Source: Clostridia bacterium (GTDB taxonomy: Bacteria; Pseudomonadota; Gammaproteobacteria; Burkholderiales; SG8-39). Taken from it: DNA of 64,000 nt. Position 1 is the stretch's first letter; each line of letters opens with the position of its first letter. Below, piece after piece: positions 1 through 64,000 of the stretch. Location: the NCBI GenBank assembly GCA_050261755.1, contig JBLNDP010000059.1:2802-66801 (forward strand). The letters are read 5' to 3'. The position numbers and the translations under genes were made by a program. The notes under the pieces are model-generated. The model was given only the letters and a program-made list of their open reading frames with translations, did no database searches and had not been told where the DNA came from.

Positions 1-279
1 GCCGGAGAGGGCGAGCACGTAGAGGCTGCCGGAGAAGAGCACGGTCCCGGCGACGAAGAGCCAGCCGCTCGCGCTCATCACCGGGCCCGGCCAGCGGGTG
101 CTCGCCCAGGCGACGGCGAGGAGGGCGAGCGCGTGATACATCTGGTAGCGGGCGCCGGTCTCGAACACGGCGAGCATGTCCGACGCCAGGCGCTCCTTGA
201 GGCCGTGCGCCGCGAACGCGCCGCAGCCGACGGCGATGAAGGCGGAGAGGGCGCCGAGCACGGCGAAGATCCGGTCCAT
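1..279 (-). CDS. DUF423 (YgdD-like) small membrane protein; 3' end lies outside the window
   Basis: Absent from the ORF track because it runs off the window edge. Minus-strand translation from the ATG at 279..277 reads MDRIFAVLGALSAFIAVGCGAFAAHGLKERLASDMLAVFETGARYQMYHALALLAV..., the GAFxAHGL pattern with hydrophobic helices. The start overlaps the upstream stop (TGATG). Confidence 0.75.
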   Translation of the reverse strand, partial: MDRIFAVLGALSAFIAVGCGAFAAHGLKERLASDMLAVFETGARYQMYHALALLAVAWASTRWPGPVMSASGWLFVAGTVLFSGSLYVLALSG

Positions 280-629
280 CAGAGGGCCTCCAGCTCTCGG
301 GCTCTTGCCTCGAGCGCCCGCTTGGTGCAGCTCGCGAAGGCACGCTTCGCTTCGATCGGTGCTTTTCCTTGCGCTTCGGCGCTGCAGCGGCTGTTCCGTT
401 CGGCGTTCCACGCGTCGGCCGAGCGATCGAACGCCCTGAGCCGCTCGGGATCGGCGCGGTAGCGCGAGCGCACCGCGTTCACAAGGTGCACCACCTTCGC
501 CTCGAGCGGCAGGATCTCCGCCTGGAAGCAATCGCCGAAGGTGTCCAACGGTGCCGTGTCGATGCACGACTGCGCTCGCGCGCCCGTCGCGGCGCAAAGG
601 ATGACCAGCATGGCAAGCGCTCGTCTCAT
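279..629 (-). CDS. LprI/DUF1311-like secreted protein (lysozyme-inhibitor-like family)
   Basis: Internal Met of ORF 279..1130. Signal peptide MRRALAMLVILCAATGARAQS, then a helical Cys-containing domain (CFQAE...WNAERNSRC...FASCTK). ATGA overlap with the upstream GNAT gene. Confidence 0.6.
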   Translation of the reverse strand: MRRALAMLVILCAATGARAQSCIDTAPLDTFGDCFQAEILPLEAKVVHLVNAVRSRYRADPERLRAFDRSADAWNAERNSRCSAEAQGKAPIEAKRAFASCTKRALEARARELEAL

Positions 630-1084
630 CGATGGACTTGTCGAGCGGCCAGTTTCTTGACGTAGAAGTGGCGGCTGGCCCCCGTCGGTGACCCGGTCAG
701 CGTGCCGAAGCGCCGGTAGCCGAGCTTCTCGTAGAAGCCCGGCGCTTGGAACGAATACGTGTTGAGATGGATGTGCCGGCTGCCGCGGCGCCTGGCGTGG
801 CGCTCCGCCTCGTGGATGAGCGTGCTGCCGATACCGGCCCCGCGCGCCGGGGCCGACAGCCATAGCAGCTCGACGTAGCTTTCTTTCCAATAGGACTCGA
901 GGATGAGCCCGCCCACGAGGCGTCCGCGCTCCCCGCGAACGCTCAGGACCGTGCGCTCGTAGTTCGTCGGGCCGACCTGTTTGCGATTGAACGCCAGCAA
1001 GCCCCGCCAGAGCTCGCGAGAGGTCGCGGACTTGCGCGAGCGCTCCATGACCACGCGAGCCACAGGTGTAGCGATTGACTTCAT
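626..1084 (-). CDS. GNAT family N-acetyltransferase
   Basis: ORF 626..1120. Acetyl-CoA motif region LLWLSAPARGAGIGSTLIHEAERHARRRG and GFYEKLGY. Start placed at MKSIATP (ATG at 1084). Confidence 0.8.
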   Translation of the reverse strand: MKSIATPVARVVMERSRKSATSRELWRGLLAFNRKQVGPTNYERTVLSVRGERGRLVGGLILESYWKESYVELLWLSAPARGAGIGSTLIHEAERHARRRGSRHIHLNTYSFQAPGFYEKLGYRRFGTLTGSPTGASRHFYVKKLAARQVHR

Positions 1085-1149
1085 GTTCTTCGTGGGCCGA
1101 TACGTTACGCTGCGAACCATTCGCGGGCAAACCTGCCTATTCGAGACCG

Positions 1150-2262
1150 ATGAGACGCCTTGTCCTTGGATTGGTCGTGGCCTTGTGCCCTGCGCTGACA
1201 GCCGCGCAGGTGCTGGAGAGCGAAGAGCAGGCCTTCCGGGTGGTCAAGGTAGTCGAGGGGCTTGACCATCCCTGGTGCGTGGCGTGGCTGCCGGACGGCC
1301 GCGTGCTGATCACCGAGCGGCGGGGCACCTTGCGCGTGGTGAAGGACGGGAAGCTCGAGGCGAAGCCGGTGGAAGGCCTGCCGGAGGTGGTGCAGCGCGC
1401 GCAATCGGGCCTCTTCGATGTCGCGCCGCATCCCAACTTCAAGGAGAACGGGCTCGTGTACCTGGCGTACACGGCAAGCGGCGAGGGCGGAATCGGCACG
1501 GAGCTCGCCCGAGGCAAGCTGGTCGGCAATCGCCTCGAGAACGTCCGCGTCATTTTCAAGGAGCAGCCCAAGGGGCCGGCTCGCATCCAGTTCGGCGGGC
1601 GGATCGTCTTCGACGGCAAGGGGCATGTCTTCCTCACGCTCGGCGACCTCGGCGACAAGGACCGTGCCCAGCGCCCGGACGACGACGCGGGCTCGGTGAT
1701 TCGCCTAAACGAGGACGGCAGCATCCCGAAAGACAACCCGTTCGTCGGCAAGCCGGGATGGAAGCCGGCCAAATACGACCTCGGGCATCGAAACATGCAG
1801 GGCGCCGCGCTGCACCCGCAGACCGGCATGCTGTGGACGCACGAGCATGGTCCGCAGGGCGGCGACGAGATCAACGTCATCCGCCCGGGCCGCAACTACG
1901 GCTGGCCGGTCATCACCTACGGGGTCAACTACGGCAGCGGGACGAAGATCGGCGAGGGCACCGCGAAGCCCGGCATGGAGCAGCCGCTCTACTACTGGGT
2001 GCCCTCGATCGCGCCCTCCGGGATGGCGTTCTACACCGGAGACAAGTTTCCGAAGTGGAAAGGCGACCTTTTCGTCGGCTCGCTGAAGTTCGACCTCCTC
2101 GTGCGCCTGCGTCTCGACGGCGAGAAGGTGGTGAAGGAAGAGCGGATGCTCAAGGGCGTGCTCGGGCGCATCCGCGACGTGCGCGTCGGTCCGGACGGCC
2201 TGATCTACCTGCTGACCGACGAGAGCGCGGGCGTGCTCGCGCGCCTGGAGCCGGCGAACTGA
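1150..2262 (+). CDS. PQQ-dependent soluble sugar dehydrogenase (YliI/Asd-like beta-propeller)
   Basis: ORF 1075..2262, start at MRRLVLGLVVALCPALTAAQ (signal peptide). Motifs LDHPW, GLFDVAPHPNF, RNMQG, HEHGPQGGDEIN and NYGWP. Confidence 0.85.
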   Translation: MRRLVLGLVVALCPALTAAQVLESEEQAFRVVKVVEGLDHPWCVAWLPDGRVLITERRGTLRVVKDGKLEAKPVEGLPEVVQRAQSGLFDVAPHPNFKENGLVYLAYTASGEGGIGTELARGKLVGNRLENVRVIFKEQPKGPARIQFGGRIVFDGKGHVFLTLGDLGDKDRAQRPDDDAGSVIRLNEDGSIPKDNPFVGKPGWKPAKYDLGHRNMQGAALHPQTGMLWTHEHGPQGGDEINVIRPGRNYGWPVITYGVNYGSGTKIGEGTAKPGMEQPLYYWVPSIAPSGMAFYTGDKFPKWKGDLFVGSLKFDLLVRLRLDGEKVVKEERMLKGVLGRIRDVRVGPDGLIYLLTDESAGVLARLEPAN

Positions 2263-2263
2263 C

Positions 2264-2530
2264 CTACTTGAGGTTCTTCAGGTTGAGCGCCAGGATCTGC
2301 AGCTGCTTGGTGATCACCGCGTAGCTCGGCTGGCTGGAAACGAACGCAAGCGCCGAAAGGACGCGCGATCCGATCTCGGCGGCGGATGCCTCGGCAGGAA
2401 GCTGAAGCGACGTCGCGAGCTCGGTAAGACCCTCGGAGCGAGCCCACTCGCAGAGCTCGGCAAGGCGCGCGACCATGGCAGCGCGGTCCAGCTTCTTTGG
2501 GAACCGCGCGGTATCGGCGCCTAGATCCAT
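2264..2530 (-). CDS. hypothetical protein (88 aa)
   Basis: The ORF fills the gap between two confident genes. Codons are mostly G/C-ending. No recognisable motif. Confidence 0.45.
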   Translation of the reverse strand: MDLGADTARFPKKLDRAAMVARLAELCEWARSEGLTELATSLQLPAEASAAEIGSRVLSALAFVSSQPSYAVITKQLQILALNLKNLK

Positions 2531-2533
2531 TTT

Positions 2534-3316
2534 CTAGCGGTTCGGCGCCAGGTCGAGAACCATCCTCGTGAGCGCGCCGGTGGGCGAAGCGAGCTCTTCC
2601 AGGATGGTGAAGTGGTCGTGGCCGGCGAGGGAGTAAGCGGGACGGCCGATCGTCTTGCCGTAGTCCTCCGACTGGCGGCGCATTTCCGGAAGCTCGTTGC
2701 CGCCATAGGCGATCGTGAGCGGCTTCTGCGGCCGCGGCAGGAGCATGGGGCTCATGCGGCGCGCCTCGTCCTCGTCGAGCTTCAGCTTGTCGTTCACGTA
2801 CGAGAGGCGGATGGGCTCCAGGTCGTAGGCGCCGCTGATCGAGAGGCCCGCCTTCACGCCAGGATGGCCCATCGCCATGGCGGTGAGGTGGCCGCCGGCG
2901 GACCAGCCGGAAACGACGATCGCCTTGTTGGTTTTCGCCAGGAAGGTCAGCGCCGAATCGATTTCCGCGACGATTCCGGTCAGGCGGATGTTCGGCGCCA
3001 GGGTGTAGCCGATCATCGCCACGTTGATGCCCTGCGCGAGCGGCCCTTCGGCGATGAATCCGAAGTTGTCCTTCGCGCGGTTCTGCCACCAGCCGCCGTG
3101 GATGAACGCGAGGAGCGGCGCGCCTGCCTTGGGAGCGAACAGGTCTACGCGGTTTCTTTCCGCTTTCCCGTATGGAATGTCGAGCGTCGAAGAAAAACGC
3201 GCCCGCAGGGCCGCCGTCCTCTTCGTCCAGTCCTCGACGATCTGGGCGCTGTTCTTGACTGCGATCGCGTTGTTATACGCCGCGTCGAGGGCGGCCTTGT
3301 CCATCCCGCGGTACAC
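2534..3316 (-). CDS. alpha/beta hydrolase (esterase/arylformamidase-like)
   Basis: Oxyanion motif IHGGWW, nucleophile elbow GWSAGGH and a late GHDHF His. Confidence 0.8.
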   Translation of the reverse strand: MYRGMDKAALDAAYNNAIAVKNSAQIVEDWTKRTAALRARFSSTLDIPYGKAERNRVDLFAPKAGAPLLAFIHGGWWQNRAKDNFGFIAEGPLAQGINVAMIGYTLAPNIRLTGIVAEIDSALTFLAKTNKAIVVSGWSAGGHLTAMAMGHPGVKAGLSISGAYDLEPIRLSYVNDKLKLDEDEARRMSPMLLPRPQKPLTIAYGGNELPEMRRQSEDYGKTIGRPAYSLAGHDHFTILEELASPTGALTRMVLDLAPNR

Positions 3317-3324
3317 GGAAGTGC

Positions 3325-3858
3325 TCAGAAGTGGTACTGGAAGCGAAGGACGCTGAAGTTGATGGCCGGGTTCGGGTGCTTGATGCCGGCATTCGAGAGG
3401 TGCTGGAAGCGCAGCTGCACGTCGTACTTGCCCTGGTCGCCGAAGCGGTAGCCGACGCCGACGTGGTCGCCGAACTCGAAGTGGCTGCCGGGCTGCTTGG
3501 TGGCCGTGACGTTGGTGCTCGAGAGGTAGTGGAAGCCGATGGCCGCCTCGCCGTAGAGGCCGTAGCCCTGGTTGCGCTCAAGCCTGAAGGTGGGCGTGAG
3601 GCTCAGGTCGGTAATGTTGCTCGCGCCGTTCCAGTAGCCGATCTGCGCGTCCCAATAGCCGCCCACGTGGTACTCGGCGCCTTCGAGCCAGCGCTTCTGC
3701 CATTTCCACTGCACGCCGACGCGAGCCATGTCGACGCCGGTGCCGCTGCCGGCTTCCACCGAGAAGCCGTCCACGGCCAGGGCCGACGGGCAAACGGCGG
3801 CCAAGGCCAGCGCAGCGAAATAGCAGAGAGATTTGCTCGAAAAGACTTTCTTGTTCAT
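3325..3858 (-). CDS. pagL: lipid A 3-O-deacylase (PagL-like outer-membrane acyloxyacyl hydrolase)
   Basis: Signal peptide, beta-barrel-like alternating pattern, C-terminal active-site motif FQHLSNAG and a terminal aromatic residue (YHF). Confidence 0.75.
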   Translation of the reverse strand: MNKKVFSSKSLCYFAALALAAVCPSALAVDGFSVEAGSGTGVDMARVGVQWKWQKRWLEGAEYHVGGYWDAQIGYWNGASNITDLSLTPTFRLERNQGYGLYGEAAIGFHYLSSTNVTATKQPGSHFEFGDHVGVGYRFGDQGKYDVQLRFQHLSNAGIKHPNPAINFSVLRFQYHF

Positions 3859-3892
3859 TAGCCCCCCTTAGGCGAGCCGATATCATACAGGC

Positions 3893-5528
<1,636 letters not shown>

Positions 5529-5545
<17 letters not shown>

Positions 5546-6587
5546 CCTTCTTGCCGAGGAGCGCGCCGGCGAGGAACGCGGCGGAGACGGCGAACTCGGG
5601 GAGATGGCGTTTCACGAACGACGGGTGCGGCGCGGGCGGCGTATTGGCCGCTTCCAGGTTGCGAAGCGCCGCGTGCACGTGAATCTCGGGCATGCCCGGC
5701 GCGGCGACCGGAGCGGCGGCCGGCTTGTCCTGCTTGCAATCCTTGCGCGAGCCGTATTCATTGGCATAGACCCACGTGAACTCGGCGCCGAAAAGGAAGA
5801 TCTGCGCCGAGTAGTAGATCCACACCATCATGAGGGCGAGGGAGCCGAAGGCGCCGAAGCCCGAGGCGACGTTGCTCTTGCCGAGGTACAGGCCGATCAG
5901 CACCTTGCCGATCGCGAAGAGCGCCGAGGTCACCGCCGCGCCGATCCACACGTCGTGCCATTGCACCGTCGCGCGGGGCAGGAACCGGTAGATCGCGGCG
6001 AACACCACGGTGAGCAGGCCGAAGCTGATCGCGAGGTCGAGCACGTGGCCGACGAATTCCCAGCCGCCGATCATCGGCGTCCAGAACTTGCCGAGCGCCG
6101 AGACCGCCGCGCTGAGCGCGAGCGACACGACGATGAGGAAGGCCATCGCGAAGACGAGGCTGAACGTGAGCAGCCGCTGGCGCAGCCACTGCCACAGGCC
6201 GTTTTCCTTCTTGCGGTCCGGAGCGCGCCAGATGACGTCGAGCGCGCCCTGCAGCTCGGCGAGGACCGTGGAGGCGCCCATGAGGAGGACGGCGAGGCTC
6301 ACCGCCGCGGCGATGCCGCCGGTTTTCGGCTGCTGCGCATGGCGCAGCATCTCGCCGACCGCCCGCGCCGCGTCCTGGCCCATCAAGTCGGAGAGCTGGC
6401 CGAAGATCGCGCCCTGTACCTGGTCGGCACCGAAGAAGAGGCCGGCCACGGTGATGAGGATCACGAGGAGCGGCGCCATCGAGAAGAGCGAGTAGTACGA
6501 GATGGCGGCGCCCATGCTGGGCGCCCGGTCGTCGGACCAGGAGCTGGCCGTATCCTTCAGCAGCCTAAAGACTTGCTTGGGGCGCAT
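5529..6587 (-). CDS. YihY/BrkB family membrane protein
   Basis: N-terminus ...SWSDDRAPSMGAAISYYSLFSMAPLL, multiple transmembrane helices and YSAQIFLFGAEF near the end of the domain. Confidence 0.85.
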
Positions 6588-6614
6588 CGATGGCGCCCGA
6601 GCAAGCTTTGTTCC

Positions 6615-7394
6615 TTAGTCTTTGTAGGACGGGTCGAGCTTGTCGAGCCGGGCGAGGAGGGCCGGCCACTCCATGAGGCCGAAGCGCCGGCGCACGCCGG
6701 GCAGGTACAGGCGGTTCGACGCCTCGACGACCTCGCGCGGCGGCATGGAAAGCTCCGTGTTGCAGGACAGCGCCATGACCTGCAGCTGGCAGGCGCGCTC
6801 GAGGCGGAAGATGTTGTTGAACGCTTCCGGGATGCTCGCCCCCGTGGCGATGAGGCCGTGGTTCCTCAGGATCATCACCTCGCGGCCGCCGAGGTCGCGC
6901 ACCAGCCGCTCCTGCTCGTCGAGGTTGATCGCGACGCCCTCGTAGTCGTGGTACGCGATGTCGAGGAAGCGCATGGCGGTCTGCGCGAGCGGCAGCAGGC
7001 CGCATTTCATGGCCGAGACCGCCATGCCGGCGAGCGTGTGCGTGTGGATCACGCAATCGACGTCGGGCCGCGCGCGGTGGATCGCGCTATGGATGACGAA
7101 GCCGGCGCGGTTGACGGTGTACGCGCCGGGGTTGAAGAGCTCGTTGCCGTCGCAGTCGATCTTGATGAAGCCCGAGGCATGCATCTGCTCGTAGAGCAGG
7201 CCGTAGGGATTGATCAGGAAAGCGCCTTCCTCTCCGGGCACGCCGGCCGAGATGTGGTTCGCGATCATCTCGTCCATGCCGTAGTACGCGACCAATCGGT
7301 AGGCCGCGGCCAGGTCCACGCGCTTCTGCCACTCCGCCGCGCTCACCTGCTCGCGCACCGAGGGACGCCGCATTTCTTCCTGGGGCATATTCAT
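6615..7394 (-). CDS. class II aldolase/adducin domain protein
   Basis: Motifs NHISA, FVIHSAIHRARPDVDCVIHTHT and LRNHGLIATG. Confidence 0.85.
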   Translation of the reverse strand: MNMPQEEMRRPSVREQVSAAEWQKRVDLAAAYRLVAYYGMDEMIANHISAGVPGEEGAFLINPYGLLYEQMHASGFIKIDCDGNELFNPGAYTVNRAGFVIHSAIHRARPDVDCVIHTHTLAGMAVSAMKCGLLPLAQTAMRFLDIAYHDYEGVAINLDEQERLVRDLGGREVMILRNHGLIATGASIPEAFNNIFRLERACQLQVMALSCNTELSMPPREVVEASNRLYLPGVRRRFGLMEWPALLARLDKLDPSYKD

Positions 7395-7411
7395 GGCGTT
7401 ATTCTAGGGGA

Positions 7412-8221
7412 ATGCAAAAGCGCTCATTCGGCAGGAAGGGAACGCCCGTCACCGTGCTGGGGCAGGGCACCTGGCAGATCAACGACAGGAAAAGCGCCGT
7501 CGCGGCGTTGCGCCGCGGCATCGACCTCGGCATGACGCACATCGACACCGCCGAGCTCTACGGCGATGCCGAGCTCGTGATCGCCGAGGCGATGGCCGGC
7601 CGCCGCGACGAGCTCTACATCGTCGACAAGGTCCTGCCGTCCAACGCCTCGCGCAAGGGCACGCTCGCCGCGTGCGAGCGGTCGCTCAAGCGCCTGAAGA
7701 CCGATCGCCTCGATTGCTATCTCCTCCACTGGCGCGGCAGCTATCCGCTCGCCGACACCGTCGACGCGTTCGAGCAGCTCCTGGCCGAGGGGAAGATCCT
7801 TTCATGGGGCGTGAGCAACTTCGATGTTTCGGACCTCGAGGAGCTGTCTTCCATCAGCGGGAAGGCCGTGTGCAACCAGGTCCTGTATCACCTGGAAGAG
7901 CGCGCCATCGAGCACGCCGTCATGCCGTGGTGCGAGAAGCACGGCGTGGCGGTGGTCGCCTATAGTCCGTTCGGCAGCGGCCGCTTTCCGAAGAGCAAGG
8001 TGCTCGACGAGATCGCCAAGGCGCACGGGGCCACGGCGCGGCAAGTCGCTCTGTCTTTCCTCATAAGAGACGAGAACGTGTTCGCCATTCCCAAGGCGGA
8101 AAGCGCGGCGCACGTCCAGGACAACGCCGGGGCAGCGAAGGTGAGGCTCACTGCCCAGGACATCGAGAAGCTGGACAAGGCGTTCCCGCGCGGCCGGCCG
8201 CGTTCCCTCCCCATGATCTGA
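7412..8221 (+). CDS. aldo/keto reductase
   Basis: Motifs GMTHIDTAELYG, LDCYLLHW, SWGVSNF and PKAESAAHVQDN. Confidence 0.85.
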   Translation: MQKRSFGRKGTPVTVLGQGTWQINDRKSAVAALRRGIDLGMTHIDTAELYGDAELVIAEAMAGRRDELYIVDKVLPSNASRKGTLAACERSLKRLKTDRLDCYLLHWRGSYPLADTVDAFEQLLAEGKILSWGVSNFDVSDLEELSSISGKAVCNQVLYHLEERAIEHAVMPWCEKHGVAVVAYSPFGSGRFPKSKVLDEIAKAHGATARQVALSFLIRDENVFAIPKAESAAHVQDNAGAAKVRLTAQDIEKLDKAFPRGRPRSLPMI

Positions 8222-8226
8222 ACCAA

Positions 8227-8249
8227 GGGCGGCGCGCCCGGTCTTTTTT
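8227..8249 (+). terminator. short hairpin followed by a T-run after the aldo/keto reductase gene
   Basis: GGGCG-GCG-CGCCC stem-loop, then GGTCTTTTTT, directly after the stop at 8221. The stem is only 5 bp, and the next start codon follows immediately. Confidence 0.4.
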
Positions 8250-8251
8250 AC

Positions 8252-9286
8252 ATGCGCGCCGTCACGATCGAACCGCGCCGGCCCGGCTCGTTGCGGCTCG
8301 ACGACATCGCCGAGCCCGAAGCCGGCGGACAAGTCCTGGTGCAGGCGCTCGCCGTCGGCATCTGCGGCACCGACCGCGAGCTCCTCGACGGAGCCTATGG
8401 CGAGGCGCCGGCAGAAGGGGGGCGGCTTGTGCTCGGGCACGAGTCGCTCGGCCGCGTGCTGTCGGCACCGGAAGGCAGCGGCTATGCGCCCGGGGATCAC
8501 GTCGTCGGCATCGTGCGCCATCCCGATCCGCTCCCGTGCCCGCAGTGCGCGGCAGGCGAATGGGACATGTGCGAGAACGGCGGCTACACCGAGCGCGGCA
8601 TCAAGGCTCGCCAGGGCTTCGCGGCCGAGCGCTGGTCCGCGGCGGCGGACTTCCTCGTCCCCGTGTCGCGCGCGCTGGGGCTCGCGGGCGTGCTGCTCGA
8701 GCCGGCGAGCGTGCTGGCGAAGGCCTGGGCGCACATCGAGCACATCGGCCGGCGAGCTCGCTGGACACCGCGCAAAGTCCTCGTCACCGGGGCGGGGCCG
8801 GTCGGGCTCATGGCGGCGCTCATGGGGCGGCAGCGCGGATTGGCGGTCCACGTCGTCGACCACAACGAATCCGGGCCGAAGCCCGACCTCGTGCGCGCGC
8901 TCGGCTGCTCCTACTCGATCGAGGTTCCTGCCGGCGGCTACGACGTCTCGATCGAGTGCACCGGCGTTCCAGAGGTCATCGCCAGGGTGCTCGAGAGCGA
9001 GACGCCGAACGCCATTGCGTGCCTCGCGGGCCTTTCGCCCACGTCCGGCGGCGCGGCGCTGCCGATCGCCCCTTTCAACCAGTCGGCGGTGCTGCGCAAC
9101 CGCGTGGTCTTCGGCTCGGTGAACGCGAACCGCGGCCACTATCGCGCTGCCGCCGACGCGCTGGCGCGGGCCGATCGCGGCTGGCTGGATGGGCTGATCA
9201 CGCGCGTGGTGCCGCTCGGGGACTTCGCGAGCGCCTACCAGCCGGTGAAGGGCGACGTAAAGACGGTGCTCGCCTTTGCGAATTGA
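8252..9286 (+). CDS. zinc-type medium-chain dehydrogenase, glucose 1-dehydrogenase-like
   Basis: Motifs GICGTDRE, GHESLG and a Rossmann GAGPVGL. Layout resembles archaeal-type glucose dehydrogenases. Confidence 0.75.
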   Translation: MRAVTIEPRRPGSLRLDDIAEPEAGGQVLVQALAVGICGTDRELLDGAYGEAPAEGGRLVLGHESLGRVLSAPEGSGYAPGDHVVGIVRHPDPLPCPQCAAGEWDMCENGGYTERGIKARQGFAAERWSAAADFLVPVSRALGLAGVLLEPASVLAKAWAHIEHIGRRARWTPRKVLVTGAGPVGLMAALMGRQRGLAVHVVDHNESGPKPDLVRALGCSYSIEVPAGGYDVSIECTGVPEVIARVLESETPNAIACLAGLSPTSGGAALPIAPFNQSAVLRNRVVFGSVNANRGHYRAAADALARADRGWLDGLITRVVPLGDFASAYQPVKGDVKTVLAFAN

Positions 9287-11081
9287 AGACTACGCGCTGA
9301 TCGGTGATTGCCATTCCGCCGCGCTCGTCGGCCGCGACGGCTCGATCGACTGGCTGTGCTGGCCGCGCTTCGACTCGCCCGCCTGCTTCGCCGCGCTGCT
9401 CGGCGGCCGGGAACACGGCCGCTGGAAGATAGGGGTCTCCAAAGAAACGAAATTGATAGGAACAAAAAGGCATTACCGGACCGACACGCTGGTGCTCGAA
9501 ACGGAGCTGGAGACGCCGGAAGGCTCCGTCGCGCTCGTCGATTTCATGCCCGCCCGCGGGGACTGCTGCCAGCTCGTGCGGCTCGTTGTCGGGCGGCGCG
9601 GCCGGGTGCCGATGGAGATGGAGCTCGTCCTGCGCTTCGACTACGGCAGTTCCGTGCCGTGGGTCACGCGCTTGCCGGACGGAGATGGCATCCGCGCTAT
9701 TGCCGGCCCCGACCTGGCGGTGCTGCGCTCGCCCGTGCCGATCGAGGGCAAGGACTTGAGCAGCGTGGCGAGCTTCGTTGTCGGCGAAGGGGAATGCGTG
9801 GCGTTCCAGCTTGCGCATGGACCCTCGCACCGCGACCTGCCGCCGCCGATCGAGCCGCTGCACGCCTTGGACCAAACCGAAGCGTGGTGGCGCGCCTGGA
9901 CGGGGCGGTGCACGGTCGAGGGCGAGTGGGCCGACGCGGTGCGGCGCTCCCTCATTACGCTCAAGGCGCTCGCTTACGCGCCCACGGGCGGCATCGTCGC
10001 CGCGCCGACCTGCTCCCTGCCGGAGCGCATCGGCGGCGTGCGGAACTGGGATTACCGGTTCTGCTGGCTGCGCGATGCGACGCTCACGCTGCTTGCCCTC
10101 ATGAACGCCGGCTACTACGAGGAGGCGGGCGCCTGGCGGGAGTGGCTGGTGCGCGCGGTCGCCGGCTCGCCCGGGCAGATGCAGATCATGTACGGCCTCG
10201 GCGGCGAACGCCGGCTGCAGGAGGCGACGCTGGACGGGCTACCCGGCTACGAGCGCTCGGCGCCGGTGCGGGTGGGCAACGCGGCGGCGAGCCAGCTGCA
10301 GCTCGACGTGTACGGCGAAGTGATGGACGTGCTCTACCAGGCGTGCAAGGGCGGTCTCGACGGCAGTCCCGCCGCCTGGGGCATGCAGCGCGCGCTCCTC
10401 GACCATCTCGCCGGCGTGTGGCGCTCGCCGGACGAGGGCATGTGGGAAGTGCGTGGCGGCCGCAAGCTCTTCACCTATTCGAAGATCATGTGCTGGGTGG
10501 CGGTCGACCGGGCGATCAAGATGGTCGAGCAGTTCGGCGTCTCCGGACCGGTCGACGACTGGCGCAGGCTGCGCGCCCACATCCACGACGATGTCTGCCG
10601 CCGCGGCTACGACGCCGACCGGAACTCCTTCGTCCAGTATTACGGCTCCCAGGAGCTCGACGCCAGCCTCCTCATGATCCCGATCACCGGGTTCCTGCCG
10701 CACGACGATCCGCGCGTCGTCGGGACGGTGGCGGCGATCCGGCGCGAGCTGATGGCCGACGGCTTCGTCCGGCGCTACCGCACGCGTCCGTACCTGGACG
10801 GCCTGCCGCCGGGCGAGGGCGTCTTCCTCGCGTGCAGCTTCTGGCTCGCCGACACGCTGCACATGCAGGGCCGCCACGGAGAGGCGCGCGAGCTTTTCGA
10901 GCGGCTCCTGGCGCTGCGAAACGACGTCGGCCTCCTCGCCGAGGAGTACGACCCGGGGGAAAAGCGCTTCCTCGGCAATTTCCCGCAGGCCTTCTCGCAT
11001 GTCGCGCTGGTCAACACCGCGATGAACCTGGGCGCGAAGGCAAAGCCGGTCGAGCAGCGCGCCGGACGGAAAGCCGCCTGA
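9276..11081 (+). CDS. glycoside hydrolase family 15 (glucoamylase/trehalase-like)
   Basis: N-terminus RIEDYALIGDCHSAALVGRDGSIDWLCWPRFDSP, plus NWDYRFCWLRDA and FPQAFSH. TTG start overlaps the upstream gene by 11 nt. Confidence 0.9.
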   Translation: MRIEDYALIGDCHSAALVGRDGSIDWLCWPRFDSPACFAALLGGREHGRWKIGVSKETKLIGTKRHYRTDTLVLETELETPEGSVALVDFMPARGDCCQLVRLVVGRRGRVPMEMELVLRFDYGSSVPWVTRLPDGDGIRAIAGPDLAVLRSPVPIEGKDLSSVASFVVGEGECVAFQLAHGPSHRDLPPPIEPLHALDQTEAWWRAWTGRCTVEGEWADAVRRSLITLKALAYAPTGGIVAAPTCSLPERIGGVRNWDYRFCWLRDATLTLLALMNAGYYEEAGAWREWLVRAVAGSPGQMQIMYGLGGERRLQEATLDGLPGYERSAPVRVGNAAASQLQLDVYGEVMDVLYQACKGGLDGSPAAWGMQRALLDHLAGVWRSPDEGMWEVRGGRKLFTYSKIMCWVAVDRAIKMVEQFGVSGPVDDWRRLRAHIHDDVCRRGYDADRNSFVQYYGSQELDASLLMIPITGFLPHDDPRVVGTVAAIRRELMADGFVRRYRTRPYLDGLPPGEGVFLACSFWLADTLHMQGRHGEARELFERLLALRNDVGLLAEEYDPGEKRFLGNFPQAFSHVALVNTAMNLGAKAKPVEQRAGRKAA

Positions 11082-12419
11082 CTACCGGGTGAGGCGTCCC
11101 CGCACGAGGTCGATGTGCTCCCGTAGCGCGTAAAGCTCGCCCGTATAGGCGAGCGGCACGCGCACCCGCGCCGCCTTGGCGTCCAGCCGATCGAGCGCGT
11201 GAAGCAGCGCGTCGCGGTCGGCGGCCCTGCCGGCGGCGTCCTCCTCGATCTGGCGCACCTGGCGGTACCAGCGGAAGATGCGCGAGCGCACGCGCAGCTG
11301 GTAGACCGGCGGGATGATGCGGGAGATCGGGATGAGGATCGCGATGATCGAGAAGAGCGCCACCCACATGCGGTCGATCAGGTTCGCAAGCCAGAAGGGG
11401 AGGTAGCGCTGCAGGAGCGGGGGGCCGTTCTTGTAGAAGCGCTCGGCTTCCGCCGCGATCGGGTATTCCGAGTGCTCCGGCGTCGGGAACATGCCGGCGC
11501 GCGCGATCCAGTTCGCCTTGCCGTGGATGCGCGCAGCCGCCTGCACCATGAGCTGCACGAGCGCCGGATGCGTGCCCTCGCGCGCCACGAGCGAAGTGGT
11601 CGCCGCTAGGAGCGTCAGGTCGCGCGGCGGCACGTCGCGCGAGAGGTCCGCCACGCCGCGCGGCAGCACGACGGGCGTCATGAAGCCGAAGCGCCGCGAG
11701 TAGGCCTCGGCGGACGGGAACTCGACGAGCTTGATCGACGGGGTCTGCAGCAGCATCTGCACGTACGGCGACTCGGGGGCGGCGACGAACACCACCGCGT
11801 CGAGCTCGCCGCCGAGCAGCGCCACCACCGCCGCCTGGTCGTCGAGGTTGGAGCGCTGCAGCTCGTCGCGGTCGACGAGGTTGGCGGAGAGGAGCTTGCT
11901 CATGAGGCCGGCCGAGCCGTAGCCGCGCACGCCGACGTTCACCTTCCAGCCGCGCAGCTGCGTCAGGCTGGTGACGGTGCCTTCCTTGTTCAGCTTCTTC
12001 GCCTTGTCGGCGCGGTAGAAGATCCAGACCGGCTCGTAGAAGAGCGTGCCGAGCGACACGAGCGGCAGCTCGCCTTTTTCCTCGTCCACCGTGCGAGCGG
12101 CGTCGCACGAGCCGCCGAGGACGAAGCCGAAGTCGACGTGCTCCTTGGGATTCTTGAGCAGCCGCAGGTTCTCGCACGAGCCGGCGGACGGGCGGATCTC
12201 TAGGCGGATGCCGTAGCGGCGCAGCTCCGCGGCGTACTGGTCGGCGAATTCCTTGTAGGCGCCGGAAGAGCTCACGCCGATCACGGCATGGCGCGGCGGC
12301 GCCGGCTTCAGGAAGAAGTACGCGGCGATCAGGGCCGCGATGGCGATGACGATGAACGGTCCCCAGGTCAGCCCGAGGTCGCGGATGGAGACGAGCGTCT
12401 CCCGGACTATGCGCGGCAT
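11082..12419 (-). CDS. TAXI-family TRAP-type solute-binding-like protein with N- and C-terminal transmembrane segments
   Basis: ORF 11082..12482, start set at MPRIVRE (ATG at 12419). The periplasmic-binding-like core is flanked by hydrophobic helices (FIVIAIAALIAAYFF; WVALFSIIAILIPI). Confidence 0.6.
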   Translation of the reverse strand: MPRIVRETLVSIRDLGLTWGPFIVIAIAALIAAYFFLKPAPPRHAVIGVSSSGAYKEFADQYAAELRRYGIRLEIRPSAGSCENLRLLKNPKEHVDFGFVLGGSCDAARTVDEEKGELPLVSLGTLFYEPVWIFYRADKAKKLNKEGTVTSLTQLRGWKVNVGVRGYGSAGLMSKLLSANLVDRDELQRSNLDDQAAVVALLGGELDAVVFVAAPESPYVQMLLQTPSIKLVEFPSAEAYSRRFGFMTPVVLPRGVADLSRDVPPRDLTLLAATTSLVAREGTHPALVQLMVQAAARIHGKANWIARAGMFPTPEHSEYPIAAEAERFYKNGPPLLQRYLPFWLANLIDRMWVALFSIIAILIPISRIIPPVYQLRVRSRIFRWYRQVRQIEEDAAGRAADRDALLHALDRLDAKAARVRVPLAYTGELYALREHIDLVRGRLTR

Positions 12420-12494
12420 GGCCGCTATTCTATTCGGCGCTCCCCGGCACGCAGTTCGCAGGCGGATGGGTCGATCCACCACCCCGGAGAGACC

Positions 12495-12869
12495 ATGAAA
12501 TCGCCATTCGTGACCTTCGCCCTCGCCGCGGCCCTAGCCGCCGGCAACACGTGGGCCGATTCGCCCAAGAAATCATCCGCAAGCGCCGGCTCCAGCGCGC
12601 CATCGGCCAGCGCCACGGACCAGCGCTCGGGGATCGACATCGATGCCGCCTTCAGGAAGGCCGACATCGACGGCGACAACGCCGTGAGCAAGGCCGAGGC
12701 GGCCGGCAACGAGCGCATCGTCACGGGGTTCGACCGCGCCGACCGCGACCACGACGGCAAGCTGAGCCGCGCCGAATTCGACTCGATCTACCACCCGAAG
12801 CCCAAGGCAAAGGGGAAAGCGAAGAAGGCAAAGGCTTCTACCGGGGCATCGCATCCAGCGTCCCGGTAA
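12495..12869 (+). CDS. secreted EF-hand calcium-binding protein
   Basis: Internal Met of ORF 12288..12869. Signal peptide MKSPFVTFALAAALAAG. EF-hand loops DIDGDNAVSKAE and DRDHDGKLSRAE. Lys-rich tail. Confidence 0.75.
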   Translation: MKSPFVTFALAAALAAGNTWADSPKKSSASAGSSAPSASATDQRSGIDIDAAFRKADIDGDNAVSKAEAAGNERIVTGFDRADRDHDGKLSRAEFDSIYHPKPKAKGKAKKAKASTGASHPASR

Positions 12870-12951
12870 TGGTCCGTCCGGCCCATTTCGGTGCATCGCG
12901 GGCACGCACATTGCATGGGATGCTGCGCTTCCACTGGAAAGGAGTGACTAC

Positions 12952-13359
12952 ATGAAACTGACCAAGGCAATTCTGATCGGCGCCTCCGTGGCGCTGGCGG
13001 TGGGCTCCGCCTACGCGGCGGACAACCCGAAGGACAACAAGGACCGGAGCAACGCGAGCACCACGATGGGCAAGGCGGGCACCGCCACCCGCTCGGAGGA
13101 CTCCACGTTCGCCAAGCTGGACAAGAACCACGACGGCTACATCTCGAAGGCCGAGGCGATGGCGGATCCGAAGCTGTCCAAGGACTTCAAGAGCTTCGAC
13201 CTGAACAACGACGGCAAGCTGAACCGCGCCGAGTACCTCGCGGCCGCGGCGAAAGAGGACACCGGCAGCCTGGTGGACAAGGCCGAGAACAAGATGAGCA
13301 ACAAGGACAGCAAGGCCAGCACCGGCTCGAGCAGCACGACCAAGAGCACGACCAAGTAA
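12952..13359 (+). CDS. secreted EF-hand calcium-binding protein
   Basis: Signal peptide ending AYA. Canonical EF-hand loops DKNHDGYISKAE and DLNNDGKLNRAE. Ser/Thr/Lys-rich tail. Confidence 0.8.
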   Translation: MKLTKAILIGASVALAVGSAYAADNPKDNKDRSNASTTMGKAGTATRSEDSTFAKLDKNHDGYISKAEAMADPKLSKDFKSFDLNNDGKLNRAEYLAAAAKEDTGSLVDKAENKMSNKDSKASTGSSSTTKSTTK

Positions 13360-13363
13360 AGCT

Positions 13364-14161
13364 TCAGCGATTCACCGCCGCCGCTCGAAGTTCGCGGGGC
13401 GCAAAACGGGCCTGCGGGCCCGTTTTGCTTTGGGCGTGCCGCGAGGAGATGATCGCCTTCACCGGCAGGTGATCCGACGCCGCCGCCGCGAGCGGCGAGC
13501 GGTGCGCACCGAAGGCGAGCAGCGAATGCCGGGGTCGCACCCAGACGCGGTCGAGGGCGAGCAGCGGCCAGCGCGCCGGGAAGGAGCGCTCCGCGGGCGA
13601 GTGGCCGAGGAGCGCGTGCATCCAGCGCAGCGGCCGCCCAAGGGGCAGCCACTCGTTGATGTCGCCCATCACGACGATTCTTTCGTCGAGCGGAGTGTCC
13701 TTCACCAGCCTCAGGATCTTTCGCACTTGATGGCGGCGCTCGGCCGGCGGAAGCCCGAGATGGGTGACGATCGCCCGGAGCGGCGCGCCGCCGACCTCGA
13801 GGTCCACGTCGATTGCCGTGCGGGGCTCGCGCCCCGGCAGGCCGAACTCGTGGTGGCGCACGGCGAGGACCTTGCGCCGCGTGAGGAGCGCATTGCCGAC
13901 GTGGCGGTGGTGCCAGCGGTGGTCCGGCCCGGCGATCATCTCCATCCCGAGTTGTTCCGATAGGGATTGCACGCCATAGGCTTCCTGGAGTCCCACGGTA
14001 TCGCAGCCGAGCTCCGCGATGACGGCGGCGATGCGCGCGGCATCGCGGCGCCCGTCGCCGCCCACGCAGCCGTGGACGTTATAGGAGGCGACGCGCAGGC
14101 ATTCCGGCGAGAGCTCTTCGTCGAGCGCCTGCCAGTCAGCCAGGCTGTTGGATTTCACCAA
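13364..14161 (-). CDS. endonuclease/exonuclease/phosphatase (EEP) family protein
   Basis: Motifs SYNVHG, GLQE, GDINEW and C-terminal SDHLPV. The start overlaps the upstream PLD gene by 26 nt. Confidence 0.85.
   Translation of the reverse strand: MVKSNSLADWQALDEELSPECLRVASYNVHGCVGGDGRRDAARIAAVIAELGCDTVGLQEAYGVQSLSEQLGMEMIAGPDHRWHHRHVGNALLTRRKVLAVRHHEFGLPGREPRTAIDVDLEVGGAPLRAIVTHLGLPPAERRHQVRKILRLVKDTPLDERIVVMGDINEWLPLGRPLRWMHALLGHSPAERSFPARWPLLALDRVWVRPRHSLLAFGAHRSPLAAAASDHLPVKAIISSRHAQSKTGPQARFAPRELRAAAVNR
13401..13434 (+). terminator. intrinsic terminator after the second EF-hand gene
   Basis: Perfect 12-bp stem GCAAAACGGGCC / GGCCCGTTTTGC with loop TGCG, followed by TTTGGG. Starts 42 nt after the stop at 13359. 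Confidence 0.6.
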
Positions 14162-16364
14162 TCTTGCGCGCCGCGCGGCTGAACCAGCGCTTCACCGCGT
14201 AGAGACCCGCCGCGAGCGCAAAGGCGCAGCCGCCGACCAGCCACCAGTCCACCGGCCCGCCGGTGAGCGCGGTCTCGATCTGGTCGCCGAAGATGGTCGC
14301 CGCGAGCGTGCCGGGCACCATGCCGATCGCGGTGCCCACGGCCAGGTGCCACAGCCTGAGGCGCACGGCGCCGGCGACGATGCCCTCGACCGCTAAAGGC
14401 GCGATCGGCACGAGGCGAAGCAGCGTCATGGCGACGAGGCCGTTCTTCTTCAGCACCTCGATCATGCGATCGAGCCGGGGCCCCGCGAGGCGGCGCACCG
14501 TATCGCGGCGCATGCGACGACCGGCGTAGTAGGTGGCCACGGCGGACACCACGATGCCGATTAGCGCGTACAAGAACCCGAGCCACGGGCCGAAGGCGAT
14601 GACGCCGGCGAGCGTGATGAGCGGCCGGGGAAACATGAGGAAGCAGGCGGGCGTGTACGCAAGCATGATGAGGAGCGGCGCCCAGGGGCGGCTGCCGAAC
14701 TCGCGCGCCCAGGCGATAGTCATCTCCGGCGTCACCACGTGCGCGAGCGGCGTGAAGCGCCACAGCGCGATCAGCGCGGCGACGATGCCGGCGACGATCG
14801 CGAGCTTGCCCCATGCCGCGCGCTCGGCCTCGGCCGGCGCGGAGCTGCGCCGGTCTTCCTCGAGCCAGGGCAGGGCGATCGGCTCGTCCGGGTCGGCCAC
14901 CGACGCTACGGTGAGGACCGCCTCCGGATAATCGGGCAGCGAGTCGAGGGGCCGCAGGCTGCGGTGCTCGGAGCGCAGGGCGTCGATCGCGGCGCCGAGC
15001 GAGCCGTGCTCGCGCAGCTTCCGCTGCAGCGCCTCTGTGGGGACGTCGAGGTGCTCGGCGACCAGCCGATCGCGGAAGCCGCGGATCACCTCGGCGACGC
15101 GCGGCTCGCCGCGCGACTCCACCAGCGTGTCGCACTCGGTGTCGAGGCCCATGGAGCGGTTGCACAGGTTCGCCGAGCCCACGCGCAGCAGCCGGTCGTC
15201 GACGATCATCAGCTTCGAGTGCACGTCGAGGCAGCAGCCCTCGGAGAGCCCCGGGATGTGGGGCACGTAGACGCGAAAGCGGCCGTGCCGGTCCGCGCCC
15301 TTCAGGCGCGCGATGAGGCGCGTTCGCAGCACGTGCATCGTCGCCTCCTCGAGCCAGCCGTGGCTGAGCTGGCGCAGGACGAGGACCACCTCCGGGCCGT
15401 CCGGCTCGGCGAGCCGCTCGGCGAGGGCGGCGGCGATGCGCGGCGCCGTGAAGTACTGGTTCTCGATGTAGATCGACTGCCGGGCGGAGCGGATCATGTC
15501 GAGGTAGAGCCGCTCGACTTCCTTGATGGCCGGCTCCTCGCCGCGCGCCGGCATGGTGCGCGAAAGGCCGATCTCGACGTTCGCGAGGTCGGGGACGAGG
15601 TGAGTCGGCCAGGGATCCGCCTCCGCGCGCGCGGGCGGCTCCGCCGGCGCGTGCAAGCTCGAGCCGGTCGCGACCTCCCAGCGCTCCCGGGCGAGGGCGC
15701 CCAGCGCGCGGGCCGCCGCGCCGTCGACCGCCACCATGAGGTCGTGGAACGGCGGATACGGCTTGCCGTAGGCGACGCGGCGCGGATCGTGCGGGTTATG
15801 GGCCGGGGTGTCCCAGCGGCGGACGGTCAGGTCGATGCCGCCCGCGAAGGCGAGCGCGTCGTCGATCACGACGATCTTCTGGTGCTGGCAGCCCGTGACG
15901 GGGTGCGTGTCGTCGTAGCGCAGGTGCACGCGGCGCGCGGGCGTCCAGCCAAAGCCGTAGAGCGGCGGGAATTCCCGGTCGGCGCCGAACACCATGGGGT
16001 AGTCCCAGTTCAGCACGTTGATGTGCAGGTGGCGCTTGCGGCGAACGAGCCAATTCAGGAATTCGCCCAGCTCCGCGGGCGGGCCGCCCGGCTCGACGGG
16101 GTCGAAGTGCAGGCGTGTGCGGCTGTTGAAGTCCCAGGCGAGGATGGTGATCGAATGCTCGGCGCGCAGCGCCGCCTCGTAGAAGGCCTTGAAGTAAGCC
16201 TCGGCGTCGACGAGGAGGGCGTAGCGCTGCGCCCGCGCCACGGCGCAGCAGTTCTGGCCGACCCTGAGGATGCTGCGCGCCGGCGGCGGTGCGGCGGGCG
16301 CCGGGCCGCCGCCCGGGCGATGCGCACGCGCTTCTCGCGCGCGCATGTAGACGATCCGGCCCAT
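14136..16364 (-). CDS. phospholipase D-family protein (two HKD motifs) fused to a C-terminal VTT/DedA (TVP38/TMEM64-like) membrane domain
   Basis: HKD motifs CQHQKIVVIDD and DVHSKLMIVDD...GSANL. The C-terminal ~230 aa has 5-6 hydrophobic helices of the SNARE-associated/DedA type. Confidence 0.85.
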   Translation of the reverse strand: MGRIVYMRAREARAHRPGGGPAPAAPPPARSILRVGQNCCAVARAQRYALLVDAEAYFKAFYEAALRAEHSITILAWDFNSRTRLHFDPVEPGGPPAELGEFLNWLVRRKRHLHINVLNWDYPMVFGADREFPPLYGFGWTPARRVHLRYDDTHPVTGCQHQKIVVIDDALAFAGGIDLTVRRWDTPAHNPHDPRRVAYGKPYPPFHDLMVAVDGAAARALGALARERWEVATGSSLHAPAEPPARAEADPWPTHLVPDLANVEIGLSRTMPARGEEPAIKEVERLYLDMIRSARQSIYIENQYFTAPRIAAALAERLAEPDGPEVVLVLRQLSHGWLEEATMHVLRTRLIARLKGADRHGRFRVYVPHIPGLSEGCCLDVHSKLMIVDDRLLRVGSANLCNRSMGLDTECDTLVESRGEPRVAEVIRGFRDRLVAEHLDVPTEALQRKLREHGSLGAAIDALRSEHRSLRPLDSLPDYPEAVLTVASVADPDEPIALPWLEEDRRSSAPAEAERAAWGKLAIVAGIVAALIALWRFTPLAHVVTPEMTIAWAREFGSRPWAPLLIMLAYTPACFLMFPRPLITLAGVIAFGPWLGFLYALIGIVVSAVATYYAGRRMRRDTVRRLAGPRLDRMIEVLKKNGLVAMTLLRLVPIAPLAVEGIVAGAVRLRLWHLAVGTAIGMVPGTLAATIFGDQIETALTGGPVDWWLVGGCAFALAAGLYAVKRWFSRAARKIGEIQQPG

Positions 16365-16370
16365 CGATCC

Positions 16371-17132
16371 TCAGCGACGTCCTTGCATCTGTGCTGCAGG
16401 CGAGGTGTTCACGCCCGGGGAGACGCTTCCCGGCGGCAGGACCGCGCCTGCCGTCGAAGCCGAAGGCACATTGGTCGGCGGAAGCGGCGTATCGCTGGTG
16501 TTGCCGGCGAACGGCGTGTCGCTCGTATTCCGGACGCGCGGGCTGTCGCTCGTCTGCGTCGGCGCTTGCACGGCGCCAGTCGGAGCCGTCGCGGCCGCCG
16601 CTGTCGCGCCGGTGCCCAGTTGGGTGGGCGTAACCGAGCTCGCCGGCCTAACTGTCACCTGCAGGTTGCTAGCCGTGGGGACCGAAGCAGGCGCGGAGGC
16701 GCCGGTCGAAGCGCTTCCGGCGGGCGCGTTCGGAAGCAGCGCCGCCACGGTCGAGGTGCCCGAAGGCGTCGCGAGCCGGCCGCCGAGCAGTGAGACGCCG
16801 ATCTGCTCGGGCGTCGGCGCGGCGATGCCGCGGACGATGAGCGCCTGGCGTGCCTGCTCCAATGTCTGCGCGATCTGCGTCGGCGTAAGCGCGCTGGTCG
16901 GCGTGAACGTCGCCGTCTGCTGGAAGCCGTCCGCGGTCAGGGCGACGAGCGTCACCGGGGTGCCCTGCGCGAGCCCGTTCACCAGGTTCTGGAAATTCGC
17001 CGTCGAGCCCGTGAAGTTCACGAGCTGCGGCGCGAGGGCGCTCACGATCGCCGGGATGTCCTGCGTCTGGGCGCCGGCGAGCGGGGGCATGCAGAGCGCG
17101 GCGGCGAGGGCGAGGGTTGCAAGTCGGGGCAT
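16371..17132 (-). CDS. secreted hypothetical protein with an Ala/Thr/Ser/Pro-rich C-terminal half
   Basis: ORF 16371..17162, start at MPRLATLALAAALCMPPLAGAQ (signal peptide). The tail is low-complexity and repeats NTSDTP twice. Confidence 0.6.
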   Translation of the reverse strand: MPRLATLALAAALCMPPLAGAQTQDIPAIVSALAPQLVNFTGSTANFQNLVNGLAQGTPVTLVALTADGFQQTATFTPTSALTPTQIAQTLEQARQALIVRGIAAPTPEQIGVSLLGGRLATPSGTSTVAALLPNAPAGSASTGASAPASVPTASNLQVTVRPASSVTPTQLGTGATAAAATAPTGAVQAPTQTSDSPRVRNTSDTPFAGNTSDTPLPPTNVPSASTAGAVLPPGSVSPGVNTSPAAQMQGRR

Positions 17133-17253
17133 GGCCATCTCCTTTGCCCACCTAAAGAGCAAAGCTGGTGCCCAAGATCGCCGCCCGCACTGCGGTAGTG
17201 CCGCAGCGCCGCCGAACCCTCGCTAAGTGCTTGTTTTAGCGTCCCGTGCCGGT

Positions 17254-17268
17254 TGGCACAGACGTTGC
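17254..17268 (+). promoter_or_regulatory. candidate sigma-54 (-24/-12) promoter
   Basis: TGGCAC-agacg-TTGC matches TGGCAC-N5-TTGC with correct GG/GC spacing. It is intergenic and ends 12 nt before the ATG at 17281. Confidence 0.35.
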
Positions 17269-17280
17269 GTTGCAACAGGC

Positions 17281-17427
17281 ATGAAGAACAAGACCCGCTG
17301 GATCCTCTCGGTGGCCGCCGGCGCCGCAGCCGTGCCGGCGAGCTATGCCGCGAGCCTCCTGCTTTGCGGCCCCGCCCCGCTCGTGCAGCTGACGGGCGTG
17401 GCGAGCGCGCTTACGCTGATCCCGTAG
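17281..17427 (+). CDS. small hydrophobic peptide (48 aa), hypothetical
   Basis: Internal Met of ORF 17227..17427: MKNKTRWILSVAAGAAAVPASYAASLLLCGPAPLVQLTGVASALTLIP. G/C-ending codons throughout. The stop abuts the rhomboid stop. Confidence 0.4.
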   Translation: MKNKTRWILSVAAGAAAVPASYAASLLLCGPAPLVQLTGVASALTLIP

Positions 17428-18003
17428 TCATCGCCGGCGCGAGTAGCGCCGGCGATACTCGATCATCAGCCAGCCGCCGAGCATCCCGCCGAGGTGCGCG
17501 AAGTGCGCCACCCCGGCCGCGGTCCCCGTCACGCCGAAAAAGAGCTCGACCACCGCGAACACCACGACGAAGGTGCGCGCGGACATGGGGATCGGCGGGA
17601 AGAGCAGCATCACCCTCCGCTGCGGGAAGTACCAGCCGAACGCGAGCAGCAGGCCATAGATGCCGCCCGAGGCGCCGACCATCGGCGCGGGCGGCGAGCC
17701 CATGAGCGTCGTCATGAGAAGGTGCGTGAGCCCGGCGACCACGACGCTGGCGATGTAGTAGGCGAGGTAGTAGCGCGAGCCGAAGAGCCGCTCGATGTCC
17801 GAGCCGAACATGTACAGGCCGAACATGTTGAAGAAGATGTGCGGCAGGCTGCCGTGCAGGAAGCTGTAGGTGACGAGCTGCCAGGGCTGGAAATTGCCGT
17901 CGGGCCAGAGCGCGAACCACTCCACGAGCGGCATCCCGCTCGACATCTGCGCGAGGAAGACGAGGACGTTGCCGATCAGCAGCGCCTGCGTGACCGGCGG
18001 CAC
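17428..18003 (-). CDS. rhomboid family intramembrane serine protease
   Basis: Catalytic GASGGIYG and HLGGMLGG, with six hydrophobic helices. GTG start overlaps the upstream stop by 1 nt. Confidence 0.9.
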   Translation of the reverse strand: MPPVTQALLIGNVLVFLAQMSSGMPLVEWFALWPDGNFQPWQLVTYSFLHGSLPHIFFNMFGLYMFGSDIERLFGSRYYLAYYIASVVVAGLTHLLMTTLMGSPPAPMVGASGGIYGLLLAFGWYFPQRRVMLLFPPIPMSARTFVVVFAVVELFFGVTGTAAGVAHFAHLGGMLGGWLMIEYRRRYSRRR

Positions 18004-18956
18004 TATTCGACCTTGGCGCCGGAGCTTTGCACGAGCTTGCGCCAGAAGGGCGCTTCCTGCGCCACTTCGGCATCGAACTGCTCCGGCGAGGCCGAGGGAA
18101 GGGCGTCCATGCCTTGCGCGGCGATCTTCTCGCGCACTTCCGGCTTGGAAAGTCCCTTGAGCGCGGCGGCGTGGATGCGCTTCACGATGTCGCGCGGCGT
18201 GTTCACCGGCACGTAGAGGCCGAAGGAGAACGTGAAGTTGTAGCCCGGCAGCCCGGCTTCCTCGGCGCCCGGCACGCCGGGCACGGCGGGCGAAGCCTTC
18301 GCCTGCGTGACGGCCAGCGCGCGCACGCGGCCGGCCTTCACGAAGCCCATGACCGTGGGCGGCGTGGCGAAGTTGATCTGCGTATCGCCGGCGATGAGCG
18401 ATTGCGTCGCCGGCCCGCCGCCCTTGAACTGCACCGAGGTGAATTTGACCCCGGAGACCGACTCGAAAAGCACCGAGGCGAGGTTGGGCGCGGAGCCAAA
18501 CCCGGCGGAAGCGTTGAAGAGCTTCCCCGGATTCGCCTTTGCGTAGGAAATGACGTCTTTCAGGTTGGCGAAGGAGGAATCCCTGTTCACTACGATCACG
18601 CAGGGTCCTCGCGCGACCCGGATCACGCCGGCGAAATCCTTGTCGCTGTAGCCCGGGTTCTTGTACAGCGCCATGTTCACGGCCTTGTCGGTCGCGTTCA
18701 GGATCGTGTAGCCGTCGGCCGGGGCGTGCGCCACCAGCTCCGCCGCGATGTTGCCGCCCGCGCCGGGCTTGTTTTCCACCACCACCGTGGCGCCGAGCTC
18801 CTTGGTGAGCTCGTCCGCTGCGACGCGCGACAGGAAGTCGGCCGAGCCGCCCGGCGGGTAGCCGGTGAGCAGGCGGATCGGCTTGCTGGGATAGGGTTGG
18901 CCGGCGGCGGGGAGGGCTGCCAGCAGCGCGGCGGCGAACAGGAGGGCGCGGCTCAT
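18003..18956 (-). CDS. Bug/TctC family tripartite tricarboxylate transporter substrate-binding protein (orphan)
   Basis: Internal Met of ORF 18003..19670. Signal peptide, then YPSKPIRLLTGYPPGGSADFLSRV...VVVENKPGAGGNIAAE. Confidence 0.85.
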   Translation of the reverse strand: MSRALLFAAALLAALPAAGQPYPSKPIRLLTGYPPGGSADFLSRVAADELTKELGATVVVENKPGAGGNIAAELVAHAPADGYTILNATDKAVNMALYKNPGYSDKDFAGVIRVARGPCVIVVNRDSSFANLKDVISYAKANPGKLFNASAGFGSAPNLASVLFESVSGVKFTSVQFKGGGPATQSLIAGDTQINFATPPTVMGFVKAGRVRALAVTQAKASPAVPGVPGAEEAGLPGYNFTFSFGLYVPVNTPRDIVKRIHAAALKGLSKPEVREKIAAQGMDALPSASPEQFDAEVAQEAPFWRKLVQSSGAKVE

Positions 18957-18976
18957 GCGCAGATCGTAGCCGAAGG

Positions 18977-19345
18977 TCACAGGATCATCTGTGTCTGGAT
19001 CGTGAGCGACAGCAGCTTGCCCTTGTCGTCGGTGACGCGCGTCTGCCAGACGTGCGTGCGGCGTCCCTTGTGAAGCGCCGTGGCCTCGGCGCGCACCTTG
19101 CCGGCCATCGCCGCGGCGAAGAAGTTGGTCTTCGACTCGGCCGTGGCCGTCTTGGCGCCGGTCGCGAGCGTGCCGACGGCGCCGACCGTATCGGCAAGCG
19201 CCATCAGCGTGCCGCCGTGGATGGCGCCGCCGAGCGTGCAGACCTCGGGCCGGATTTCGAGCTCGGCCACCACCCGGTCGGGCGTGGTCTCCAGGAAGCG
19301 GATGCCGAGGTGCTTGACGAGTCCCTGGTTCAGGTCGTATTCCAT
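18977..19345 (-). CDS. PaaI-family hotdog thioesterase
   Basis: Start at MEYDLNQGLVKHLGIRF. Motif GGAIHGGTLMALADTVG. Confidence 0.8.
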   Translation of the reverse strand: MEYDLNQGLVKHLGIRFLETTPDRVVAELEIRPEVCTLGGAIHGGTLMALADTVGAVGTLATGAKTATAESKTNFFAAAMAGKVRAEATALHKGRRTHVWQTRVTDDKGKLLSLTIQTQMIL

Positions 19346-19400
19346 GCGTAGTCCTTGTCGGCCGTGGCGCGTTATTGAAGCATGGAGGCCGGGTACTGAC

Positions 19401-19697
19401 ATGAAGCTTTCGCGATCTCGCGTCCTGCTCTTCCTCTGTGTAGCCGCCTCGGCCACGGCGGCCGCCCAATCCATCCCCGAAGGGGGCAGCTACGGCCGCG
19501 ACCGCCAGCTCGATCGCCCCTCGCGCCCGGAGCGCGCCGATCGCTCCGCCAAGGCGCGCGAGCGCTGCAAGGCGGACCGCGGCGTGGACTGCGACTCGGC
19601 GAAGGGCCTGCAGGAGTGGGAGCTTCTCGAGCGCTCGCGGCAGGAAGCGCTGCGTGCCGGCTCGCGCCACCTCGCGCCGGCGCGGCGGACCCCATAA
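19401..19697 (+). CDS. small secreted protein with a conserved Cys motif (paralogue of 27411..27773)
   Basis: Internal Met of ORF 19080..19697. Signal peptide MKLSRSRVLLFLCVAASATAAAQ. Motif RERCKADRGVDCDSAKGLQEWELLERSRQEAL is shared with the 27.4 kb paralogue. Confidence 0.65.
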   Translation: MKLSRSRVLLFLCVAASATAAAQSIPEGGSYGRDRQLDRPSRPERADRSAKARERCKADRGVDCDSAKGLQEWELLERSRQEALRAGSRHLAPARRTP

Positions 19698-19730
19698 AAA
19701 AGCTGCCCCGGGGAGGGACCTCGGGGCAGC
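19695..19730 (-). terminator. intrinsic terminator for the minus-strand mini zinc-ribbon operon
   Basis: 9-bp perfect stem GCTGCCCCG / CGGGGCAGC. Read on the minus strand it is followed by TTTTTTAT. About 70 nt downstream of the stop at 19801. Confidence 0.65.
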
Positions 19731-19800
19731 GGCTCCAGCAGAGTCCAGCCCGCGCGATTCGGGGGTCGAGGCCGCGCGGTATGCAGGGATGCCAACGAAG

Positions 19801-19932
19801 CTAACAGCGGGCCGGCAAAATCCTTCCCGGGTATCCGAGCCGCGCCGGCGTCTTGCAGATCGGGCACACCGTTCCCGCGAACGGATAGCCGCACTTGGGG
19901 CACGGCTTCGCGTTCGGGCGCGTCTTGGTCAT
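19801..19932 (-). CDS. mini zinc-ribbon protein (43 aa); below the ORF-track size cut-off
   Basis: Hand translation: MTKTRPNAKPCPKCGYPFAGTVCPICKTPARLGYPGRILPARC. CPKC...CPIC pair. Almost all codons are G/C-ending. ATG lies 4 nt after the upstream stop. Confidence 0.55.
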   Translation of the reverse strand: MTKTRPNAKPCPKCGYPFAGTVCPICKTPARLGYPGRILPARC

Positions 19933-19936
19933 CGAC

Positions 19937-20137
19937 CTAGGACTTCCGGTCTTTCTTCGAGGCGGCGACGAGCTGCTCGCTGATGCTCAGGAGCAGGTCG
20001 CCGTGCAGGAACTCCTTCGCGCACGACATGCAGCGGTAGCGCTTGTCGATCGATGGCATCGTCGACACCGCCGGCTCGAACTCCAGGCCCTGGCAATTCG
20101 CGCAGATCGCCGATGTCTGTCCGATGGTGATTCGCAT
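19937..20137 (-). CDS. small zinc-ribbon protein (66 aa)
   Basis: ORF 19937..20173, start at MRITIGQ (GGAAGG 6 nt upstream). CANC...CMSC pair. G/C-ending codons. Confidence 0.6.
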   Translation of the reverse strand: MRITIGQTSAICANCQGLEFEPAVSTMPSIDKRYRCMSCAKEFLHGDLLLSISEQLVAASKKDRKS

Positions 20138-20202
20138 AAGTGCCTTCCGGCACCATACAGGGAGCCCTCCCACTCCATTTATCCCCCTGTCCGAAGCTCA
20201 GT

Positions 20203-20216
20203 TGTGCGTATGCACA
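20203..20216. promoter_or_regulatory. inverted repeat TGTGC-N4-GCACA upstream of the zinc-ribbon operon
   Basis: TGTGCgtatGCACA sits in the comparatively AT-rich 103-nt gap between the P-loop gene stop and the zinc-ribbon start. Function unknown. Confidence 0.2.
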
Positions 20217-20240
20217 CTTGCATCTAGCCAACGTTCTTCG

Positions 20241-20768
20241 TCAGGCGAGTCGCGTCTCGGTGATCACGCTATTCACGAATGCGGCCATGTCGGCGGTGGA
20301 CCTTAGGTGATGAACGCGCTTCTGGTTGGCAGCGGTCGACACAAGCGACCGGTATGCAGGAGTCAGGTGGCGGTGGCATAGCCAGAGCACGCGGTAGCTG
20401 CTGATCGTGCTGCTGATCATCGGGCTGCCTTCCGGCCATCCCTCCGGCGTAACGAACAATCCCTTCACAAAACGCTTCGTCACCCAAAGGAAGTGGTTGA
20501 AGAGGGGCAGATCGACATAGATGAGCGTATCTGCCGCGGCGAACCGCTCCCACGCGGACTCGCGGCAACCGAAGCCGTCGATGATCCACGCCTCGCGCCT
20601 GAGCAACTCCGCATGCGCTTTCCGATACTCGTCGTGAGCGATCTTCTTCGCGCCGGGATACTGAATCATGTCCAACGGATAGAGCGGTATGCGCGTCAGC
20701 TCCGCCAGCTTCCTGGCCAGGGTCGACTTGCCGCCGCCTGCGTTTCCGAAAACCGCAACCTTCTTCAT
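20241..20768 (-). CDS. P-loop NTPase, adenylate-kinase/topology-modulation (FlaR)-like
   Basis: Walker A VFGNAGGGKSTLARKL, then WIIDGFG and a LIYVDLP layout. More A/T-ending codons than neighbouring genes. Confidence 0.7.
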   Translation of the reverse strand: MKKVAVFGNAGGGKSTLARKLAELTRIPLYPLDMIQYPGAKKIAHDEYRKAHAELLRREAWIIDGFGCRESAWERFAAADTLIYVDLPLFNHFLWVTKRFVKGLFVTPEGWPEGSPMISSTISSYRVLWLCHRHLTPAYRSLVSTAANQKRVHHLRSTADMAAFVNSVITETRLA

Positions 20769-20820
20769 GCCGCGACTATACGATGAGGCGAATCAGGCAC
20801 AATGCGGACGAAAGGGGCGC

Positions 20821-20843
20821 AAATCGGTAGACGTCCCCGATTT
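20821..20843. repeat. 23-nt hairpin repeat, copy 1 (aroQ leader)
   Basis: AAATCGGTAGACGTCCCCGATTT is identical to 52411..52433. The arms AAATCGG/CCGATTT are reverse complements around a GACGTC core. Confidence 0.8.
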
Positions 20844-20857
20844 TCCAGGGAGCGCGG

Positions 20858-21304
20858 ATGGCGAAGGCGATCTATGTGTTGAACGGGCCGAACCTGAACC
20901 GGCTGGGCACGCGCGAGCCGGAGGTGTACGGCCGCACGACGCTGGCGGACATCGAGAAGATGTGCCGCAAGGCGGCGGGGAGCCATCCCATCGAGTTCCG
21001 CCAGTCGAATTTCGAGGGGCAGCTCGTCGAGTGGGTCCACGAGGCGATCGACAAGGGGGCGGCGATCCTCATCAATCCGGCCGGGCTCACGTTCACGTCC
21101 ATTCCCCTCATGGATGCGCTCAAGATGTTCCCGGGGCCGATCATCGAGCTCCACATCTCCAACGTGCACAAGCGCGAGCCGATCTATCACAACTCGCTCG
21201 TGTCGAAGGTCGCCACCGGGGTCATGGCGGGCCTGGGGGCTGACGGATATCCGACAGCGATTGGCGCGCTCCTCAGGATGCTCAAGGGAGCGAAGAAGAA
21301 GTAA
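20858..21304 (+). CDS. aroQ: type II 3-dehydroquinate dehydratase
   Basis: Motifs VLNGPNLNRLGTREPEVYG, INPAGLTFTS and ELHISNVHKRE. Confidence 0.95.
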   Translation: MAKAIYVLNGPNLNRLGTREPEVYGRTTLADIEKMCRKAAGSHPIEFRQSNFEGQLVEWVHEAIDKGAAILINPAGLTFTSIPLMDALKMFPGPIIELHISNVHKREPIYHNSLVSKVATGVMAGLGADGYPTAIGALLRMLKGAKKK

Positions 21305-21382
21305 CGGCGCGTCGTCGCGAAAACGGCGATACACGAATGCGCCGGATTCGACCGGCGCCCGGCAGACAAAGCGCGGATCGCC

Positions 21383-21667
21383 TTGCTAGCGTTAGGCGTG
21401 GTCAGCGCTCCGCGCGTTTACGTGAGGGTCCAGTCGGGCAAGACGGGCAAGATCCGCCTGCTCGACCTTGCGTACGTCGGCGAGGAGCCCGCGGCGGTGC
21501 GGACCTGGGCGCTCGTGAACGGCGAGCGCTCGCCCAGCCGCTATCACATCCTCGACGTGAAGCTCCTGCGGCCGGGCGCGAGGCCCGGCACGTGGTGGTA
21601 CGAGGGAATCGTCAGCGGCTCGCCCGCGCGATGTCGGCTTCCAGCAGCGCGCGCAGCTCGGGCGTGA
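21383..21667 (+). CDS. hypothetical protein (uncertain)
   Basis: ORF with G/C-ending codons and no recognisable motif. Its last ~56 nt overlap the convergent aroE 3' end. The true start may be the GTG giving VRVQSGK. Confidence 0.3.
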   Translation: MLALGVVSAPRVYVRVQSGKTGKIRLLDLAYVGEEPAAVRTWALVNGERSPSRYHILDVKLLRPGARPGTWWYEGIVSGSPARCRLPAARAARA

Positions 21668-22454
21668 CCCGCGGGTCGCCGCCGAACCATTTCCTGAAGC
21701 CGTAGCCCGCCTGCTGCAGCAGCATGCCGAGCCCGTCGACGACGCGATGGCCGCGGCTGCGAGCCTCGCGAAGGAGCGCGGTCTCGAGCGGCACGTAGAT
21801 CACGTCGGACACGACGGCGCTTCGCTTCAGCGGCGCGAGGTCCAGCTCGAGCGGCGGCTTGCCCTGCATGCCGAGCGACGTGCAGTTCACGAGAAGGTCG
21901 GCGTCACGCAGCAGGGCGGGCAGGGCGTCCATGCCGTGCGCGCTGGCGCTGAAGCGCGCTGCCAGCTCGTCTGCTCGCTCGCGGCTGCGGTTCACGATGC
22001 GGACCTGCACGCCGCGCTGGCGCAGCGCGTACGCCGCCGAGCGCGCCGCGCCTCCGGCGCCGAGGATCACTGCGCGGCACGACGGCACCTGCCAGCCCGG
22101 CGCCTGGTCGTCGAGGTTCGCCATGAAGCCGGGCACGTCGGAGTTGCCGCCCATGAGGCGGCCGTTCTCGAGCCACAGCACGTTGAGCGCGCCCACGGCT
22201 TCGGAGGCCTCGTCGCGCTGCTCCGCGAGCCGGTACGCGGCTTCCTTGTGGGGGAGGGTGACGTTGCCGCCGACATAGCCCCTTTTTTCCATTTCGCTGA
22301 CGAAGGGGGCGAACGCGCCGGGCTCCAGGTCCATGAAGTCGTAGGAGCCCTCGATGCCGAGCTGCTTCAGCCAGTAGTTGTGGATGAGCGGCGAGCGCGA
22401 ATGGGCCACCGGGTGTCCCATGATGCAAGCGCGTCGCATGTGGGGGCGGGTCAT
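21612..22454 (-). CDS. aroE: shikimate dehydrogenase
   Basis: Motifs GHPVAHSRSPLIHNYW, NVTLPHK, GAGGAARS and NCTSLGM. Confidence 0.95.
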   Translation of the reverse strand: MTRPHMRRACIMGHPVAHSRSPLIHNYWLKQLGIEGSYDFMDLEPGAFAPFVSEMEKRGYVGGNVTLPHKEAAYRLAEQRDEASEAVGALNVLWLENGRLMGGNSDVPGFMANLDDQAPGWQVPSCRAVILGAGGAARSAAYALRQRGVQVRIVNRSRERADELAARFSASAHGMDALPALLRDADLLVNCTSLGMQGKPPLELDLAPLKRSAVVSDVIYVPLETALLREARSRGHRVVDGLGMLLQQAGYGFRKWFGGDPRVTPELRALLEADIARASR

Positions 22455-23152
22455 CGCTTGGAGTCCAGCTCCGGATAATGCCGGAAGATGCCCATCTCAT
22501 TGAACGGGATTCGCCGCCCGGAGCGCAGGTAGGCGGCGATGCGCGGCGCGGCAGCGACGCGGTCGTGCAGCGCGATGCAGCGCGGATGGCGCGGCTCGAG
22601 TCGCCGCATCGCGTTGGGGAAGGCGTAGCGCAAGCCCTCGATCATCTGGAAGAGGGAGAGGTCTGCGTAGGTCAGCCGGCTTTTCGGTTCGACCACCGAT
22701 TCGAAATAACCGAGAAACTTCCCGAGGCGATTGCGGCGGAAATCCTCCGAGCGCCGGCGCGACTCCCGCTTCTGGTCCTCGTAGTAGAGCCCCGAGCCGA
22801 TCGGATGATGCGTGTCGTGCGCCTCGACGAGCCAGTCGGCAATGGTGAGCTGGCGCTGGTGAACGAGGAGCCGCGCCGGCTCGCTCTTCGGCGCGAGCCC
22901 AAGGCGGGGCCCCAGGTAGAGCAGGATGTTGGCCGTCTGCGCGATGAGCAGCTTCCCCGCGCGAAGGAAAGGCGGGGCAAAAGGCTTCATCGGCGAGCGC
23001 TTTTCCAGGAGGGATGTCATGGCGGCCATGCCGCCCGGGCGGCGGCAGACGTCGTCATAGGGGACGCCGACGTATTCGAGCGCAAGGCGGACGAACTCGC
23101 CTCGCCCCTGGATCCCGGGCCAGTAGTAGAGCTGATAGCGCATCCGGACCAT
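22451..23152 (-). CDS. glutathione S-transferase family protein
   Basis: Internal Met of ORF 22451..23362 (MVRMRYQLYYWPGIQGRGEFVRLAL). 4-nt overlap with the aroE start. An alternative start is at 23143. Confidence 0.7.
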   Translation of the reverse strand: MVRMRYQLYYWPGIQGRGEFVRLALEYVGVPYDDVCRRPGGMAAMTSLLEKRSPMKPFAPPFLRAGKLLIAQTANILLYLGPRLGLAPKSEPARLLVHQRQLTIADWLVEAHDTHHPIGSGLYYEDQKRESRRRSEDFRRNRLGKFLGYFESVVEPKSRLTYADLSLFQMIEGLRYAFPNAMRRLEPRHPRCIALHDRVAAAPRIAAYLRSGRRIPFNEMGIFRHYPELDSKR

Positions 23153-23189
23153 CCTCGCTGGGAATGAAGGTTGCAAGTAGACCCCAGGA

Positions 23190-23852
23190 ATGGACGCGCG
23201 GGAAGAGGAAGTCGTCGGTTGCCCGACCTGCGGCCTCGTGCAGCGGGTGCCCCTGCTGCGCGTTCGCGAAGAGTCGCTGTGCTGCCGGTGCGGCTCGGAG
23301 CTCGAGCACTCGGCCACCCCGAGCACCGTCCCGACGCTCGCGTTCTCGCTCGCCGCGCTCATCTTCTACGTGCCGGCCAACATCTTTCCCATCCTCACCA
23401 TGCAGCGCTATGGCCTGCACTCGGATACGACCGTGTGGCAGGGCGTAGTGGAGCTCGCGCGCACCGGCTACTGGTTCGTTGCGGCGATCGTCTTCATGGC
23501 GAGCATGGCCGTGCCGCTCGTCAAGCTCGCCGGCCTCTTCTTCCTCGGCATCACGGCGCAGCTGAAGACGCGGCGCTGGCGCCGCCAGCGCACGCTCATC
23601 TACCGCTTCATCGACGTCATCGGGCCCTGGGCGATGCTCGACGTCTTCATGCTCGCGGTGCTCGTAGCGCTGGTGCGCCTCGGCGCTCTCGCGACGGTGC
23701 TCCCCGGCCGCGGGCTGCTCGCCTTCACGCTGGTGGTGCTCTTCACGCTGCTCGCATCGTCCTTCTTCAACCCGCGCCTCATCTGGCGCGGCTATGACGC
23801 CTGCGACGAGGAATGGAGCCGCAAGTCGACGCCCGCGCGAGGCGCGGCGTGA
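23190..23852 (+). CDS. paraquat-inducible protein A (PqiA) family, single-module form
   Basis: Zinc-ribbon CPTCG...CCRCG, then PANIFPILTM and PWAMLDVF transmembrane motifs. About half the length of two-module PqiA. Confidence 0.8.
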   Translation: MDAREEEVVGCPTCGLVQRVPLLRVREESLCCRCGSELEHSATPSTVPTLAFSLAALIFYVPANIFPILTMQRYGLHSDTTVWQGVVELARTGYWFVAAIVFMASMAVPLVKLAGLFFLGITAQLKTRRWRRQRTLIYRFIDVIGPWAMLDVFMLAVLVALVRLGALATVLPGRGLLAFTLVVLFTLLASSFFNPRLIWRGYDACDEEWSRKSTPARGAA

Positions 23853-24736
23853 CCGGCGAGGAAATCCCCCGCGCGCGCGTCCGGCGCCGCAGCCACTGGA
23901 TCCACGCCATGTGGATCGTGCCGATCGTCGCCGCGGCGGTCGCCGGCTGGCTGATCTGGGATCGCATGCGCACGATGGGGCCGGCGATCACCATCGAGTT
24001 CCGCGACGGCGGCGGGCTGCGCGCCGGACAGACGCCGATCAAGTACCGCGGCGTGCAGGTCGGCGAGGTGAGCAGCGTGGACCTGAGCGAGGACCACTCG
24101 AGGGTCCTCGTGCGCGCGCGCCTGCAGCGCAGCGCCGCGACGCTGGCCCGCGAGGGCGCCGTCTTCTGGGTGGTGCGGCCGCAGGTGGGCTGGGGGCAGG
24201 TGAGCGGCCTCAACACCGTGATCAGCGGCCCGGAGATCCAGGTGATCGAAGGCAAGGGCGCGCCCGCGCGCCGCTTCACCGGCATCGAGCATGCTCCGGT
24301 CGGGATGGGCGAGCCCGGCCTGAAGGTCGTGCTCAAGGCCGACCACCCCGTGTCGCTTCGCCCGAGCACGCCGGTCTTCTATCGCGGCGTCGAGGTGGGT
24401 GTCGTGCAGGAGATCCGCCTGGCGCGCGACGCGCGCGCCGCGGACGTCCACGTGCTCGTCTACCAACGCTACGCCCATCTCGTGCGCACCGGCTCGGCGT
24501 TCTGGAACGCGAGCGGCATCGATTTCAAGGCGGGGCTCTTCAAGGGCGTCGAGGTCAACCTCGAGTCGCTGCGGGCGCTCGTGGCCGGCGGCATCGAGTT
24601 CGCCAGTCCCGAAGGCGCCCCGCGCGCCAAGTCGGGCACCGTCTTCTTCCTGCACAAGAAGCCCGAGCAGCAATGGCTGGCGTGGTCGCCGAAGCTGCCG
24701 GTCCCGCAGGAAGAAAACGCGTCGGTCGGCCGCTAG
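23813..24736 (+). CDS. MlaD/PqiB-like MCE-domain protein (two MCE domains)
   Basis: N-terminal transmembrane helix WIVPIVAAAVAGWLIW. Two MCE repeats (IKYRGVQVGEV...; VFYRGVEVGVV...). The start is more likely the GTG at 23849, which overlaps the pqiA stop (GTGA). Confidence 0.8.
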   Translation: MEPQVDARARRGVTGEEIPRARVRRRSHWIHAMWIVPIVAAAVAGWLIWDRMRTMGPAITIEFRDGGGLRAGQTPIKYRGVQVGEVSSVDLSEDHSRVLVRARLQRSAATLAREGAVFWVVRPQVGWGQVSGLNTVISGPEIQVIEGKGAPARRFTGIEHAPVGMGEPGLKVVLKADHPVSLRPSTPVFYRGVEVGVVQEIRLARDARAADVHVLVYQRYAHLVRTGSAFWNASGIDFKAGLFKGVEVNLESLRALVAGGIEFASPEGAPRAKSGTVFFLHKKPEQQWLAWSPKLPVPQEENASVGR

Positions 24737-25305
24737 CGGGCGAGGACGTACGCCGGAACGGCTCGACGGTCCACCAGGCGGCGGCGCCCGGCCTCCAGCT
24801 GCCCGCCGTGGATGCGCCGCTCGAGGCCGCTCCGGCGCTCGACCGGCCGGCGCAGTAGTACGTAGGCGAGCGCGAGGACGAGGCCGAAGAGCGCGTGCGT
24901 CGCGATGACGGCAGGCATGGCGCGCAGGGCGACCATCCATGGCGCGTAGAGCGGTGCAAACAAATAGAAGTCGACCGCGTAGATCGCCAGCCCGAAGAGG
25001 ATGCCGATGGCGAGGCTGGTGCCGAGCGAAGAGGCGCGCATGAGCGCAGCGCCGATGAGGCCGAACAACACCGCCAGGGTGAAGTGCACGGCCATGGCGA
25101 CGAGGAAGAGGCTGAGGCGAAAGCCGTCCGGCGCCTGCAGCACGTCTGCTCCCAGCGCGATGGCCGCCGTGGCCTTCATTCCCGCCCAAGGGGAGGCGCC
25201 CTGGACGAGCGCGAGGCCGGTGAGCACGGCCTCGTCGACGATTCCGGCGATGATGCCGGCCAGGAAGCCGGCGCGATAGTCAGCAGTGTGGGAGCGCAGG
25301 TCCAT
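24733..25305 (-). CDS. hypothetical integral membrane protein (about 4-5 transmembrane helices)
   Basis: Hydrophobic helices (GFLAGIIAGIV, LFLVAMAVHFTLAVLFGLIGAAL, LAIGILFGLAIYAV, VIATHALFGLVLALAYVLL). No family motif recognised. Confidence 0.6.
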   Translation of the reverse strand: MDLRSHTADYRAGFLAGIIAGIVDEAVLTGLALVQGASPWAGMKATAAIALGADVLQAPDGFRLSLFLVAMAVHFTLAVLFGLIGAALMRASSLGTSLAIGILFGLAIYAVDFYLFAPLYAPWMVALRAMPAVIATHALFGLVLALAYVLLRRPVERRSGLERRIHGGQLEAGRRRLVDRRAVPAYVLAR

Positions 25306-25352
25306 GTCCCGCGCCGAGCAAAGTGCGTGCCGGTTACACCGCCAGCGGCCGG

Positions 25353-25862
25353 CTAGAGGACGACCGGGCGGTCGGGCAGCTCATTGTCGCCGCCGGCCGT
25401 CTTGGGAAAGGCCTTCTTGAGGAGCCGGGTCGCGCGCGCGATGCCCTCCAGGCTGCCGGCGGCGAACTCGCCCCGGCGGAAAGCCGTTTCCATGGCCCGG
25501 CACACTTCTTCCCACTCCGCCTGCGACACCTTGCGGGCGATGCCGCGGTCGGCGACGACGTCGATGTGGCGGCTCACGAGCTGCACGTAGATCAGGACGC
25601 CGCTGTTGCGCTCCGTGTCCCACACACGCAGCGCGGCAAAGAGGTCCTCGGCCCGCCGGCGCGACGAGTGCTTGCGGAAGAGGTGCTGGAGCGGCAGGCT
25701 CGCTTCCGCCACGAAGCGAAGCTGCCCGTCGTGCTCGCGCTCCGAGGCCCGGATCGCCTCTTCGATCTTCCGCAAGGTGTCGGTGGAAAGAAGGCTGCGC
25801 GCGTACCAATCCGGCACGAACAGGTGCTTCACGAAGCGCAGCGCTTTCCTACCAGCTGCCAC
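25353..25862 (-). CDS. TPM-domain protein (cytoplasmic type, LemA-operon partner)
   Basis: Part of ORF 25353..26060. Start set at the GTG at 25862, which overlaps the upstream stop. Motifs HDGQLRFVAE and NSGVLIYVQLVSRHIDVVADRGI. Confidence 0.7.
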   Translation of the reverse strand: MAAGRKALRFVKHLFVPDWYARSLLSTDTLRKIEEAIRASEREHDGQLRFVAEASLPLQHLFRKHSSRRRAEDLFAALRVWDTERNSGVLIYVQLVSRHIDVVADRGIARKVSQAEWEEVCRAMETAFRRGEFAAGSLEGIARATRLLKKAFPKTAGGDNELPDRPVVL

Positions 25863-26730
25863 TTGCGCCTCCGCCGCCGGAGCTGCCGCCGCCGCCGCTG
25901 AACCCGCCGCCGCCACCGCCGAAGCCGCCGCCGCCAAATCCGCCGCCTGAGCTCCAGCCGCCACCGCCCCAGCCGCCGCGGCCCGTGGCCTGGATGCCGC
26001 TGATGAGCGAGAAAAAGAACGCAAAGAGCGCCGCGGCCATCGCCGCGATGAGCGAGCCAAGGAGCAGCCACACGCCGAAGCCGATCAGGGTCGCGACGAT
26101 GCCGCCGCCGATGAAACGGCCGAAGATGGCCTTCAGGATCCCGCCGCCGACCATGAGCAGGATGAAGAGCGGGAACAGGTACTGCGTGAAGTCATGCCCC
26201 ATCGCGGAGGAAGCGGCCCGCGCGGGCGGCGGCAGCGGCTCGCCTTCGATCGTGCGCATGACCCGGTCGAGGCCGGCGCGGATGCCGCCGTAGAAATCGC
26301 CCTGGCGGAAGCGCGGCGTGATCTCGTCCTCGATGATGCGCTTCGCCGCCGCATCCGGAATCGCGCCCTCGAGGCCGTAGCCGACTTCGAACCTCAGCCT
26401 CCTGTCGTCCTTCGCAATGACGAGGAGAACCGAGTCGTCCACGCCCTTGCGGCCGAGCTTCCACGCTTCCTCCACGCGCACCGCGTATTGCTCGATGGTC
26501 TCGGGCTGCGTGGTGGGGACGATGAGGACCGCGATCTGCGCGCCCTTGCGGTGCTCGAATTCCGCCAGGGTTTTTTCCAGGACGTCCTTCTGGGAAGCGT
26601 TCAGCGTGGCGGTCTGGTCCGTCACGCGCGACTGCAACGGGGGGATCGCGACCGCGGCGGCCGCCACAAGGATCGCGGCGCCGAGCGCCGCGATGCCGAC
26701 GCGGAGAAGCTTACTTGGTAGAGAAGTCAA
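25849..26730 (-). CDS. TPM-domain (YgcG-like) membrane protein with a Gly-rich C-terminal tail
   Basis: Signal/transmembrane segment, then VTDQTATL..., GAQIAVLIVPT and LLVIAKDDRRLRFEVGYGLEG, transmembrane helices, and a GGWGGGGWSSGGGFGGGGFGGGGGG tail. Confidence 0.8.
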   Translation of the reverse strand: MTSLPSKLLRVGIAALGAAILVAAAAVAIPPLQSRVTDQTATLNASQKDVLEKTLAEFEHRKGAQIAVLIVPTTQPETIEQYAVRVEEAWKLGRKGVDDSVLLVIAKDDRRLRFEVGYGLEGAIPDAAAKRIIEDEITPRFRQGDFYGGIRAGLDRVMRTIEGEPLPPPARAASSAMGHDFTQYLFPLFILLMVGGGILKAIFGRFIGGGIVATLIGFGVWLLLGSLIAAMAAALFAFFFSLISGIQATGRGGWGGGGWSSGGGFGGGGFGGGGGGFSGGGGSSGGGGASGSW

Positions 26731-27307
26731 CTTTCGGCGGCGCCGAGATCGCCTTCTCGTTCTCCACCGTGAACTGCGGCTTTTCCTTCATGCCGAACAT
26801 CATCGCCGTGAGGTTGGTGGGGAAGGAGCGTACCGTGACGTTGTAGTCCTGCACGGCGCGGATATAGCGCTGGCGCGAGACGGCGATGCGGTTCTCGGTG
26901 CCCTCGAGCTGCGCCTGCAGGTCGCGGAAGTTGGCGTCGGACTTGAGCTGCGGGTAGGCCTCCGCCACGACCATCAGGCGATTGAGCGCGCCCGTGAGCT
27001 CGCCCTGCGCCTGGGTGAATTTCTGGAAGGCGGCCGGGTCGTTGATGAGCTCGGGGGTCGCCTGGATGGTGCCGACCTTCGCGCGGGCGTTGGTCACGTC
27101 GATCAGCACCTTCTGCTCCTGCTGCGCGAAGCCCTTTACCGTGTTGACCAGGTTGGGGACCAGGTCGGCGCGGCGCTGGTACTGGTTGAGTACTTCGGAC
27201 CATGCCGCCTTGATCGACTCGTCCTGCTGCTGCATGGTGTTGTAGCCGCAGCCCGAAAGCGAGAAAAACGCTGCCAGGGCGAGGACGTACGGGAGGAAGC
27301 GTCGCAT
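26711..27307 (-). CDS. LemA family protein
   Basis: Lipobox LSGC, plus NQYQRRADLVPNLV, AEAYPQLKSD and NRIAVSRQRY. Confidence 0.9.
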   Translation of the reverse strand: MRRFLPYVLALAAFFSLSGCGYNTMQQQDESIKAAWSEVLNQYQRRADLVPNLVNTVKGFAQQEQKVLIDVTNARAKVGTIQATPELINDPAAFQKFTQAQGELTGALNRLMVVAEAYPQLKSDANFRDLQAQLEGTENRIAVSRQRYIRAVQDYNVTVRSFPTNLTAMMFGMKEKPQFTVENEKAISAPPKVDFSTK

Positions 27308-27410
27308 GCGGGACCCCTTCGGCTATTGGTCTTATACGCCCCCAAGGTAGGGGCGTAACGGGCTATTTCAAGCGGCACGGGCTTTGCACATCATTGGCGC
27401 GGAGGCGCCC

Positions 27411-27773
27411 ATGAACCGTATCGTACTCGCAGCCCTTCTCTCCCTGCCTGCGATCGCTTTCGCGCAGAGAGCCGTGAACGTCGACCCGGCCGCCATCGAC
27501 CAGGCGCGGCGCGAGCGCGCCATGGAGCTGCAGCAGGACCGCGAGGCGCGCATCGACCGGGCGCGGCAGAAATGCATCGCGAACCGCGGCGTCGACTGCG
27601 ACACCATGGAAGGCCTGCAGGAGTGGCTGCTCCTCGACCGGAGCAGGGCCGAGGCGGTGCTCGACCGCGTCGACCCGCTGGGCACCGGCTCGGCGTCCAC
27701 GGGCTCGTCCGCCGTTCCCGGCGTGAACGTCCCCGATACTTCGCCGCGGAACTCGTCCGCGGTGCCGCGCTAG
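27411..27773 (+). CDS. small secreted protein with a conserved Cys motif (paralogue of 19401..19697)
   Basis: Internal Met of ORF 27384..27773 (GGAGG 5 nt upstream). Signal peptide MNRIVLAALLSLPAIAFAQ. Motif RQKCIANRGVDCDTMEGLQEWLLLDRSRAEAV. Confidence 0.65.
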   Translation: MNRIVLAALLSLPAIAFAQRAVNVDPAAIDQARRERAMELQQDREARIDRARQKCIANRGVDCDTMEGLQEWLLLDRSRAEAVLDRVDPLGTGSASTGSSAVPGVNVPDTSPRNSSAVPR

Positions 27774-28384
27774 AACTTCGTCGCGCGCTGCATCGCCGGC
27801 CGAGCCGCCATCTCGGCGCCCCAGCGCTCGAGGTTCTTGAACCCCTCCACGCACTCGGGGAACGCGCCCTTCGTGCGCCAGTAGCCCGCGTAGAGCGAGA
27901 TGTCGGCGATGGTGAACTCGTCGCCCGCGGCGTACTTGCGCTTCGCGAGGAGATCGTCCCAGACCTTGAACATGCCCTTCTGGCGCGTCTTGAAGAGCTC
28001 CAGCATCGGCGCGGAGGAGTCCTTCGCGTTCTTGATCGCGGTGGCCGCGCCGAAGTTCGGCGTGATGTCCGTCGAGGCGCTCATCAGCGCCTGCAGCATC
28101 GCCGGGCGCTTCGCCGGATCCTTCGGCAGGTGCTTGCCCGACTTCTCGGCGGCGTACATCAGGATGGCCGTCGATTGCGAGAGCGTCACCGGCTTGCCGC
28201 CCGGGCCTTCGTGGTCGACGATCACCGGGATCTGGCCCATGGGATTCATCGCGAGGTACTGCGGCGTCCTCTGCTCGCCCTTCGACAGGTCGATGGGCTT
28301 CAGGTTGTAGGCAAGGCCGCATTCCTCGAGCGCCATGCGCGCTCGCACTCCGTTCGACGTCCCCGCCGCGTACAGGTCGATCAT
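27770..28384 (-). CDS. glutathione S-transferase
   Basis: N-terminal thioredoxin-like fold with NPMGQIPVIV and SQSTAILMY. C-terminal helical domain. Confidence 0.85.
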   Translation of the reverse strand: MIDLYAAGTSNGVRARMALEECGLAYNLKPIDLSKGEQRTPQYLAMNPMGQIPVIVDHEGPGGKPVTLSQSTAILMYAAEKSGKHLPKDPAKRPAMLQALMSASTDITPNFGAATAIKNAKDSSAPMLELFKTRQKGMFKVWDDLLAKRKYAAGDEFTIADISLYAGYWRTKGAFPECVEGFKNLERWGAEMAARPAMQRATKF

Positions 28385-28420
28385 CCGAGTCTCTCCTCTT
28401 GGAAGGCGGCGATCTTACTA

Positions 28421-28460
28421 CGCTGACCTCAAGACCCGGGACGGAGCCCCGAGGTCAGCG
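28421..28460 (-). terminator. 10-bp inverted repeat downstream of the PanB-like gene (possible terminator or attenuator; no U-run)
   Basis: CGCTGACCTC ...20 nt... GAGGTCAGCG. The right arm covers the stop codon at 28455..28457. Confidence 0.3.
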
Positions 28461-29357
28461 CTTCTTGTCGACCTGGTCGAGGAAGGAGCGGATCAGGCCG
28501 TCGGGGGCCTCGATGACGTGTTCCTTGGCCGGGAAGGCGCCCGATTTCACGTCGGCGATGAATTCCTTGAAGCCCGCGACGCGCTCGGCCTGCATCTCCT
28601 GCTTCATCTTGTAAATGTTCCGGTATTGCCTGGAGTGCCGGGGATAGGGCGGGCCGTTGTTGCCGAGGATGTCGTCGGCGAAGAGGAACTGGATGTCGCC
28701 GCCGCCGCCGGCGCCGATCGAGGACGTGAGGAGCGTCGTGCGCTTCGAGATCTCTCTCAGCAGCGCCTCGGGAATCACCTCGACCTCCACCGCCCAGGCG
28801 CCGGCCTCCTCGAGCTTCTTGATCTCGCGATAGATCCACAGCGCTTCGTCGAGGGTCTTCCCGACGGCGCGCAGGCCCCCGGTCCAGGTGCTCTTCCGCG
28901 GCACGAGGCCGGCGTGGCCCTGCACCGGCACTCCGGCTTCCGCCGCGGCAGCGACGAAGCGCGGCGACCATTGGCACATGATGGCGTCGGCGCCGATCTC
29001 CATCGCGGTATACGCCAGGCGCACCGCTTCGGTCTCGCTCGCGGCGGCGACGAGCGGCACGGAGAACGACATGAAGGTATTCGGCGCAGCCTTGCGGATC
29101 GCGATGGCGAGCTCCGGCTGCTTCGGATCGAAGCGCACCTTCATCGTGTCGATGCCCGCTTCCTCCGCGGCCGCCGCCTCTTCCACCGAGAAAGGCACCG
29201 TCTCCGTGAGGACGCGCTTGCCCTTCGCGTCGCGCAGGTCCTTGATCGTGTAGTTGCGCGTACCGTAGGCGCCGCCCAGCGTCATCACGCGCTTCAATCC
29301 GCGCTTCCCGGCGTCGCGCGGGGGGATGTTTCCGTCGCCTTTTGCGTGGCTCGCCAT
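28455..29357 (-). CDS. PanB-fold (ketopantoate hydroxymethyltransferase-like) protein, divergent
   Basis: The C-terminal half aligns by eye with PanB (GHAGLVP, EVEVIP, SIGAGGGGDIQFLFADDILG, VKSGAFPAKEH). The N-terminal metal-site motifs are not conserved. Confidence 0.7.
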   Translation of the reverse strand: MASHAKGDGNIPPRDAGKRGLKRVMTLGGAYGTRNYTIKDLRDAKGKRVLTETVPFSVEEAAAAEEAGIDTMKVRFDPKQPELAIAIRKAAPNTFMSFSVPLVAAASETEAVRLAYTAMEIGADAIMCQWSPRFVAAAAEAGVPVQGHAGLVPRKSTWTGGLRAVGKTLDEALWIYREIKKLEEAGAWAVEVEVIPEALLREISKRTTLLTSSIGAGGGGDIQFLFADDILGNNGPPYPRHSRQYRNIYKMKQEMQAERVAGFKEFIADVKSGAFPAKEHVIEAPDGLIRSFLDQVDKKR

Positions 29358-29359
29358 GG

Positions 29360-30211
29360 CTATCGATACGCTCCCTTAGCGGCCGGATCCTCGAAGGACC
29401 CGATCTTGGTGCCGCGGTAGAGGATCTTGGCGTTCCTCTCCGTGATCTCCTTGTGCAGCGCGACCATCTTCGGCTCGAGCTCGCCCTTCGGCAGCGGCTC
29501 GTGCTCGAAGTAGTTGTAGGTGTCGACGCCGCGCACGAGCGTGGCGCTCTCCTCGCCGTGCAGCTGCTTGACGTGGGTGGGGATGTAGCGGATCGCGAAG
29601 CCGATGCGCCGCTCGTTCGACGCATTCGGAGGCGAGCCGTGCACGAGGAGGACGTGGTGGAGCGAGGCCTCGCCGGGCTGGAGCTCGAAGTACACCGCCT
29701 TGGACTGGTCGACCTCCACCGCCACCTCCTGCCCGCGGGTGAGCAGATTGTTCTTGTCGAACGTGTCGCGGTGGGCGTGCTGCACCTTGTGCGAGCCCGG
29801 AATCACGCCCATCGCGCCGTTCTCCATCGTGCTCGGCGTGAGCGCGATCCAGGCGGTGGCGACGTCGGGGGAGGAGAGGCCCCAGTAGGTCGCGTCCTGA
29901 TGCCAGCTCACGAAGGCGGGGTTGCGGCCCTCCTTGATGAAGAAGTTGGTGGACCAGCAGAGGAGGTTCGGGCCGTAGAGATCCTCGATCGCATCCAGCA
30001 CGCGCTCGTTGCGCACGATCTCGGAGAGAAACGGGAAGAGGAGGTGCGTCTTGTGGCGGAGGTTCCCGCGCAGCGGGCCGCCCGAGCGCTTCTCGTAGTC
30101 CTCGAGCGCGGCGCGCGCCTCGTTCGCCGCGCTTTCGCTCATGACGCGGATCTTCGGCACGTAGCCGTCGCGGAAGTACTGCTCCTTCTGGGCAGGGGTC
30201 AGGAGCTTCAT
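29360..30211 (-). CDS. phytanoyl-CoA dioxygenase (PhyH) family Fe(II)/2-oxoglutarate oxygenase
   Basis: Internal Met (MKLLTPAQKEQYFRDGY) of ORF 29360..31012. HxD in SWHQDATYW, distal His in LLVHGSPPN, Arg in RIGFAIRY. The start overlaps the upstream stop by 1 nt. Confidence 0.85.
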   Translation of the reverse strand: MKLLTPAQKEQYFRDGYVPKIRVMSESAANEARAALEDYEKRSGGPLRGNLRHKTHLLFPFLSEIVRNERVLDAIEDLYGPNLLCWSTNFFIKEGRNPAFVSWHQDATYWGLSSPDVATAWIALTPSTMENGAMGVIPGSHKVQHAHRDTFDKNNLLTRGQEVAVEVDQSKAVYFELQPGEASLHHVLLVHGSPPNASNERRIGFAIRYIPTHVKQLHGEESATLVRGVDTYNYFEHEPLPKGELEPKMVALHKEITERNAKILYRGTKIGSFEDPAAKGAYR

Positions 30212-31122
30212 CACATGCCTCCGGCCGCGGCTTTCTTCTCTTCTTCCTGCTGGAGCGCGAAGATCGAGGTGTAGCCGCCGGACCAGTCGGGCGGCATGAG
30301 GCAGGGGCGCGGGTCGTGGTGCGCCCACGGCGCCGGCTTGCCGCGGATGATGGTCTGGTCGTACTTCGAGCGGATCGGGTTCACCGTGTACGGGAAGGCG
30401 TCCGCCGAAGTGAGCGTATAGAGCAGCAGCGGCCGGCCGGCGTCCGACAGGTTCTTCTCCGACGAATGCCAGGTGCGGCAATTGTGCAAGGTGAGGGAAC
30501 CGGCCGGGCCTGGCAGGTAAACGACCTTGCTGCGGTCGATTTTCCTCACGTCGGATTCGTTCAGGCAGCCGGTCCATTTGCCGTCCGCGCCGTACTGCGA
30601 CGCCATCGGCTCGATCTCGTGGCTGCGCGCCAGGACGCCGAGCGGGCCGTTGTCCATGCCGCAGTCGTAGAGGTACGTGCCGACCGTGAGCGGGGAATAG
30701 TTGGTGTGCGGCCAGAAGCTGATGTCGTAGTGCCACTTCACTTCCTCGCCGCCGTGCGCCCACTTGAAGTTGAGCTTCGAGTGGTGGAACTTGACGTCGG
30801 GGCCGACCAGGTCGGCGACGATGTCCGGGAGCGGCGACTTCGTCACGTAGTCCCAGTAGGCCGGGTGCTGCTCGACCGGGTTCGAGACGCGGCGTAGCCG
30901 CGGCGCGTCGGCGCGGTGGCCGGGCTCGAGGTCGTAGATCTTGTCGGAGCGCGTCACCTTGCGGCCCCGCTCGACGAGCTCGTCCGTCGCGGCGCGCAGG
31001 CGGGCGATCCACTCATCGGGAATCGCCTTCTCGAGGAGGAGGTACCCCTCGCGGAAGTAGTGCTCGCGCTGCGCCTGCTTGAGGACGCGCGGGGGAATGG
31101 CGAGGATCTGCTCGGGGGTCAT
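30211..31122 (-). CDS. phytanoyl-CoA dioxygenase (PhyH) family Fe(II)/2-oxoglutarate oxygenase
   Basis: Internal Met (MTPEQILAIPPRVLKQAQREHYFREGY) of ORF 30211..32340. HxD in KWHYDISFW, distal His in CRTWHSSEKN. Confidence 0.85.
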   Translation of the reverse strand: MTPEQILAIPPRVLKQAQREHYFREGYLLLEKAIPDEWIARLRAATDELVERGRKVTRSDKIYDLEPGHRADAPRLRRVSNPVEQHPAYWDYVTKSPLPDIVADLVGPDVKFHHSKLNFKWAHGGEEVKWHYDISFWPHTNYSPLTVGTYLYDCGMDNGPLGVLARSHEIEPMASQYGADGKWTGCLNESDVRKIDRSKVVYLPGPAGSLTLHNCRTWHSSEKNLSDAGRPLLLYTLTSADAFPYTVNPIRSKYDQTIIRGKPAPWAHHDPRPCLMPPDWSGGYTSIFALQQEEEKKAAAGGM

Positions 31123-32474
31123 GGCGTGGACTCCAGTGCGGGTGCGTAAGTGCCGAGCCGCGCGCCGTCGCGGTCGAGGCGCGCGCGCACCTCGGCTCCG
31201 CTGAGCTGGCGCGGCTGGCGACGGTCTTCGAGGCAGAGCGCCGCGGCGTGTCCGGCCGCGTGCCCATAGGAGAAGCATTGCGCGGTCACGCGTGCCGAGG
31301 CCACCGCCTCGTGCTGGGCCGAGAGGCAGCGGCCCGCGAAGAGCAGGCCCTCGCCGCGCTCGGGCACGAGGCAGCCGTACGGCACCTCGTAGAAGTCCTC
31401 GAGGAGCCACTCGACGCGCGGCTTCGCGCCCGCATGCAGCTCGATGGGCCACGGCGAGCGCGCCACGGCGTCGGCGAACTTGCTGCCCCGAACGACGTCT
31501 TCGTTGCGAAGGAGCGCCACGCCCCGGCCCTGCCGGGTCTGGCGCACGCCGACCTGGACGCCGGTGTCGTTCACCCAGCTCGCCTCGCAGCCGGCGAGGT
31601 GGTCGCGGAAGAAGCGCGCGTACTCGCGCACCTGCCGGCGGCCTTCCATCTCGGCATCGGTGAAGTCGGCGGCGAGGAGCGTGTTGAGCTCGCGCGCGTC
31701 CGGTCCGACGACGCGGGTGCAGTTGCAGAGGAGCTCGCCCGGCCGCGTGGTCGGAAAGAGCCAGATCTTCGCGCGCGGCAGGAAGTAGCCGCGGCCGTGG
31801 TGCTTCTTCAGGAGCTCCGAGACGGCCTCCGGCATGATCGTGTCGGCGCCGTACGCGCGCAGGAACCTCGGGACGTCGACGCCGCCGAGGCGGAAGATCA
31901 TGGTGGGGTTCTGCACGCGCCCGTCGTCGCCGACGAAGGTCGGGAAGCCCGCCATCGCCACGAGGTCTGCGTCGCCACTCGCGTCGATGGTGATGTCCGA
32001 GCGGACTTCGAGCGGTCCCTGCTTGCAGTACGCCGTGACGCCGGCGACGCGCTCGCCCTCGAGCAGGACGCCCGTCACCGTCGCGTGGAAGAGCACTTGC
32101 ACGCCCGCTTCGCGCAGCAGGTGGTCGGCCGCCTCGCGCCAGACGAGCGGATCGTGCACGCGCGTCCAGGTCTTGCCGTAGCGCATGGGCGCCGTCAGGC
32201 CGCTGCGGCTCTCGAGGAGCCGCACGAACTCGTCGGCGAAGCCGAAGACGACCTGCTGCGGCCCGGCGGAGGCGCGCTCGGAGGCTTGGTAGAGGCCGCA
32301 CACGGTGCCGGAGAGCCCGGCCACCGCGCCGCCGCCGCAAAAGCCGTAGCGCTCGAGAAGCACCACGCGCCGGCCCTGGCGCGCCGCGGTCACCGCGGCG
32401 GCGACGCCGGTTGCGCCGCCGCCCGCCACGACGACCTCCGCGGCGAGCCGCACCCCGGCGCGGCGGTCCGTCAT
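31119..32474 (-). CDS. FAD-dependent oxidoreductase (FAD_oxidored-type)
   Basis: Dinucleotide-binding motif VVVAGGGATGVAAAVTAARQG...VLLERYGFCGG. 4-nt overlap with the downstream PhyH gene. Confidence 0.8.
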   Translation of the reverse strand: MTDRRAGVRLAAEVVVAGGGATGVAAAVTAARQGRRVVLLERYGFCGGGAVAGLSGTVCGLYQASERASAGPQQVVFGFADEFVRLLESRSGLTAPMRYGKTWTRVHDPLVWREAADHLLREAGVQVLFHATVTGVLLEGERVAGVTAYCKQGPLEVRSDITIDASGDADLVAMAGFPTFVGDDGRVQNPTMIFRLGGVDVPRFLRAYGADTIMPEAVSELLKKHHGRGYFLPRAKIWLFPTTRPGELLCNCTRVVGPDARELNTLLAADFTDAEMEGRRQVREYARFFRDHLAGCEASWVNDTGVQVGVRQTRQGRGVALLRNEDVVRGSKFADAVARSPWPIELHAGAKPRVEWLLEDFYEVPYGCLVPERGEGLLFAGRCLSAQHEAVASARVTAQCFSYGHAAGHAAALCLEDRRQPRQLSGAEVRARLDRDGARLGTYAPALESTP

Positions 32475-32478
32475 CGGG

Positions 32479-33276
32479 CTACGAGAGCCCCGCGAGCTTC
32501 GCGCGCAGCTCCGGCTTCACGTGCTTCATGCTGTAGCCGTTGAAGAGGTGGCCCAGCAGCCCGCGGTCCAGGTCCGAGGTGCCCATCAACCAGTCCGCGA
32601 TCGGGAACGTGAGGTTCATGTTGCGCTCCATCATGACGCCTTGCGCGTGGTGAACCGTGTGGTGGCGGCGGATCGTGTTCACGAACGGCGTGTAGCGCAC
32701 GAACCAGTTGTCGTGCACGTGGCAGCAGTAGTGGAAGGTCTCGTAGATGAGGTACTGGCCGACGATCGTCACCATCAGGATGTAGCCCGCGTTCGGGTTC
32801 ACCGCCCAGGCGAGGAGCAACGCGAAGGGCGTGCCCATCGCCATGAAGGTGAGGAGCGCGCGCCAGGGGAAGAAGATGATGCGCCACTCGCGCGTCGACT
32901 CGACCGTCATCTCGTGCTCGGTGAAGTACTGGTGGTGCTGGCGCGTGTGGCGGTCGTAGATCGCGCGCAGCGCGAAGACGTCGACCAGCCGGTGCATCAC
33001 GAACTTGTGGATCCACCACTCGAAGAGGTTCGAGAAGAAGAAGACCGGCACCACGAGCAGCCACTCCCAGGTCGCGTGCTGCATGCGCGAGACGCACCAC
33101 GAGATGGTGGCGAGGCCGACCACGTAGATGAAGCCGATGTGCACCGGGCCGGAGTAGAGCCGGTGGATCTGCGACTTGTAGTCCTCGCGGAAGCGCGCCT
33201 GGCGCTCGGTGATCTCGTGCTTCTCGATCAGCTCGTCCGGAAAGGCGGCGGGGGCGGGAACGGCGCTCATGGGCAC
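32479..33276 (-). CDS. fatty acid hydroxylase/sterol desaturase superfamily membrane di-iron oxygenase
   Basis: His boxes HKFVMH, HTRQHH, HYCCHVH and HHTVHH, with 3-4 hydrophobic helices. Confidence 0.8.
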   Translation of the reverse strand: MPMSAVPAPAAFPDELIEKHEITERQARFREDYKSQIHRLYSGPVHIGFIYVVGLATISWCVSRMQHATWEWLLVVPVFFFSNLFEWWIHKFVMHRLVDVFALRAIYDRHTRQHHQYFTEHEMTVESTREWRIIFFPWRALLTFMAMGTPFALLLAWAVNPNAGYILMVTIVGQYLIYETFHYCCHVHDNWFVRYTPFVNTIRRHHTVHHAQGVMMERNMNLTFPIADWLMGTSDLDRGLLGHLFNGYSMKHVKPELRAKLAGLS

Positions 33277-33290
33277 ATCCTCTTAAGCAT

Positions 33291-33302
33291 CTGATATATC
33301 AG
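33291..33302. promoter_or_regulatory. perfect 12-bp palindrome CTGATATATCAG (candidate operator)
   Basis: AT-rich palindrome in the 60-nt gap between the GntR stop and the hydroxylase start, followed by TATGGCAGTATG, which resembles the motif at 34045..34059. Confidence 0.4.
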
Positions 33303-33336
33303 GCGTATGGCAGTATGCGCTTCACCCGGGCCTTTT

Positions 33337-34035
33337 TCAACCGTCCGCCGTGACCGTGTCGCGGGTGAAGGACTGCACCGAGTCCATGAGCCGGTCGGTC
33401 GCGCGCGCGGCCGCCTCCTCGTCGCCCGCGGCGATGGCGCGCGCGATGTCGGCGTGGAGCTTGGCGGTCTCCGGCATGTCGGCCGCCTTCTTGTAGTGGT
33501 GGTACCAGAAGCGCCGCGAGAGGCCCGCCATGAGCCGCATCGCGCCGCCCGCGAACTCGTTCTTCGCCGCGGCGAGCGAGAGCTCGTTGAACTCGCGGTC
33601 GACGCGCATGAAGGCTTTGTCGTCGTTCCTGCGCGCGCTCGCCTCGAAGCGCTCGGCGATCTCGGCCATGCGCTTTCGCTCCGCGGGGATTGCACGGCGG
33701 GCAGCGCTCCTCGCGACCAGGCGCTCGACCTCGCGCCGTGCCTCCAGCAGCCGGAGCTGCGTGCGGGCGTTGATCTCGGTGACCATGATCCCGCGCCGCG
33801 GCAGGATATGGACAAGGCTCTCGCGCGCGAGGCGCTGCAGCGCCTCGCGGATCGGCGTGCGGCCGATGCCGAGGCGGTGGGAGAGCAGGCCTTCGGACAC
33901 CGCGCTCCCGGGCGGAAGCTGGAGCGTGACGATCAGCTCCTCGATGTCGCGGTAGGCGCGGTCGGAGAGCGTAGGCGACGAGGCGCGCGCGCTACGGGAG
34001 GAGGCTTTCTTCTTTGGGCGGGGCACGCTCGGCAT
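33337..34035 (-). CDS. GntR family transcriptional regulator (FadR/FCD subfamily)
   Basis: Winged HTH LSHRLGIGRTPIREALQRLARESLV. C-terminal all-helical FCD-type domain. Confidence 0.9.
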   Translation of the reverse strand: MPSVPRPKKKASSRSARASSPTLSDRAYRDIEELIVTLQLPPGSAVSEGLLSHRLGIGRTPIREALQRLARESLVHILPRRGIMVTEINARTQLRLLEARREVERLVARSAARRAIPAERKRMAEIAERFEASARRNDDKAFMRVDREFNELSLAAAKNEFAGGAMRLMAGLSRRFWYHHYKKAADMPETAKLHADIARAIAAGDEEAAARATDRLMDSVQSFTRDTVTADG

Positions 34036-34044
34036 GGCCTTGTG

Positions 34045-34059
34045 ATATGCCAGTCATAT
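34045..34059. promoter_or_regulatory. inverted repeat ATATG-N5-CATAT in the divergent GntR / ABC-importer promoter region
   Basis: Within gTGATATGCCAGTCATATGt. 10 nt upstream of the GntR ATG and 33 nt upstream of the binding-protein ATG. AT-rich within a GC-rich context. Confidence 0.4.
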
Positions 34060-34091
34060 GTTACAGTGCGCCGCCAGAGGAGGAGGATCCC

Positions 34092-35249
34092 ATGCGCGCT
34101 TGGCTCGTCGCCGTAGCACTGTCGTTGTGCGGTTCCGCATTCGCCCAGGACGTCGTGAAGATCGGGCAGATCGAGGCCCAGACCGGAACGCTCGCCACCT
34201 ACGGGTGGATGGGCCACCAGGGCGCGGCCCTCGCGATCGACGAGATCAACAAGGCGGGCGGCTTCAAGGTCGGCGCCAAGACCTACAAGCTGCAGCTCAT
34301 CTCGCCCGACACGCGCGCGAACCCGCAGGAGGCGCTCATTCAGCTCAAGCAGCTCCTCGAGCAGGAGAAGACGCGCTATGTGTTCGGGCCCTTCCTCACC
34401 AACGTCTTCAACGGCATCGAGCCCTACGCGACGCAGCAGAACGGCAAGTTCCTCATGATGGGCGGCGCCACCGCCATCCACGCGATGCTCGGCAAGCCCA
34501 GCCACGAGTACCTGGTGCGCACCTGGAACTGGGACGCGGGCTCGGCGGGCTTCGGCCAGCTGCTGGTCGACTACCTGAAGAAGCAGGGCGCGAAGAAGGC
34601 CGCGATGCTCTTCCAGAACGACGCCTTCGGCAAGGTGGCGGTCGACATCTACTCGCCGATCTTCAAGCAGGCGGGCATCGACCTGCAGATCGAGCTCTTC
34701 GAGCCGGGCACGAAGGACTTCACCGCGCCGCTCGCGAAGCTCGCCGCCGGCAAGGCCGACTACCTCTTCCCGGGCTACACCGACGCGGTGCTCTACGACA
34801 TCGTGCGGCAGGCGACCGAAGGCGGGCTCTTCAGGAACTTCTTCCTGGTGCGCGGCTCGATGGGGCCGGGCCTCAAGAACAAGGACCTCATCGACAACTA
34901 CATCGCCTACCTGCCGAAGTACTTCGAGGAGGCGGAGAAGAAGGAACCGAAGGTGAAGACGTTCGTCGCGGCGTACAAGGCGTTCTACAAGACGAACGAC
35001 TTCCCGTACGACCAGGCGCCGCTCTGCTCGTCGTCCTGCTACGACCACGTCTACATGCTCGTCGAGGCGATGAAGAAGGCGGGCACGGTCGACGACGTCG
35101 CCAAGGTGAAGAAGGCGCTCCTCTCCATGCGCTATAGCGGCCTGTGGAACATCCGCTACGACGAGACCGGCGAGGCGGTGTTCGACTTCGACGTGCTGCA
35201 CATGAAGAAGGGCGGCGCGATCACCGCGACCCGCGTCAGCCCGAAGTAA
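34092..35249 (+). CDS. ABC transporter substrate-binding protein (Leu/Ile/Val-binding, type I PBP fold)
   Basis: Internal Met of ORF 34014..35249 (AGGAGG upstream). Signal peptide MRAWLVAVALSLCGSAFAQ, then DVVKIGQIEAQTGTLATYG. Confidence 0.85.
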   Translation: MRAWLVAVALSLCGSAFAQDVVKIGQIEAQTGTLATYGWMGHQGAALAIDEINKAGGFKVGAKTYKLQLISPDTRANPQEALIQLKQLLEQEKTRYVFGPFLTNVFNGIEPYATQQNGKFLMMGGATAIHAMLGKPSHEYLVRTWNWDAGSAGFGQLLVDYLKKQGAKKAAMLFQNDAFGKVAVDIYSPIFKQAGIDLQIELFEPGTKDFTAPLAKLAAGKADYLFPGYTDAVLYDIVRQATEGGLFRNFFLVRGSMGPGLKNKDLIDNYIAYLPKYFEEAEKKEPKVKTFVAAYKAFYKTNDFPYDQAPLCSSSCYDHVYMLVEAMKKAGTVDDVAKVKKALLSMRYSGLWNIRYDETGEAVFDFDVLHMKKGGAITATRVSPK

Positions 35250-35261
35250 AGCGCCGGCTCC

Positions 35262-36122
35262 GTGGGGCAGCTGATCGCCGGTCAGCTCCTCAACGGGGCC
35301 ATTGTCGGGACCCTCTACGGGATCATCGCGCTCGGCGTCACGCTGACGTTCGGCATCACCGGCATCGTGAACTTCGCGCTCGGCGTGTTCATGATGCTCG
35401 GCGCGTACGCCGCGTGGTACTTCAGCGAGACGGCCGGCCTGCCGTATCCGCTCGCGGTGCTCGCGGCCGTCGCGCTCACCGCGCTCGCGGGCCTGATCGC
35501 CGACCAGGGACTCTTCCGCTTCACGCGAAACAACCTCGTGAACGGGCTGCTCGTCTCGATCGGGATGATCGCCGTGCTCGAGTCGGTGGCGCTCCTTATC
35601 TTTACCTCGACGCCGAAGGAGCTCCATCGGGTGCTGCCCGGCGTCTTCTCGTTCGCCGGCCTCGTGCTCCCCAAGATCAAGATCGTCGTCTTCGCGCTTC
35701 TCCTCGCGGCCATCCTCGGCACGTACGCCGCGCTCACGCGTACCTGGGTCGGCCGCGCGGCCTTCGCCTACGCGCAGAACCCGGAAGCCGCCGCGCTCAT
35801 GGGCGTGCCGACGGCACGGCTGCAAAGCGGCGTGGTCGTCTACTCGACTGCGCTCGCCGGCTTGGGGGGCGCGCTCTACGCAAGCCTCTATTCGCTCGAG
35901 CCGACGCTGGGCAGCCTTTTCATTCTGAAAGCGGTCGAGGCGGCGATCCTCGCCGGGATCGGCAGCGTCAGCGGCGCCCTCGTGGGCGGCTTGATCCTCG
36001 GCGTCACGGAAGGGATCGGTTCGATCTACCTGCCGCTGGCCTTCCGCGACGTGTACGGCCTCGTGTTCCTGGTTGCGATCCTCCTCTTCAAGCCCTCCGG
36101 GCTATTCGCGGGACGCAGATGA
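35262..36122 (+). CDS. branched-chain amino acid-type ABC transporter permease (LivH-like)
   Basis: Motifs LLNGAIVGTLYGIIALGVTLTFGITGIVNFA and a hydrophobic topology. GTG start. Confidence 0.9.
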   Translation: MGQLIAGQLLNGAIVGTLYGIIALGVTLTFGITGIVNFALGVFMMLGAYAAWYFSETAGLPYPLAVLAAVALTALAGLIADQGLFRFTRNNLVNGLLVSIGMIAVLESVALLIFTSTPKELHRVLPGVFSFAGLVLPKIKIVVFALLLAAILGTYAALTRTWVGRAAFAYAQNPEAAALMGVPTARLQSGVVVYSTALAGLGGALYASLYSLEPTLGSLFILKAVEAAILAGIGSVSGALVGGLILGVTEGIGSIYLPLAFRDVYGLVFLVAILLFKPSGLFAGRR

Positions 36123-37081
36123 ATCGCATCGTCTTTGTGCTCTTGATCCTTCTCGCGCTTCTCCTTGTCCCCTTGGGCGTGCAAAGCGACGTCGTCCTGA
36201 CGATCCTCGTCTTCGCGTACCTGCAGGGCATGCTCGCGGTGAGCTTCAACCTGATCTTCGGCTTCACCGGGCAGCTCTCCATGTTCCATGCGGCCGCGTT
36301 CGGCATCGCCGCGTATGCGACCCACCTCTCCATGCAGCACTTCGGGCTTTCGTACTGGGGCGGGGTGGCCTTCGCCGCGCTTCTGGTCGCCGTGATTTCG
36401 GTCGTGGTCGGAACGATCTGCTTCCGCTTCCGGCTCAAGGAGTTCTACTTCGCGGTGGTCACGCTCGCGTTCTCCGAGATGGCGCGCCTCACCGTCCTGA
36501 ACTGGAACAGCGTCACGAACGGGTCGCTCGGCATCAATCTGCAGGACAAGGCGACGCTCTGGGTGCCCGGCCGCGGCGTCGTGCCGATCGAAGGAAGCGT
36601 CGCCTGGTACTACATGAGCCTCGCCGCGCTGGGGCTCACGCTGCTCGTGTGCTGGCGAATCGTGCACTCGTGGATGGGCCGCTGCCTCGCGGCGATCCGC
36701 CTGAACGACGAGCTCGGCGACACGCTCGGCATCAACGTCTTCCGCTACAAGCTCGCGGCGTTCGTCGCGGCGAACGTGCTGGCGGCGTTCGCGGGGAGCC
36801 TCTACGCCTATTACCTTGGCTCGCTCGAGCCGGGGTTCCTCTCGATCGACCAGTCGCTCGGCATCATCGCGATGGTCCTCCTCGGCGGGCGCAGCGCGGT
36901 CGCCGCGCCGGTGCTGGGCGCGATCATGCTGACCGCGCTCCCGCACGTCATCCACTTCTCCGCCGAGGTCCGCTCGATCGTCTACGGCGCGATCCTCATC
37001 TTCACGATCCTCGTCATGCCGAACGGCCTGTACGGCAGCGCGGTGCGCATCTTTCGCGGGCGTGCGCATGCCGCTGCTTGA
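36119..37081 (+). CDS. branched-chain amino acid-type ABC transporter permease (LivM-like)
   Basis: Internal Met of ORF 35144..37081. ATGA overlap with the upstream permease. Motif NLIFGFTGQLSMFHAAAFGIAAY. Confidence 0.9.
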   Translation: MNRIVFVLLILLALLLVPLGVQSDVVLTILVFAYLQGMLAVSFNLIFGFTGQLSMFHAAAFGIAAYATHLSMQHFGLSYWGGVAFAALLVAVISVVVGTICFRFRLKEFYFAVVTLAFSEMARLTVLNWNSVTNGSLGINLQDKATLWVPGRGVVPIEGSVAWYYMSLAALGLTLLVCWRIVHSWMGRCLAAIRLNDELGDTLGINVFRYKLAAFVAANVLAAFAGSLYAYYLGSLEPGFLSIDQSLGIIAMVLLGGRSAVAAPVLGAIMLTALPHVIHFSAEVRSIVYGAILIFTILVMPNGLYGSAVRIFRGRAHAAA

Positions 37082-37835
37082 GATCGGCGGGCTGACGAAG
37101 CGCTTCGGCGGCCTGACCGCCGTGGCCGACGTTTCGTTCTCGATCGGGCGGGGCGAGATCGTCGGCGTCTTCGGGCCGAACGGCTCCGGGAAAACCACGC
37201 TTCTCAGCCTGATCGCCGGGCTCATCCGTCCGACCGCCGGGCGCATCGTGTGGAAGGGCGCGAATGTCGCGGGGCGCCAGGCACACGACATCGCGGCCGC
37301 GGGGCTCGTCAAGACGTTCCAGAACCCGCAGCTCTTCTCCGAGCTCACCGTGATGGAGCACCTGGCGATCGCGGGCCACCTCGCGCTGAAGCGGCGCTTG
37401 GGGGCGCGGCGACTCAAGACGCTCTTGGGCTTTCACCGGATTTCCGATTCGGTCGATGCCCAAGCCAGGCAGATTCTTCGTCTATGCCGCCTGGATTCCG
37501 CGCGCGACGCGCTCGCGGCCGAGCTCTCCTACGGGGAAGAGAAGATGCTCGGCGTCGGCATGGCGCTCATGTGCGAGCCCGAGCTGCTCCTGCTCGACGA
37601 GCCCGCATCCGGCCTGGGCGCCGCCGAGATCGCGAGCCTCGAGGCGGCGCTGCGCGAGCTGAAGGCGGGGGGCATGACGCTCTGCATCATCGACCACAAG
37701 ATCGACTTCCTCGGCAAGCTCGCCGACCGCGCGATCGGTTTGCATCATGGCGCAAAGATCGCCGACGGCACGCCGCGCGAGGTGCTCCAGGACCCGGCCG
37801 TCGTGATGGCTTACCTCGGGCGCGCCCATGCTTGA
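37068..37835 (+). CDS. ABC transporter ATP-binding protein (LivG-like)
   Basis: Walker A GPNGSGKTT, signature LSYGEEKML, Walker B LLLLDEPASG. A GTG at 37062 is also possible. Confidence 0.9.
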   Translation: MPLLEIGGLTKRFGGLTAVADVSFSIGRGEIVGVFGPNGSGKTTLLSLIAGLIRPTAGRIVWKGANVAGRQAHDIAAAGLVKTFQNPQLFSELTVMEHLAIAGHLALKRRLGARRLKTLLGFHRISDSVDAQARQILRLCRLDSARDALAAELSYGEEKMLGVGMALMCEPELLLLDEPASGLGAAEIASLEAALRELKAGGMTLCIIDHKIDFLGKLADRAIGLHHGAKIADGTPREVLQDPAVVMAYLGRAHA

Positions 37836-38532
37836 GCTCGAGCGCGTGAACGTCCACTACGGCAAGAACCACGTCCTGCGCGACGTGACGCTGTCCGTGG
37901 CGCCGGGCGAGATCGTGGCGCTGATCGGCGCGAACGCCGCCGGCAAGACGACGACGCTGCGGGCAATGCTCGGCCTGAAGGCGCCGAGCTCCGGCGAGAT
38001 TCGCTTCGACGGCGCGCCGATCACGCGCGCTTCGACGCCGGAGCGCGTGCGCCGGCGCCTCGTCCTCGTGCCCGAGGGCCGGCAGGTCTTCGTCAAGTTC
38101 ACGGTCGCCGAGAATCTCCTCATGGGCGCCTACAGCCGTGCCGACCGCGATCGGCCGGAAGCCGACCTCGAGCGCCTGTACGGGCTTTTTCCCCGCCTTG
38201 CCGAGCGCAGGCGCCAGCTCGCGGGATCCATGTCGGGCGGCGAGCAGCAGATGCTCGCCATCGCGCGCGGCCTCATGGCGCAGCCGCGGTGCCTGCTGCT
38301 CGATGAGCCGACGCTCGGCCTCGCGCCGATCATCGTCGAAGAGATCGCGCGCACCGTTCGCCGCCTCGCTGACGAGGGCATGACCATCCTCCTCGCCGAG
38401 CAGAACGCGGCGATGGCGCTCTCGTGCGCGAGCCGTGCCTACGTGCTCGAATCGGGCCGCGTCTCGCTCGAAGGAAACGCTCGCGAGCTCGAGAAGAGCC
38501 CGGCGGTACAGAAGCTCTACCTGGGCACCTGA
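37828..38532 (+). CDS. ABC transporter ATP-binding protein (LivF-like)
   Basis: Walker A GANAAGKTT, signature MSGGEQQML, Walker B LLLDEPTLGL. Confidence 0.9.
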   Translation: MLELERVNVHYGKNHVLRDVTLSVAPGEIVALIGANAAGKTTTLRAMLGLKAPSSGEIRFDGAPITRASTPERVRRRLVLVPEGRQVFVKFTVAENLLMGAYSRADRDRPEADLERLYGLFPRLAERRRQLAGSMSGGEQQMLAIARGLMAQPRCLLLDEPTLGLAPIIVEEIARTVRRLADEGMTILLAEQNAAMALSCASRAYVLESGRVSLEGNARELEKSPAVQKLYLGT

Positions 38533-38568
38533 TTCAACCCGGTTCGCGACTCCGGATCTTTGGCGGCC

Positions 38569-39288
38569 TCAGCCCGGCGTCCGGGCGGGGAGGCTGAAGT
38601 AGAACTTGGCGCCGGCGCCGGGCGAGCTCTCGGCCCAGACGCGGCCGCCGTGGCGCGAGACGATGCGATGGACCGCGGCGAGGCCGACGCCGGTGCCCTC
38701 GAACTCGCTGGGGCCGTGCAGCCGCTGGAAGACGGCGAAGAGCTTTCCGTACTGGCGCATGTCGAAGCCCACGCCGTTGTCGCTCACGCAGTAGACGATC
38801 TCGTCGTCGAGCGGCGTGCCGGAAACTTCCACGCGCGGCGCCGCCTGCTGCGCGCTGTACTTGAGGGCGTTGCCGAGGAGGTGACTCCAGGCCTGCTTCA
38901 GCATGGCTCGGTCGCCGTGCGCCGGAGGCAGCTCCGGCAGGGCGCACTCCACGCTCGCGGCCGGCTTGAGCGCGCCCCAGGCCTCGCTCGCCGCGGCGCG
39001 CATGTCGACCGTGGCGCCGCGGAGCTCCTGCTGGCCGAGGCGCGAGAGCGCCAGCAGGCTGTCCAGCATCGTCGCCATGCGGCCGCTCTGCTCGCGGATG
39101 ATGGCGAGCAGGCGCTGGCCTTCCTCGTCGAGCTGGCCGGCCTTGTCCTGCGCCAGGATGCGCGCGAATCCGTCGATGGCGCGCAGCGGCGCGCGCAGGT
39201 CGTGCGAGACGCCGTAGGTCAGGCTGTCGAGCTCGCGCTTGAGCGACTCGATCTCGGCGGCGAGGCGCTGCGCTTCTTCGTCGCTCAT
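38569..39288 (-). CDS. sensor-less cytoplasmic histidine kinase (HisKA + HATPase_c only)
   Basis: Short coiled coil, then H-box GVSHDLRAPL, N-box LLGNALKY, G1 DNGVGF and G2 GTGVGL. No transmembrane or sensory domain. 4-nt overlap with the upstream SRAP gene. Confidence 0.85.
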   Translation of the reverse strand: MSDEEAQRLAAEIESLKRELDSLTYGVSHDLRAPLRAIDGFARILAQDKAGQLDEEGQRLLAIIREQSGRMATMLDSLLALSRLGQQELRGATVDMRAAASEAWGALKPAASVECALPELPPAHGDRAMLKQAWSHLLGNALKYSAQQAAPRVEVSGTPLDDEIVYCVSDNGVGFDMRQYGKLFAVFQRLHGPSEFEGTGVGLAAVHRIVSRHGGRVWAESSPGAGAKFYFSLPARTPG

Positions 39289-39905
39289 CCGGCCAGCGCC
39301 TCGATGAGCTCCGGCCCCTCGGCGCGCGAGCCGTTCACGAGCTTGCTGACCGGGTGGTAAAGCAGGTCCGGATTCTCCGGAGGCAGCGCGCCCGTGGCGA
39401 GCCAGCGTTCCTGCGCGGCTTCGTCGAGGACGATGGGCATCCGGTCATGCACCTGCGCGATCGGCGCGGGCGCTCCGCGCGTGAGGAGCGCGCACGTGAG
39501 CTTTCCCTGGTAGAGGGAAAACAGCGCGGCGATGCAGGAGAGGCGGCCGTCGCTGCGCGCGAAGTAGAAAGGCTGCCGGTCCTTCTCGCGCCACTCGTAC
39601 CAGCCGACCGCCGGCATGAGCGCCCGCGCCCCGCGCATCGCGTCGCGCCAGAGCGGCTTGGAAATGGCTTCTTCCGAGCGCGCGTTGTGGGCCAGGCGCG
39701 GCGGAGCCGGCTGAGTCCACCAATGAGGAATGAGGCCCCAGCGCGCAATCCTTAACTCAAGCATTTTTTCTCTAAGAAGCAGAACCGGGACTTCGGTTCC
39801 CGGCGAGACGTTGTAGCGGGCGGGGAAGGGCGTGCCCGGGGAGCGGCGGAGCTGCCATTGCCGCTCGATCGAGGCGCTGTCGGGGCTGACGTAGCGGCCG
39901 CACAT
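39285..39905 (-). CDS. SOS response-associated peptidase (SRAP/YedK family)
   Basis: Internal Met of ORF 39285..39983. N-terminal MCGRY with the catalytic Cys2, plus RWGLIPHW, NARSE and HDRMP. Confidence 0.9.
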   Translation of the reverse strand: MCGRYVSPDSASIERQWQLRRSPGTPFPARYNVSPGTEVPVLLLREKMLELRIARWGLIPHWWTQPAPPRLAHNARSEEAISKPLWRDAMRGARALMPAVGWYEWREKDRQPFYFARSDGRLSCIAALFSLYQGKLTCALLTRGAPAPIAQVHDRMPIVLDEAAQERWLATGALPPENPDLLYHPVSKLVNGSRAEGPELIEALAG

Positions 39906-39958
39906 GGACCGGCGATTGTACGGCCGGGGCGGGCACGCCTCCTGCCTGTGGGTTCGCC

Positions 39959-40189
39959 GTGCACCGGTTCCTCGCAGCGGCATGCATCGGGCTCGCGGGA
40001 TGCGCTTCCCGGCAGCCCGCCATCGACCCGCCCTACACGCTGCGCGACGCGCAAGGATTTCCCATACAGGAAAAGAAATCCCGGGCGGTCGTCGTGGATC
40101 GCTACATCCTCACGCCGTCGGCATCCGCGGGGGCGAGCGCGCCGTCCACCTCTACCGCCGTGATTCCGGTCGACCCGGACGCGGAGTAG
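39959..40189 (+). CDS. hypothetical lipoprotein (76 aa)
   Basis: GTG start. Lipobox LAGC in MHRFLAAACIGLAGCAS. No other motif. Confidence 0.45.
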   Translation: MHRFLAAACIGLAGCASRQPAIDPPYTLRDAQGFPIQEKKSRAVVVDRYILTPSASAGASAPSTSTAVIPVDPDAE

Positions 40190-40192
40190 GTC

Positions 40193-40675
40193 CTACTTCG
40201 CCCGCCGCCAGACCGCCTCGAGCGCCGTGCCCGGCGTGGCCGAGGCGCTGGGACTCGTGTAGCGCAGCTCGTCCTGGGCGACGCTGAACTCGCGCACCTG
40301 TGTGGTGTTGTTCCAGTTCGGAAACGTGCTCGCTTCGATGTGCCAGGTGAAGGTTCCCTGGCGCTCGTTCACGGCGTAGCGGCCGGTGTGGGCGAGGGTG
40401 CCCGCGACGACGGCCCGGTTCTCGTCGTCCGTGCCGCGGTCGCGGCTGTTGGCCGCGAAGCGCGGCAGGCCCGAGCGCGCCATGAAAAGCGAGTAGTGCC
40501 CGTCGGCGGTGAAGATGAGCGTGCCGTGCGGCTCGCGGCCGAGCGTGGCGCTCTTGCGGCCGGCCGGGTCGGTGGCGCTGGAGACGAGCTTCCAGGTGCC
40601 GACGAGCGGATTCGACTCCTGGGCCGGCGCGAGCGGCGCCGCCAGCATGCACAACAAGATAAGGACGGCTCTCAA
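40193..40675 (-). CDS. lipocalin-like domain protein, secreted
   Basis: Signal peptide, then GTWKLVS and alternating beta-strand pattern typical of the lipocalin-like (Lipocalin_5) domain. Confidence 0.6.
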   Translation of the reverse strand: MRAVLILLCMLAAPLAPAQESNPLVGTWKLVSSATDPAGRKSATLGREPHGTLIFTADGHYSLFMARSGLPRFAANSRDRGTDDENRAVVAGTLAHTGRYAVNERQGTFTWHIEASTFPNWNNTTQVREFSVAQDELRYTSPSASATPGTALEAVWRRAK

Positions 40676-40699
40676 TGTGCTTCCCCCTTGGGGGGCATG

Positions 40700-42550
40700 C
40701 TACGCGAGATTTTCCTCGAGCCCGAATTCCGGCAGGAAGCCGCCCGACTGGTGGCGCCACAGCTTCGCGTAGTGGCCGTCGAGCGAGAGGAGCTCGGCGT
40801 GGGTGCCGCTTTCCACGACGCGGCCCTTGTCGAGGACGACGAGGCGGTCCATGCGCGCGATGGTCGAGAGGCGGTGCGCGATGGCGATGACCGTCTTGCC
40901 TTCCATCAGGCCGAGGAGCTGCTCCTGGATGGCGAGCTCCACCTCGCTGTCGAGCGCCGAAGTCGCCTCGTCGAGCACCAGGATCGGCGCGTCCTTCAGG
41001 ATGACTCGCGCGAGGGCGATGCGCTGCCGCTGGCCGCAGGAGAGCTTGACGCCGCGCTCTCCGACGTGGGCCGCGTAGGCCCTGCGGCCCCTCCAATCGC
41101 ACAGATCCGCGATGAACTCGTGCGCGTGCGCTTTTCTTGCCGCCGCTTCCACCATGGCGTCGCTGGCGGAGGGACGGCCGTAGCGGATGTTGTCGGCGAT
41201 CGAGCGGTGCAGGAGCGAGGTGTCCTGCGTCACCATGCCGATCGCGGCGCGCAGGCTTTCTTGCGTGACGCGCGCGATGTCCTGCCCGTCGATGAGGATC
41301 CGGCCTCCTTCGGCGTCATAGAAGCGAAGGAGCAGGTTGACGAGCGTCGACTTGCCCGCGCCGGAGCGGCCGACCAGGCCGACGCGCTCGCCCGGCTCGA
41401 CGTCGAGGGTGAGGCGGTCCATGACGCGCGTGCCATCGCGCCGCCCGTAGGAAAAGACCAGGTTCTCGAAGCGGATCTCGCCGCGCGAAACCTCGAGCGG
41501 CTGGGCGCCGGGCTCGTCGACGCTGCCGTGCGGCACGGCGATCGTCTGCATGCCTTCCTGCACCACGCCGACGCTTTCGAAGACGCTGCTCACCTCCCAG
41601 CTCACCCAGGTGGAGGTGTTGATGAGGTGCCAGGCGAGGGGCAGGGCGGCGGCGACCGCGCCCGGGCCGATCTCGCCGTTCACCCAGAGCCATACGCCGA
41701 CGCTGCCGGTCGAGACGAGGAGCAGGGTATTGAGCAGGGTGAGCGAGAACATCGACTTCGTGACCAGGCGGTTCTGCCGCGCGAGCGCCTCCTGGTGGCT
41801 GTCCACCGACTCGCGCACATAGGCGTCCTCGTCGCCGATTCGGGCGAAGAGCTTGACCGTCAGGATGTTGGTGTAGCTGTCGACGATGCGCGCCATCACC
41901 ACGGAGCGCGCCTCGGAGCTCGCGCGCGAGAGCTCGCGCATGGCGGGCACGAAGCGGTAGAGGAAGAAGGCGTAGCCCGAGAACCACAAGAGCGTCGGCA
42001 CGCCGAGGCGCCAGTCGGTGGCGGTGAGCAGCGCCAGCGCGGTGACGCCGTAGGCGCCGATGTACCAGATGCCGCGGATGCTCGCCATGACGCTCTCGCG
42101 CAGCGCGTTGCCGGTCTGCATGACGCGGTTGGCGATCCGGCCGGCGAAGTCGTTCTGGAAGAAAGGCCAGCTCTGGCGCACGACGTGCCAGTGGCTCTGC
42201 CAGCGGATGAGGGCGGTCGCGCCCGGCACGAGCACCATGGTGCGGATGATCATGTCGACGAGCAGCACCGCCGGGCGCACGAGCAGGACGAGCGCGACCA
42301 TGCCGGCGAGGAGCGGCCACTCCTGGCGAAGCGCCCCGGCGCGGTCCGCGGCCGACATGAGCGAGACCAGCTTGCCGAGGAAGAGCGGGATCACCGTGTC
42401 GAGCAGGGCGACGCCGAGGCTCGCCGCAAAGAGCGCCGCGTACCACCCCCTGGTCTGCCTGACGAAGTACCAATAGAACGCGAGCAGCCCCGGCGGCGGC
42501 GCGCCATCGGCGGCGCGCGCCGTGCCCCTGATCTTCCCGAGGAACGACAT
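40700..42550 (-). CDS. ABC exporter, fused permease/ATPase (MsbA-like type I exporter)
   Basis: Internal Met (MSFLGKIRG) of ORF 40700..42736. Six-helix transmembrane domain, Walker A GRSGAGKST, signature LSCGQRQR, Walker B ILVLDEATS. Confidence 0.9.
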   Translation of the reverse strand: MSFLGKIRGTARAADGAPPPGLLAFYWYFVRQTRGWYAALFAASLGVALLDTVIPLFLGKLVSLMSAADRAGALRQEWPLLAGMVALVLLVRPAVLLVDMIIRTMVLVPGATALIRWQSHWHVVRQSWPFFQNDFAGRIANRVMQTGNALRESVMASIRGIWYIGAYGVTALALLTATDWRLGVPTLLWFSGYAFFLYRFVPAMRELSRASSEARSVVMARIVDSYTNILTVKLFARIGDEDAYVRESVDSHQEALARQNRLVTKSMFSLTLLNTLLLVSTGSVGVWLWVNGEIGPGAVAAALPLAWHLINTSTWVSWEVSSVFESVGVVQEGMQTIAVPHGSVDEPGAQPLEVSRGEIRFENLVFSYGRRDGTRVMDRLTLDVEPGERVGLVGRSGAGKSTLVNLLLRFYDAEGGRILIDGQDIARVTQESLRAAIGMVTQDTSLLHRSIADNIRYGRPSASDAMVEAAARKAHAHEFIADLCDWRGRRAYAAHVGERGVKLSCGQRQRIALARVILKDAPILVLDEATSALDSEVELAIQEQLLGLMEGKTVIAIAHRLSTIARMDRLVVLDKGRVVESGTHAELLSLDGHYAKLWRHQSGGFLPEFGLEENLA

Positions 42551-42637
42551 CCGGCTTTCCCTTCGACGCGGTTCTAGGGCCGCGTGTATTTCGAGCCGCC
42601 ATTCTACCGTGCGCGGCGGCGCCGGTAGCATTACGGC

Positions 42638-44689
42638 ATGGCCGTGCGACTCGCCGCCGACATCGGCGGAACTTTTACCGACATCGTCCTGCAGCGCGGA
42701 GCGGAGCGCTGGACGCGCAAGCTCCTCACCACTCACGCCGCGCCCGAGCGCGCGATGCTCGAGGGCATCGCCGCCGCCCTAGACGAGGCGCGCTTGCGCC
42801 CGGCTGACGTCGAGGTGCTCCTGCACGGGACGACGCTCGCGACGAACGCGCTCATCGAGCGCAAGGGCGCGCGCACGGCGCTCGTCACCACGTCGGGGTT
42901 CCGCGACATCCTCGAGATGGGATACGAGAAGCGCTACGAGCACTACGACCTCGATCTCGAGCTCCCCGCGCCGCTCGTGCCGGCGGAGCTGCGCTTCCCG
43001 GTGCCGGAACGCATGGATGCGCGCGGAAAGGTGGTGCAGGCGCTGGACGAGACTGCTTTCGTTCGTCTTTCTTCTTCGCTTAAGGAGAAAGACGTAGAAG
43101 CTGTCGCGATCGGCTTCCTGCATTCCTACGCCAACCCCACGCACGAGCGGCGCGCGGGCGAGCTGCTGGCGAAGCTGCTTCCCGGCGTGCCGGTCACGCT
43201 TTCGAGCGAGGTCTGCCCCGAGATCCGAGAGTACGAGCGCTTCTCGACCGCCGCCGCGAACGCCTACGTATTGCCTCTCATGGCAACGTACTTGGTGAAC
43301 ATCGAAGAAAAGATGCGTTCGCTCGGCTTCCGCTGCCCGCTCTACCTCATGACCTCGGGCGGCGGCCTGACGACGGTGGAGACGGCGCGGCGCTTCCCGG
43401 TGCGGCTCGTCGAGTCCGGGCCGGCGGGCGGCGCGATCCTCTCGGCCGGCATCGCCCGGGACACCGGCCATGACGAGGTGCTGTCGTTCGACATGGGCGG
43501 CACGACGGCGAAGATCTACTTCATCTCGCAGGGGCAACCGGAGCAGTCGCGCCGCTTCGAGGTGGCGCGCGTCTGGAGGAACCTCAAGGGCAGCGGCCTG
43601 CCGCTGCGGATCCCGGTGACGGAGATGGTCGAGATCGGCGCCGGCGGCGGCTCCATCGCGCGCACCGATGCGCTCGGCCGCATCGCGGTCGGGCCGCAAA
43701 GCGGGGGCAGCGAGCCGGGCCCGGCGTGCTACGACCGCGGCGGCACGGAGCCGACGGTGACCGATGCAGACTTGGTTCTAGGTGCGATCGATCCAAGAGG
43801 TTTCCCCTTCGCCTTGAGCGCCGAGAGGGGCCGCAGGGCAATAGAAGAAAAGATCGCTGAAAGACAGCACCTCACCGCCGAATGGGCGGCGGCCGGAATT
43901 TGCCGGATGGTGGAGGAGAACATGGCCTCGGCGGCGCGGGTGCACGCCATCGAGCGCGGCCGCACGCCCGAGCGCTGCACGATGATCGCCTTCGGCGGCG
44001 CGGCCCCGTTGCATGCGGCGCATCTTTCCCGATTGCTGAATATCAGGAAGATCATCATTCCCAAGGATGCGAGCGTCGGCTCGGCCATCGGCTTCCTGCG
44101 CGCGCCGTTCGCTTACGAGCTCGCGCGCTCGCTCCTGCAGCGCGACGACGCCTTCGATCCGCAGGCGGCCAACCGCCTCATCGCCGAGATGGCGCAAGCG
44201 GGCCAGGCGATCGTTGCCGCTGGCGCGCCCGGTGCGAAGATCGCCGTCCGCGCGAGCGTCGAGATGCGCTACCTCGGCCAGGGGCACGAGATCATGGTCG
44301 CGCTCCCTTCGCTGCAATTGGCTGCGGCGGACGCCGAGGCGCTGAGAGCCGAGTACGAAAAGCGCTACGAGGCGCAGTACGGCGTGCGGGTGCAGGACGT
44401 GCCGGTCGAGTTCCTGACCTGGAACGTCGTGGCCACCGCCGAGGCGCCGCCATGGCAGGAACCCGATTTCCATACGGTTGGAAGGGCTGGAGGGAGAAGG
44501 CGAGTTTTCGACCCGGCCTTGGGCGACTGGTCGGAATGGATTGAAATGAAAAGAGAATCGTTGAAGGCTAGCGAGTGGCATACTGGCCCCGTGCTGGTGA
44601 CCGAGGCGCAGACGACGACGGTGGTGCCGACCGGCTGGCGCGTGCAGGCGGGCCGCGGCGGCCACTTGCTCCTGGAGCGGACGACATGA
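42638..44689 (+). CDS. hydantoinase/oxoprolinase family protein, A subunit (HyuA-like)
   Basis: N-terminus RLAADIGGTFTDIV, plus HGTTLATNALIER and SFDMGGTTAK. Confidence 0.9.
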   Translation: MAVRLAADIGGTFTDIVLQRGAERWTRKLLTTHAAPERAMLEGIAAALDEARLRPADVEVLLHGTTLATNALIERKGARTALVTTSGFRDILEMGYEKRYEHYDLDLELPAPLVPAELRFPVPERMDARGKVVQALDETAFVRLSSSLKEKDVEAVAIGFLHSYANPTHERRAGELLAKLLPGVPVTLSSEVCPEIREYERFSTAAANAYVLPLMATYLVNIEEKMRSLGFRCPLYLMTSGGGLTTVETARRFPVRLVESGPAGGAILSAGIARDTGHDEVLSFDMGGTTAKIYFISQGQPEQSRRFEVARVWRNLKGSGLPLRIPVTEMVEIGAGGGSIARTDALGRIAVGPQSGGSEPGPACYDRGGTEPTVTDADLVLGAIDPRGFPFALSAERGRRAIEEKIAERQHLTAEWAAAGICRMVEENMASAARVHAIERGRTPERCTMIAFGGAAPLHAAHLSRLLNIRKIIIPKDASVGSAIGFLRAPFAYELARSLLQRDDAFDPQAANRLIAEMAQAGQAIVAAGAPGAKIAVRASVEMRYLGQGHEIMVALPSLQLAAADAEALRAEYEKRYEAQYGVRVQDVPVEFLTWNVVATAEAPPWQEPDFHTVGRAGGRRRVFDPALGDWSEWIEMKRESLKASEWHTGPVLVTEAQTTTVVPTGWRVQAGRGGHLLLERTT

Positions 44690-46275
44690 ACGCACCGCTG
44701 GACATGCGCGCGGCGCTCGAGCGCCAGGTGATCTGGAATCGCCTGATCGCGGTGGTCGAAGAGCAGGCGCAGGTGCTCCTCAAGACGGCGTTCGGGGCGA
44801 TCACACGCGAGGCGGGGGATCTCTCGGCCGGCGTATACGATCGCCGCGGGCGCATGCTCGCGCAGGCGGTGACCGGCACGCCGGGCCATGTCAACACGAT
44901 GGCGGCGGCCGTCGCGCACTTCCTCGACCGCTTCGACGTCGAGGCGATGAAGCCGGGCGACGTCTACGCCACGAACGATCCGTGGATGGGCACCGGGCAT
45001 CTCTTCGACTTCGTGATGGTCACGCCCGCGTTCCTCGGCCGGAAGCTGGTGGGCTTCTTCGCCTCGACCTGCCACGTGATCGATATCGGCGGCAAGGGCT
45101 TTACGGCCGACGCGACTTCCGTCTACGAGGAAGGCCTCTTCGTGCCGCACATGAGGATCGTCGAGGCCGGCAAGCCGAACGCCACCTTCTGGGACATCCT
45201 CGCGGCGAACGTACGCGAGCCGGCGCAGGTCAAGGGCGACCTGCTCTCGCTCATCTCGTGCAACGCAGTCGCGGCAAGCCGGCTCGAGGCCATGATGCGG
45301 GAGTTCCGCCTCGAGTCGCTCGACGCCATCGCCGACTACATCGTCGATACCTCCCGCGCGGCGATGCAGGCGGCGATCGCCAAGCTGCCGCGCGGCACCT
45401 GGCGCGCCGAGATGCCGCTCGACGGCTACGAGCAGCCGATCGTCCTGCGCGCCGCGCTGACCGTGGACGAGTCGGGCATGCACATCGACTACGCCGGCTC
45501 CTCGCCGGCCTCGCGCTTCGGCATCAATTCGCCCAAGTGCTACACCGACGCGTACACGCTGTACGGCGTGAAGTGCGCGGTCGCGCCGGAGGTGCCCAAC
45601 AACGCGGGCTCGCTCAGCGTCGTGAAGGTCAGCGCGCCGGAAGACTCGATCCTCGATCCCAGGCGGCCGCGCGCCGTGACCGCGCGCCACGTCATCGGCC
45701 AGATGCTGCCGGAGCTCATGTTCGGCTGCCTGGAAGGACCGCTGCACGGCAAGGTGCCGGCCGAAGGGGCGGGGAGCATCTGGATCCTCGTCCTCGCCGG
45801 CGGGCCGGAGCTTCCGGGCGCCCCGGCGAAGGCGACCCGCTTCAATGCGATGAGCATCGGCATCGGCGGCATGGGCGCGCGGCCTACCAAGGACGGCCTT
45901 TCGACCACCGCTTTTCCGAGCGGCGTCGGCTCCATTCCGATCGAGGTCACCGAGGCGGCCTCGCCGCTCATCTTCCGCCGCCGGGAGTTCCTGCCCGGAT
46001 CGGGCGGGGAAGGGCGCACGCGGGGCGGCCTGGGTTCTGTCATGGAGCTTGCGAGCACCGAGAATGCGCCGTTCTCCTGTTCCTTCGGCACCTTCGACCG
46101 GCGGCAATTCGCCGCGCGCGGTCGCGCCGGCGGCGGCGACGGGCGGAAAGGCCGCGCCTTCCTTAAGAGCGGCACGGAGCTTCCCGGCAAGCAGACGTAC
46201 GTGATCCCGGCGGACGACGCGGTCGTCCTCGAGCTGCCTGGCGGCGGCGGCTACGGGAGCGCAGGGACGAATTAG
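44686..46275 (+). CDS. hydantoinase B/oxoprolinase family protein (HyuB-like)
   Basis: Internal Met of ORF 44575..46275. ATGA overlap with hyuA. Motifs ITREAGDLSAGVYD, NDPWMGTGHLFD and VKGDLLS. Confidence 0.9.
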   Translation: MNAPLDMRAALERQVIWNRLIAVVEEQAQVLLKTAFGAITREAGDLSAGVYDRRGRMLAQAVTGTPGHVNTMAAAVAHFLDRFDVEAMKPGDVYATNDPWMGTGHLFDFVMVTPAFLGRKLVGFFASTCHVIDIGGKGFTADATSVYEEGLFVPHMRIVEAGKPNATFWDILAANVREPAQVKGDLLSLISCNAVAASRLEAMMREFRLESLDAIADYIVDTSRAAMQAAIAKLPRGTWRAEMPLDGYEQPIVLRAALTVDESGMHIDYAGSSPASRFGINSPKCYTDAYTLYGVKCAVAPEVPNNAGSLSVVKVSAPEDSILDPRRPRAVTARHVIGQMLPELMFGCLEGPLHGKVPAEGAGSIWILVLAGGPELPGAPAKATRFNAMSIGIGGMGARPTKDGLSTTAFPSGVGSIPIEVTEAASPLIFRRREFLPGSGGEGRTRGGLGSVMELASTENAPFSCSFGTFDRRQFAARGRAGGGDGRKGRAFLKSGTELPGKQTYVIPADDAVVLELPGGGGYGSAGTN

Positions 46276-46304
46276 CGTCCGTCGGAGCGGCGCGCGCTGC
46301 TACC

Positions 46305-47588
46305 ATGCGCGCCGTGCAAGCAGACGAAGCCGAGCGGGAAAGAAGCCACGTACCGCTGCTGAAGAAGCTCGGCCCCGGGCTGGTCACCGGCGCGGCGGAC
46401 GACGATCCGAGCGGCATCGCGACGTACTCGCAGGCGGGCGCCCAGTACGGCTACGGGCTGCTGTGGTCGGTGTTCTTCACCACGCCGCTCATGATCGCGA
46501 TCCAGATCGTCAGCGCGCGCATCGGCCGCGTCACCGGGCACGGCCTTGCGGCGAACATCCGCGACCGCTTCCCCCGCGGAGTGCTGTACTTCATCGTGTC
46601 GATCCTGTTGCTCGCCAATACGATCAACATTGCGGCCGACCTCGGCGCGATGGGCGACGCCCTGGTGCTGGTGCTGGGCGGAAACAGCAGCGTCTACATC
46701 GTTCTTTTCGCGCTCGTCTCGCTGACGCTGCAGATCTTCATCCCCTTTCCCCGCTACTCGCCTATCCTGAAGCTCCTAACGCTGGCGCTGTTCGCGTATG
46801 TGGGAACGGTGCTCGTGGTGCACACGCCGCTGGAGGCGCTCGCCCGGACGCTCATACCGTCCGTGGCCGCCGACAAGGAATACGTCTCGATGCTCGTCGC
46901 CGTGCTCGGGACGACGATCAGCCCTTACCTCTTCTTCTGGCAGGCGTCGCAGGAAGTGGAGGAGCAGCGCGCGACACCAGGGCACGAGCCCCTCAAGGAG
47001 GCGCCCGGGCAGGCAAGCGAGCATTTCAGGAGGATCAAGCTGGATACGTACGTCGGGATGACGTTCTCCAACGTCATCGCGTTCTGCATCATGCTCACCA
47101 CGGCGGCGACGCTGCACGCCGCCGGCGCGACGCAGATCCAGAGCGCCGCGCAGGCCGCGGAAGTGCTCCGTCCGCTCGCCGGCCATTTCGCCTTCCTCCT
47201 CTTCGCCTGCGGCATCGTGGGCACCGGCTTGCTGGCCGTGCCGGTGCTGGCCGGGTCGGCGGCGTATGCCGTGGCGGAAACTTTTCGCTGGCCGATCGGC
47301 CTGGGCCTTCCCCTCGCCGAGGCGCGCGGCTTCTACGCGATCCTCTCGATCGCCACCGTGCTGGGAGTGGCGATCGACCTGACCGGGGTGGACTCGATCC
47401 GCGTGCTGCTCTGGGCGGCGATCCTGAACGGCATCGTCTCGGTACCGATCATGGTGGTGCTCATGATCATGGTCAGCGACGCGCGCATCATGGGCCCCTT
47501 CGCGGCCCGGCGCAGGCTGAAGCGGTGGGGGTGGCTCGCGACCGGCGTCATGGGGGTCGCGGTGGCGGCCATGTTCCTCCTGATGTAA
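46305..47588 (+). CDS. NRAMP-family metal ion transporter with non-canonical metal-site residues
   Basis: Motif LGPGLVTGAADDDPSGIATYSQAGAQYGYGLLW aligns by eye with MntH TM1 (DPGN), and GTTISPY aligns with GATIMPH. 10-11 transmembrane helices. Confidence 0.85.
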   Translation: MRAVQADEAERERSHVPLLKKLGPGLVTGAADDDPSGIATYSQAGAQYGYGLLWSVFFTTPLMIAIQIVSARIGRVTGHGLAANIRDRFPRGVLYFIVSILLLANTINIAADLGAMGDALVLVLGGNSSVYIVLFALVSLTLQIFIPFPRYSPILKLLTLALFAYVGTVLVVHTPLEALARTLIPSVAADKEYVSMLVAVLGTTISPYLFFWQASQEVEEQRATPGHEPLKEAPGQASEHFRRIKLDTYVGMTFSNVIAFCIMLTTAATLHAAGATQIQSAAQAAEVLRPLAGHFAFLLFACGIVGTGLLAVPVLAGSAAYAVAETFRWPIGLGLPLAEARGFYAILSIATVLGVAIDLTGVDSIRVLLWAAILNGIVSVPIMVVLMIMVSDARIMGPFAARRRLKRWGWLATGVMGVAVAAMFLLM

Positions 47589-47638
47589 CCGGTAAAACGC
47601 CACAGACGCGCCCGCGGGCGGGGCGTAACGTGGCCGGC

Positions 47639-47851
47639 ATGAACTCCACCATCCCGCTTCCCGAGCCGGAAATGCCCCGGACGTTCTCGCGCGTCGCCGA
47701 GATCTACTTCCCGCCCGCGCCGCGCAGCCGCGACCTGCCGCTCGCGCTGCAGCTCGAGAACGGCAGTGTCGTGTGCGTGAAGCTGCCGATCGCGCAGATA
47801 GCGAACCTGCTCGGCCAGCTCGCGCGCATGGGCATCCGCGCGCCCGAGTAG
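47639..47851 (+). CDS. hypothetical protein (70 aa)
   Basis: Internal Met of ORF 46463..47851. G/C-ending codons. Sequence MNSTIPLPEPEMPRTFSRVAEIYFPP...; no motif recognised. Confidence 0.45.
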   Translation: MNSTIPLPEPEMPRTFSRVAEIYFPPAPRSRDLPLALQLENGSVVCVKLPIAQIANLLGQLARMGIRAPE

Positions 47852-47871
47852 CGCCCGATAATGGCGGCCGC

Positions 47872-49083
47872 ATGGCCGCCGAGCTCGCCTTTCCCGCGCT
47901 GCGCCACCGGAAGTTCCGCGCCTACTTCCTGCTCTCGGCGCTCGCCATGATGGCGGACAGCGTCGAGCACGTCATCAGCTACTGGGTGATGTTCCAGAAG
48001 TTCCATTCGCCGGCGCTGGGCGGCTTCGCGATGCTGTCGCACTGGCTGCCCTTCCTCTTCTTCTCGGTGTGGTCCGGCGCACTCGCCGACCGGTTCGACC
48101 CGCGCAAGATGATCATGATCGGCATGGCGCTCTTCATGGCCGCGTCGCTCGCCTGGGGCTACTTCTTCGTCTTCGGCGGCATCGAGATCTGGCACGCGGC
48201 GGCGATCCTCGTCGTGCACGGGTTCGCCGGCGTGTTCTGGTCGCCTGCCGCGCAGCTCCTCATCCACGACATCGTCGGCGACAAGGACCTGGCGAGCGCG
48301 GTGCGACTGAACGCGACGGGAAGGTGGCTCGGCCTCGTGGCGGGGCCCGCGGCGGGCGCCGGCATCATGGTCGTCTTCGGCCCGGCATGGGGCATCCTGC
48401 TCAACGTCTTCTTCTACGTGCCCCTCGTCCTTTGGTGCTGGCGCACGGAGGTCCATCGCGAGAAGCACGGCGCCCGGGCGCTGGGCGGGCTGGCCGACAT
48501 CGTGCAGACGCTGCGCGATGCCGCGGGGAATCGCATCGTCGGCGCGATGTGCCTGCTCTCCGCCGGCGCGGCGGCCTTCGTCGGCACGGGTTACCAGGCG
48601 CAGATGCCGGAGTACGCCCACGACCTCGGCCATGGCGACCCGGGCGCCGCCTACAGCGCGCTCCTCAGCGCCGATGCGGCAGGCGCGCTCATCGGCGGGC
48701 TATTCCTGGAAGCCCGCGGGCTTCTCAAGCCGGATCCGCGCACCGCCTTCGTCCTCGCCATGCTGTGGGCCTGCGCGCTGATGGGCTTCGCGGCGTCGAC
48801 GAGCTATGCGCTCGCGCTCATCCTGCTCTTCGTCGCCGGCTTCCTCGAGCTCTCGTCGAACGCGATGATGCAGACCATCGTCCAGCTCAACGCGCCCGCC
48901 GCCATCCGCGGCCGCGTCATCGGCCTGTATGCCATGTCGTCGCTCGGCATGCGGGCCTTGAGCGGCCTCACCATCGGCTTCGCCGGCAGCGCCGTCGGAA
49001 TCCACTGGTCGCTGGGCTTGAGCGCCGCCGCGCTTTTCATCCTCTCATCGGGCCTCTTCGCGTCATTGGCGAAGCGGCGCTAG
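47872..49083 (+). CDS. MFS transporter (MFS_3/EntS-like)
   Basis: Internal Met of ORF 47773..49083. Motifs FRAYFLLSALAMMADSVEHV and GALADRFDPRKM. 12 hydrophobic helices. Confidence 0.85.
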   Translation: MAAELAFPALRHRKFRAYFLLSALAMMADSVEHVISYWVMFQKFHSPALGGFAMLSHWLPFLFFSVWSGALADRFDPRKMIMIGMALFMAASLAWGYFFVFGGIEIWHAAAILVVHGFAGVFWSPAAQLLIHDIVGDKDLASAVRLNATGRWLGLVAGPAAGAGIMVVFGPAWGILLNVFFYVPLVLWCWRTEVHREKHGARALGGLADIVQTLRDAAGNRIVGAMCLLSAGAAAFVGTGYQAQMPEYAHDLGHGDPGAAYSALLSADAAGALIGGLFLEARGLLKPDPRTAFVLAMLWACALMGFAASTSYALALILLFVAGFLELSSNAMMQTIVQLNAPAAIRGRVIGLYAMSSLGMRALSGLTIGFAGSAVGIHWSLGLSAAALFILSSGLFASLAKRR

Positions 49084-49089
49084 CGCAGC

Positions 49090-49764
49090 CTAAGGATGCC
49101 GCGTGGCCTGCGCGGCGAGCACCTGGGCGGTGACTTCCCAATTTACGACGAGGACCGAGTCGACCCCGCTGCCGTTGCTTGCCACGGGGATGCACTCGCC
49201 GTCCCACCACGTAGGGCCCTTGCGCCCGGGGATGGCCGTTTTGAAGCCGGTGATCTTCCACGGCTGCCGCGTCTCGATGACCTCGCGCAGCTTTGCCTCG
49301 GCCCCCGCATCGGCTGCCTCGGGAAATACATCGCGGTAGGTGCGCCCCATGTATTGAACGCCGCCTTCGCGTATTGCGGCGTACGAGACGTTCACCGTCC
49401 GGTATTCCAGGCGATCGCCCTTCATCAGGGCAATCGCGATGCGGGAGTCGCTGGTGGAGCGGGCGATGTATTCCTCGAGCCGGCTCCGCACCGAGTCGTC
49501 CACCTGGGCGTCGCGCACTGCCCTTCGAATGCTGTGCGCCTCCGCGAGCAGCGCTTTCGCCTGCTCGATGACTGCGGAAGAGAGACGCCCGAGCAACACC
49601 GTATACGGAGTGACCGTGCCGCAAGCGATGCAGGCGAGGGCGATCGGCTTCCCGGCCGTTTCACCTTGCGCCCGCACGAATAGCAGCGCCCGGCACGCGG
49701 GGCAACTGGCTTTATGGCTGCCGATGGCGAGGTGCTGCGGCTTGGAAAATTCGCTATCCGACAC
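49090..49764 (-). CDS. zinc-ribbon + PAS-like domain protein (stand-alone sensor, hypothetical)
   Basis: ORF 49090..49794. Start set at the GTG at 49764 (GAGGAG upstream). CPAC...CIAC ribbon, a helical linker, then a PAS-like segment (YRTVNVSYAAIREGG...GRTYRDVFPE...LREVIETRQPW...WWDGECIPV). Confidence 0.6.
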   Translation of the reverse strand: MSDSEFSKPQHLAIGSHKASCPACRALLFVRAQGETAGKPIALACIACGTVTPYTVLLGRLSSAVIEQAKALLAEAHSIRRAVRDAQVDDSVRSRLEEYIARSTSDSRIAIALMKGDRLEYRTVNVSYAAIREGGVQYMGRTYRDVFPEAADAGAEAKLREVIETRQPWKITGFKTAIPGRKGPTWWDGECIPVASNGSGVDSVLVVNWEVTAQVLAAQATRHP

Positions 49765-49823
49765 GGCTCTCGCTCCTCTGCAACGTCGGCGCACGGCCCG
49801 AACATTGCTCGTTGTTGCTCGGC

Positions 49824-50249
49824 ATGGAGCCAGGACGCGGCGCCACTATCCTGATCGTTTCACTTCCGGGGAACCTCGACCTCGTGGCGCCCCTGTTCAG
49901 GGGGCATGCCAACGTCCAGTGCGCCGCCGACCACGACACGGCGGTCCGGCTCTGCGCCGAATGCCACCCCGATGTCGTGCTTGTAGGGTACCACTTCGAC
50001 CACATGCGCCCCTATCGCGTGATTCACGCTCTTCGCGATGACGGGTGCCTGCGCGGCGGCGTCTTCATCCTGTTCTGCATGTTGCCGACCGAAGGCATTG
50101 ATCTCGATGGGGCGAAGATACGCGAGGCCTACCGGGGGATCGGCTGCGAGGAATTCATCGATCTGCGACAGGAAGCCAGCGAAAACGGCGCCGGTGCAGC
50201 ACTTGCCACCCTACGGCAGCGGGTACTGCCTTATTTATGTGCGAACTAG
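49824..50249 (+). CDS. receiver-like (pseudo-receiver) domain protein, hypothetical
   Basis: ORF 49812..50249, ATG at 49824. Alternating beta/alpha pattern ILIVSLPG / HPDVVLVGYHFDHMRPY / VFILFCML / GCEEFIDL resembles CheY-like REC, but Asp is missing at the acidic-pocket and acceptor positions. Confidence 0.45.
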   Translation: MEPGRGATILIVSLPGNLDLVAPLFRGHANVQCAADHDTAVRLCAECHPDVVLVGYHFDHMRPYRVIHALRDDGCLRGGVFILFCMLPTEGIDLDGAKIREAYRGIGCEEFIDLRQEASENGAGAALATLRQRVLPYLCAN

Positions 50250-51230
50250 TCGTATCAGCGTCAGCTCCGGCTCGGAGCCGAAGCGCACGGGCGGGCCCCA
50301 GGAGCCCGTGCCGGCGCTGACGTAGACCCACATGCGTCCTTCGCGCGAGAGACCCCACGCATGGGGCGCGTGGATGAGCTTCACGGCGAAGGTCCAGGGA
50401 AAGAACTGGCCGGCGTGCGTATGACCCGAGAGCTGGAGGTCGAAACCGGCTTGCGCGCCGAGCGGCGCGAGCTTCGGGTTGTGGGCGAGGAGGAGGCGGA
50501 AGGAGGCATTCTCGCCGCCGGCCGCGGCGAGATCAGGGCGCGGCGGCTGCGCGGCGCCTCCGGCGGGATCCAGGACCCCGCCCACGAGAAGTTTGGCGTC
50601 TCTGATTGAAAGCGAAACGGATTCGTTGAGCAGGGGACGGATGCCGATCGCGCGGAAATGATCGATCCACTGCTGCGCGCCGGCGTAGTACTCGTGGTTG
50701 CCGAGGATGAAGAAGCGGCGCTCGCCACCCTTGAGCTGCGCCAGCGGCGCCACGTCGGCGGAGAGCCGGGCCACCGGGCCGTCGACCATGTCGCCCGTAA
50801 GCGCGACGAGGTCGGGCTCGAGCTCGTTCGCCAGCCTCACCACGCCGCGCACGTAGCGCTCGCCGATCGTCGGGCCGACGTGCAGGTCGCTGATCTGCAC
50901 GATGCGGAAGCCGTCGAGCGCGGGATGCAGGCCCTCGATCGGCACCTCGACCTTGCGCACGCGCGGGCCGCGCAATGCGGCCGCCGCGCCCGCGCCCAGC
51001 GCGATGAACGAAGCCGCCGCGACCAGCATCGCACCCGAGTCGGCGGCGAGGAAATCGTAGACGCGGTCCATCTTCGGCGACGAGATGGCGATCATCGCGG
51101 CGATGTCGCGCGCCACCGATATGAAGAAGGCGAAGTTGAGCCAGCCCATGGCGAGGTAGCTCGCGAAGTGCAGCGCCTCGTCGAGGAAGGTGTTCTTCTT
51201 GCGCTCCCCGACCCAGTAGACCGCCGGCAC
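50235..51230 (-). CDS. membrane-anchored metallophosphoesterase (YkuE/YaeI-like); the N-terminus probably extends to 51353
   Basis: Motifs ISDLHVG, LTGDMVDG, ILGNHEY, SGHTHAGQ. The canonical GTG at 51230 lies inside a run of transmembrane-helix-encoding codons; see finding. Confidence 0.85.
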   Translation of the reverse strand: MPAVYWVGERKKNTFLDEALHFASYLAMGWLNFAFFISVARDIAAMIAISSPKMDRVYDFLAADSGAMLVAAASFIALGAGAAAALRGPRVRKVEVPIEGLHPALDGFRIVQISDLHVGPTIGERYVRGVVRLANELEPDLVALTGDMVDGPVARLSADVAPLAQLKGGERRFFILGNHEYYAGAQQWIDHFRAIGIRPLLNESVSLSIRDAKLLVGGVLDPAGGAAQPPRPDLAAAGGENASFRLLLAHNPKLAPLGAQAGFDLQLSGHTHAGQFFPWTFAVKLIHAPHAWGLSREGRMWVYVSAGTGSWGPPVRFGSEPELTLIRLVRT

Positions 51231-51366
51231 GAGCCAGATGAGGACGAAGGGCAGGGCGAGGGCGAGCCGCGACCACAGGCCGACGCCCAGGCGCGAGGAG
51301 AGATAGAAGTAGATGACGCCGAGGAGCGCCGTGAGGACGGCGAGGAAGCGCAGGCTGCTGCCCTCG

Positions 51367-51837
51367 CTACTTCTTCGGCGCCGGGTGGATGTTGTCCACC
51401 CAGTGCACTTCCTCCGGCTTCTCGACCACGGGAATGTCGAGGTTCACCACGACCGGCTCCTGCCCCGAGCGGCACAGCACGCACGAGAGCGGCTCGTCGT
51501 CGCTCGCGTTGATCTCCTGGTGCGGAACGTAGGGCGGCACGTAGATGAAGTCGCCGGGGCCGGCCTCCGCCACGTACTGGAGCTGGTCGCCCCAGCGCAT
51601 GCGCGCCTTGCCGCTCACGACGTAGATCACGCTTTCCACCGGCCCGTGGTGATGGGCGCCGGTCTTGGCCTTCGGGTGGATGACCACGGTGCCGGCCCAC
51701 AGCTTCTCGGCGCCGGTGCGGGCGTGGGTGATGGCCGCGGCGCGATTCATGCCGGGCGTCTGGGCGGTGTTGATGTCGAGCTCGCTGCCGTGCACCACGC
51801 GCACGCCATCGAACTTCCACTTCGGCTGGTCGGTCAT
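51367..51837 (-). CDS. cupin domain protein
   Basis: Internal Met (MTDQPKWKFDG) of ORF 51367..52053. Cupin motif KTGAHHHGPVESVIYVVSG...GDFIYVPPYVPHQE. Confidence 0.8.
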   Translation of the reverse strand: MTDQPKWKFDGVRVVHGSELDINTAQTPGMNRAAAITHARTGAEKLWAGTVVIHPKAKTGAHHHGPVESVIYVVSGKARMRWGDQLQYVAEAGPGDFIYVPPYVPHQEINASDDEPLSCVLCRSGQEPVVVNLDIPVVEKPEEVHWVDNIHPAPKK

Positions 51838-51843
51838 TGCGTA

Positions 51844-52992
51844 ATGATAAGCAGGAAAGACGCCGGCTTCCTCCGCTTCGTCGCGCTGTACGCGGCGATC
51901 TACGGCTCGTACGGGGTCGTGTCGCCCTTCCTGCCGGCATTCCTCCAATCCCGGGGCGTCGCGCCCGCCGAGCTCGGCATCGTTGTCGGCACGGGCACCG
52001 CGCTGCGGCTGCTCGCGGCCCCAGCGGCGGGCCGCCTCGGCGACCGCGTGCACTCGATCCGCACCGTCCTTACCGCCTGCGTCGCGCTCGGCGCCGTGGC
52101 GGCGCTCGGGTACCTTCGCGCAGAAGGCCTGGTCGGCTTCTTAGCCGTGGCCGCGGCGCTGGCTTTCACGCTCGGACCGATGGCCGCGCTCGCGGACGCC
52201 CTCGCCATCGAGAATGCGCGGCCGCGCGCCGTGCAAGGGTTCGAGTACGGCCACGTGCGAGGCGCCGGCTCGGCGGCCTTCATCGCCGGGACGCTGGTCT
52301 CCGGACAGGTCGTCGCCCGGCTCGGCCTCTCGTCCATCGTGTGGATGCAGGCCGCGTTGCTCGCCTGCGCCGCTCTCATGGCGTCCAGGCTCCCGGAGCC
52401 GGGCGCGCGGAAATCGGTAGACGTCCCCGATTTCGGGTTCGGGGTGCTGCGGATTGCGGCGTTCCGGCGAGTCGTAGTCGCCGCTGCGCTCGTGCTGGGC
52501 AGCCACGCGATGCACGACGCGTTTGCCGTGATCCGCTGGCGCGACGCGGGCATCGGCGCGCCGGCGATCAGCCTCCTCTGGTCGGAAGCGGTGGCCGCGG
52601 AAGTGATCGTCTTCTTCGTCCTCGGGCCGCGGCTCGCCGCGTGGCTCTCGCCGGCGGGTGCGATCGGCCTTGCGGCCGCCGCCGGCATCGTGCGCTGGAC
52701 CGTGATGGCAAGCACCGCGGCGCCTTCGCTCATCGCGCTCGTACAGCCGTTGCACGGGCTGACGTTCGCGCTATTCCACCTGTCCGCGATGCGCCTCATC
52801 GCCCGCAGCGTCCCCGAAGGAGGCGAGGGCACGGCGCAGGCGCTCTACACGATCGGCGGCGGCGCCGCGAGCGCGCTGCTCGCTTTCGCCTCGGGCGGGC
52901 TTTACGCCCGCTTCGGCGCCGGCGCCTTCTGGGCGATGGCCGCGCTTTGCCTGCTCGCGCTTCCGGTCGCCGCGGCGTTGCGAAAGGACTAG
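51844..52992 (+). CDS. MFS transporter (HcaT/MFS_1-like)
   Basis: Internal Met (MISRKDAGFLRFVALY) of ORF 51313..52992. 12 hydrophobic helices. The central loop carries the 23-nt repeat. Confidence 0.8.
   Translation: MISRKDAGFLRFVALYAAIYGSYGVVSPFLPAFLQSRGVAPAELGIVVGTGTALRLLAAPAAGRLGDRVHSIRTVLTACVALGAVAALGYLRAEGLVGFLAVAAALAFTLGPMAALADALAIENARPRAVQGFEYGHVRGAGSAAFIAGTLVSGQVVARLGLSSIVWMQAALLACAALMASRLPEPGARKSVDVPDFGFGVLRIAAFRRVVVAAALVLGSHAMHDAFAVIRWRDAGIGAPAISLLWSEAVAAEVIVFFVLGPRLAAWLSPAGAIGLAAAAGIVRWTVMASTAAPSLIALVQPLHGLTFALFHLSAMRLIARSVPEGGEGTAQALYTIGGGAASALLAFASGGLYARFGAGAFWAMAALCLLALPVAAALRKD
52411..52433. repeat. 23-nt hairpin repeat, copy 2 (inside the MFS coding sequence)
   Basis: AAATCGGTAGACGTCCCCGATTT is identical to 20821..20843. 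It encodes KSVDVPDF in the central cytoplasmic loop of the MFS protein. Confidence 0.8.
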
Positions 52993-54041
52993 AGGCCTCG
53001 GCGCGGCGCGGTGCGCAGGAGCTCGGCGATCCGGTCCTTGTACCACTTGGCAGACGCGGTGGTTCCGTGGCCGGCCGTGTTCTCGCTTCCCGGGATCAGG
53101 TAGTAGCTCGCGTTCTTCACGCGCTTGAGCTCGCGCTCCATGACGCCGTTCTCGGGCGGGTTGCGCTCGTCGTCCGCAGAGTTGATGGCCAGCACCTGCG
53201 CCTCGATCTTCTCGAGGTTGGGCGCCGGGTTGTAGTCGCCGGAAGACGCCCACTGGTACAGGACGTCGTTGGCATCCGCACGGAACGGCGCCGCCAGCCT
53301 GCCATCCAGCAGCTTGTCCGCTTTCTCGCGCGTCGGCGCCTGGCGGTAGTACGCCTGGCTGCCGCCGTTGGTGGCGATGCCGAAGAACACCGAAGCGAAT
53401 TGCGCGCTGCGCGGCTGCTTCGTGTAGTTGCCGTTCATCCAGTCGGGGTCGTTGCGGATGGAGTCGATGATGAGGCGGCGGAGCATCCAGTTGCGGCTCG
53501 ACATCTCGGCCGGAAGCGAGGCCATCGGCACCGCGGCGTCCATGAAGGAGGGGTACTTCTCCGTCCAGAGCCACGTCTGCATGCCGCCCATCGAGTTGCC
53601 GGTGACGAGGCGAACGTGCTTCACGCCCAGGTGCTCGGTGAGCAGGCGGTACTGCGCGACCACCATGTCGTCGTAGTTGTAGCTCGGGAACCGGGTGCGC
53701 AGGCCGTCGGAGGGCTTGGACGACTTGCCGTGCCCGATCGAGTCCGGAAGGATGAGGTAGTACTTGGAGGCGTCGAGCGGCTGGCCCGGCCCGAAGAGCT
53801 CGCCGGCGTAGCCCGGCGTGAGCATGCTCGCCGCGGAACCCGTGGTCCCGTGCAGGACGAGCACCGGCTCGCCGGTCTTCGCGCCGACGGTGGTATAGGC
53901 GATCTTCAGCTCGGGCAGGGTCTCGCCGGTGTGAAAGCGGAAGTCGCGGGCGATCCACGACCCTTCCTGCGGCTGCGGATAGTCCGCGGCGCCGGCGACG
54001 GATGCGAGCGAAAGGGCGAGCGCAAAGGCGATTCGTCTCAT
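52989..54041 (-). CDS. secreted alpha/beta hydrolase (homoserine acetyltransferase-like fold)
   Basis: Signal peptide MRRIAFALALSLASVAGA, nucleophile elbow GNSMGG and late NTAGHGT. Confidence 0.8.
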   Translation of the reverse strand: MRRIAFALALSLASVAGAADYPQPQEGSWIARDFRFHTGETLPELKIAYTTVGAKTGEPVLVLHGTTGSAASMLTPGYAGELFGPGQPLDASKYYLILPDSIGHGKSSKPSDGLRTRFPSYNYDDMVVAQYRLLTEHLGVKHVRLVTGNSMGGMQTWLWTEKYPSFMDAAVPMASLPAEMSSRNWMLRRLIIDSIRNDPDWMNGNYTKQPRSAQFASVFFGIATNGGSQAYYRQAPTREKADKLLDGRLAAPFRADANDVLYQWASSGDYNPAPNLEKIEAQVLAINSADDERNPPENGVMERELKRVKNASYYLIPGSENTAGHGTTASAKWYKDRIAELLRTAPRRGL

Positions 54042-54129
54042 GGGTTCTCCTCCTGAGGCCGAATGATAGTTCGCCGCGCCCGTTGCGCGCGTGCTCGCCT
54101 ACCTGGAACGGCAGGCGAGCGTTGCTGCG

Positions 54130-54471
54130 TTAGCGGTCGTCGGACCGCGCGGGGATGTGGAGGTCGGGCAGGTCGTGCGCCGAGAAACCCGGCGAGGGCG
54201 CCTTGTCCTGCTGCGGCTGCGGCTTGACCGTGCCCTTCTTCGGGCGGCCGGGACGGCTGGTCACGTAGAACGTCTTGAGCGGCGGAACCACGGGCGGCTT
54301 CTCGAGGTACAGGCAATCGGCCTCGCTCGGCATGCTGGCGAGCGAGCCGATCCGCTTGCGGCCGAGGAAGATCGTGTAGCGCAGCATGTGCGCCGAATGC
54401 GGGATGGGCTGGGCGATGACGGTGTACTTGCCGAGGTTGAAGCGTTGCTGCTGGATGCTGGGGAGGCTCAC
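54130..54471 (-). CDS. hypothetical protein (113 aa)
   Basis: Strongly G/C-ending codons. Pro/Lys-rich C-terminal half. No motif recognised. Confidence 0.5.
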   Translation of the reverse strand: MSLPSIQQQRFNLGKYTVIAQPIPHSAHMLRYTIFLGRKRIGSLASMPSEADCLYLEKPPVVPPLKTFYVTSRPGRPKKGTVKPQPQQDKAPSPGFSAHDLPDLHIPARSDDR

Positions 54472-54527
54472 GCGGTTGGCTTTCCTGTGTCCTGGGGCTG
54501 GGAGGGGGGTGAAGCGGTAAACCGATG

Positions 54528-54557
54528 ATTATACACCGGTCTTGCCCCAGGAGTCAC
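54528..54557 (-). promoter_or_regulatory. candidate sigma-70 promoter for the 54471 gene
   Basis: Minus strand reads GTGACT-18 nt-TATAAT. The -10 box overlaps the glnS stop codon, about 55 nt upstream of the ATG at 54471. Confidence 0.3.
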
Positions 54558-56181
54558 GCAGGGAAACGGTGCGGTTGAAGACCGCCGCGTCGTGCCGGTC
54601 GCGAACGAAATAACCGTGTCTTTCGAACTGGATAGCGTCGAGCGAAGCGTCTTTCCCCAGCGCCGGCTCCAGCTGCGCGCTCACGGCCTTGACCGAGTCG
54701 GGATTGAGGTCTTCCACGCCGGCCGGCTCGGGGACCCGGAACAGGCGGTCATAGAGCCTTACTTCGGCGGGATGGGCATGGGCGGCGCTGACCCAGTGGA
54801 TGTTGCCCTTCACCTTGTACTGGTCCGCCCCCGGCGTCCCGGACCGCGAATCCGGCAGGTATTTGCAGTACACCACTCCATCCTTCATTCCGACGCATTC
54901 CACGACATAGGCGTACCGGAGCCTGACCTTGGCGCCCGGCGCCAGGCGGAAGTAGCCTTTGGGCGGGGTCTCCTGGTAGTCCTCCGCCTCGATCCACAGC
55001 TCGCGCGCGAAGGGCACCTGCCGCTTGCCCCACTCGGGCTTCTGCGGATGGTTCGGCACCTCCACCAGCTCTTCCTTGCCGGCGGGATAGTTCTCGACCA
55101 CGAGCTTCAGCGGCTCGAGCACCGCCATGCGCCGCGCCGCCACCTCGTTCAGGTGCTCGCGCATCGACTCCTCGAGCTCGCCGAACTCGATCACCTGGTG
55201 CGCCTTCGAGACGCCGATCTTGTCGGCGAAGCGGCGGAAGCCCTCCGGCGTGTAGCCGCGCCGCCGCGCGCCCGCGAGCGTGGGCATGCGCGGATCGTCC
55301 CAGCCGTCCACGTGCTTGCCTTCGACGAGCTCGATGAGCTTTCTCTTGCTCAGCAATAGATAAGTGAGATTCAAGCGCGCAAACTCGATCTGCTGCGGCA
55401 GCGGGCGCTCGAGCAGGCCGCCTTCGGCGAGCTTGTCGAGCAGCCAGTCGTAGAAGGGCCGCTGGTCCTCGAACTCGAGCGTGCACAGCGAATGCGTGAC
55501 GCGCTCGATCGCGTCCTCGATCGGGTGCGCGTAGGTATACATCGGATAGATGCACCACTTGTCGTCGGTCCGGTGGTGCGACGCCTTGCGGATGCGGTAG
55601 ATCGCCGGGTCGCGCATGTTGAGGTTCGGCGAGCGCATGTCGATCTTCGCGCGCAGCACGTGCGTGCCGTCCGCGTACTTGCCGTCCCTCATTTCCCGGA
55701 AAAGCTCCAGGTTTTCCTCAGGAGATCTTTTCCTGAAAGGGCTATCCCTGCCGGGCTCCGTGAAGGAGCCCCGGTTGTGGCGCATCTCCTCGGCCGACTG
55801 GCTGTCGACGTAGGCGTTGCCGGACGTTATGAGGTACTCGGCGCAGCGGTACATGAAGTCGAAGTAGTCGGAGGCGAAGAGCGGCTTGCCGCCGAAGTTC
55901 GCGCCGAGCCACTGCACCATCTCGACGATGGAGTCGACGTACTCCTGCTCTTCCTTCTCCGGATTCGTGTCGTCGAAGCGGAGGTTGCAGCGCCCGCCGT
56001 ACTCGCGCGCGAGGCCGAAGTTCAGGCAGATCGACTTAGCGTGGCCGAAGTGCAGGTAGCCGTTGGGCTCGGGCGGGAATCGCGTGACGATCGACTTGTG
56101 CCTGCCCGACGCCAGGTCGGCGTCGATCGCCTGCTTGATGAAGTTGCTGGTGGAGGCGGGACGGTCCGCGGGTTTCTTCAC
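54529..56181 (-). CDS. glnS: glutamine--tRNA ligase
   Basis: HIGH motif PEPNGYLHFGHAKS, RFDDTNP and an LLSKRKL (MSK-type) loop. 550 aa. Confidence 0.95.
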   Translation of the reverse strand: MKKPADRPASTSNFIKQAIDADLASGRHKSIVTRFPPEPNGYLHFGHAKSICLNFGLAREYGGRCNLRFDDTNPEKEEQEYVDSIVEMVQWLGANFGGKPLFASDYFDFMYRCAEYLITSGNAYVDSQSAEEMRHNRGSFTEPGRDSPFRKRSPEENLELFREMRDGKYADGTHVLRAKIDMRSPNLNMRDPAIYRIRKASHHRTDDKWCIYPMYTYAHPIEDAIERVTHSLCTLEFEDQRPFYDWLLDKLAEGGLLERPLPQQIEFARLNLTYLLLSKRKLIELVEGKHVDGWDDPRMPTLAGARRRGYTPEGFRRFADKIGVSKAHQVIEFGELEESMREHLNEVAARRMAVLEPLKLVVENYPAGKEELVEVPNHPQKPEWGKRQVPFARELWIEAEDYQETPPKGYFRLAPGAKVRLRYAYVVECVGMKDGVVYCKYLPDSRSGTPGADQYKVKGNIHWVSAAHAHPAEVRLYDRLFRVPEPAGVEDLNPDSVKAVSAQLEPALGKDASLDAIQFERHGYFVRDRHDAAVFNRTVSLRDSWGKTGV

Positions 56182-56200
56182 CCGCCGATTTTACAGGCCG

Positions 56201-57157
56201 CTAGTCGACCTTGATTCCGGCCGTCTTGATGAGCGGCCACCATTTCTCGATCTCGGACTTCTGGTGGGCCGCGAGCGCCTCGGGCGTCTGGCTCTCGCGC
56301 GGCGGGATCTCCTGGCCGAGGTCGGCCAAGCGCTTGCGCGTGTTGGGATCGGCAAGGGCTTCGACGATGGAGGCGTTCAGGCGCTGAATCACCGGCGCCG
56401 GCGTGGCCTTCGGCGCCCAGATGCCGTGCCAGACGGCCATGTAGTAGCCGGGAAGGCCCGCTTCGTCCACGGTCGGGATTTCCGGCGCCGCGAGGAGGCG
56501 CGTCTTCTGCGTCACCGCATAGGCCTTCACCTTGCCGGAACGCACGAGCGGCAGCGAGCTCGCCGCCTGGTCGAAGGAGATGTCGATGTGGCCCGCCATG
56601 ACGTCCGCCATGGCGGGCGCGGCGCCTCGGTAGTGGACGATCTGCAGGTCGGGCGCCACGTTCTTCTGCAGGTACACGCCGCTGATGTGCGACGGCGTTC
56701 CGGCGCCGCCGGTGCCATGCGTCGCCGGGTTCGCCTTGAGCCAGGCGAGCAGCTCCTTCAGATCCTTCGTCGGGAGCGTGGTCCGCGACACGATGATCTG
56801 CGGGTTGGTCGCGATCATGGCGACCGGAGTGAGATCGGTGAGGAGGTCGTACTGCAGCGGGTAGATCGCGCCGTTCACCACGTGCGTGCCGATGTGGCCG
56901 ATGCCGAGGGTGTAGCCGTCGGGCGAGGAGCGCACGACGCGCCCCACGCCGATGCTGCCGCCGGCGCCGGTGGTGTTCTCCACCACGACCGTCTGGCCGA
57001 GGGCCCGCGTCATGCGCTCGGCCATGATGCGGGCGATGGTGTCGGTCGGGCCGCCGGCGGAGAAGGGCACGACGATGGTGACGGCGCGCGCCGGGAAGTT
57101 CTGCGCGCAGGCGATCGAGGCGGCGAGGCAAGCGAGCAGGGCGGCGAGCAGCCTCAT
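56201..57157 (-). CDS. Bug/TctC family tripartite tricarboxylate transporter substrate-binding protein (orphan)
   Basis: Signal peptide, then FPARAVTIVVPFSAGGPTDTIARI...VVVENTTGAGGSIG. ATGA overlap with the upstream kinase gene. Confidence 0.85.
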   Translation of the reverse strand: MRLLAALLACLAASIACAQNFPARAVTIVVPFSAGGPTDTIARIMAERMTRALGQTVVVENTTGAGGSIGVGRVVRSSPDGYTLGIGHIGTHVVNGAIYPLQYDLLTDLTPVAMIATNPQIIVSRTTLPTKDLKELLAWLKANPATHGTGGAGTPSHISGVYLQKNVAPDLQIVHYRGAAPAMADVMAGHIDISFDQAASSLPLVRSGKVKAYAVTQKTRLLAAPEIPTVDEAGLPGYYMAVWHGIWAPKATPAPVIQRLNASIVEALADPNTRKRLADLGQEIPPRESQTPEALAAHQKSEIEKWWPLIKTAGIKVD

Positions 57158-58917
57158 GGCTTCTTGATCACCCTTTCGAAGTCGTCATCCACGCCGATCG
57201 CGTAGCGCGCGAGGTCGTCGATCACGGACTCGAGCAGCGGCGGCGGGATGCGGGCTTGCACGCGCCCGACGCGCCGCACGTTCACCAGCTCGACCAGGAC
57301 CTGCGAGGCGTTGTAGTCACCGCGCACATGGATCTCCGCCGGCAGGCCGCCGGTGACGAGGAACGTGGCGCGCGTGATCTTGCCGGCCTCGTTGCGCGCC
57401 TCCGGCTGCGCCTTGAATGCCGTTTGCAGCGACTCGAGATAGGTCTTGCAGCGCAGGATGTCGTCGCCGCCCACGCTCGCCCGCGCCGGCTCGACCGGCG
57501 TCGCGCGGAAGCGCAGCGACACGGCTTCGACGACGTTGCGTCCTTCCACGAAGAGCGGCCGCGCCTCGATGCGCGCGTCTTCCAGCTTCACGGCCGGAAT
57601 CTTTCCCAGGTAGACGAACTCGTACGAGCGTCCGGAAACCGGATGCACGGTATTTAGCTCTTTGGCGAGCTGCTCCAGGTACTGTCGCGCCGCGCGCAGG
57701 CCCGCGTCGAGGGCGGCGACGGCGCGCTGGCGAACTTCGCGCGGATCTTCCTTGGGCGCCTGGGCCGTCTTCTGCGTGCGCAGGGCCTCGAGGGCGCTCG
57801 GCTTGCGCACCATGGTCGCGCCGCGCGGATCGGTCTCGCCGGCGGGTTCCTGGCCCCGCTCGAACGCGGCGCGCTTCGCCATTTCCGTCTCGCCCCAGCG
57901 CTGCAGCTCGGCGGCGCGGCGCGCGATGGCCTCCTGCTCGGCCCGGATACGCGCGCGCTCTTCCTCCTCGAAGTTATGCGCGAAGCGGTCGAGGTCCTGC
58001 ATCAGCCGGTCGCGCGCTTCCTGCTCCTGCGGCGTGGCGGGGCGCGCCACCGTCTGCTGCACCGGCGGCGGTGGCGCCGCCTGCAGCGTCGGCTGGTTGA
58101 CCACGGTCTTCTCGAGCGAAGCCGCGCTCGGCGCGGCCGGTCCGCCGGCGAGCGACTTGTAGCGCCGCAGGTCGGCGGACATTTCGCCGGCGCGCTGGTA
58201 GCGCTGCTCGGGCTTCTTCGCGAGCGCCCGCGCGAGGATGGCGTCGAAGCCGGCCGGAACGGACGAATCCACCTCGCTCGCCGCCACGTGCGGCTCGCCG
58301 GCGATCCGGTGCATCATCGTGAACACGGTCGTGTCGGTCGGGCGCTCAAAGGGCGTCTTGCGCACGAGCATCTCGTAGAGCACCACGCCGAGCGAAAAGA
58401 TGTCCGAGCGCGGGTCGACCGGCAGGCCGAGGACCTGCTCGGGCGACATGTACTTCGGCGAGCCGAGCGCGGCGCCGGTCTGCGTCATCGAGGAGGATTC
58501 GACGTGCGCGACGCCGAAGTCGGTGAGCTTCGCGCGCCCGGTCGGGCCGACCATGATGTTCGCGGGCTTCACGTCGCGGTGCACGATCTTGTAGGCCTGC
58601 GCCGCGTCGAGGGCATCGGCCACCTGGGCGACGAGCTCGGCGACGGTATCGAAGGGCAGGCGCGGGTCCTCGCGCAGGATCTGCTGCAGCGAGCGCCCCT
58701 CGAGCAGCTCCATGGCGATGTAGGCGACGCCGTCCTGCTCGCCCACGTCGAAGATGGTGACGATGTTCGGGTGGTTCAGCCGGCCGGCGGAGCGCGCCTC
58801 GCGGATGAAGCGCTCGCGCACCTCGTCCATCACCTCGGGCGGCAGGGTGGGAAGCAGCGTCTTGATGGCGACGTCCCGCTCGATGAGCGGGTCGGAGGCG
58901 CGGTACACGGCGCCCAT
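57154..58917 (-). CDS. Hanks-type serine/threonine protein kinase with an uncharacterised C-terminal region; the true start is probably upstream at 58968 (AUC)
   Basis: Motifs VAIK, HRDVKPAN, DFG and SPEQ. The ATG at 58917 lies inside the Gly-rich loop (…GELGRGA|MGAVY). No transmembrane segment. Coiled-coil region, then an unknown domain of about 190 aa. Confidence 0.85.
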   Translation of the reverse strand: MGAVYRASDPLIERDVAIKTLLPTLPPEVMDEVRERFIREARSAGRLNHPNIVTIFDVGEQDGVAYIAMELLEGRSLQQILREDPRLPFDTVAELVAQVADALDAAQAYKIVHRDVKPANIMVGPTGRAKLTDFGVAHVESSSMTQTGAALGSPKYMSPEQVLGLPVDPRSDIFSLGVVLYEMLVRKTPFERPTDTTVFTMMHRIAGEPHVAASEVDSSVPAGFDAILARALAKKPEQRYQRAGEMSADLRRYKSLAGGPAAPSAASLEKTVVNQPTLQAAPPPPVQQTVARPATPQEQEARDRLMQDLDRFAHNFEEEERARIRAEQEAIARRAAELQRWGETEMAKRAAFERGQEPAGETDPRGATMVRKPSALEALRTQKTAQAPKEDPREVRQRAVAALDAGLRAARQYLEQLAKELNTVHPVSGRSYEFVYLGKIPAVKLEDARIEARPLFVEGRNVVEAVSLRFRATPVEPARASVGGDDILRCKTYLESLQTAFKAQPEARNEAGKITRATFLVTGGLPAEIHVRGDYNASQVLVELVNVRRVGRVQARIPPPLLESVIDDLARYAIGVDDDFERVIKKP

Positions 58918-59020
58918 GGCGCCGCGGCCCAGCTCCCCGACAATCTTGTACCGGCCGAGGGTGTTGATTTCGTGCTCCCCTTAGAGCCGGAATGATAGCC
59001 AAAAAGCCGGTTGAAACGTC

Positions 59021-59797
59021 TTACATTTGCCTGAAAAGTTCCGCGTAGATGCGGCTCACCGGGATCGTTTCCTTCCGGCCGTGCAAACGCAGCGAAATAC
59101 GCCCGGAATCGTCTCGCACGGCCGCTTCCACGGCCGCGAGGTTGACGATCGTGCCGCGGTGCACCTGCGCGAAGCGGCCTTCCGGCAGCTGCGGCAGCAG
59201 ATCGCGCAGCGCGAGGCGGATGAGCGACTCGCCGTCCGCAGTGACGACCGCCGTGTACTTGTCGGTCGCCTTGAAGTAGCGGACATCGTTGATGGGAATC
59301 ATCTTTACCGTGTTGCCGCTGCCCGCGCGCAGGACGGTGAGCGGCGTGCCGGCCTTGTGCGTTCCCTGCAGCACGCTGCGAAGCTGCGCGACGAGATCCT
59401 GCGCGGCGGGCGGCGCGGCCAGGCGCGCCTTGAGCCGCTCGATCGTGCGCGCGAGGCGCTCCTCGACCACCGGCTTGAGGACGTAGTCCGCCGCTGCCAG
59501 CTCGAAGGCGCGCACCGCGAACTCGTCGTACGCGGTGACGAAGACGATGGCGGGCGCGCGCTCCTCGGCGCCGAGGCGATCGACGATTTCCTCGGCGACC
59601 TCCAGCCCGCCGAGGCCCGGCATGCGGATGTCGAGGAAGGTCACGTCCGGACGCTCGCGCTCCAGCAGCGCCAGCGCCTCGTCGCCGTTCGCGGCGATGC
59701 CCCGCACCTCGAGCTCCGGCCAAAGCCGCGCGAGGAGCCCTTTCAGGTATTCGGCAAGAAGCGGCTCATCCTCGGCAATGACGGCACGAACGCTCAT
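59021..59797 (-). CDS. LytTR-family response regulator
   Basis: Internal Met (MSVRAVIAEDEPLL) of ORF 59021..60490. Acceptor region DVTFLDIRMPGLGG. LytTR motif VHRGTIVNL. Confidence 0.9.
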   Translation of the reverse strand: MSVRAVIAEDEPLLAEYLKGLLARLWPELEVRGIAANGDEALALLERERPDVTFLDIRMPGLGGLEVAEEIVDRLGAEERAPAIVFVTAYDEFAVRAFELAAADYVLKPVVEERLARTIERLKARLAAPPAAQDLVAQLRSVLQGTHKAGTPLTVLRAGSGNTVKMIPINDVRYFKATDKYTAVVTADGESLIRLALRDLLPQLPEGRFAQVHRGTIVNLAAVEAAVRDDSGRISLRLHGRKETIPVSRIYAELFRQM

Positions 59798-60294
59798 GCC
59801 GCCAAGGGTACGCGTGCGCGGCCCAGGATGCCGAGGGCGCGGGCGGCGAAGAAGCCGCTCGAGGCGCCGTACGCCGCGGCCGCGGCGGCGATAAAAAGCG
59901 CGCTCTCGTGCAGCGACGCGTCGATCGCGAGGCCGACATTGATCGCGTAGCGCAGGAAGAACACGACGAGGATGGCGGCGAGCGGCATCCAGCTGCCCGG
60001 GACGACGAAGGCGCCGCTGCCCGGCGCGTAGCGGGCGTCGCGGCCCAGCCCCATCGCGGCAAAGATCGCGGTCGCGGCGAGGAGCGCGGCAGCCCATTGC
60101 GCGAGCACCGCGGCGCTGTCGCCCAAGCCGCTCAGCACGCCATAAAGGGAGAAGGCCCCAAGGGCAAGGGGCGCCACGAGGACGCGCCGGGCGCTGATCG
60201 CGCGAGTCCGGGTTTGCCAGATGCCGAGTGCAAGCAACGCGACGAAGAGCACGTAGACCCAGGCGGGCGTGCGCTGGAGGATCTGCAGGATCAT
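59794..60294 (-). CDS. hypothetical integral membrane protein encoded between the kinase and regulator genes
   Basis: Four to five hydrophobic helices. 4-nt overlaps with both flanking two-component genes. Confidence 0.6.
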   Translation of the reverse strand: MILQILQRTPAWVYVLFVALLALGIWQTRTRAISARRVLVAPLALGAFSLYGVLSGLGDSAAVLAQWAAALLAATAIFAAMGLGRDARYAPGSGAFVVPGSWMPLAAILVVFFLRYAINVGLAIDASLHESALFIAAAAAAYGASSGFFAARALGILGRARVPLAA

Positions 60295-61370
60295 GGTCTG
60301 TCTCCGAGGGGCAGGGTAACGGTGGCGAGCGCGCCGCCGCCGGGATTGGGGACGATCTCGAGCGATGCTCCGGGTCCGTACACCGCGGAAAGGCGCTCAC
60401 GGACGTTCTCGAGGCCGACGCCCTTTCCGCCGGCGCCCGCGCCCAGGCCAAGGCCGCTGTCCGCGACTTCGATGACCAGGCGGCCTTCATTCGAAAACGC
60501 GCGCACCTGCACGCTGCCGCCGTCGACCTTGGGCTCGAGGCCGTGCTTGATCGCGTTTTCGACGAGCGGCTGGAGGAGGAGGGGCGGGATCTTGGCGGCG
60601 GAGAGCTCCTCCGGCAGCGACAGCGTGTAGGCGAGGCGCGGCCCCATCCGCACGGCCACGACCTCGAGGTAGCCGCGCAGAAGGGTGAATTCCTCCGCCA
60701 GCGTGGCGACGCCCTTGCGGGTGCCGGCGAGCGTTGCGCGCAGGTAGTCGTTCAGGTGCTCGAGCATCTTTTGGGCACGCGCCGGGTCGGAGCCGATGAG
60801 CGAATGCAGGTTGGCGAGCGTGTTGAAGAGGAAGTGCGGCTCGATCTGCGCCTGCAGGGCCTCCAGCCGTGCCTGCGCCTCGGCGCGCCGCGCAGCTTCC
60901 GCCTGCAGCCTGAGCTCCGCCAGCCGCTCGCGGTTCATGAAGTACGCGCAGGCGACAATGCCGGCGAAGAAGGTGATGACGCCGCCCGTGACGAGCGCGT
61001 TGCCGGTCAGGTTGGTGCGGACCGGGTAGCCGAGAAGAAGGGATCCCGCGGTGCTGCCAAGGACGTAGCCGACGGCGATGCCGACCGCGGTCAGCGCCAT
61101 GAGGGCGGCCGAGGGCGGGATGCGCGGGCCCCAGACGAGCCGGCGCGTCACGTCGATGAGCAGCAGGATCGAAAGCCCGATGCAGTTGCTGTAGACCAAG
61201 GTCTGGCTGAGGGGATGGCGCTGCGCCAGGGCGAGCCCGACGGCGATGACGGTGTTGAACGCAACGCCGAGGGCGATGTTGCGCGGCAAGGTGGCGAAGG
61301 CGGCGGCGATCGGCACGGGACGGCTCTGGGCGGCGGGAAGCTTAACCGACGGGGCCTGGGCCTGAAGCAT
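60291..61370 (-). CDS. LytS/YehU-type sensor histidine kinase
   Basis: N-terminal polytopic membrane domain. His_kinase motif EPHFLFNTLANL. HATPase LVENAIKHG and DSGLG. Confidence 0.85.
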   Translation of the reverse strand: MLQAQAPSVKLPAAQSRPVPIAAAFATLPRNIALGVAFNTVIAVGLALAQRHPLSQTLVYSNCIGLSILLLIDVTRRLVWGPRIPPSAALMALTAVGIAVGYVLGSTAGSLLLGYPVRTNLTGNALVTGGVITFFAGIVACAYFMNRERLAELRLQAEAARRAEAQARLEALQAQIEPHFLFNTLANLHSLIGSDPARAQKMLEHLNDYLRATLAGTRKGVATLAEEFTLLRGYLEVVAVRMGPRLAYTLSLPEELSAAKIPPLLLQPLVENAIKHGLEPKVDGGSVQVRAFSNEGRLVIEVADSGLGLGAGAGGKGVGLENVRERLSAVYGPGASLEIVPNPGGGALATVTLPLGDRP

Positions 61371-61599
61371 GCCGCCAGTGTGGCGCCGCCCCTGCGTCGA
61401 GGCGAGCGGACTGCGACGGACTGCGGGAATCGGGGTCCGAAATGCAGGCGCGGCGGACTAACCCTCGCGCGGACGCCTGACATATAGCGAACGACAGTGC
61501 GCATCGGGGCATGCACCGGGGCAGGGCACGCCCATTGCTCGTAACTTCACGCGCATAAGTTGAGCGCGTCGACATCCTTCAATTCTTCCAGCGCAGCGC

Positions 61600-62109
61600 A
61601 TGGCCGCCCGACTCCTTCCCCGCACCCTTCCCGACCTCTACGCCCACGCCCTCGTCCTCGAGCGGCAGGCGACGCGGCGCTTCGAGGTCTTCGCGCGCTG
61701 CATGCGCGAGGTCGGCCTCGACCACCTCGCGGAGGAATTCGAGGCGATCGCGAAGGAAGAGCGCGAGCAGTACGAGCTGATCGCCGAAGGCACGGCCAAC
61801 GCAAAGCTCCCGGAGCCGGAGCCCTGGGAGTACGCCTGGCACTACATGGGGCCCGACGGCGACGTCGTGGCGGCGCCGCGCAGCGCGCGGGACGTCCTCA
61901 AGCTGGCCGTTTCGTCGGAGCGGCGCACGCAGAACTTCTACGCCGACGTGGCCGAGAACGTGAATGACGACGCGGTGAGCGCTTTCGCGGCCGAGATGGC
62001 GGCCGACGAGAGCCGGCACGTCGAGCGGCTCGAGCGCCTGCTGGCGCGCGAGCCCGAGCCCGCGTCCGTGGAAGACGACGCGGAAGCTACCCTTCGCGTG
62101 GGCCGGTAG
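61600..62109 (+). CDS. ferritin-like/rubrerythrin-family protein
   Basis: Four-helix-bundle repeats with EEFEAIAKEE and AADESRHVERLE (ExxH) motifs. Confidence 0.65.
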   Translation: MAARLLPRTLPDLYAHALVLERQATRRFEVFARCMREVGLDHLAEEFEAIAKEEREQYELIAEGTANAKLPEPEPWEYAWHYMGPDGDVVAAPRSARDVLKLAVSSERRTQNFYADVAENVNDDAVSAFAAEMAADESRHVERLERLLAREPEPASVEDDAEATLRVGR

Positions 62110-62112
62110 GCC

Positions 62113-62742
62113 TCAGAGGCGGATTTGCCACTCCCCGCTGCCCTGGCGGCAGGCGACGCCTTTCATCGTGGTCTCGCCGTGACCTTTCTTATGTCCCTTG
62201 CCTTTGCCCTTGCCCGGGCCGCGGCGCTCGTCATCGCCGCCTCCCGCCACCGCTAGGGCGGTGAACTCGCGGCAGGGATTGCGCTGGTCGCCGAAGTTGC
62301 GGGTCGGGGTGAGCCGGTAGGTCACGCCGGTGTGGGCGTTCGTCCAGACGACGGTCTTCTGCTCGCCGGCGAGCTCGAACGCGTGGCCCATGCAGCCCTG
62401 GTCGGAGGCGTCGATGTCCGCGCCGATCTGCGAGCCGATCACCGAGCCGAGAACCGTGCCGATGACGATGGCCACCGGCCGGTCGTTGCCCTTGGCGACG
62501 TTGGCCCCGATGATGCCGCCCGTCGCGCCGCCGAGCACTGCGCCGACGGCGGCGGTGTTGCAGCGGCCCTCGAGAATGCCGTAGTCCTGGTCCCATTTCT
62601 TGCCGGTGTAGCCGACATAGTTGGGGTCGTTCTTCTTCCGCCAGCCATGCGCCGGCGCCCAGGGCGGCGGATCGGCGGGGGCGGGAAAGGCTATGCAGGC
62701 AAGGATCGCGAGGAGCGCGGCGCGAGACAGCTTCTTCTTCAT
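62113..62742 (-). CDS. glycine-zipper outer-membrane lipoprotein (17-kDa surface-antigen-like)
   Basis: Lipobox AILAC. Glycine zippers GAVLGGATGGIIGANV and GTVLGSVIGSQIG. Basic GKGKGKGHKKGHG stretch. Confidence 0.7.
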   Translation of the reverse strand: MKKKLSRAALLAILACIAFPAPADPPPWAPAHGWRKKNDPNYVGYTGKKWDQDYGILEGRCNTAAVGAVLGGATGGIIGANVAKGNDRPVAIVIGTVLGSVIGSQIGADIDASDQGCMGHAFELAGEQKTVVWTNAHTGVTYRLTPTRNFGDQRNPCREFTALAVAGGGDDERRGPGKGKGKGHKKGHGETTMKGVACRQGSGEWQIRL

Positions 62743-62780
62743 GGGAACCTCCCGTGGTGCTGGGTTCCCTACAGTCTACG

Positions 62781-63275
62781 TCAACGCCGCGTACGCCGGT
62801 TGGAGCCCACGGAGGCGTTCGTGAACTCGTCCACGCCGAGCGATTTTTCGGCTTGCAGGACGATCTCGGTAGCGGTGGCCGCGTCATAGAACAAGCCGCC
62901 GTTTCGGGCAATGACCCGCATGCGGGTCGCCTTGTCGCTGATCGGCTCCAGCTCGATCTCGATGCTCCGCTCGCGGGCGCTGCCCTCGATGAGCTCGCTC
63001 TTCTCAGTATTGGCCAGGCGATCGACGTGGATCCCCATCCGGTCGAGCGTGTCGAGGGTCGCGACCTTGACCTCGTCGAGCGTGTGGGTGAACGTGCGGT
63101 AGGCGGTGCCGTTCATGCTCTGGGCGATCGCCGTGGAGGTGCCCGCGCCGGCGAGCGCGACCGCGAGCGGCTGCGTCGCGAGCGAGCAGGCCGAGAGGCC
63201 GAGCGCAGCGGCCATAATGACGAAGTGCCTTCCCTCCACGCTGCAACCGTGACTGGCGCGGCAAGAATGTTCCAT
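62781..63275 (-). CDS. DUF3568-like lipoprotein
   Basis: Part of ORF 62781..63839. Lipobox LSAC. Pattern ...GTAYRTFTHTLDEVKVATLDTLDRMG...IELEPISDKATRMRVIARNGG. Start at 63275 or 63215. Confidence 0.55.
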   Translation of the reverse strand: MEHSCRASHGCSVEGRHFVIMAAALGLSACSLATQPLAVALAGAGTSTAIAQSMNGTAYRTFTHTLDEVKVATLDTLDRMGIHVDRLANTEKSELIEGSARERSIEIELEPISDKATRMRVIARNGGLFYDAATATEIVLQAEKSLGVDEFTNASVGSNRRTRR

Positions 63276-63296
63276 CCCGGGCGCTAGTTCCGAAGG

Positions 63297-64000
63297 ATGC
63301 TGCGCCTGCTTCGCCTGCTCGGCGCCCGACGCCTCGCCCACCAGGGCGCCGGGCGGGCGCTCCTCGCCGTTTGCGGCATCGCCCTGGGCGTGGCGCTCGG
63401 CTACGGCGTGCAGCTCGTGAACGGCGCGGCGGTGGCCGACCTTGCGGCCTCGGTGCGCGAGCTCTCGGGCGGCGCGGATCTCGAGGTCCGCGGCGGGCGC
63501 AGCGGCTTCCCCGATGCTCTCTACACCGAGGCCGCGCATGTTCCCGGCGTGGAGGCGGTGGCGCCGGGGCTCGAGCTCGAAGCGGCGCTCGCCGGCACCC
63601 AGCGGCTGGTGCGCGTGCAAGGCGTCGACGTGCTGGGGCAGCCGGCGCTTCTTCCCGACCCGCGCTTGCGCGCCGAGCTGCTGGCCGGCGACAAGGCAGT
63701 CGTGTCTCAGGCGCTCTACGACCGGCTTGCCGGCGCGCCCCTGCGCCTCCTCGTGGCCGGCCGGATCGTCTCGCTCGACGTCGCGGGCGCCGCGCCGTTG
63801 AAGGGAGAAGTCGCGCTTCTCGACATCGCCACGGCGCAATGGCGGCTCGACCGCCTCGGAAGGCTGAATCGGCTCGATGTGCGGGTGGCGCGCGGCGAAA
63901 GCGTCGAGGCCGTGCGCGATCGCCTTGCGGCCCTTGCGCCGCCCGGCACGACCGTCTCGCGCGTCCAGGAGCTGGAGGAGGCGAGCGCGTACCCGTCGCG
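63297..64000 (+). CDS. ABC transporter permease, FtsX/MacB-like (N-terminal part; continues beyond the window)
   Basis: Absent from the ORF track (no stop within the window). Hand translation: MLRLLRLLGARRLAHQGAGRALLAVCGIALGVALGYGVQLVNGAAVADLAASVRELSGGADLEV..., i.e. TM1 followed by a periplasmic core domain. Confidence 0.6.
   Translation, partial: MLRLLRLLGARRLAHQGAGRALLAVCGIALGVALGYGVQLVNGAAVADLAASVRELSGGADLEVRGGRSGFPDALYTEAAHVPGVEAVAPGLELEAALAGTQRLVRVQGVDVLGQPALLPDPRLRAELLAGDKAVVSQALYDRLAGAPLRLLVAGRIVSLDVAGAAPLKGEVALLDIATAQWRLDRLGRLNRLDVRVARGESVEAVRDRLAALAPPGTTVSRVQELEEASAYPS

Follow-up and report, generated by a model that had tools for sequence, protein, structure and literature searches.

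The region described here raises the question of what pathway could unite a compact set of oxygenase genes with a divergently oriented Liv-type ABC importer. Within the window (the entire 64,000-nucleotide stretch of DNA that was analysed), 11 of 11 genes were found, namely five minus-strand operon genes, gntR and a five-gene ABC importer, and all fall in the families given in the initial annotation. The features are as follows, with FAH denoting the membrane hydroxylase and PBP the periplasmic binding protein.

28455..29357, minus strand: PanB-like protein, divergent PanB-fold, 300 aa, last operon gene (PF02548, 115 bits)
29360..30211, minus strand: PhyH2, Fe(II)/2-oxoglutarate dioxygenase, ThoJ/SyrB2-like branch (PF05721, 93 bits)
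30211..31122, minus strand: PhyH1, Fe(II)/2-oxoglutarate dioxygenase, like free amino-acid and ectoine hydroxylases (PF05721, 95 bits)
31119..32474, minus strand: FAD-dependent oxidoreductase (PF12831, 403 bits, full length)
32479..33270, minus strand: FAH, membrane His-box (di-iron type) hydroxylase, FA_hydroxylase superfamily (PF04116, 34.9 bits; cutoff 31)
33283..33310, no strand assigned: predicted GntR-type operator, 20-nt ATATACnnCTGATATATCAG, after the FAH promoter
33312..33340, minus strand: sigma70-like promoter of the FAH operon (TTGAAA-17-CATACT), directly upstream of the membrane hydroxylase
33337..34035, minus strand: GntR-family repressor with FCD effector domain (PF00392, 56.9 bits; PF07729, 74.9 bits)
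34034..34064, no strand assigned: weaker operator-like sites in the divergent gntR/PBP gap (PWM 19.6, 15.9 and 11.2 bits)
34092..35249, plus strand: periplasmic type-I binding protein (PF13458, 164 bits; signal peptide)
35262..36122, plus strand: ABC permease, LivH/UrtB type (NCBIfam UrtB 124 bits, LivH 92 bits, both below cutoffs)
36119..37081, plus strand: ABC permease, LivM/UrtC type (GC3 plot, ATG 36119; NCBIfam LivM 120 bits)
37062..37835, plus strand: ABC ATPase, LivG type (NCBIfam LivG 199 bits)
37828..38532, plus strand: ABC ATPase, LivF type (Walker and ABC signature motifs in the translation)

The minus-strand genes are packed as tightly as had been claimed, with overlaps of 1–4 nt or gaps of 2–4 nt (FAH/FAD, +4 nt; FAD/PhyH1, −4; PhyH1/PhyH2, −1; PhyH2/PanB-like, +2). 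A GC3 frame plot provides coding support for each of them, and no terminator-like site was found on the operon coding strand, including between the PhyH2 and PanB-like genes. The FAH gene most likely begins at ATG 33270, with the RBS AAGAGGA 7 nt upstream, rather than at the previously assigned GTG 33276 (32479..33276). On the opposite strand, the PBP, LivH, LivM, LivG and LivF genes at 34092–38532 do constitute the complete, divergent type-I-PBP importer that had been described, and the spacing from gntR to the PBP gene is 56 nt. A livM reading frame mechanically listed from 36073 is in the wrong frame, the true one starting at 36119. The placement of gntR directly upstream of the operon holds with respect to strand, but the 66-nt gap between the two contains a separate promoter and operator for the hydroxylase.

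The identical 11-gene block, with different flanks, is present in locus L098 from another metagenome, and L004 and L021 carry the same block minus the FAD gene; in all three the position after PhyH2 is likewise filled by the PanB-like gene. This co-conservation indicates that the arrangement is not due to chance. Orthologues of LivF (69–78% identity) are also found at the corresponding place in L004, L021, L053 and L063.

With respect to regulation, the FAH promoter is the only promoter-like site between 27600 and 38900, and it ends 1–2 nt before the operator. The core of the operator is a perfect palindrome, CTGATATATCAG, at 33291–33302, and the operator itself (PWM 30.5 bits) is the sole match in the 64-kb window at two or fewer mismatches. 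Sites equivalent to the weaker ones in the gntR/PBP gap are found in L004 and L021. Among related loci, 57 of 81 have the operator ahead of FAH, sites of at least 20 bits number 44 in 300 kb of loci compared to 0 in five shuffles, and GntR homologues with 59–92% identity adjoin FAH in most cases. The co-conserved genes and the common operator support a single self-contained catabolic uptake-plus-oxidation unit under a GntR/FCD regulator, as first proposed.

The signature gene of this regulon is FAH, whose product contains 11 invariant His residues in the boxes HKxVMH, HTRQHH, FHYCCH and RRHHTxHH, along with hydrophobic segments at residues 43–61 and 139–170. The FAH clade is narrow: at E ≤ 1e-30, just 77 out of 1.84 billion cluster representatives are recovered. 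In more distant genomes the partners of FAH are Fe-ADH, Zn-ADH, SDR or ALDH genes, which suggests a stable alcohol as the FAH product, and also genes for PEP-mutase-family proteins, which belong with PanB to one enolate-stabilising superfamily. The adjacent FAD oxidoreductase did not reach the cutoff of any NCBIfam equivalog model, and a PF12831 flavoprotein gene lies less than 400 nt from 14 of 29 PhyH1 copies. In M. nodulans pMNOD02, where a GntR-MFS-FAH arrangement is followed by two small ORFs and then panB, a 70% identical copy of the FAD gene is found ~10 kb from FAH.

Both dioxygenases possess the intact HxD...H triad that had been noted, consisting in PhyH1 of HYD 131–133 and the distal H219, and in PhyH2 of HQD 104–106 and H191, which together with R201/R202 are invariant across 26 homologues. 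Of the three O2-activating chemistries claimed earlier, that of the PF12831 flavoprotein is unproven. The best PDB sequence matches of PhyH1 are proline hydroxylase H11, EctD and the leucine 5-hydroxylase GriE. Among solved structures, PhyH2 comes nearest to ThoJ (6zyk/6zyl; sequence E = 6e-43, Foldseek identity 31–34%, TM 0.75), with which it shares the HxD hydroxylase motif, and PhyH2 is predicted from its motif residues to be a hydroxylase and not a halogenase. Membership in the ectoine hydroxylase and halogenase families was rejected on NCBIfam score. ThoJ is a non-heme monooxygenase that beta-hydroxylates the ribosomal peptide thioholgamide in an actinomycete biosynthetic cluster, whereas PhyH2 is encoded next to a PanB-type gene in a catabolic operon of a proteobacterium.

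The description of the last operon gene as encoding a PanB-fold C–C enzyme is accurate as to fold family (PF02548), but the protein is not a true PanB (TIGR00222; PDB 1m3u), with a score of 83 bits where the equivalog cutoff is 207. It retains His136 and Glu181 in common with PanB, whereas the VGDS motif with D45/S46 is lost in a 9-aa deletion, D84 is replaced by Ser, K112 by Met, and E114 is deleted. The missing residues are those that we take, following UniProt/HAMAP, to be the Mg2+ and substrate ligands of PanB, and retro-aldol chemistry is therefore not assured for the window protein. Genes of the PanB type that score above the equivalog cutoff occupy the same place after PhyH2 in relatives, and are also found upstream of GntR; unlike PanB itself, they fall under a catabolic repressor and not in a pan operon. 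In all 45 aligned copies of these regulon PanBs, position 84 is Cys, Ser or Ala and position 114 is Gln (Asp and Glu, respectively, in E. coli PanB), and one of the 45 is missing positions 45–46.

In terms of substrate, the binding protein is matched best in the PDB by Leu/Ile/Val-binding proteins and retains both the GAT motif and the position-18 aromatic. In a low-identity alignment, however, an Arg is found opposite Glu226 of LivJ/LivK, presumably the residue that binds the alpha-ammonium group of the amino acid. The importer type varies among relatives between Liv-ABC, TRAP and MFS, of which TRAP and MFS carriers are typical of carboxylates, and the relatives' TRAP receptor is closest to binders of lactate and 2-oxo acids. 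The apparent lack of the LivJ Glu makes it more likely, as judged from sequence, that the imported substrate is a carboxylic acid rather than an amino acid. An uptake-plus-oxidation unit stands as originally proposed, whereas an amino-acid-like substrate is doubtful.

The locus represents a condensed form of a far larger regulon with ties to the C1 genes of folate and cobalamin metabolism, a context that was not visible to the initial annotation. In relatives the operator also precedes PanB-type genes, a divergent PhyH2/TRAP promoter, corrinoid/pterin-methyltransferase/MetF operons, FTHFS and an MtgE-like gene, and in Cupriavidus, Azospirillum, Methylobacterium, Indioceanicola and Halomonas it is kept upstream of FAH, ADH, MFS and PEP-mutase-family genes in varied combinations. 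The occurrence of the operator upstream of FAH homologues extends to cultured Alpha-, Beta- and Gammaproteobacteria. Co-occurring genes in 46 long loci include TRAP (34), the PanB-type gene (32), GntR (31), the PF12831 flavoprotein (21), PhyH1 (19) and PhyH2 (15), and the PanB-type gene adjoins PhyH2 in 17 of 23 cases and GntR in 37 of 45. In this regulon, which is widespread among soil Proteobacteria, unusual oxygenases and atypical PanB-like enzymes are connected with folate-based one-carbon metabolism. Within the window, no folate or cobalamin genes were found.

Our preferred reading, to which we assign a rough probability of 40%, is that a small methyl-bearing 2-oxo or 2-hydroxy acid is imported, its methyl group or groups are hydroxylated, and the oxidised C1 is removed by the PanB-like protein. 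We infer what kind of compound is taken up, how the steps are ordered, what each oxygenase does and how the PanB-like protein takes part as follows. When ligand is absent, the FCD-type GntR repressor would be bound at the operator immediately after the hydroxylase-operon promoter, and probably also at the weaker sites between gntR and the divergent ABC genes. The Liv-type ABC importer would then bring in a small carboxylic acid, likeliest a methyl-bearing 2-oxo or 2-hydroxy acid and not a standard amino acid. In a preparatory step PhyH1 would hydroxylate this acid and the PF12831 flavoprotein would oxidise the new alcohol, after which the methyl group(s) could be hydroxylated by the membrane His-box hydroxylase and PhyH2. 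Finally, the PanB-like protein would take off the hydroxymethyl unit, which in related genomes may pass to the folate pool.

Some of the evidence pulls away from this methyl-acid reading. The lack of folate and cobalamin genes in the window tells against it, and also against an unlikely alternative, heteroatom demethylation. Here an N-, O- or S-methyl compound (such as a methoxy, methylthio or betaine-like acid) would be imported, the three oxygenases would hydroxylate its methyl groups to products that break down to formaldehyde, the PanB-like protein, deficient in its metal site, would capture this C1 on tetrahydrofolate, and the relatives' corrinoid methyltransferases would serve as an O2-independent route for the same methyl groups. 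Demethylation at a heteroatom would account for the common operator ahead of corrinoid protein, URO-D-type methyltransferase, pterin methyltransferase, MetF and FTHFS genes, and for an operator-preceded gene that scores as a betaine-homocysteine methyltransferase (419 bits; cutoff 338). Three oxygenases would suit three methyl groups, and the alterations at positions 84 and 114 of the regulon PanBs make C1 capture or another new role conceivable. We know of no PanB-family member that acts as a formaldehyde-folate ligase, however, and the Arg found opposite Glu226 would repel a quaternary amine, while the ADH/ALDH partners of FAH in other lineages imply a stable alcohol and not a collapsing hemiaminal or hemiacetal. 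The relatives' gene set does resemble an aerobic split cobalamin methyltransferase/methionine synthase system, MtgBCD/E with MetF2, but the relatives' substrate methyltransferases are URO-D-like and not of the MttB family used there for betaines (PMC12478193). Against the methyl-acid reading, the URO-D-type methyltransferases of relatives point to heteroatom-bound and not carbon-bound methyl groups.

The nearest solved relatives of PhyH1 act on free amino acids, which also counts against the methyl-acid reading. These matches, and a HAAT/Liv-type importer that resembles Leu/Ile/Val-binding proteins and keeps the GAT motif, favour amino-acid hydroxylation, the option preferred in the initial annotation; a branched-chain or cyclic amino acid would be imported, hydroxylated by the PhyH enzymes, deaminated or oxidised by the flavoprotein, and cleaved as a hydroxy-2-oxo acid. 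We rate this as distinctly improbable given the Glu226-to-Arg change, the TRAP or MFS carriers that replace the importer in most relatives, NCBIfam scores far below cutoffs for LivJ, EctD and related models, and a unit that by Pfam scan lacks an aminotransferase or classical amino-acid oxidase. A loose juxtaposition, with the PanB-like protein a general-purpose downstream gene and FAH acting on membrane lipids or in some other function unconnected with the importer, would fit the fact that FA_hydroxylase enzymes classically act on lipids. It would also fit the 300-aa PanB-like protein standing alone in unrelated contexts (L001 and L087–L090, 82–100% conserved) and FAH having no partner gene at all in 8 of the 46 long loci, at times amid apparent housekeeping genes, both of which weigh against the methyl-acid reading as well. 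Juxtaposition is nonetheless very unlikely in view of the 2-nt PhyH2/PanB-like gap with no terminator in between, the recurrence of the block within differing flanks, the frequent adjacency of PanB-type genes to PhyH2, a single operator spanning modules and three proteobacterial classes, and the GntR gene and transporter that accompany FAH in most loci, including several from Alpha- and Gammaproteobacteria.

Family scans and full-text literature searches gave no characterised pathway with this gene set, in line with the earlier view that the layout matches no known pathway. The only related system returned by the literature searches was the split cobalamin methyltransferase system (PMC12478193), which parallels the corrinoid protein, pterin-binding methyltransferase, MtgE/BHMT-like protein and MetF placed under the same operator in relatives; their URO-D-like substrate methyltransferases, in contrast, are fused to corrinoid domains at some loci, and the window is without any such gene.

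Methyl-acid processing as we propose it has partial precedents. In the glutarate-hydroxylating CsiR-CsiD-LhgO pathway of E. coli and Pseudomonas, a free carboxylic acid is the substrate of an Fe(II)/2-oxoglutarate hydroxylase under GntR/FCD repressor control, and an FAD enzyme oxidises the new 2-hydroxy group. By analogy the PhyH1 and PF12831 pair could function in the same mode, but CsiD is not of the PhyH family, LhgO is not PF12831, the transporter differs, and a membrane hydroxylase, second dioxygenase and PanB-like protein are absent. In 2-aminoisobutyrate degradation by Rhodococcus, the AibH1H2 monooxygenase is followed by removal of the hydroxymethyl of alpha-methylserine to folate. Here too hydroxylation targets a methyl on a blocked carbon, and the resulting hydroxymethyl leaves as folate-bound C1, as in our proposed logic, whereas an amino acid substrate, an amidohydrolase-type di-iron oxygenase and a PLP enzyme take the place of His-box/PhyH oxygenases and a PanB-fold protein. 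Two eukaryotic lipid pathways with large hydrophobic or CoA-bound substrates, in contrast to a locus with small-solute importers and no CoA ligase, share the theme of removing a blocking methyl branch: sterol C4-methyl oxidase (ERG25/SMO), of the FA_hydroxylase family, oxidises a methyl on a quaternary carbon, and phytanoyl-CoA 2-hydroxylase, of the PhyH family, 2-hydroxylates 3-methyl-branched acyl chains that are blocked for beta-oxidation.

At a G+C content of ~68%, the window gives rise to many spurious ORFs, and gene calls were therefore judged by third-position GC frame plot, in which each gene named in the initial annotation was found to occupy a strongly coding frame. The same 68% GC accounts for many of the long antisense ORFs on the mechanical ORF list, which are artefacts. 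The genes of the unit are as follows.

Genes of the enzyme operon, its regulator and the divergent importer, with Pfam scores
33337-34035, minus strand: GntR + FCD regulator (PF00392, 56.9 bits; PF07729, 74.9 bits)
32479-33276 as first called, minus strand: FAH, membrane His-box hydroxylase of the FA_hydroxylase superfamily (PF04116, 34.9 bits, cutoff 31)
31119-32474, minus strand: FAD oxidoreductase (PF12831, 403 bits)
30211-31122, minus strand: PhyH1 dioxygenase (PF05721, 95.3 bits, cutoff 22)
29360-30211, minus strand: PhyH2 dioxygenase (PF05721, 93 bits, cutoff 22)
28455-29357, minus strand: PanB-like protein (Pantoate_transf, 115 bits, residues 71-277 only)
34092-35249, plus strand: binding protein (Peripla_BP_6)
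plus strand, after the binding protein gene: two permeases and two ATPases

The tight packing originally described for the enzyme operon was borne out, with junctions of +4, -4, -1 and +2 nt, and those of the transporter operon measure +12, -4, -20 and -8 nt. Two calls were adjusted in the process. Specifically, the hydroxylase gene is real, but its start is most likely not 33276 but the ATG at 33270, which is served by a well-spaced AAGAGGA. All five importer genes were likewise recovered, although livM corresponds to 36119-37081, the ORF from 36073 being out of frame.

A single sigma70-like promoter, TTGAAA-17-CATACT (33340..33312, minus strand), was found in the 27.6-38.9 kb region, where it overlaps the gntR stop codon. 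Directly downstream, after the -10 box, lies a perfect 12-bp palindrome, CTGATATATCAG (33291-33302), which is the sole match to this sequence in the window at two or fewer mismatches. When the regions upstream of the FAH gene from related loci were aligned, a 20-nt motif, ATATACnnCTGATATATCAG, was present in 57 of 81. An operator weight matrix built from these sites returned 44 matches scoring 20 bits or more over 300 kb of related loci, as compared to none in five shuffles, and the window operator (33291-33310) scores 30.5 bits. Weaker operator-like sites (19.6 and 15.9 bits) fall within the 56-nt divergent gap between gntR and the binding protein gene, and no terminator-like site was found on the coding strand inside the operon. 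The regulator itself has the N-terminal GntR winged helix-turn-helix and C-terminal FCD domain of the FadR/FCD subfamily, together with a palindrome at the promoter. The simplest reading of these sequence features is that the GntR protein represses both divergent units in the classical mode through the predicted operator. Whatever the substrate proves to be, this operator/repressor pair provides a ready handle for an inducer search. A link to phosphonates was considered and rejected: the best model for the GntR protein, phnR_burk, reaches 72 bits against a cutoff of 271, and C-P lyase, PhnZ and HD genes are absent.

With respect to conservation, the locus that had been proposed as a coupled unit recurs in other genomes. 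A forest-soil contig (L098) carries an identical 11-gene block followed by different downstream genes, and two further related loci (L004 and L021) have the same block minus the FAD gene. Relatives of FAH, the signature gene of the regulon, were detected in 226 species in a scan of one genome per species, and the best 80 of these 226 are nearly all from uncultured Burkholderiales, plus Pelomicrobium sp. G1; the 226 species-level regulon genomes are mostly those of uncultured soil and groundwater Burkholderiales. The family is narrow, as a match of E<=1e-30 was obtained for just 77 of 1.84 billion 50%-identity cluster representatives. The genes that accompany FAH were counted in loci with sufficient flanking sequence.

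Genes near FAH in the 46 related loci of 18 kb or more
TRAP transporter: 34/46
PanB-type gene: 32/46
GntR: 31/46
PF12831 flavoprotein: 21/46
PhyH1: 19/46
Corrinoid/methyltransferase genes: 18/46
PhyH2-type: 15/46
MetF, FTHFS or BHMT-like: 14/46
None of the listed partners (TRAP left out of the count): 8/46

Adjacencies among the partner genes are also specific. PanB-type genes lie within 400 nt of a PhyH2-type gene in 17 of 23 cases and within 400 nt of GntR in 37 of 45, and the PF12831 gene, which encodes a flavoprotein of either a 450-aa or a 533-aa type, is similarly close to PhyH1 in 14 of 29. The usual layout elsewhere is PanB, GntR, in some cases a methyltransferase-corrinoid fusion, FAH, TRAP DctPQM and then PhyH1/FAD, with a PhyH2-PanB pair and a second TRAP system at a divergent promoter. 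Because the modules are split in this way elsewhere, the window represents a rare compact version, in which the enzyme modules share one operon and a Liv-type ABC importer takes the place of TRAP.

In the related loci, sites matching the operator matrix precede not only FAH but also the PanB gene upstream of gntR, the PhyH2/DctP2 divergent promoter, the methyltransferase-corrinoid fusion, and an operon encoding a corrinoid protein, a URO-D-type methyltransferase, a pterin methyltransferase, DctQM and MetF. Further sites are found before FTHFS and before a gene scoring as betaine-homocysteine methyltransferase (419 bits, cutoff 338). Among the ~45 window ORFs, Pfam analysis found no corrinoid protein, pterin-binding methyltransferase or substrate methyltransferase, these being confined to the related loci, and no folate or cobalamin genes in the rest of the window; an Rfam scan of the window likewise gave no matches. 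The fusion (L085:7903-9825, also in L007, L008, L015, L023 and others) is a 640-aa protein that joins a very divergent URO-D-like domain to a corrinoid-binding domain in a CmuA-like architecture. The aerobic Burkholderiales MAGs that carry it also possess a separate corrinoid protein, a URO-D-type methyltransferase, a pterin methyltransferase, a MetF whose N-terminal domain is Cys-rich, FTHFS and an MtgE/BHMT-like protein, and copies of this same GntR operator govern the fusion and all of these accompanying genes.

The regulon also reaches outside Burkholderiales. Beyond the main set, FAH homologues of 39-62% identity were identified in Cupriavidus campinensis, Azospirillum brasilense Sp7, Methylobacterium nodulans ORS2060, Indioceanicola, Halomonas KO116 and Hydrogenophaga PBL-H3. 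Five of these six genomes have a gntR homologue nearby, and in all six a gene for an MFS, TRAP or Liv ABC transporter is close. The operator motif is found upstream of FAH in five, the sites in Hydrogenophaga standing only before the ABC binding-protein gene, and in some genomes it is found in front of adjacent ADH, MFS, DUF6166 or PEP-mutase-family genes as well. In M. nodulans, panB lies ~1.2 kb downstream of FAH, past two small ORFs, and its product is 83% identical to a Burkholderiales regulon PanB, while a flavoprotein encoded ~10 kb upstream of FAH is 70% identical to that of the window. The corresponding identities in Azospirillum are 66% for PhyH1, 72% for the TRAP receptor and 63% for GntR. 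The existence of culturable carriers, namely Azospirillum, Methylobacterium, Cupriavidus and Pelomicrobium, renders the question of function directly testable.

In the more distant FAH loci, a small DUF6166 protein of ~100 aa (L092:11562-11903, L093:13630-13920, L095, L096, L097) almost always adjoins the hydroxylase and might be a redox or assembly partner of it; the window's operon contains no DUF6166 gene. In the Pelomicrobium group (L012:16269-16580, L031:16395-16727), a membrane-anchored Cys-rich protein of 103-110 aa is encoded between the FAD and PEP-mutase-family genes, with a strong operator upstream. The Hydrogenophaga sp. PBL-H3 cluster (L097) resides on a conjugative plasmid and consists of GntR, Liv ABC, SDR, alpha/beta hydrolase, DUF6166 and FAH, with IS66, IS110 and IS91 downstream, and it has the look of a catabolic module that was mobilised recently.

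Turning to the individual enzymes, FAH contains the histidine boxes HX3-4H, HX2-3HH and HX2-3HH of its superfamily in a membrane protein with hydrophobic windows at residues 43-61 and 139-170. Eleven histidines (H88/H93, H108/H112/H113, H180/H184 and H203/H204/H207/H208) are invariant across 12 homologues, and no sequence-related solved structure was found for it. The HxD...H triads attributed to both dioxygenases are indeed intact (H131/D133/H219 in PhyH1 and H104/D106/H191 in PhyH2), and in PhyH2 the triad is invariant among homologues, as is the 2OG-binding Arg (R201-202), which was checked in this protein. The nearest solved relative of PhyH2 is ThoJ, the thioholgamide non-heme monooxygenase; the AlphaFold model of PhyH2, which is of moderate quality (pLDDT 70.5) and served mainly to name 6zyk as ThoJ, matches ThoJ and SyrB2. 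Assignment of PhyH2 as an Fe/2OG halogenase was rejected, as the motif is H-Q-D rather than HxA/G and the TIGR01762 score is 76.6 bits against a cutoff of 226.3. The HQD motif predicts a hydroxylase instead, and the 'halogenase' names given to PhyH2 in JGI records are unsupported. The nearest relatives of PhyH1 are the proline hydroxylase H11, EctD and GriE. An ectoine hydroxylase (EctD, TIGR02408) was excluded for both proteins (47.9 bits for PhyH1 and 33.1 bits for PhyH2, cutoff 336.5), and a taurine-type assignment likewise falls short of curated score cutoffs or motifs. The PF12831 flavoprotein reached no curated equivalog model and gave weak PDB matches only (best E = 4e-5).

PanB, the ketopantoate hydroxymethyltransferase, transfers a hydroxymethyl group between 5,10-methylene-THF and 3-methyl-2-oxobutanoate, and the homologues of it found here are of two kinds. 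The window's 300-aa PanB-like protein does not score as PanB (TIGR00222, 83.4 bits against 207.55; NF001452, 102.9 against 272), and in an alignment with E. coli PanB (1m3u) and nine PanB-type sequences its VGDS segment (D45/S46) is deleted, D84 is replaced by S99, K112 is replaced by Met and E114 falls within a 3-residue gap, while the catalytic Glu181 and His136 are kept. We take D45/S46, D84, K112 and E114 (E. coli numbering) to be the Mg2+ and substrate ligands of PanB, per UniProt/HAMAP. An AlphaFold model of this protein was unusable (pLDDT 44), the alignment being shallow. Proteins of this type without VGDS are 82-100% identical over more than 120 metagenomic clusters, and they are often solitary beside unrelated genes such as PNPOx, BrkB or MFS (L001, L087-L090), so the protein may have a general role apart from the operon.

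The second kind, the regulon PanBs of the related loci (for example L085:6159-7028 and L085:15254-16126; the family occurs in 38 loci), scores above the NCBI equivalog cutoff, at 258-281 bits, and will therefore receive a pantothenate-biosynthesis annotation. In all 45 aligned copies, nevertheless, position 84 is C, S or A and position 114 is Q; 44 of the 45 have the whole signature D-S-(C/S/A)-K-Q-H-E, as compared to D-S-D-K-E-H-E in E. coli. In a housekeeping Burkholderia PanB structure (3vav), D84 and E114 are both present. For the window's unit, a canonical pantothenate assignment fails on curated cutoff or motif. Catabolism of pantothenate or pantoate was considered, as PanB, D-2-hydroxyacid dehydrogenase and amidase genes occur in relatives, and was set aside, since it would not need the oxygenases and the regulon PanBs are non-canonical.

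The importer has the five components of the HAAT (LivJHMGF) type recognized at the outset, namely a binding protein, two BPD_transp_2-type permeases and two ATPases, and all of its proteins score under the LivJ/H/M/G equivalog cutoffs. The top PDB matches of the binding protein are Leu/Ile/Val-binding proteins, at E of only about 1e-13 to 1e-17. The LivJ/LivK pocket for the amino-acid backbone presumably comprises Ser79, Gly100-Ala101-Thr102, Tyr202 and Glu226, with Glu226 as the alpha-ammonium ligand. In an alignment at E ~1e-13, in which single positions may shift, the window protein keeps GAT, replaces Ser79 with Thr, and aligns a Thr with Tyr202 and an Arg with Glu226. For the TRAP receptor that relatives use in place of the ABC system, the nearest matches are the lactate-binding TTHA0766 protein and 2-oxo-acid binders.

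Our main reading of these observations, to which we would assign a probability of roughly 0.4, is that a methyl-bearing small acid is imported, hydroxylated and relieved of a C1 unit. The gene unit, its regulatory sites and its place in the regulon are observed, the substrate, the order of the steps and the separate reactions being inferred. The interchange of ABC, TRAP and MFS transporters, the FCD regulator, the binding-pocket Arg and the TRAP receptor affinities point to a small carboxylic acid, most plausibly a 2-oxo or 2-hydroxy acid. Being the universal member, FAH would act on, or near, the imported molecule. Its partners are PanB-type proteins in Burkholderiales and alcohol/aldehyde dehydrogenases plus PEP-mutase-family proteins in distant lineages; we take PanB and the PEP-mutase/isocitrate-lyase family to be members of a single superfamily, whose reactions form or cleave the C-C bond adjoining a 2-oxo-carboxylate. 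This coherence of partner families suggests that FAH, and the PanB-paired PhyH2, produce a stable hydroxymethyl group beta to a 2-oxo acid. Removal of this group could be direct, by a PanB-type transfer to folate, or could proceed by ADH/ALDH oxidation to a carboxylate followed by a PEP-mutase-type decarboxylase or lyase. PhyH1 and the flavoprotein may in turn create the 2-oxo function in two steps, a 2-hydroxylation followed by an oxidation, a logic shared with CsiD/LhgO and with phytanoyl-CoA alpha-oxidation. A fuller version is more doubtful, though worth stating: an oxidative C-demethylation route not described before, in which the His-box hydroxylase and PhyH enzymes would convert methyl branches of small 2-oxo/2-hydroxy acids to hydroxymethyls and a neofunctionalised PanB-fold enzyme would strip these as folate-bound C1, under a GntR regulon widespread in soil Proteobacteria. 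Quaternary or gem-dimethyl carbons, by which normal catabolism is blocked, may be present in the acids concerned.

The cobalamin genes of the relatives are best accounted for by a different, and in our estimation unlikely, scheme of heteroatom demethylation, in which oxygenases would free formaldehyde from N-, O- or S-methyl groups for capture on folate by the PanB-like proteins with altered metal sites, the corrinoid system serving as an O2-independent alternative. This scheme fits poorly with the ADH/ALDH partners, the binding-pocket Arg and the non-MttB methyltransferases. A free amino acid, the ligand class of the Liv-type binding proteins, would be a quite improbable substrate, and we consider it very improbable that the genes are simply juxtaposed without a common pathway, a notion countered by the common operator, the recurrence of the block and the specificity of the gene adjacencies.

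Removal of a small acid's methyl branch by hydroxylation would have a parallel in 2-aminoisobutyrate degradation, where a methyl is hydroxylated and the hydroxymethyl is then passed to folate. The CsiR-CsiD-LhgO system is similar in being a GntR-controlled hydroxylase/oxidase catabolic operon, but the likeness is one of logic only, as the window proteins belong to PF05721 and PF12831. The unit belongs to neither of these systems, nor to the ectoine, halogenase or pantothenate families. Curated family models and a full-text literature search identified no characterised pathway with this gene set and only one related cobalamin system, the aerobic split cobalamin methyltransferase/methionine synthase MtgBCD/E-MetF2 of Ruegeria (PMC12478193). 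The corrinoid, methyltransferase, MetF, FTHFS and BHMT-like set under the operator in relatives resembles this system, whereas their substrate methyltransferases are URO-D-like and not MttB-type. Three features were unexpected: a regulon that spans three proteobacterial classes is marked by a narrow His-box hydroxylase clade, PanB homologues of two kinds, both altered at the metal site, are under catabolic control, and a split cobalamin methyltransferase system is co-regulated in bacteria of aerobic soil habit. Should the proposed chemistry prove right, it would constitute a new bacterial way to take methyl branches off small acids and send the carbon to the folate pool. It would also provide the first functions for the hydroxylase clade, the PF12831 flavoproteins and both kinds of PanB homologue, which genome annotation now names as pantothenate-biosynthesis enzymes.

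The flanks are unrelated to the unit, with GST, LemA/TPM and PqiA/MlaD on one side and a histidine kinase fragment, SRAP, an ABC exporter and hydantoinase on the other. Membership of the GST gene (27770-28384) was rejected, as it is separated by a 70-nt gap with a hairpin and neither L004 nor L098 has it behind the PanB-like gene. This gap (28385-28454, from the PanB-like stop to the GST start) contains the inverted repeat CTGACCTC, ~22 nt, GAGGTCAG, with no T-run, which may mark the 3' end of the operon. On the other side, a 239-aa ORF (38569-39288) has HisKA and HATPase_c domains only, without a sensor or transmembrane part, and shares a 4-nt overlap with the SRAP (YedK-like) gene. Farther on, at 42638-47588, the A and B subunits of a hydantoinase/oxoprolinase are encoded, then an Nramp-type transporter, and these have no relation to the unit. 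Finally, the source, a 68.8-kb MAG contig to which three proteins of the window are 100% identical, is deposited as 'MAG: Clostridia bacterium' yet has 68% G+C, and in three protein searches the named relatives were, with one exception, from Burkholderiales or another Betaproteobacterium; given these relatives, the Clostridia label is probably a binning or labelling error.
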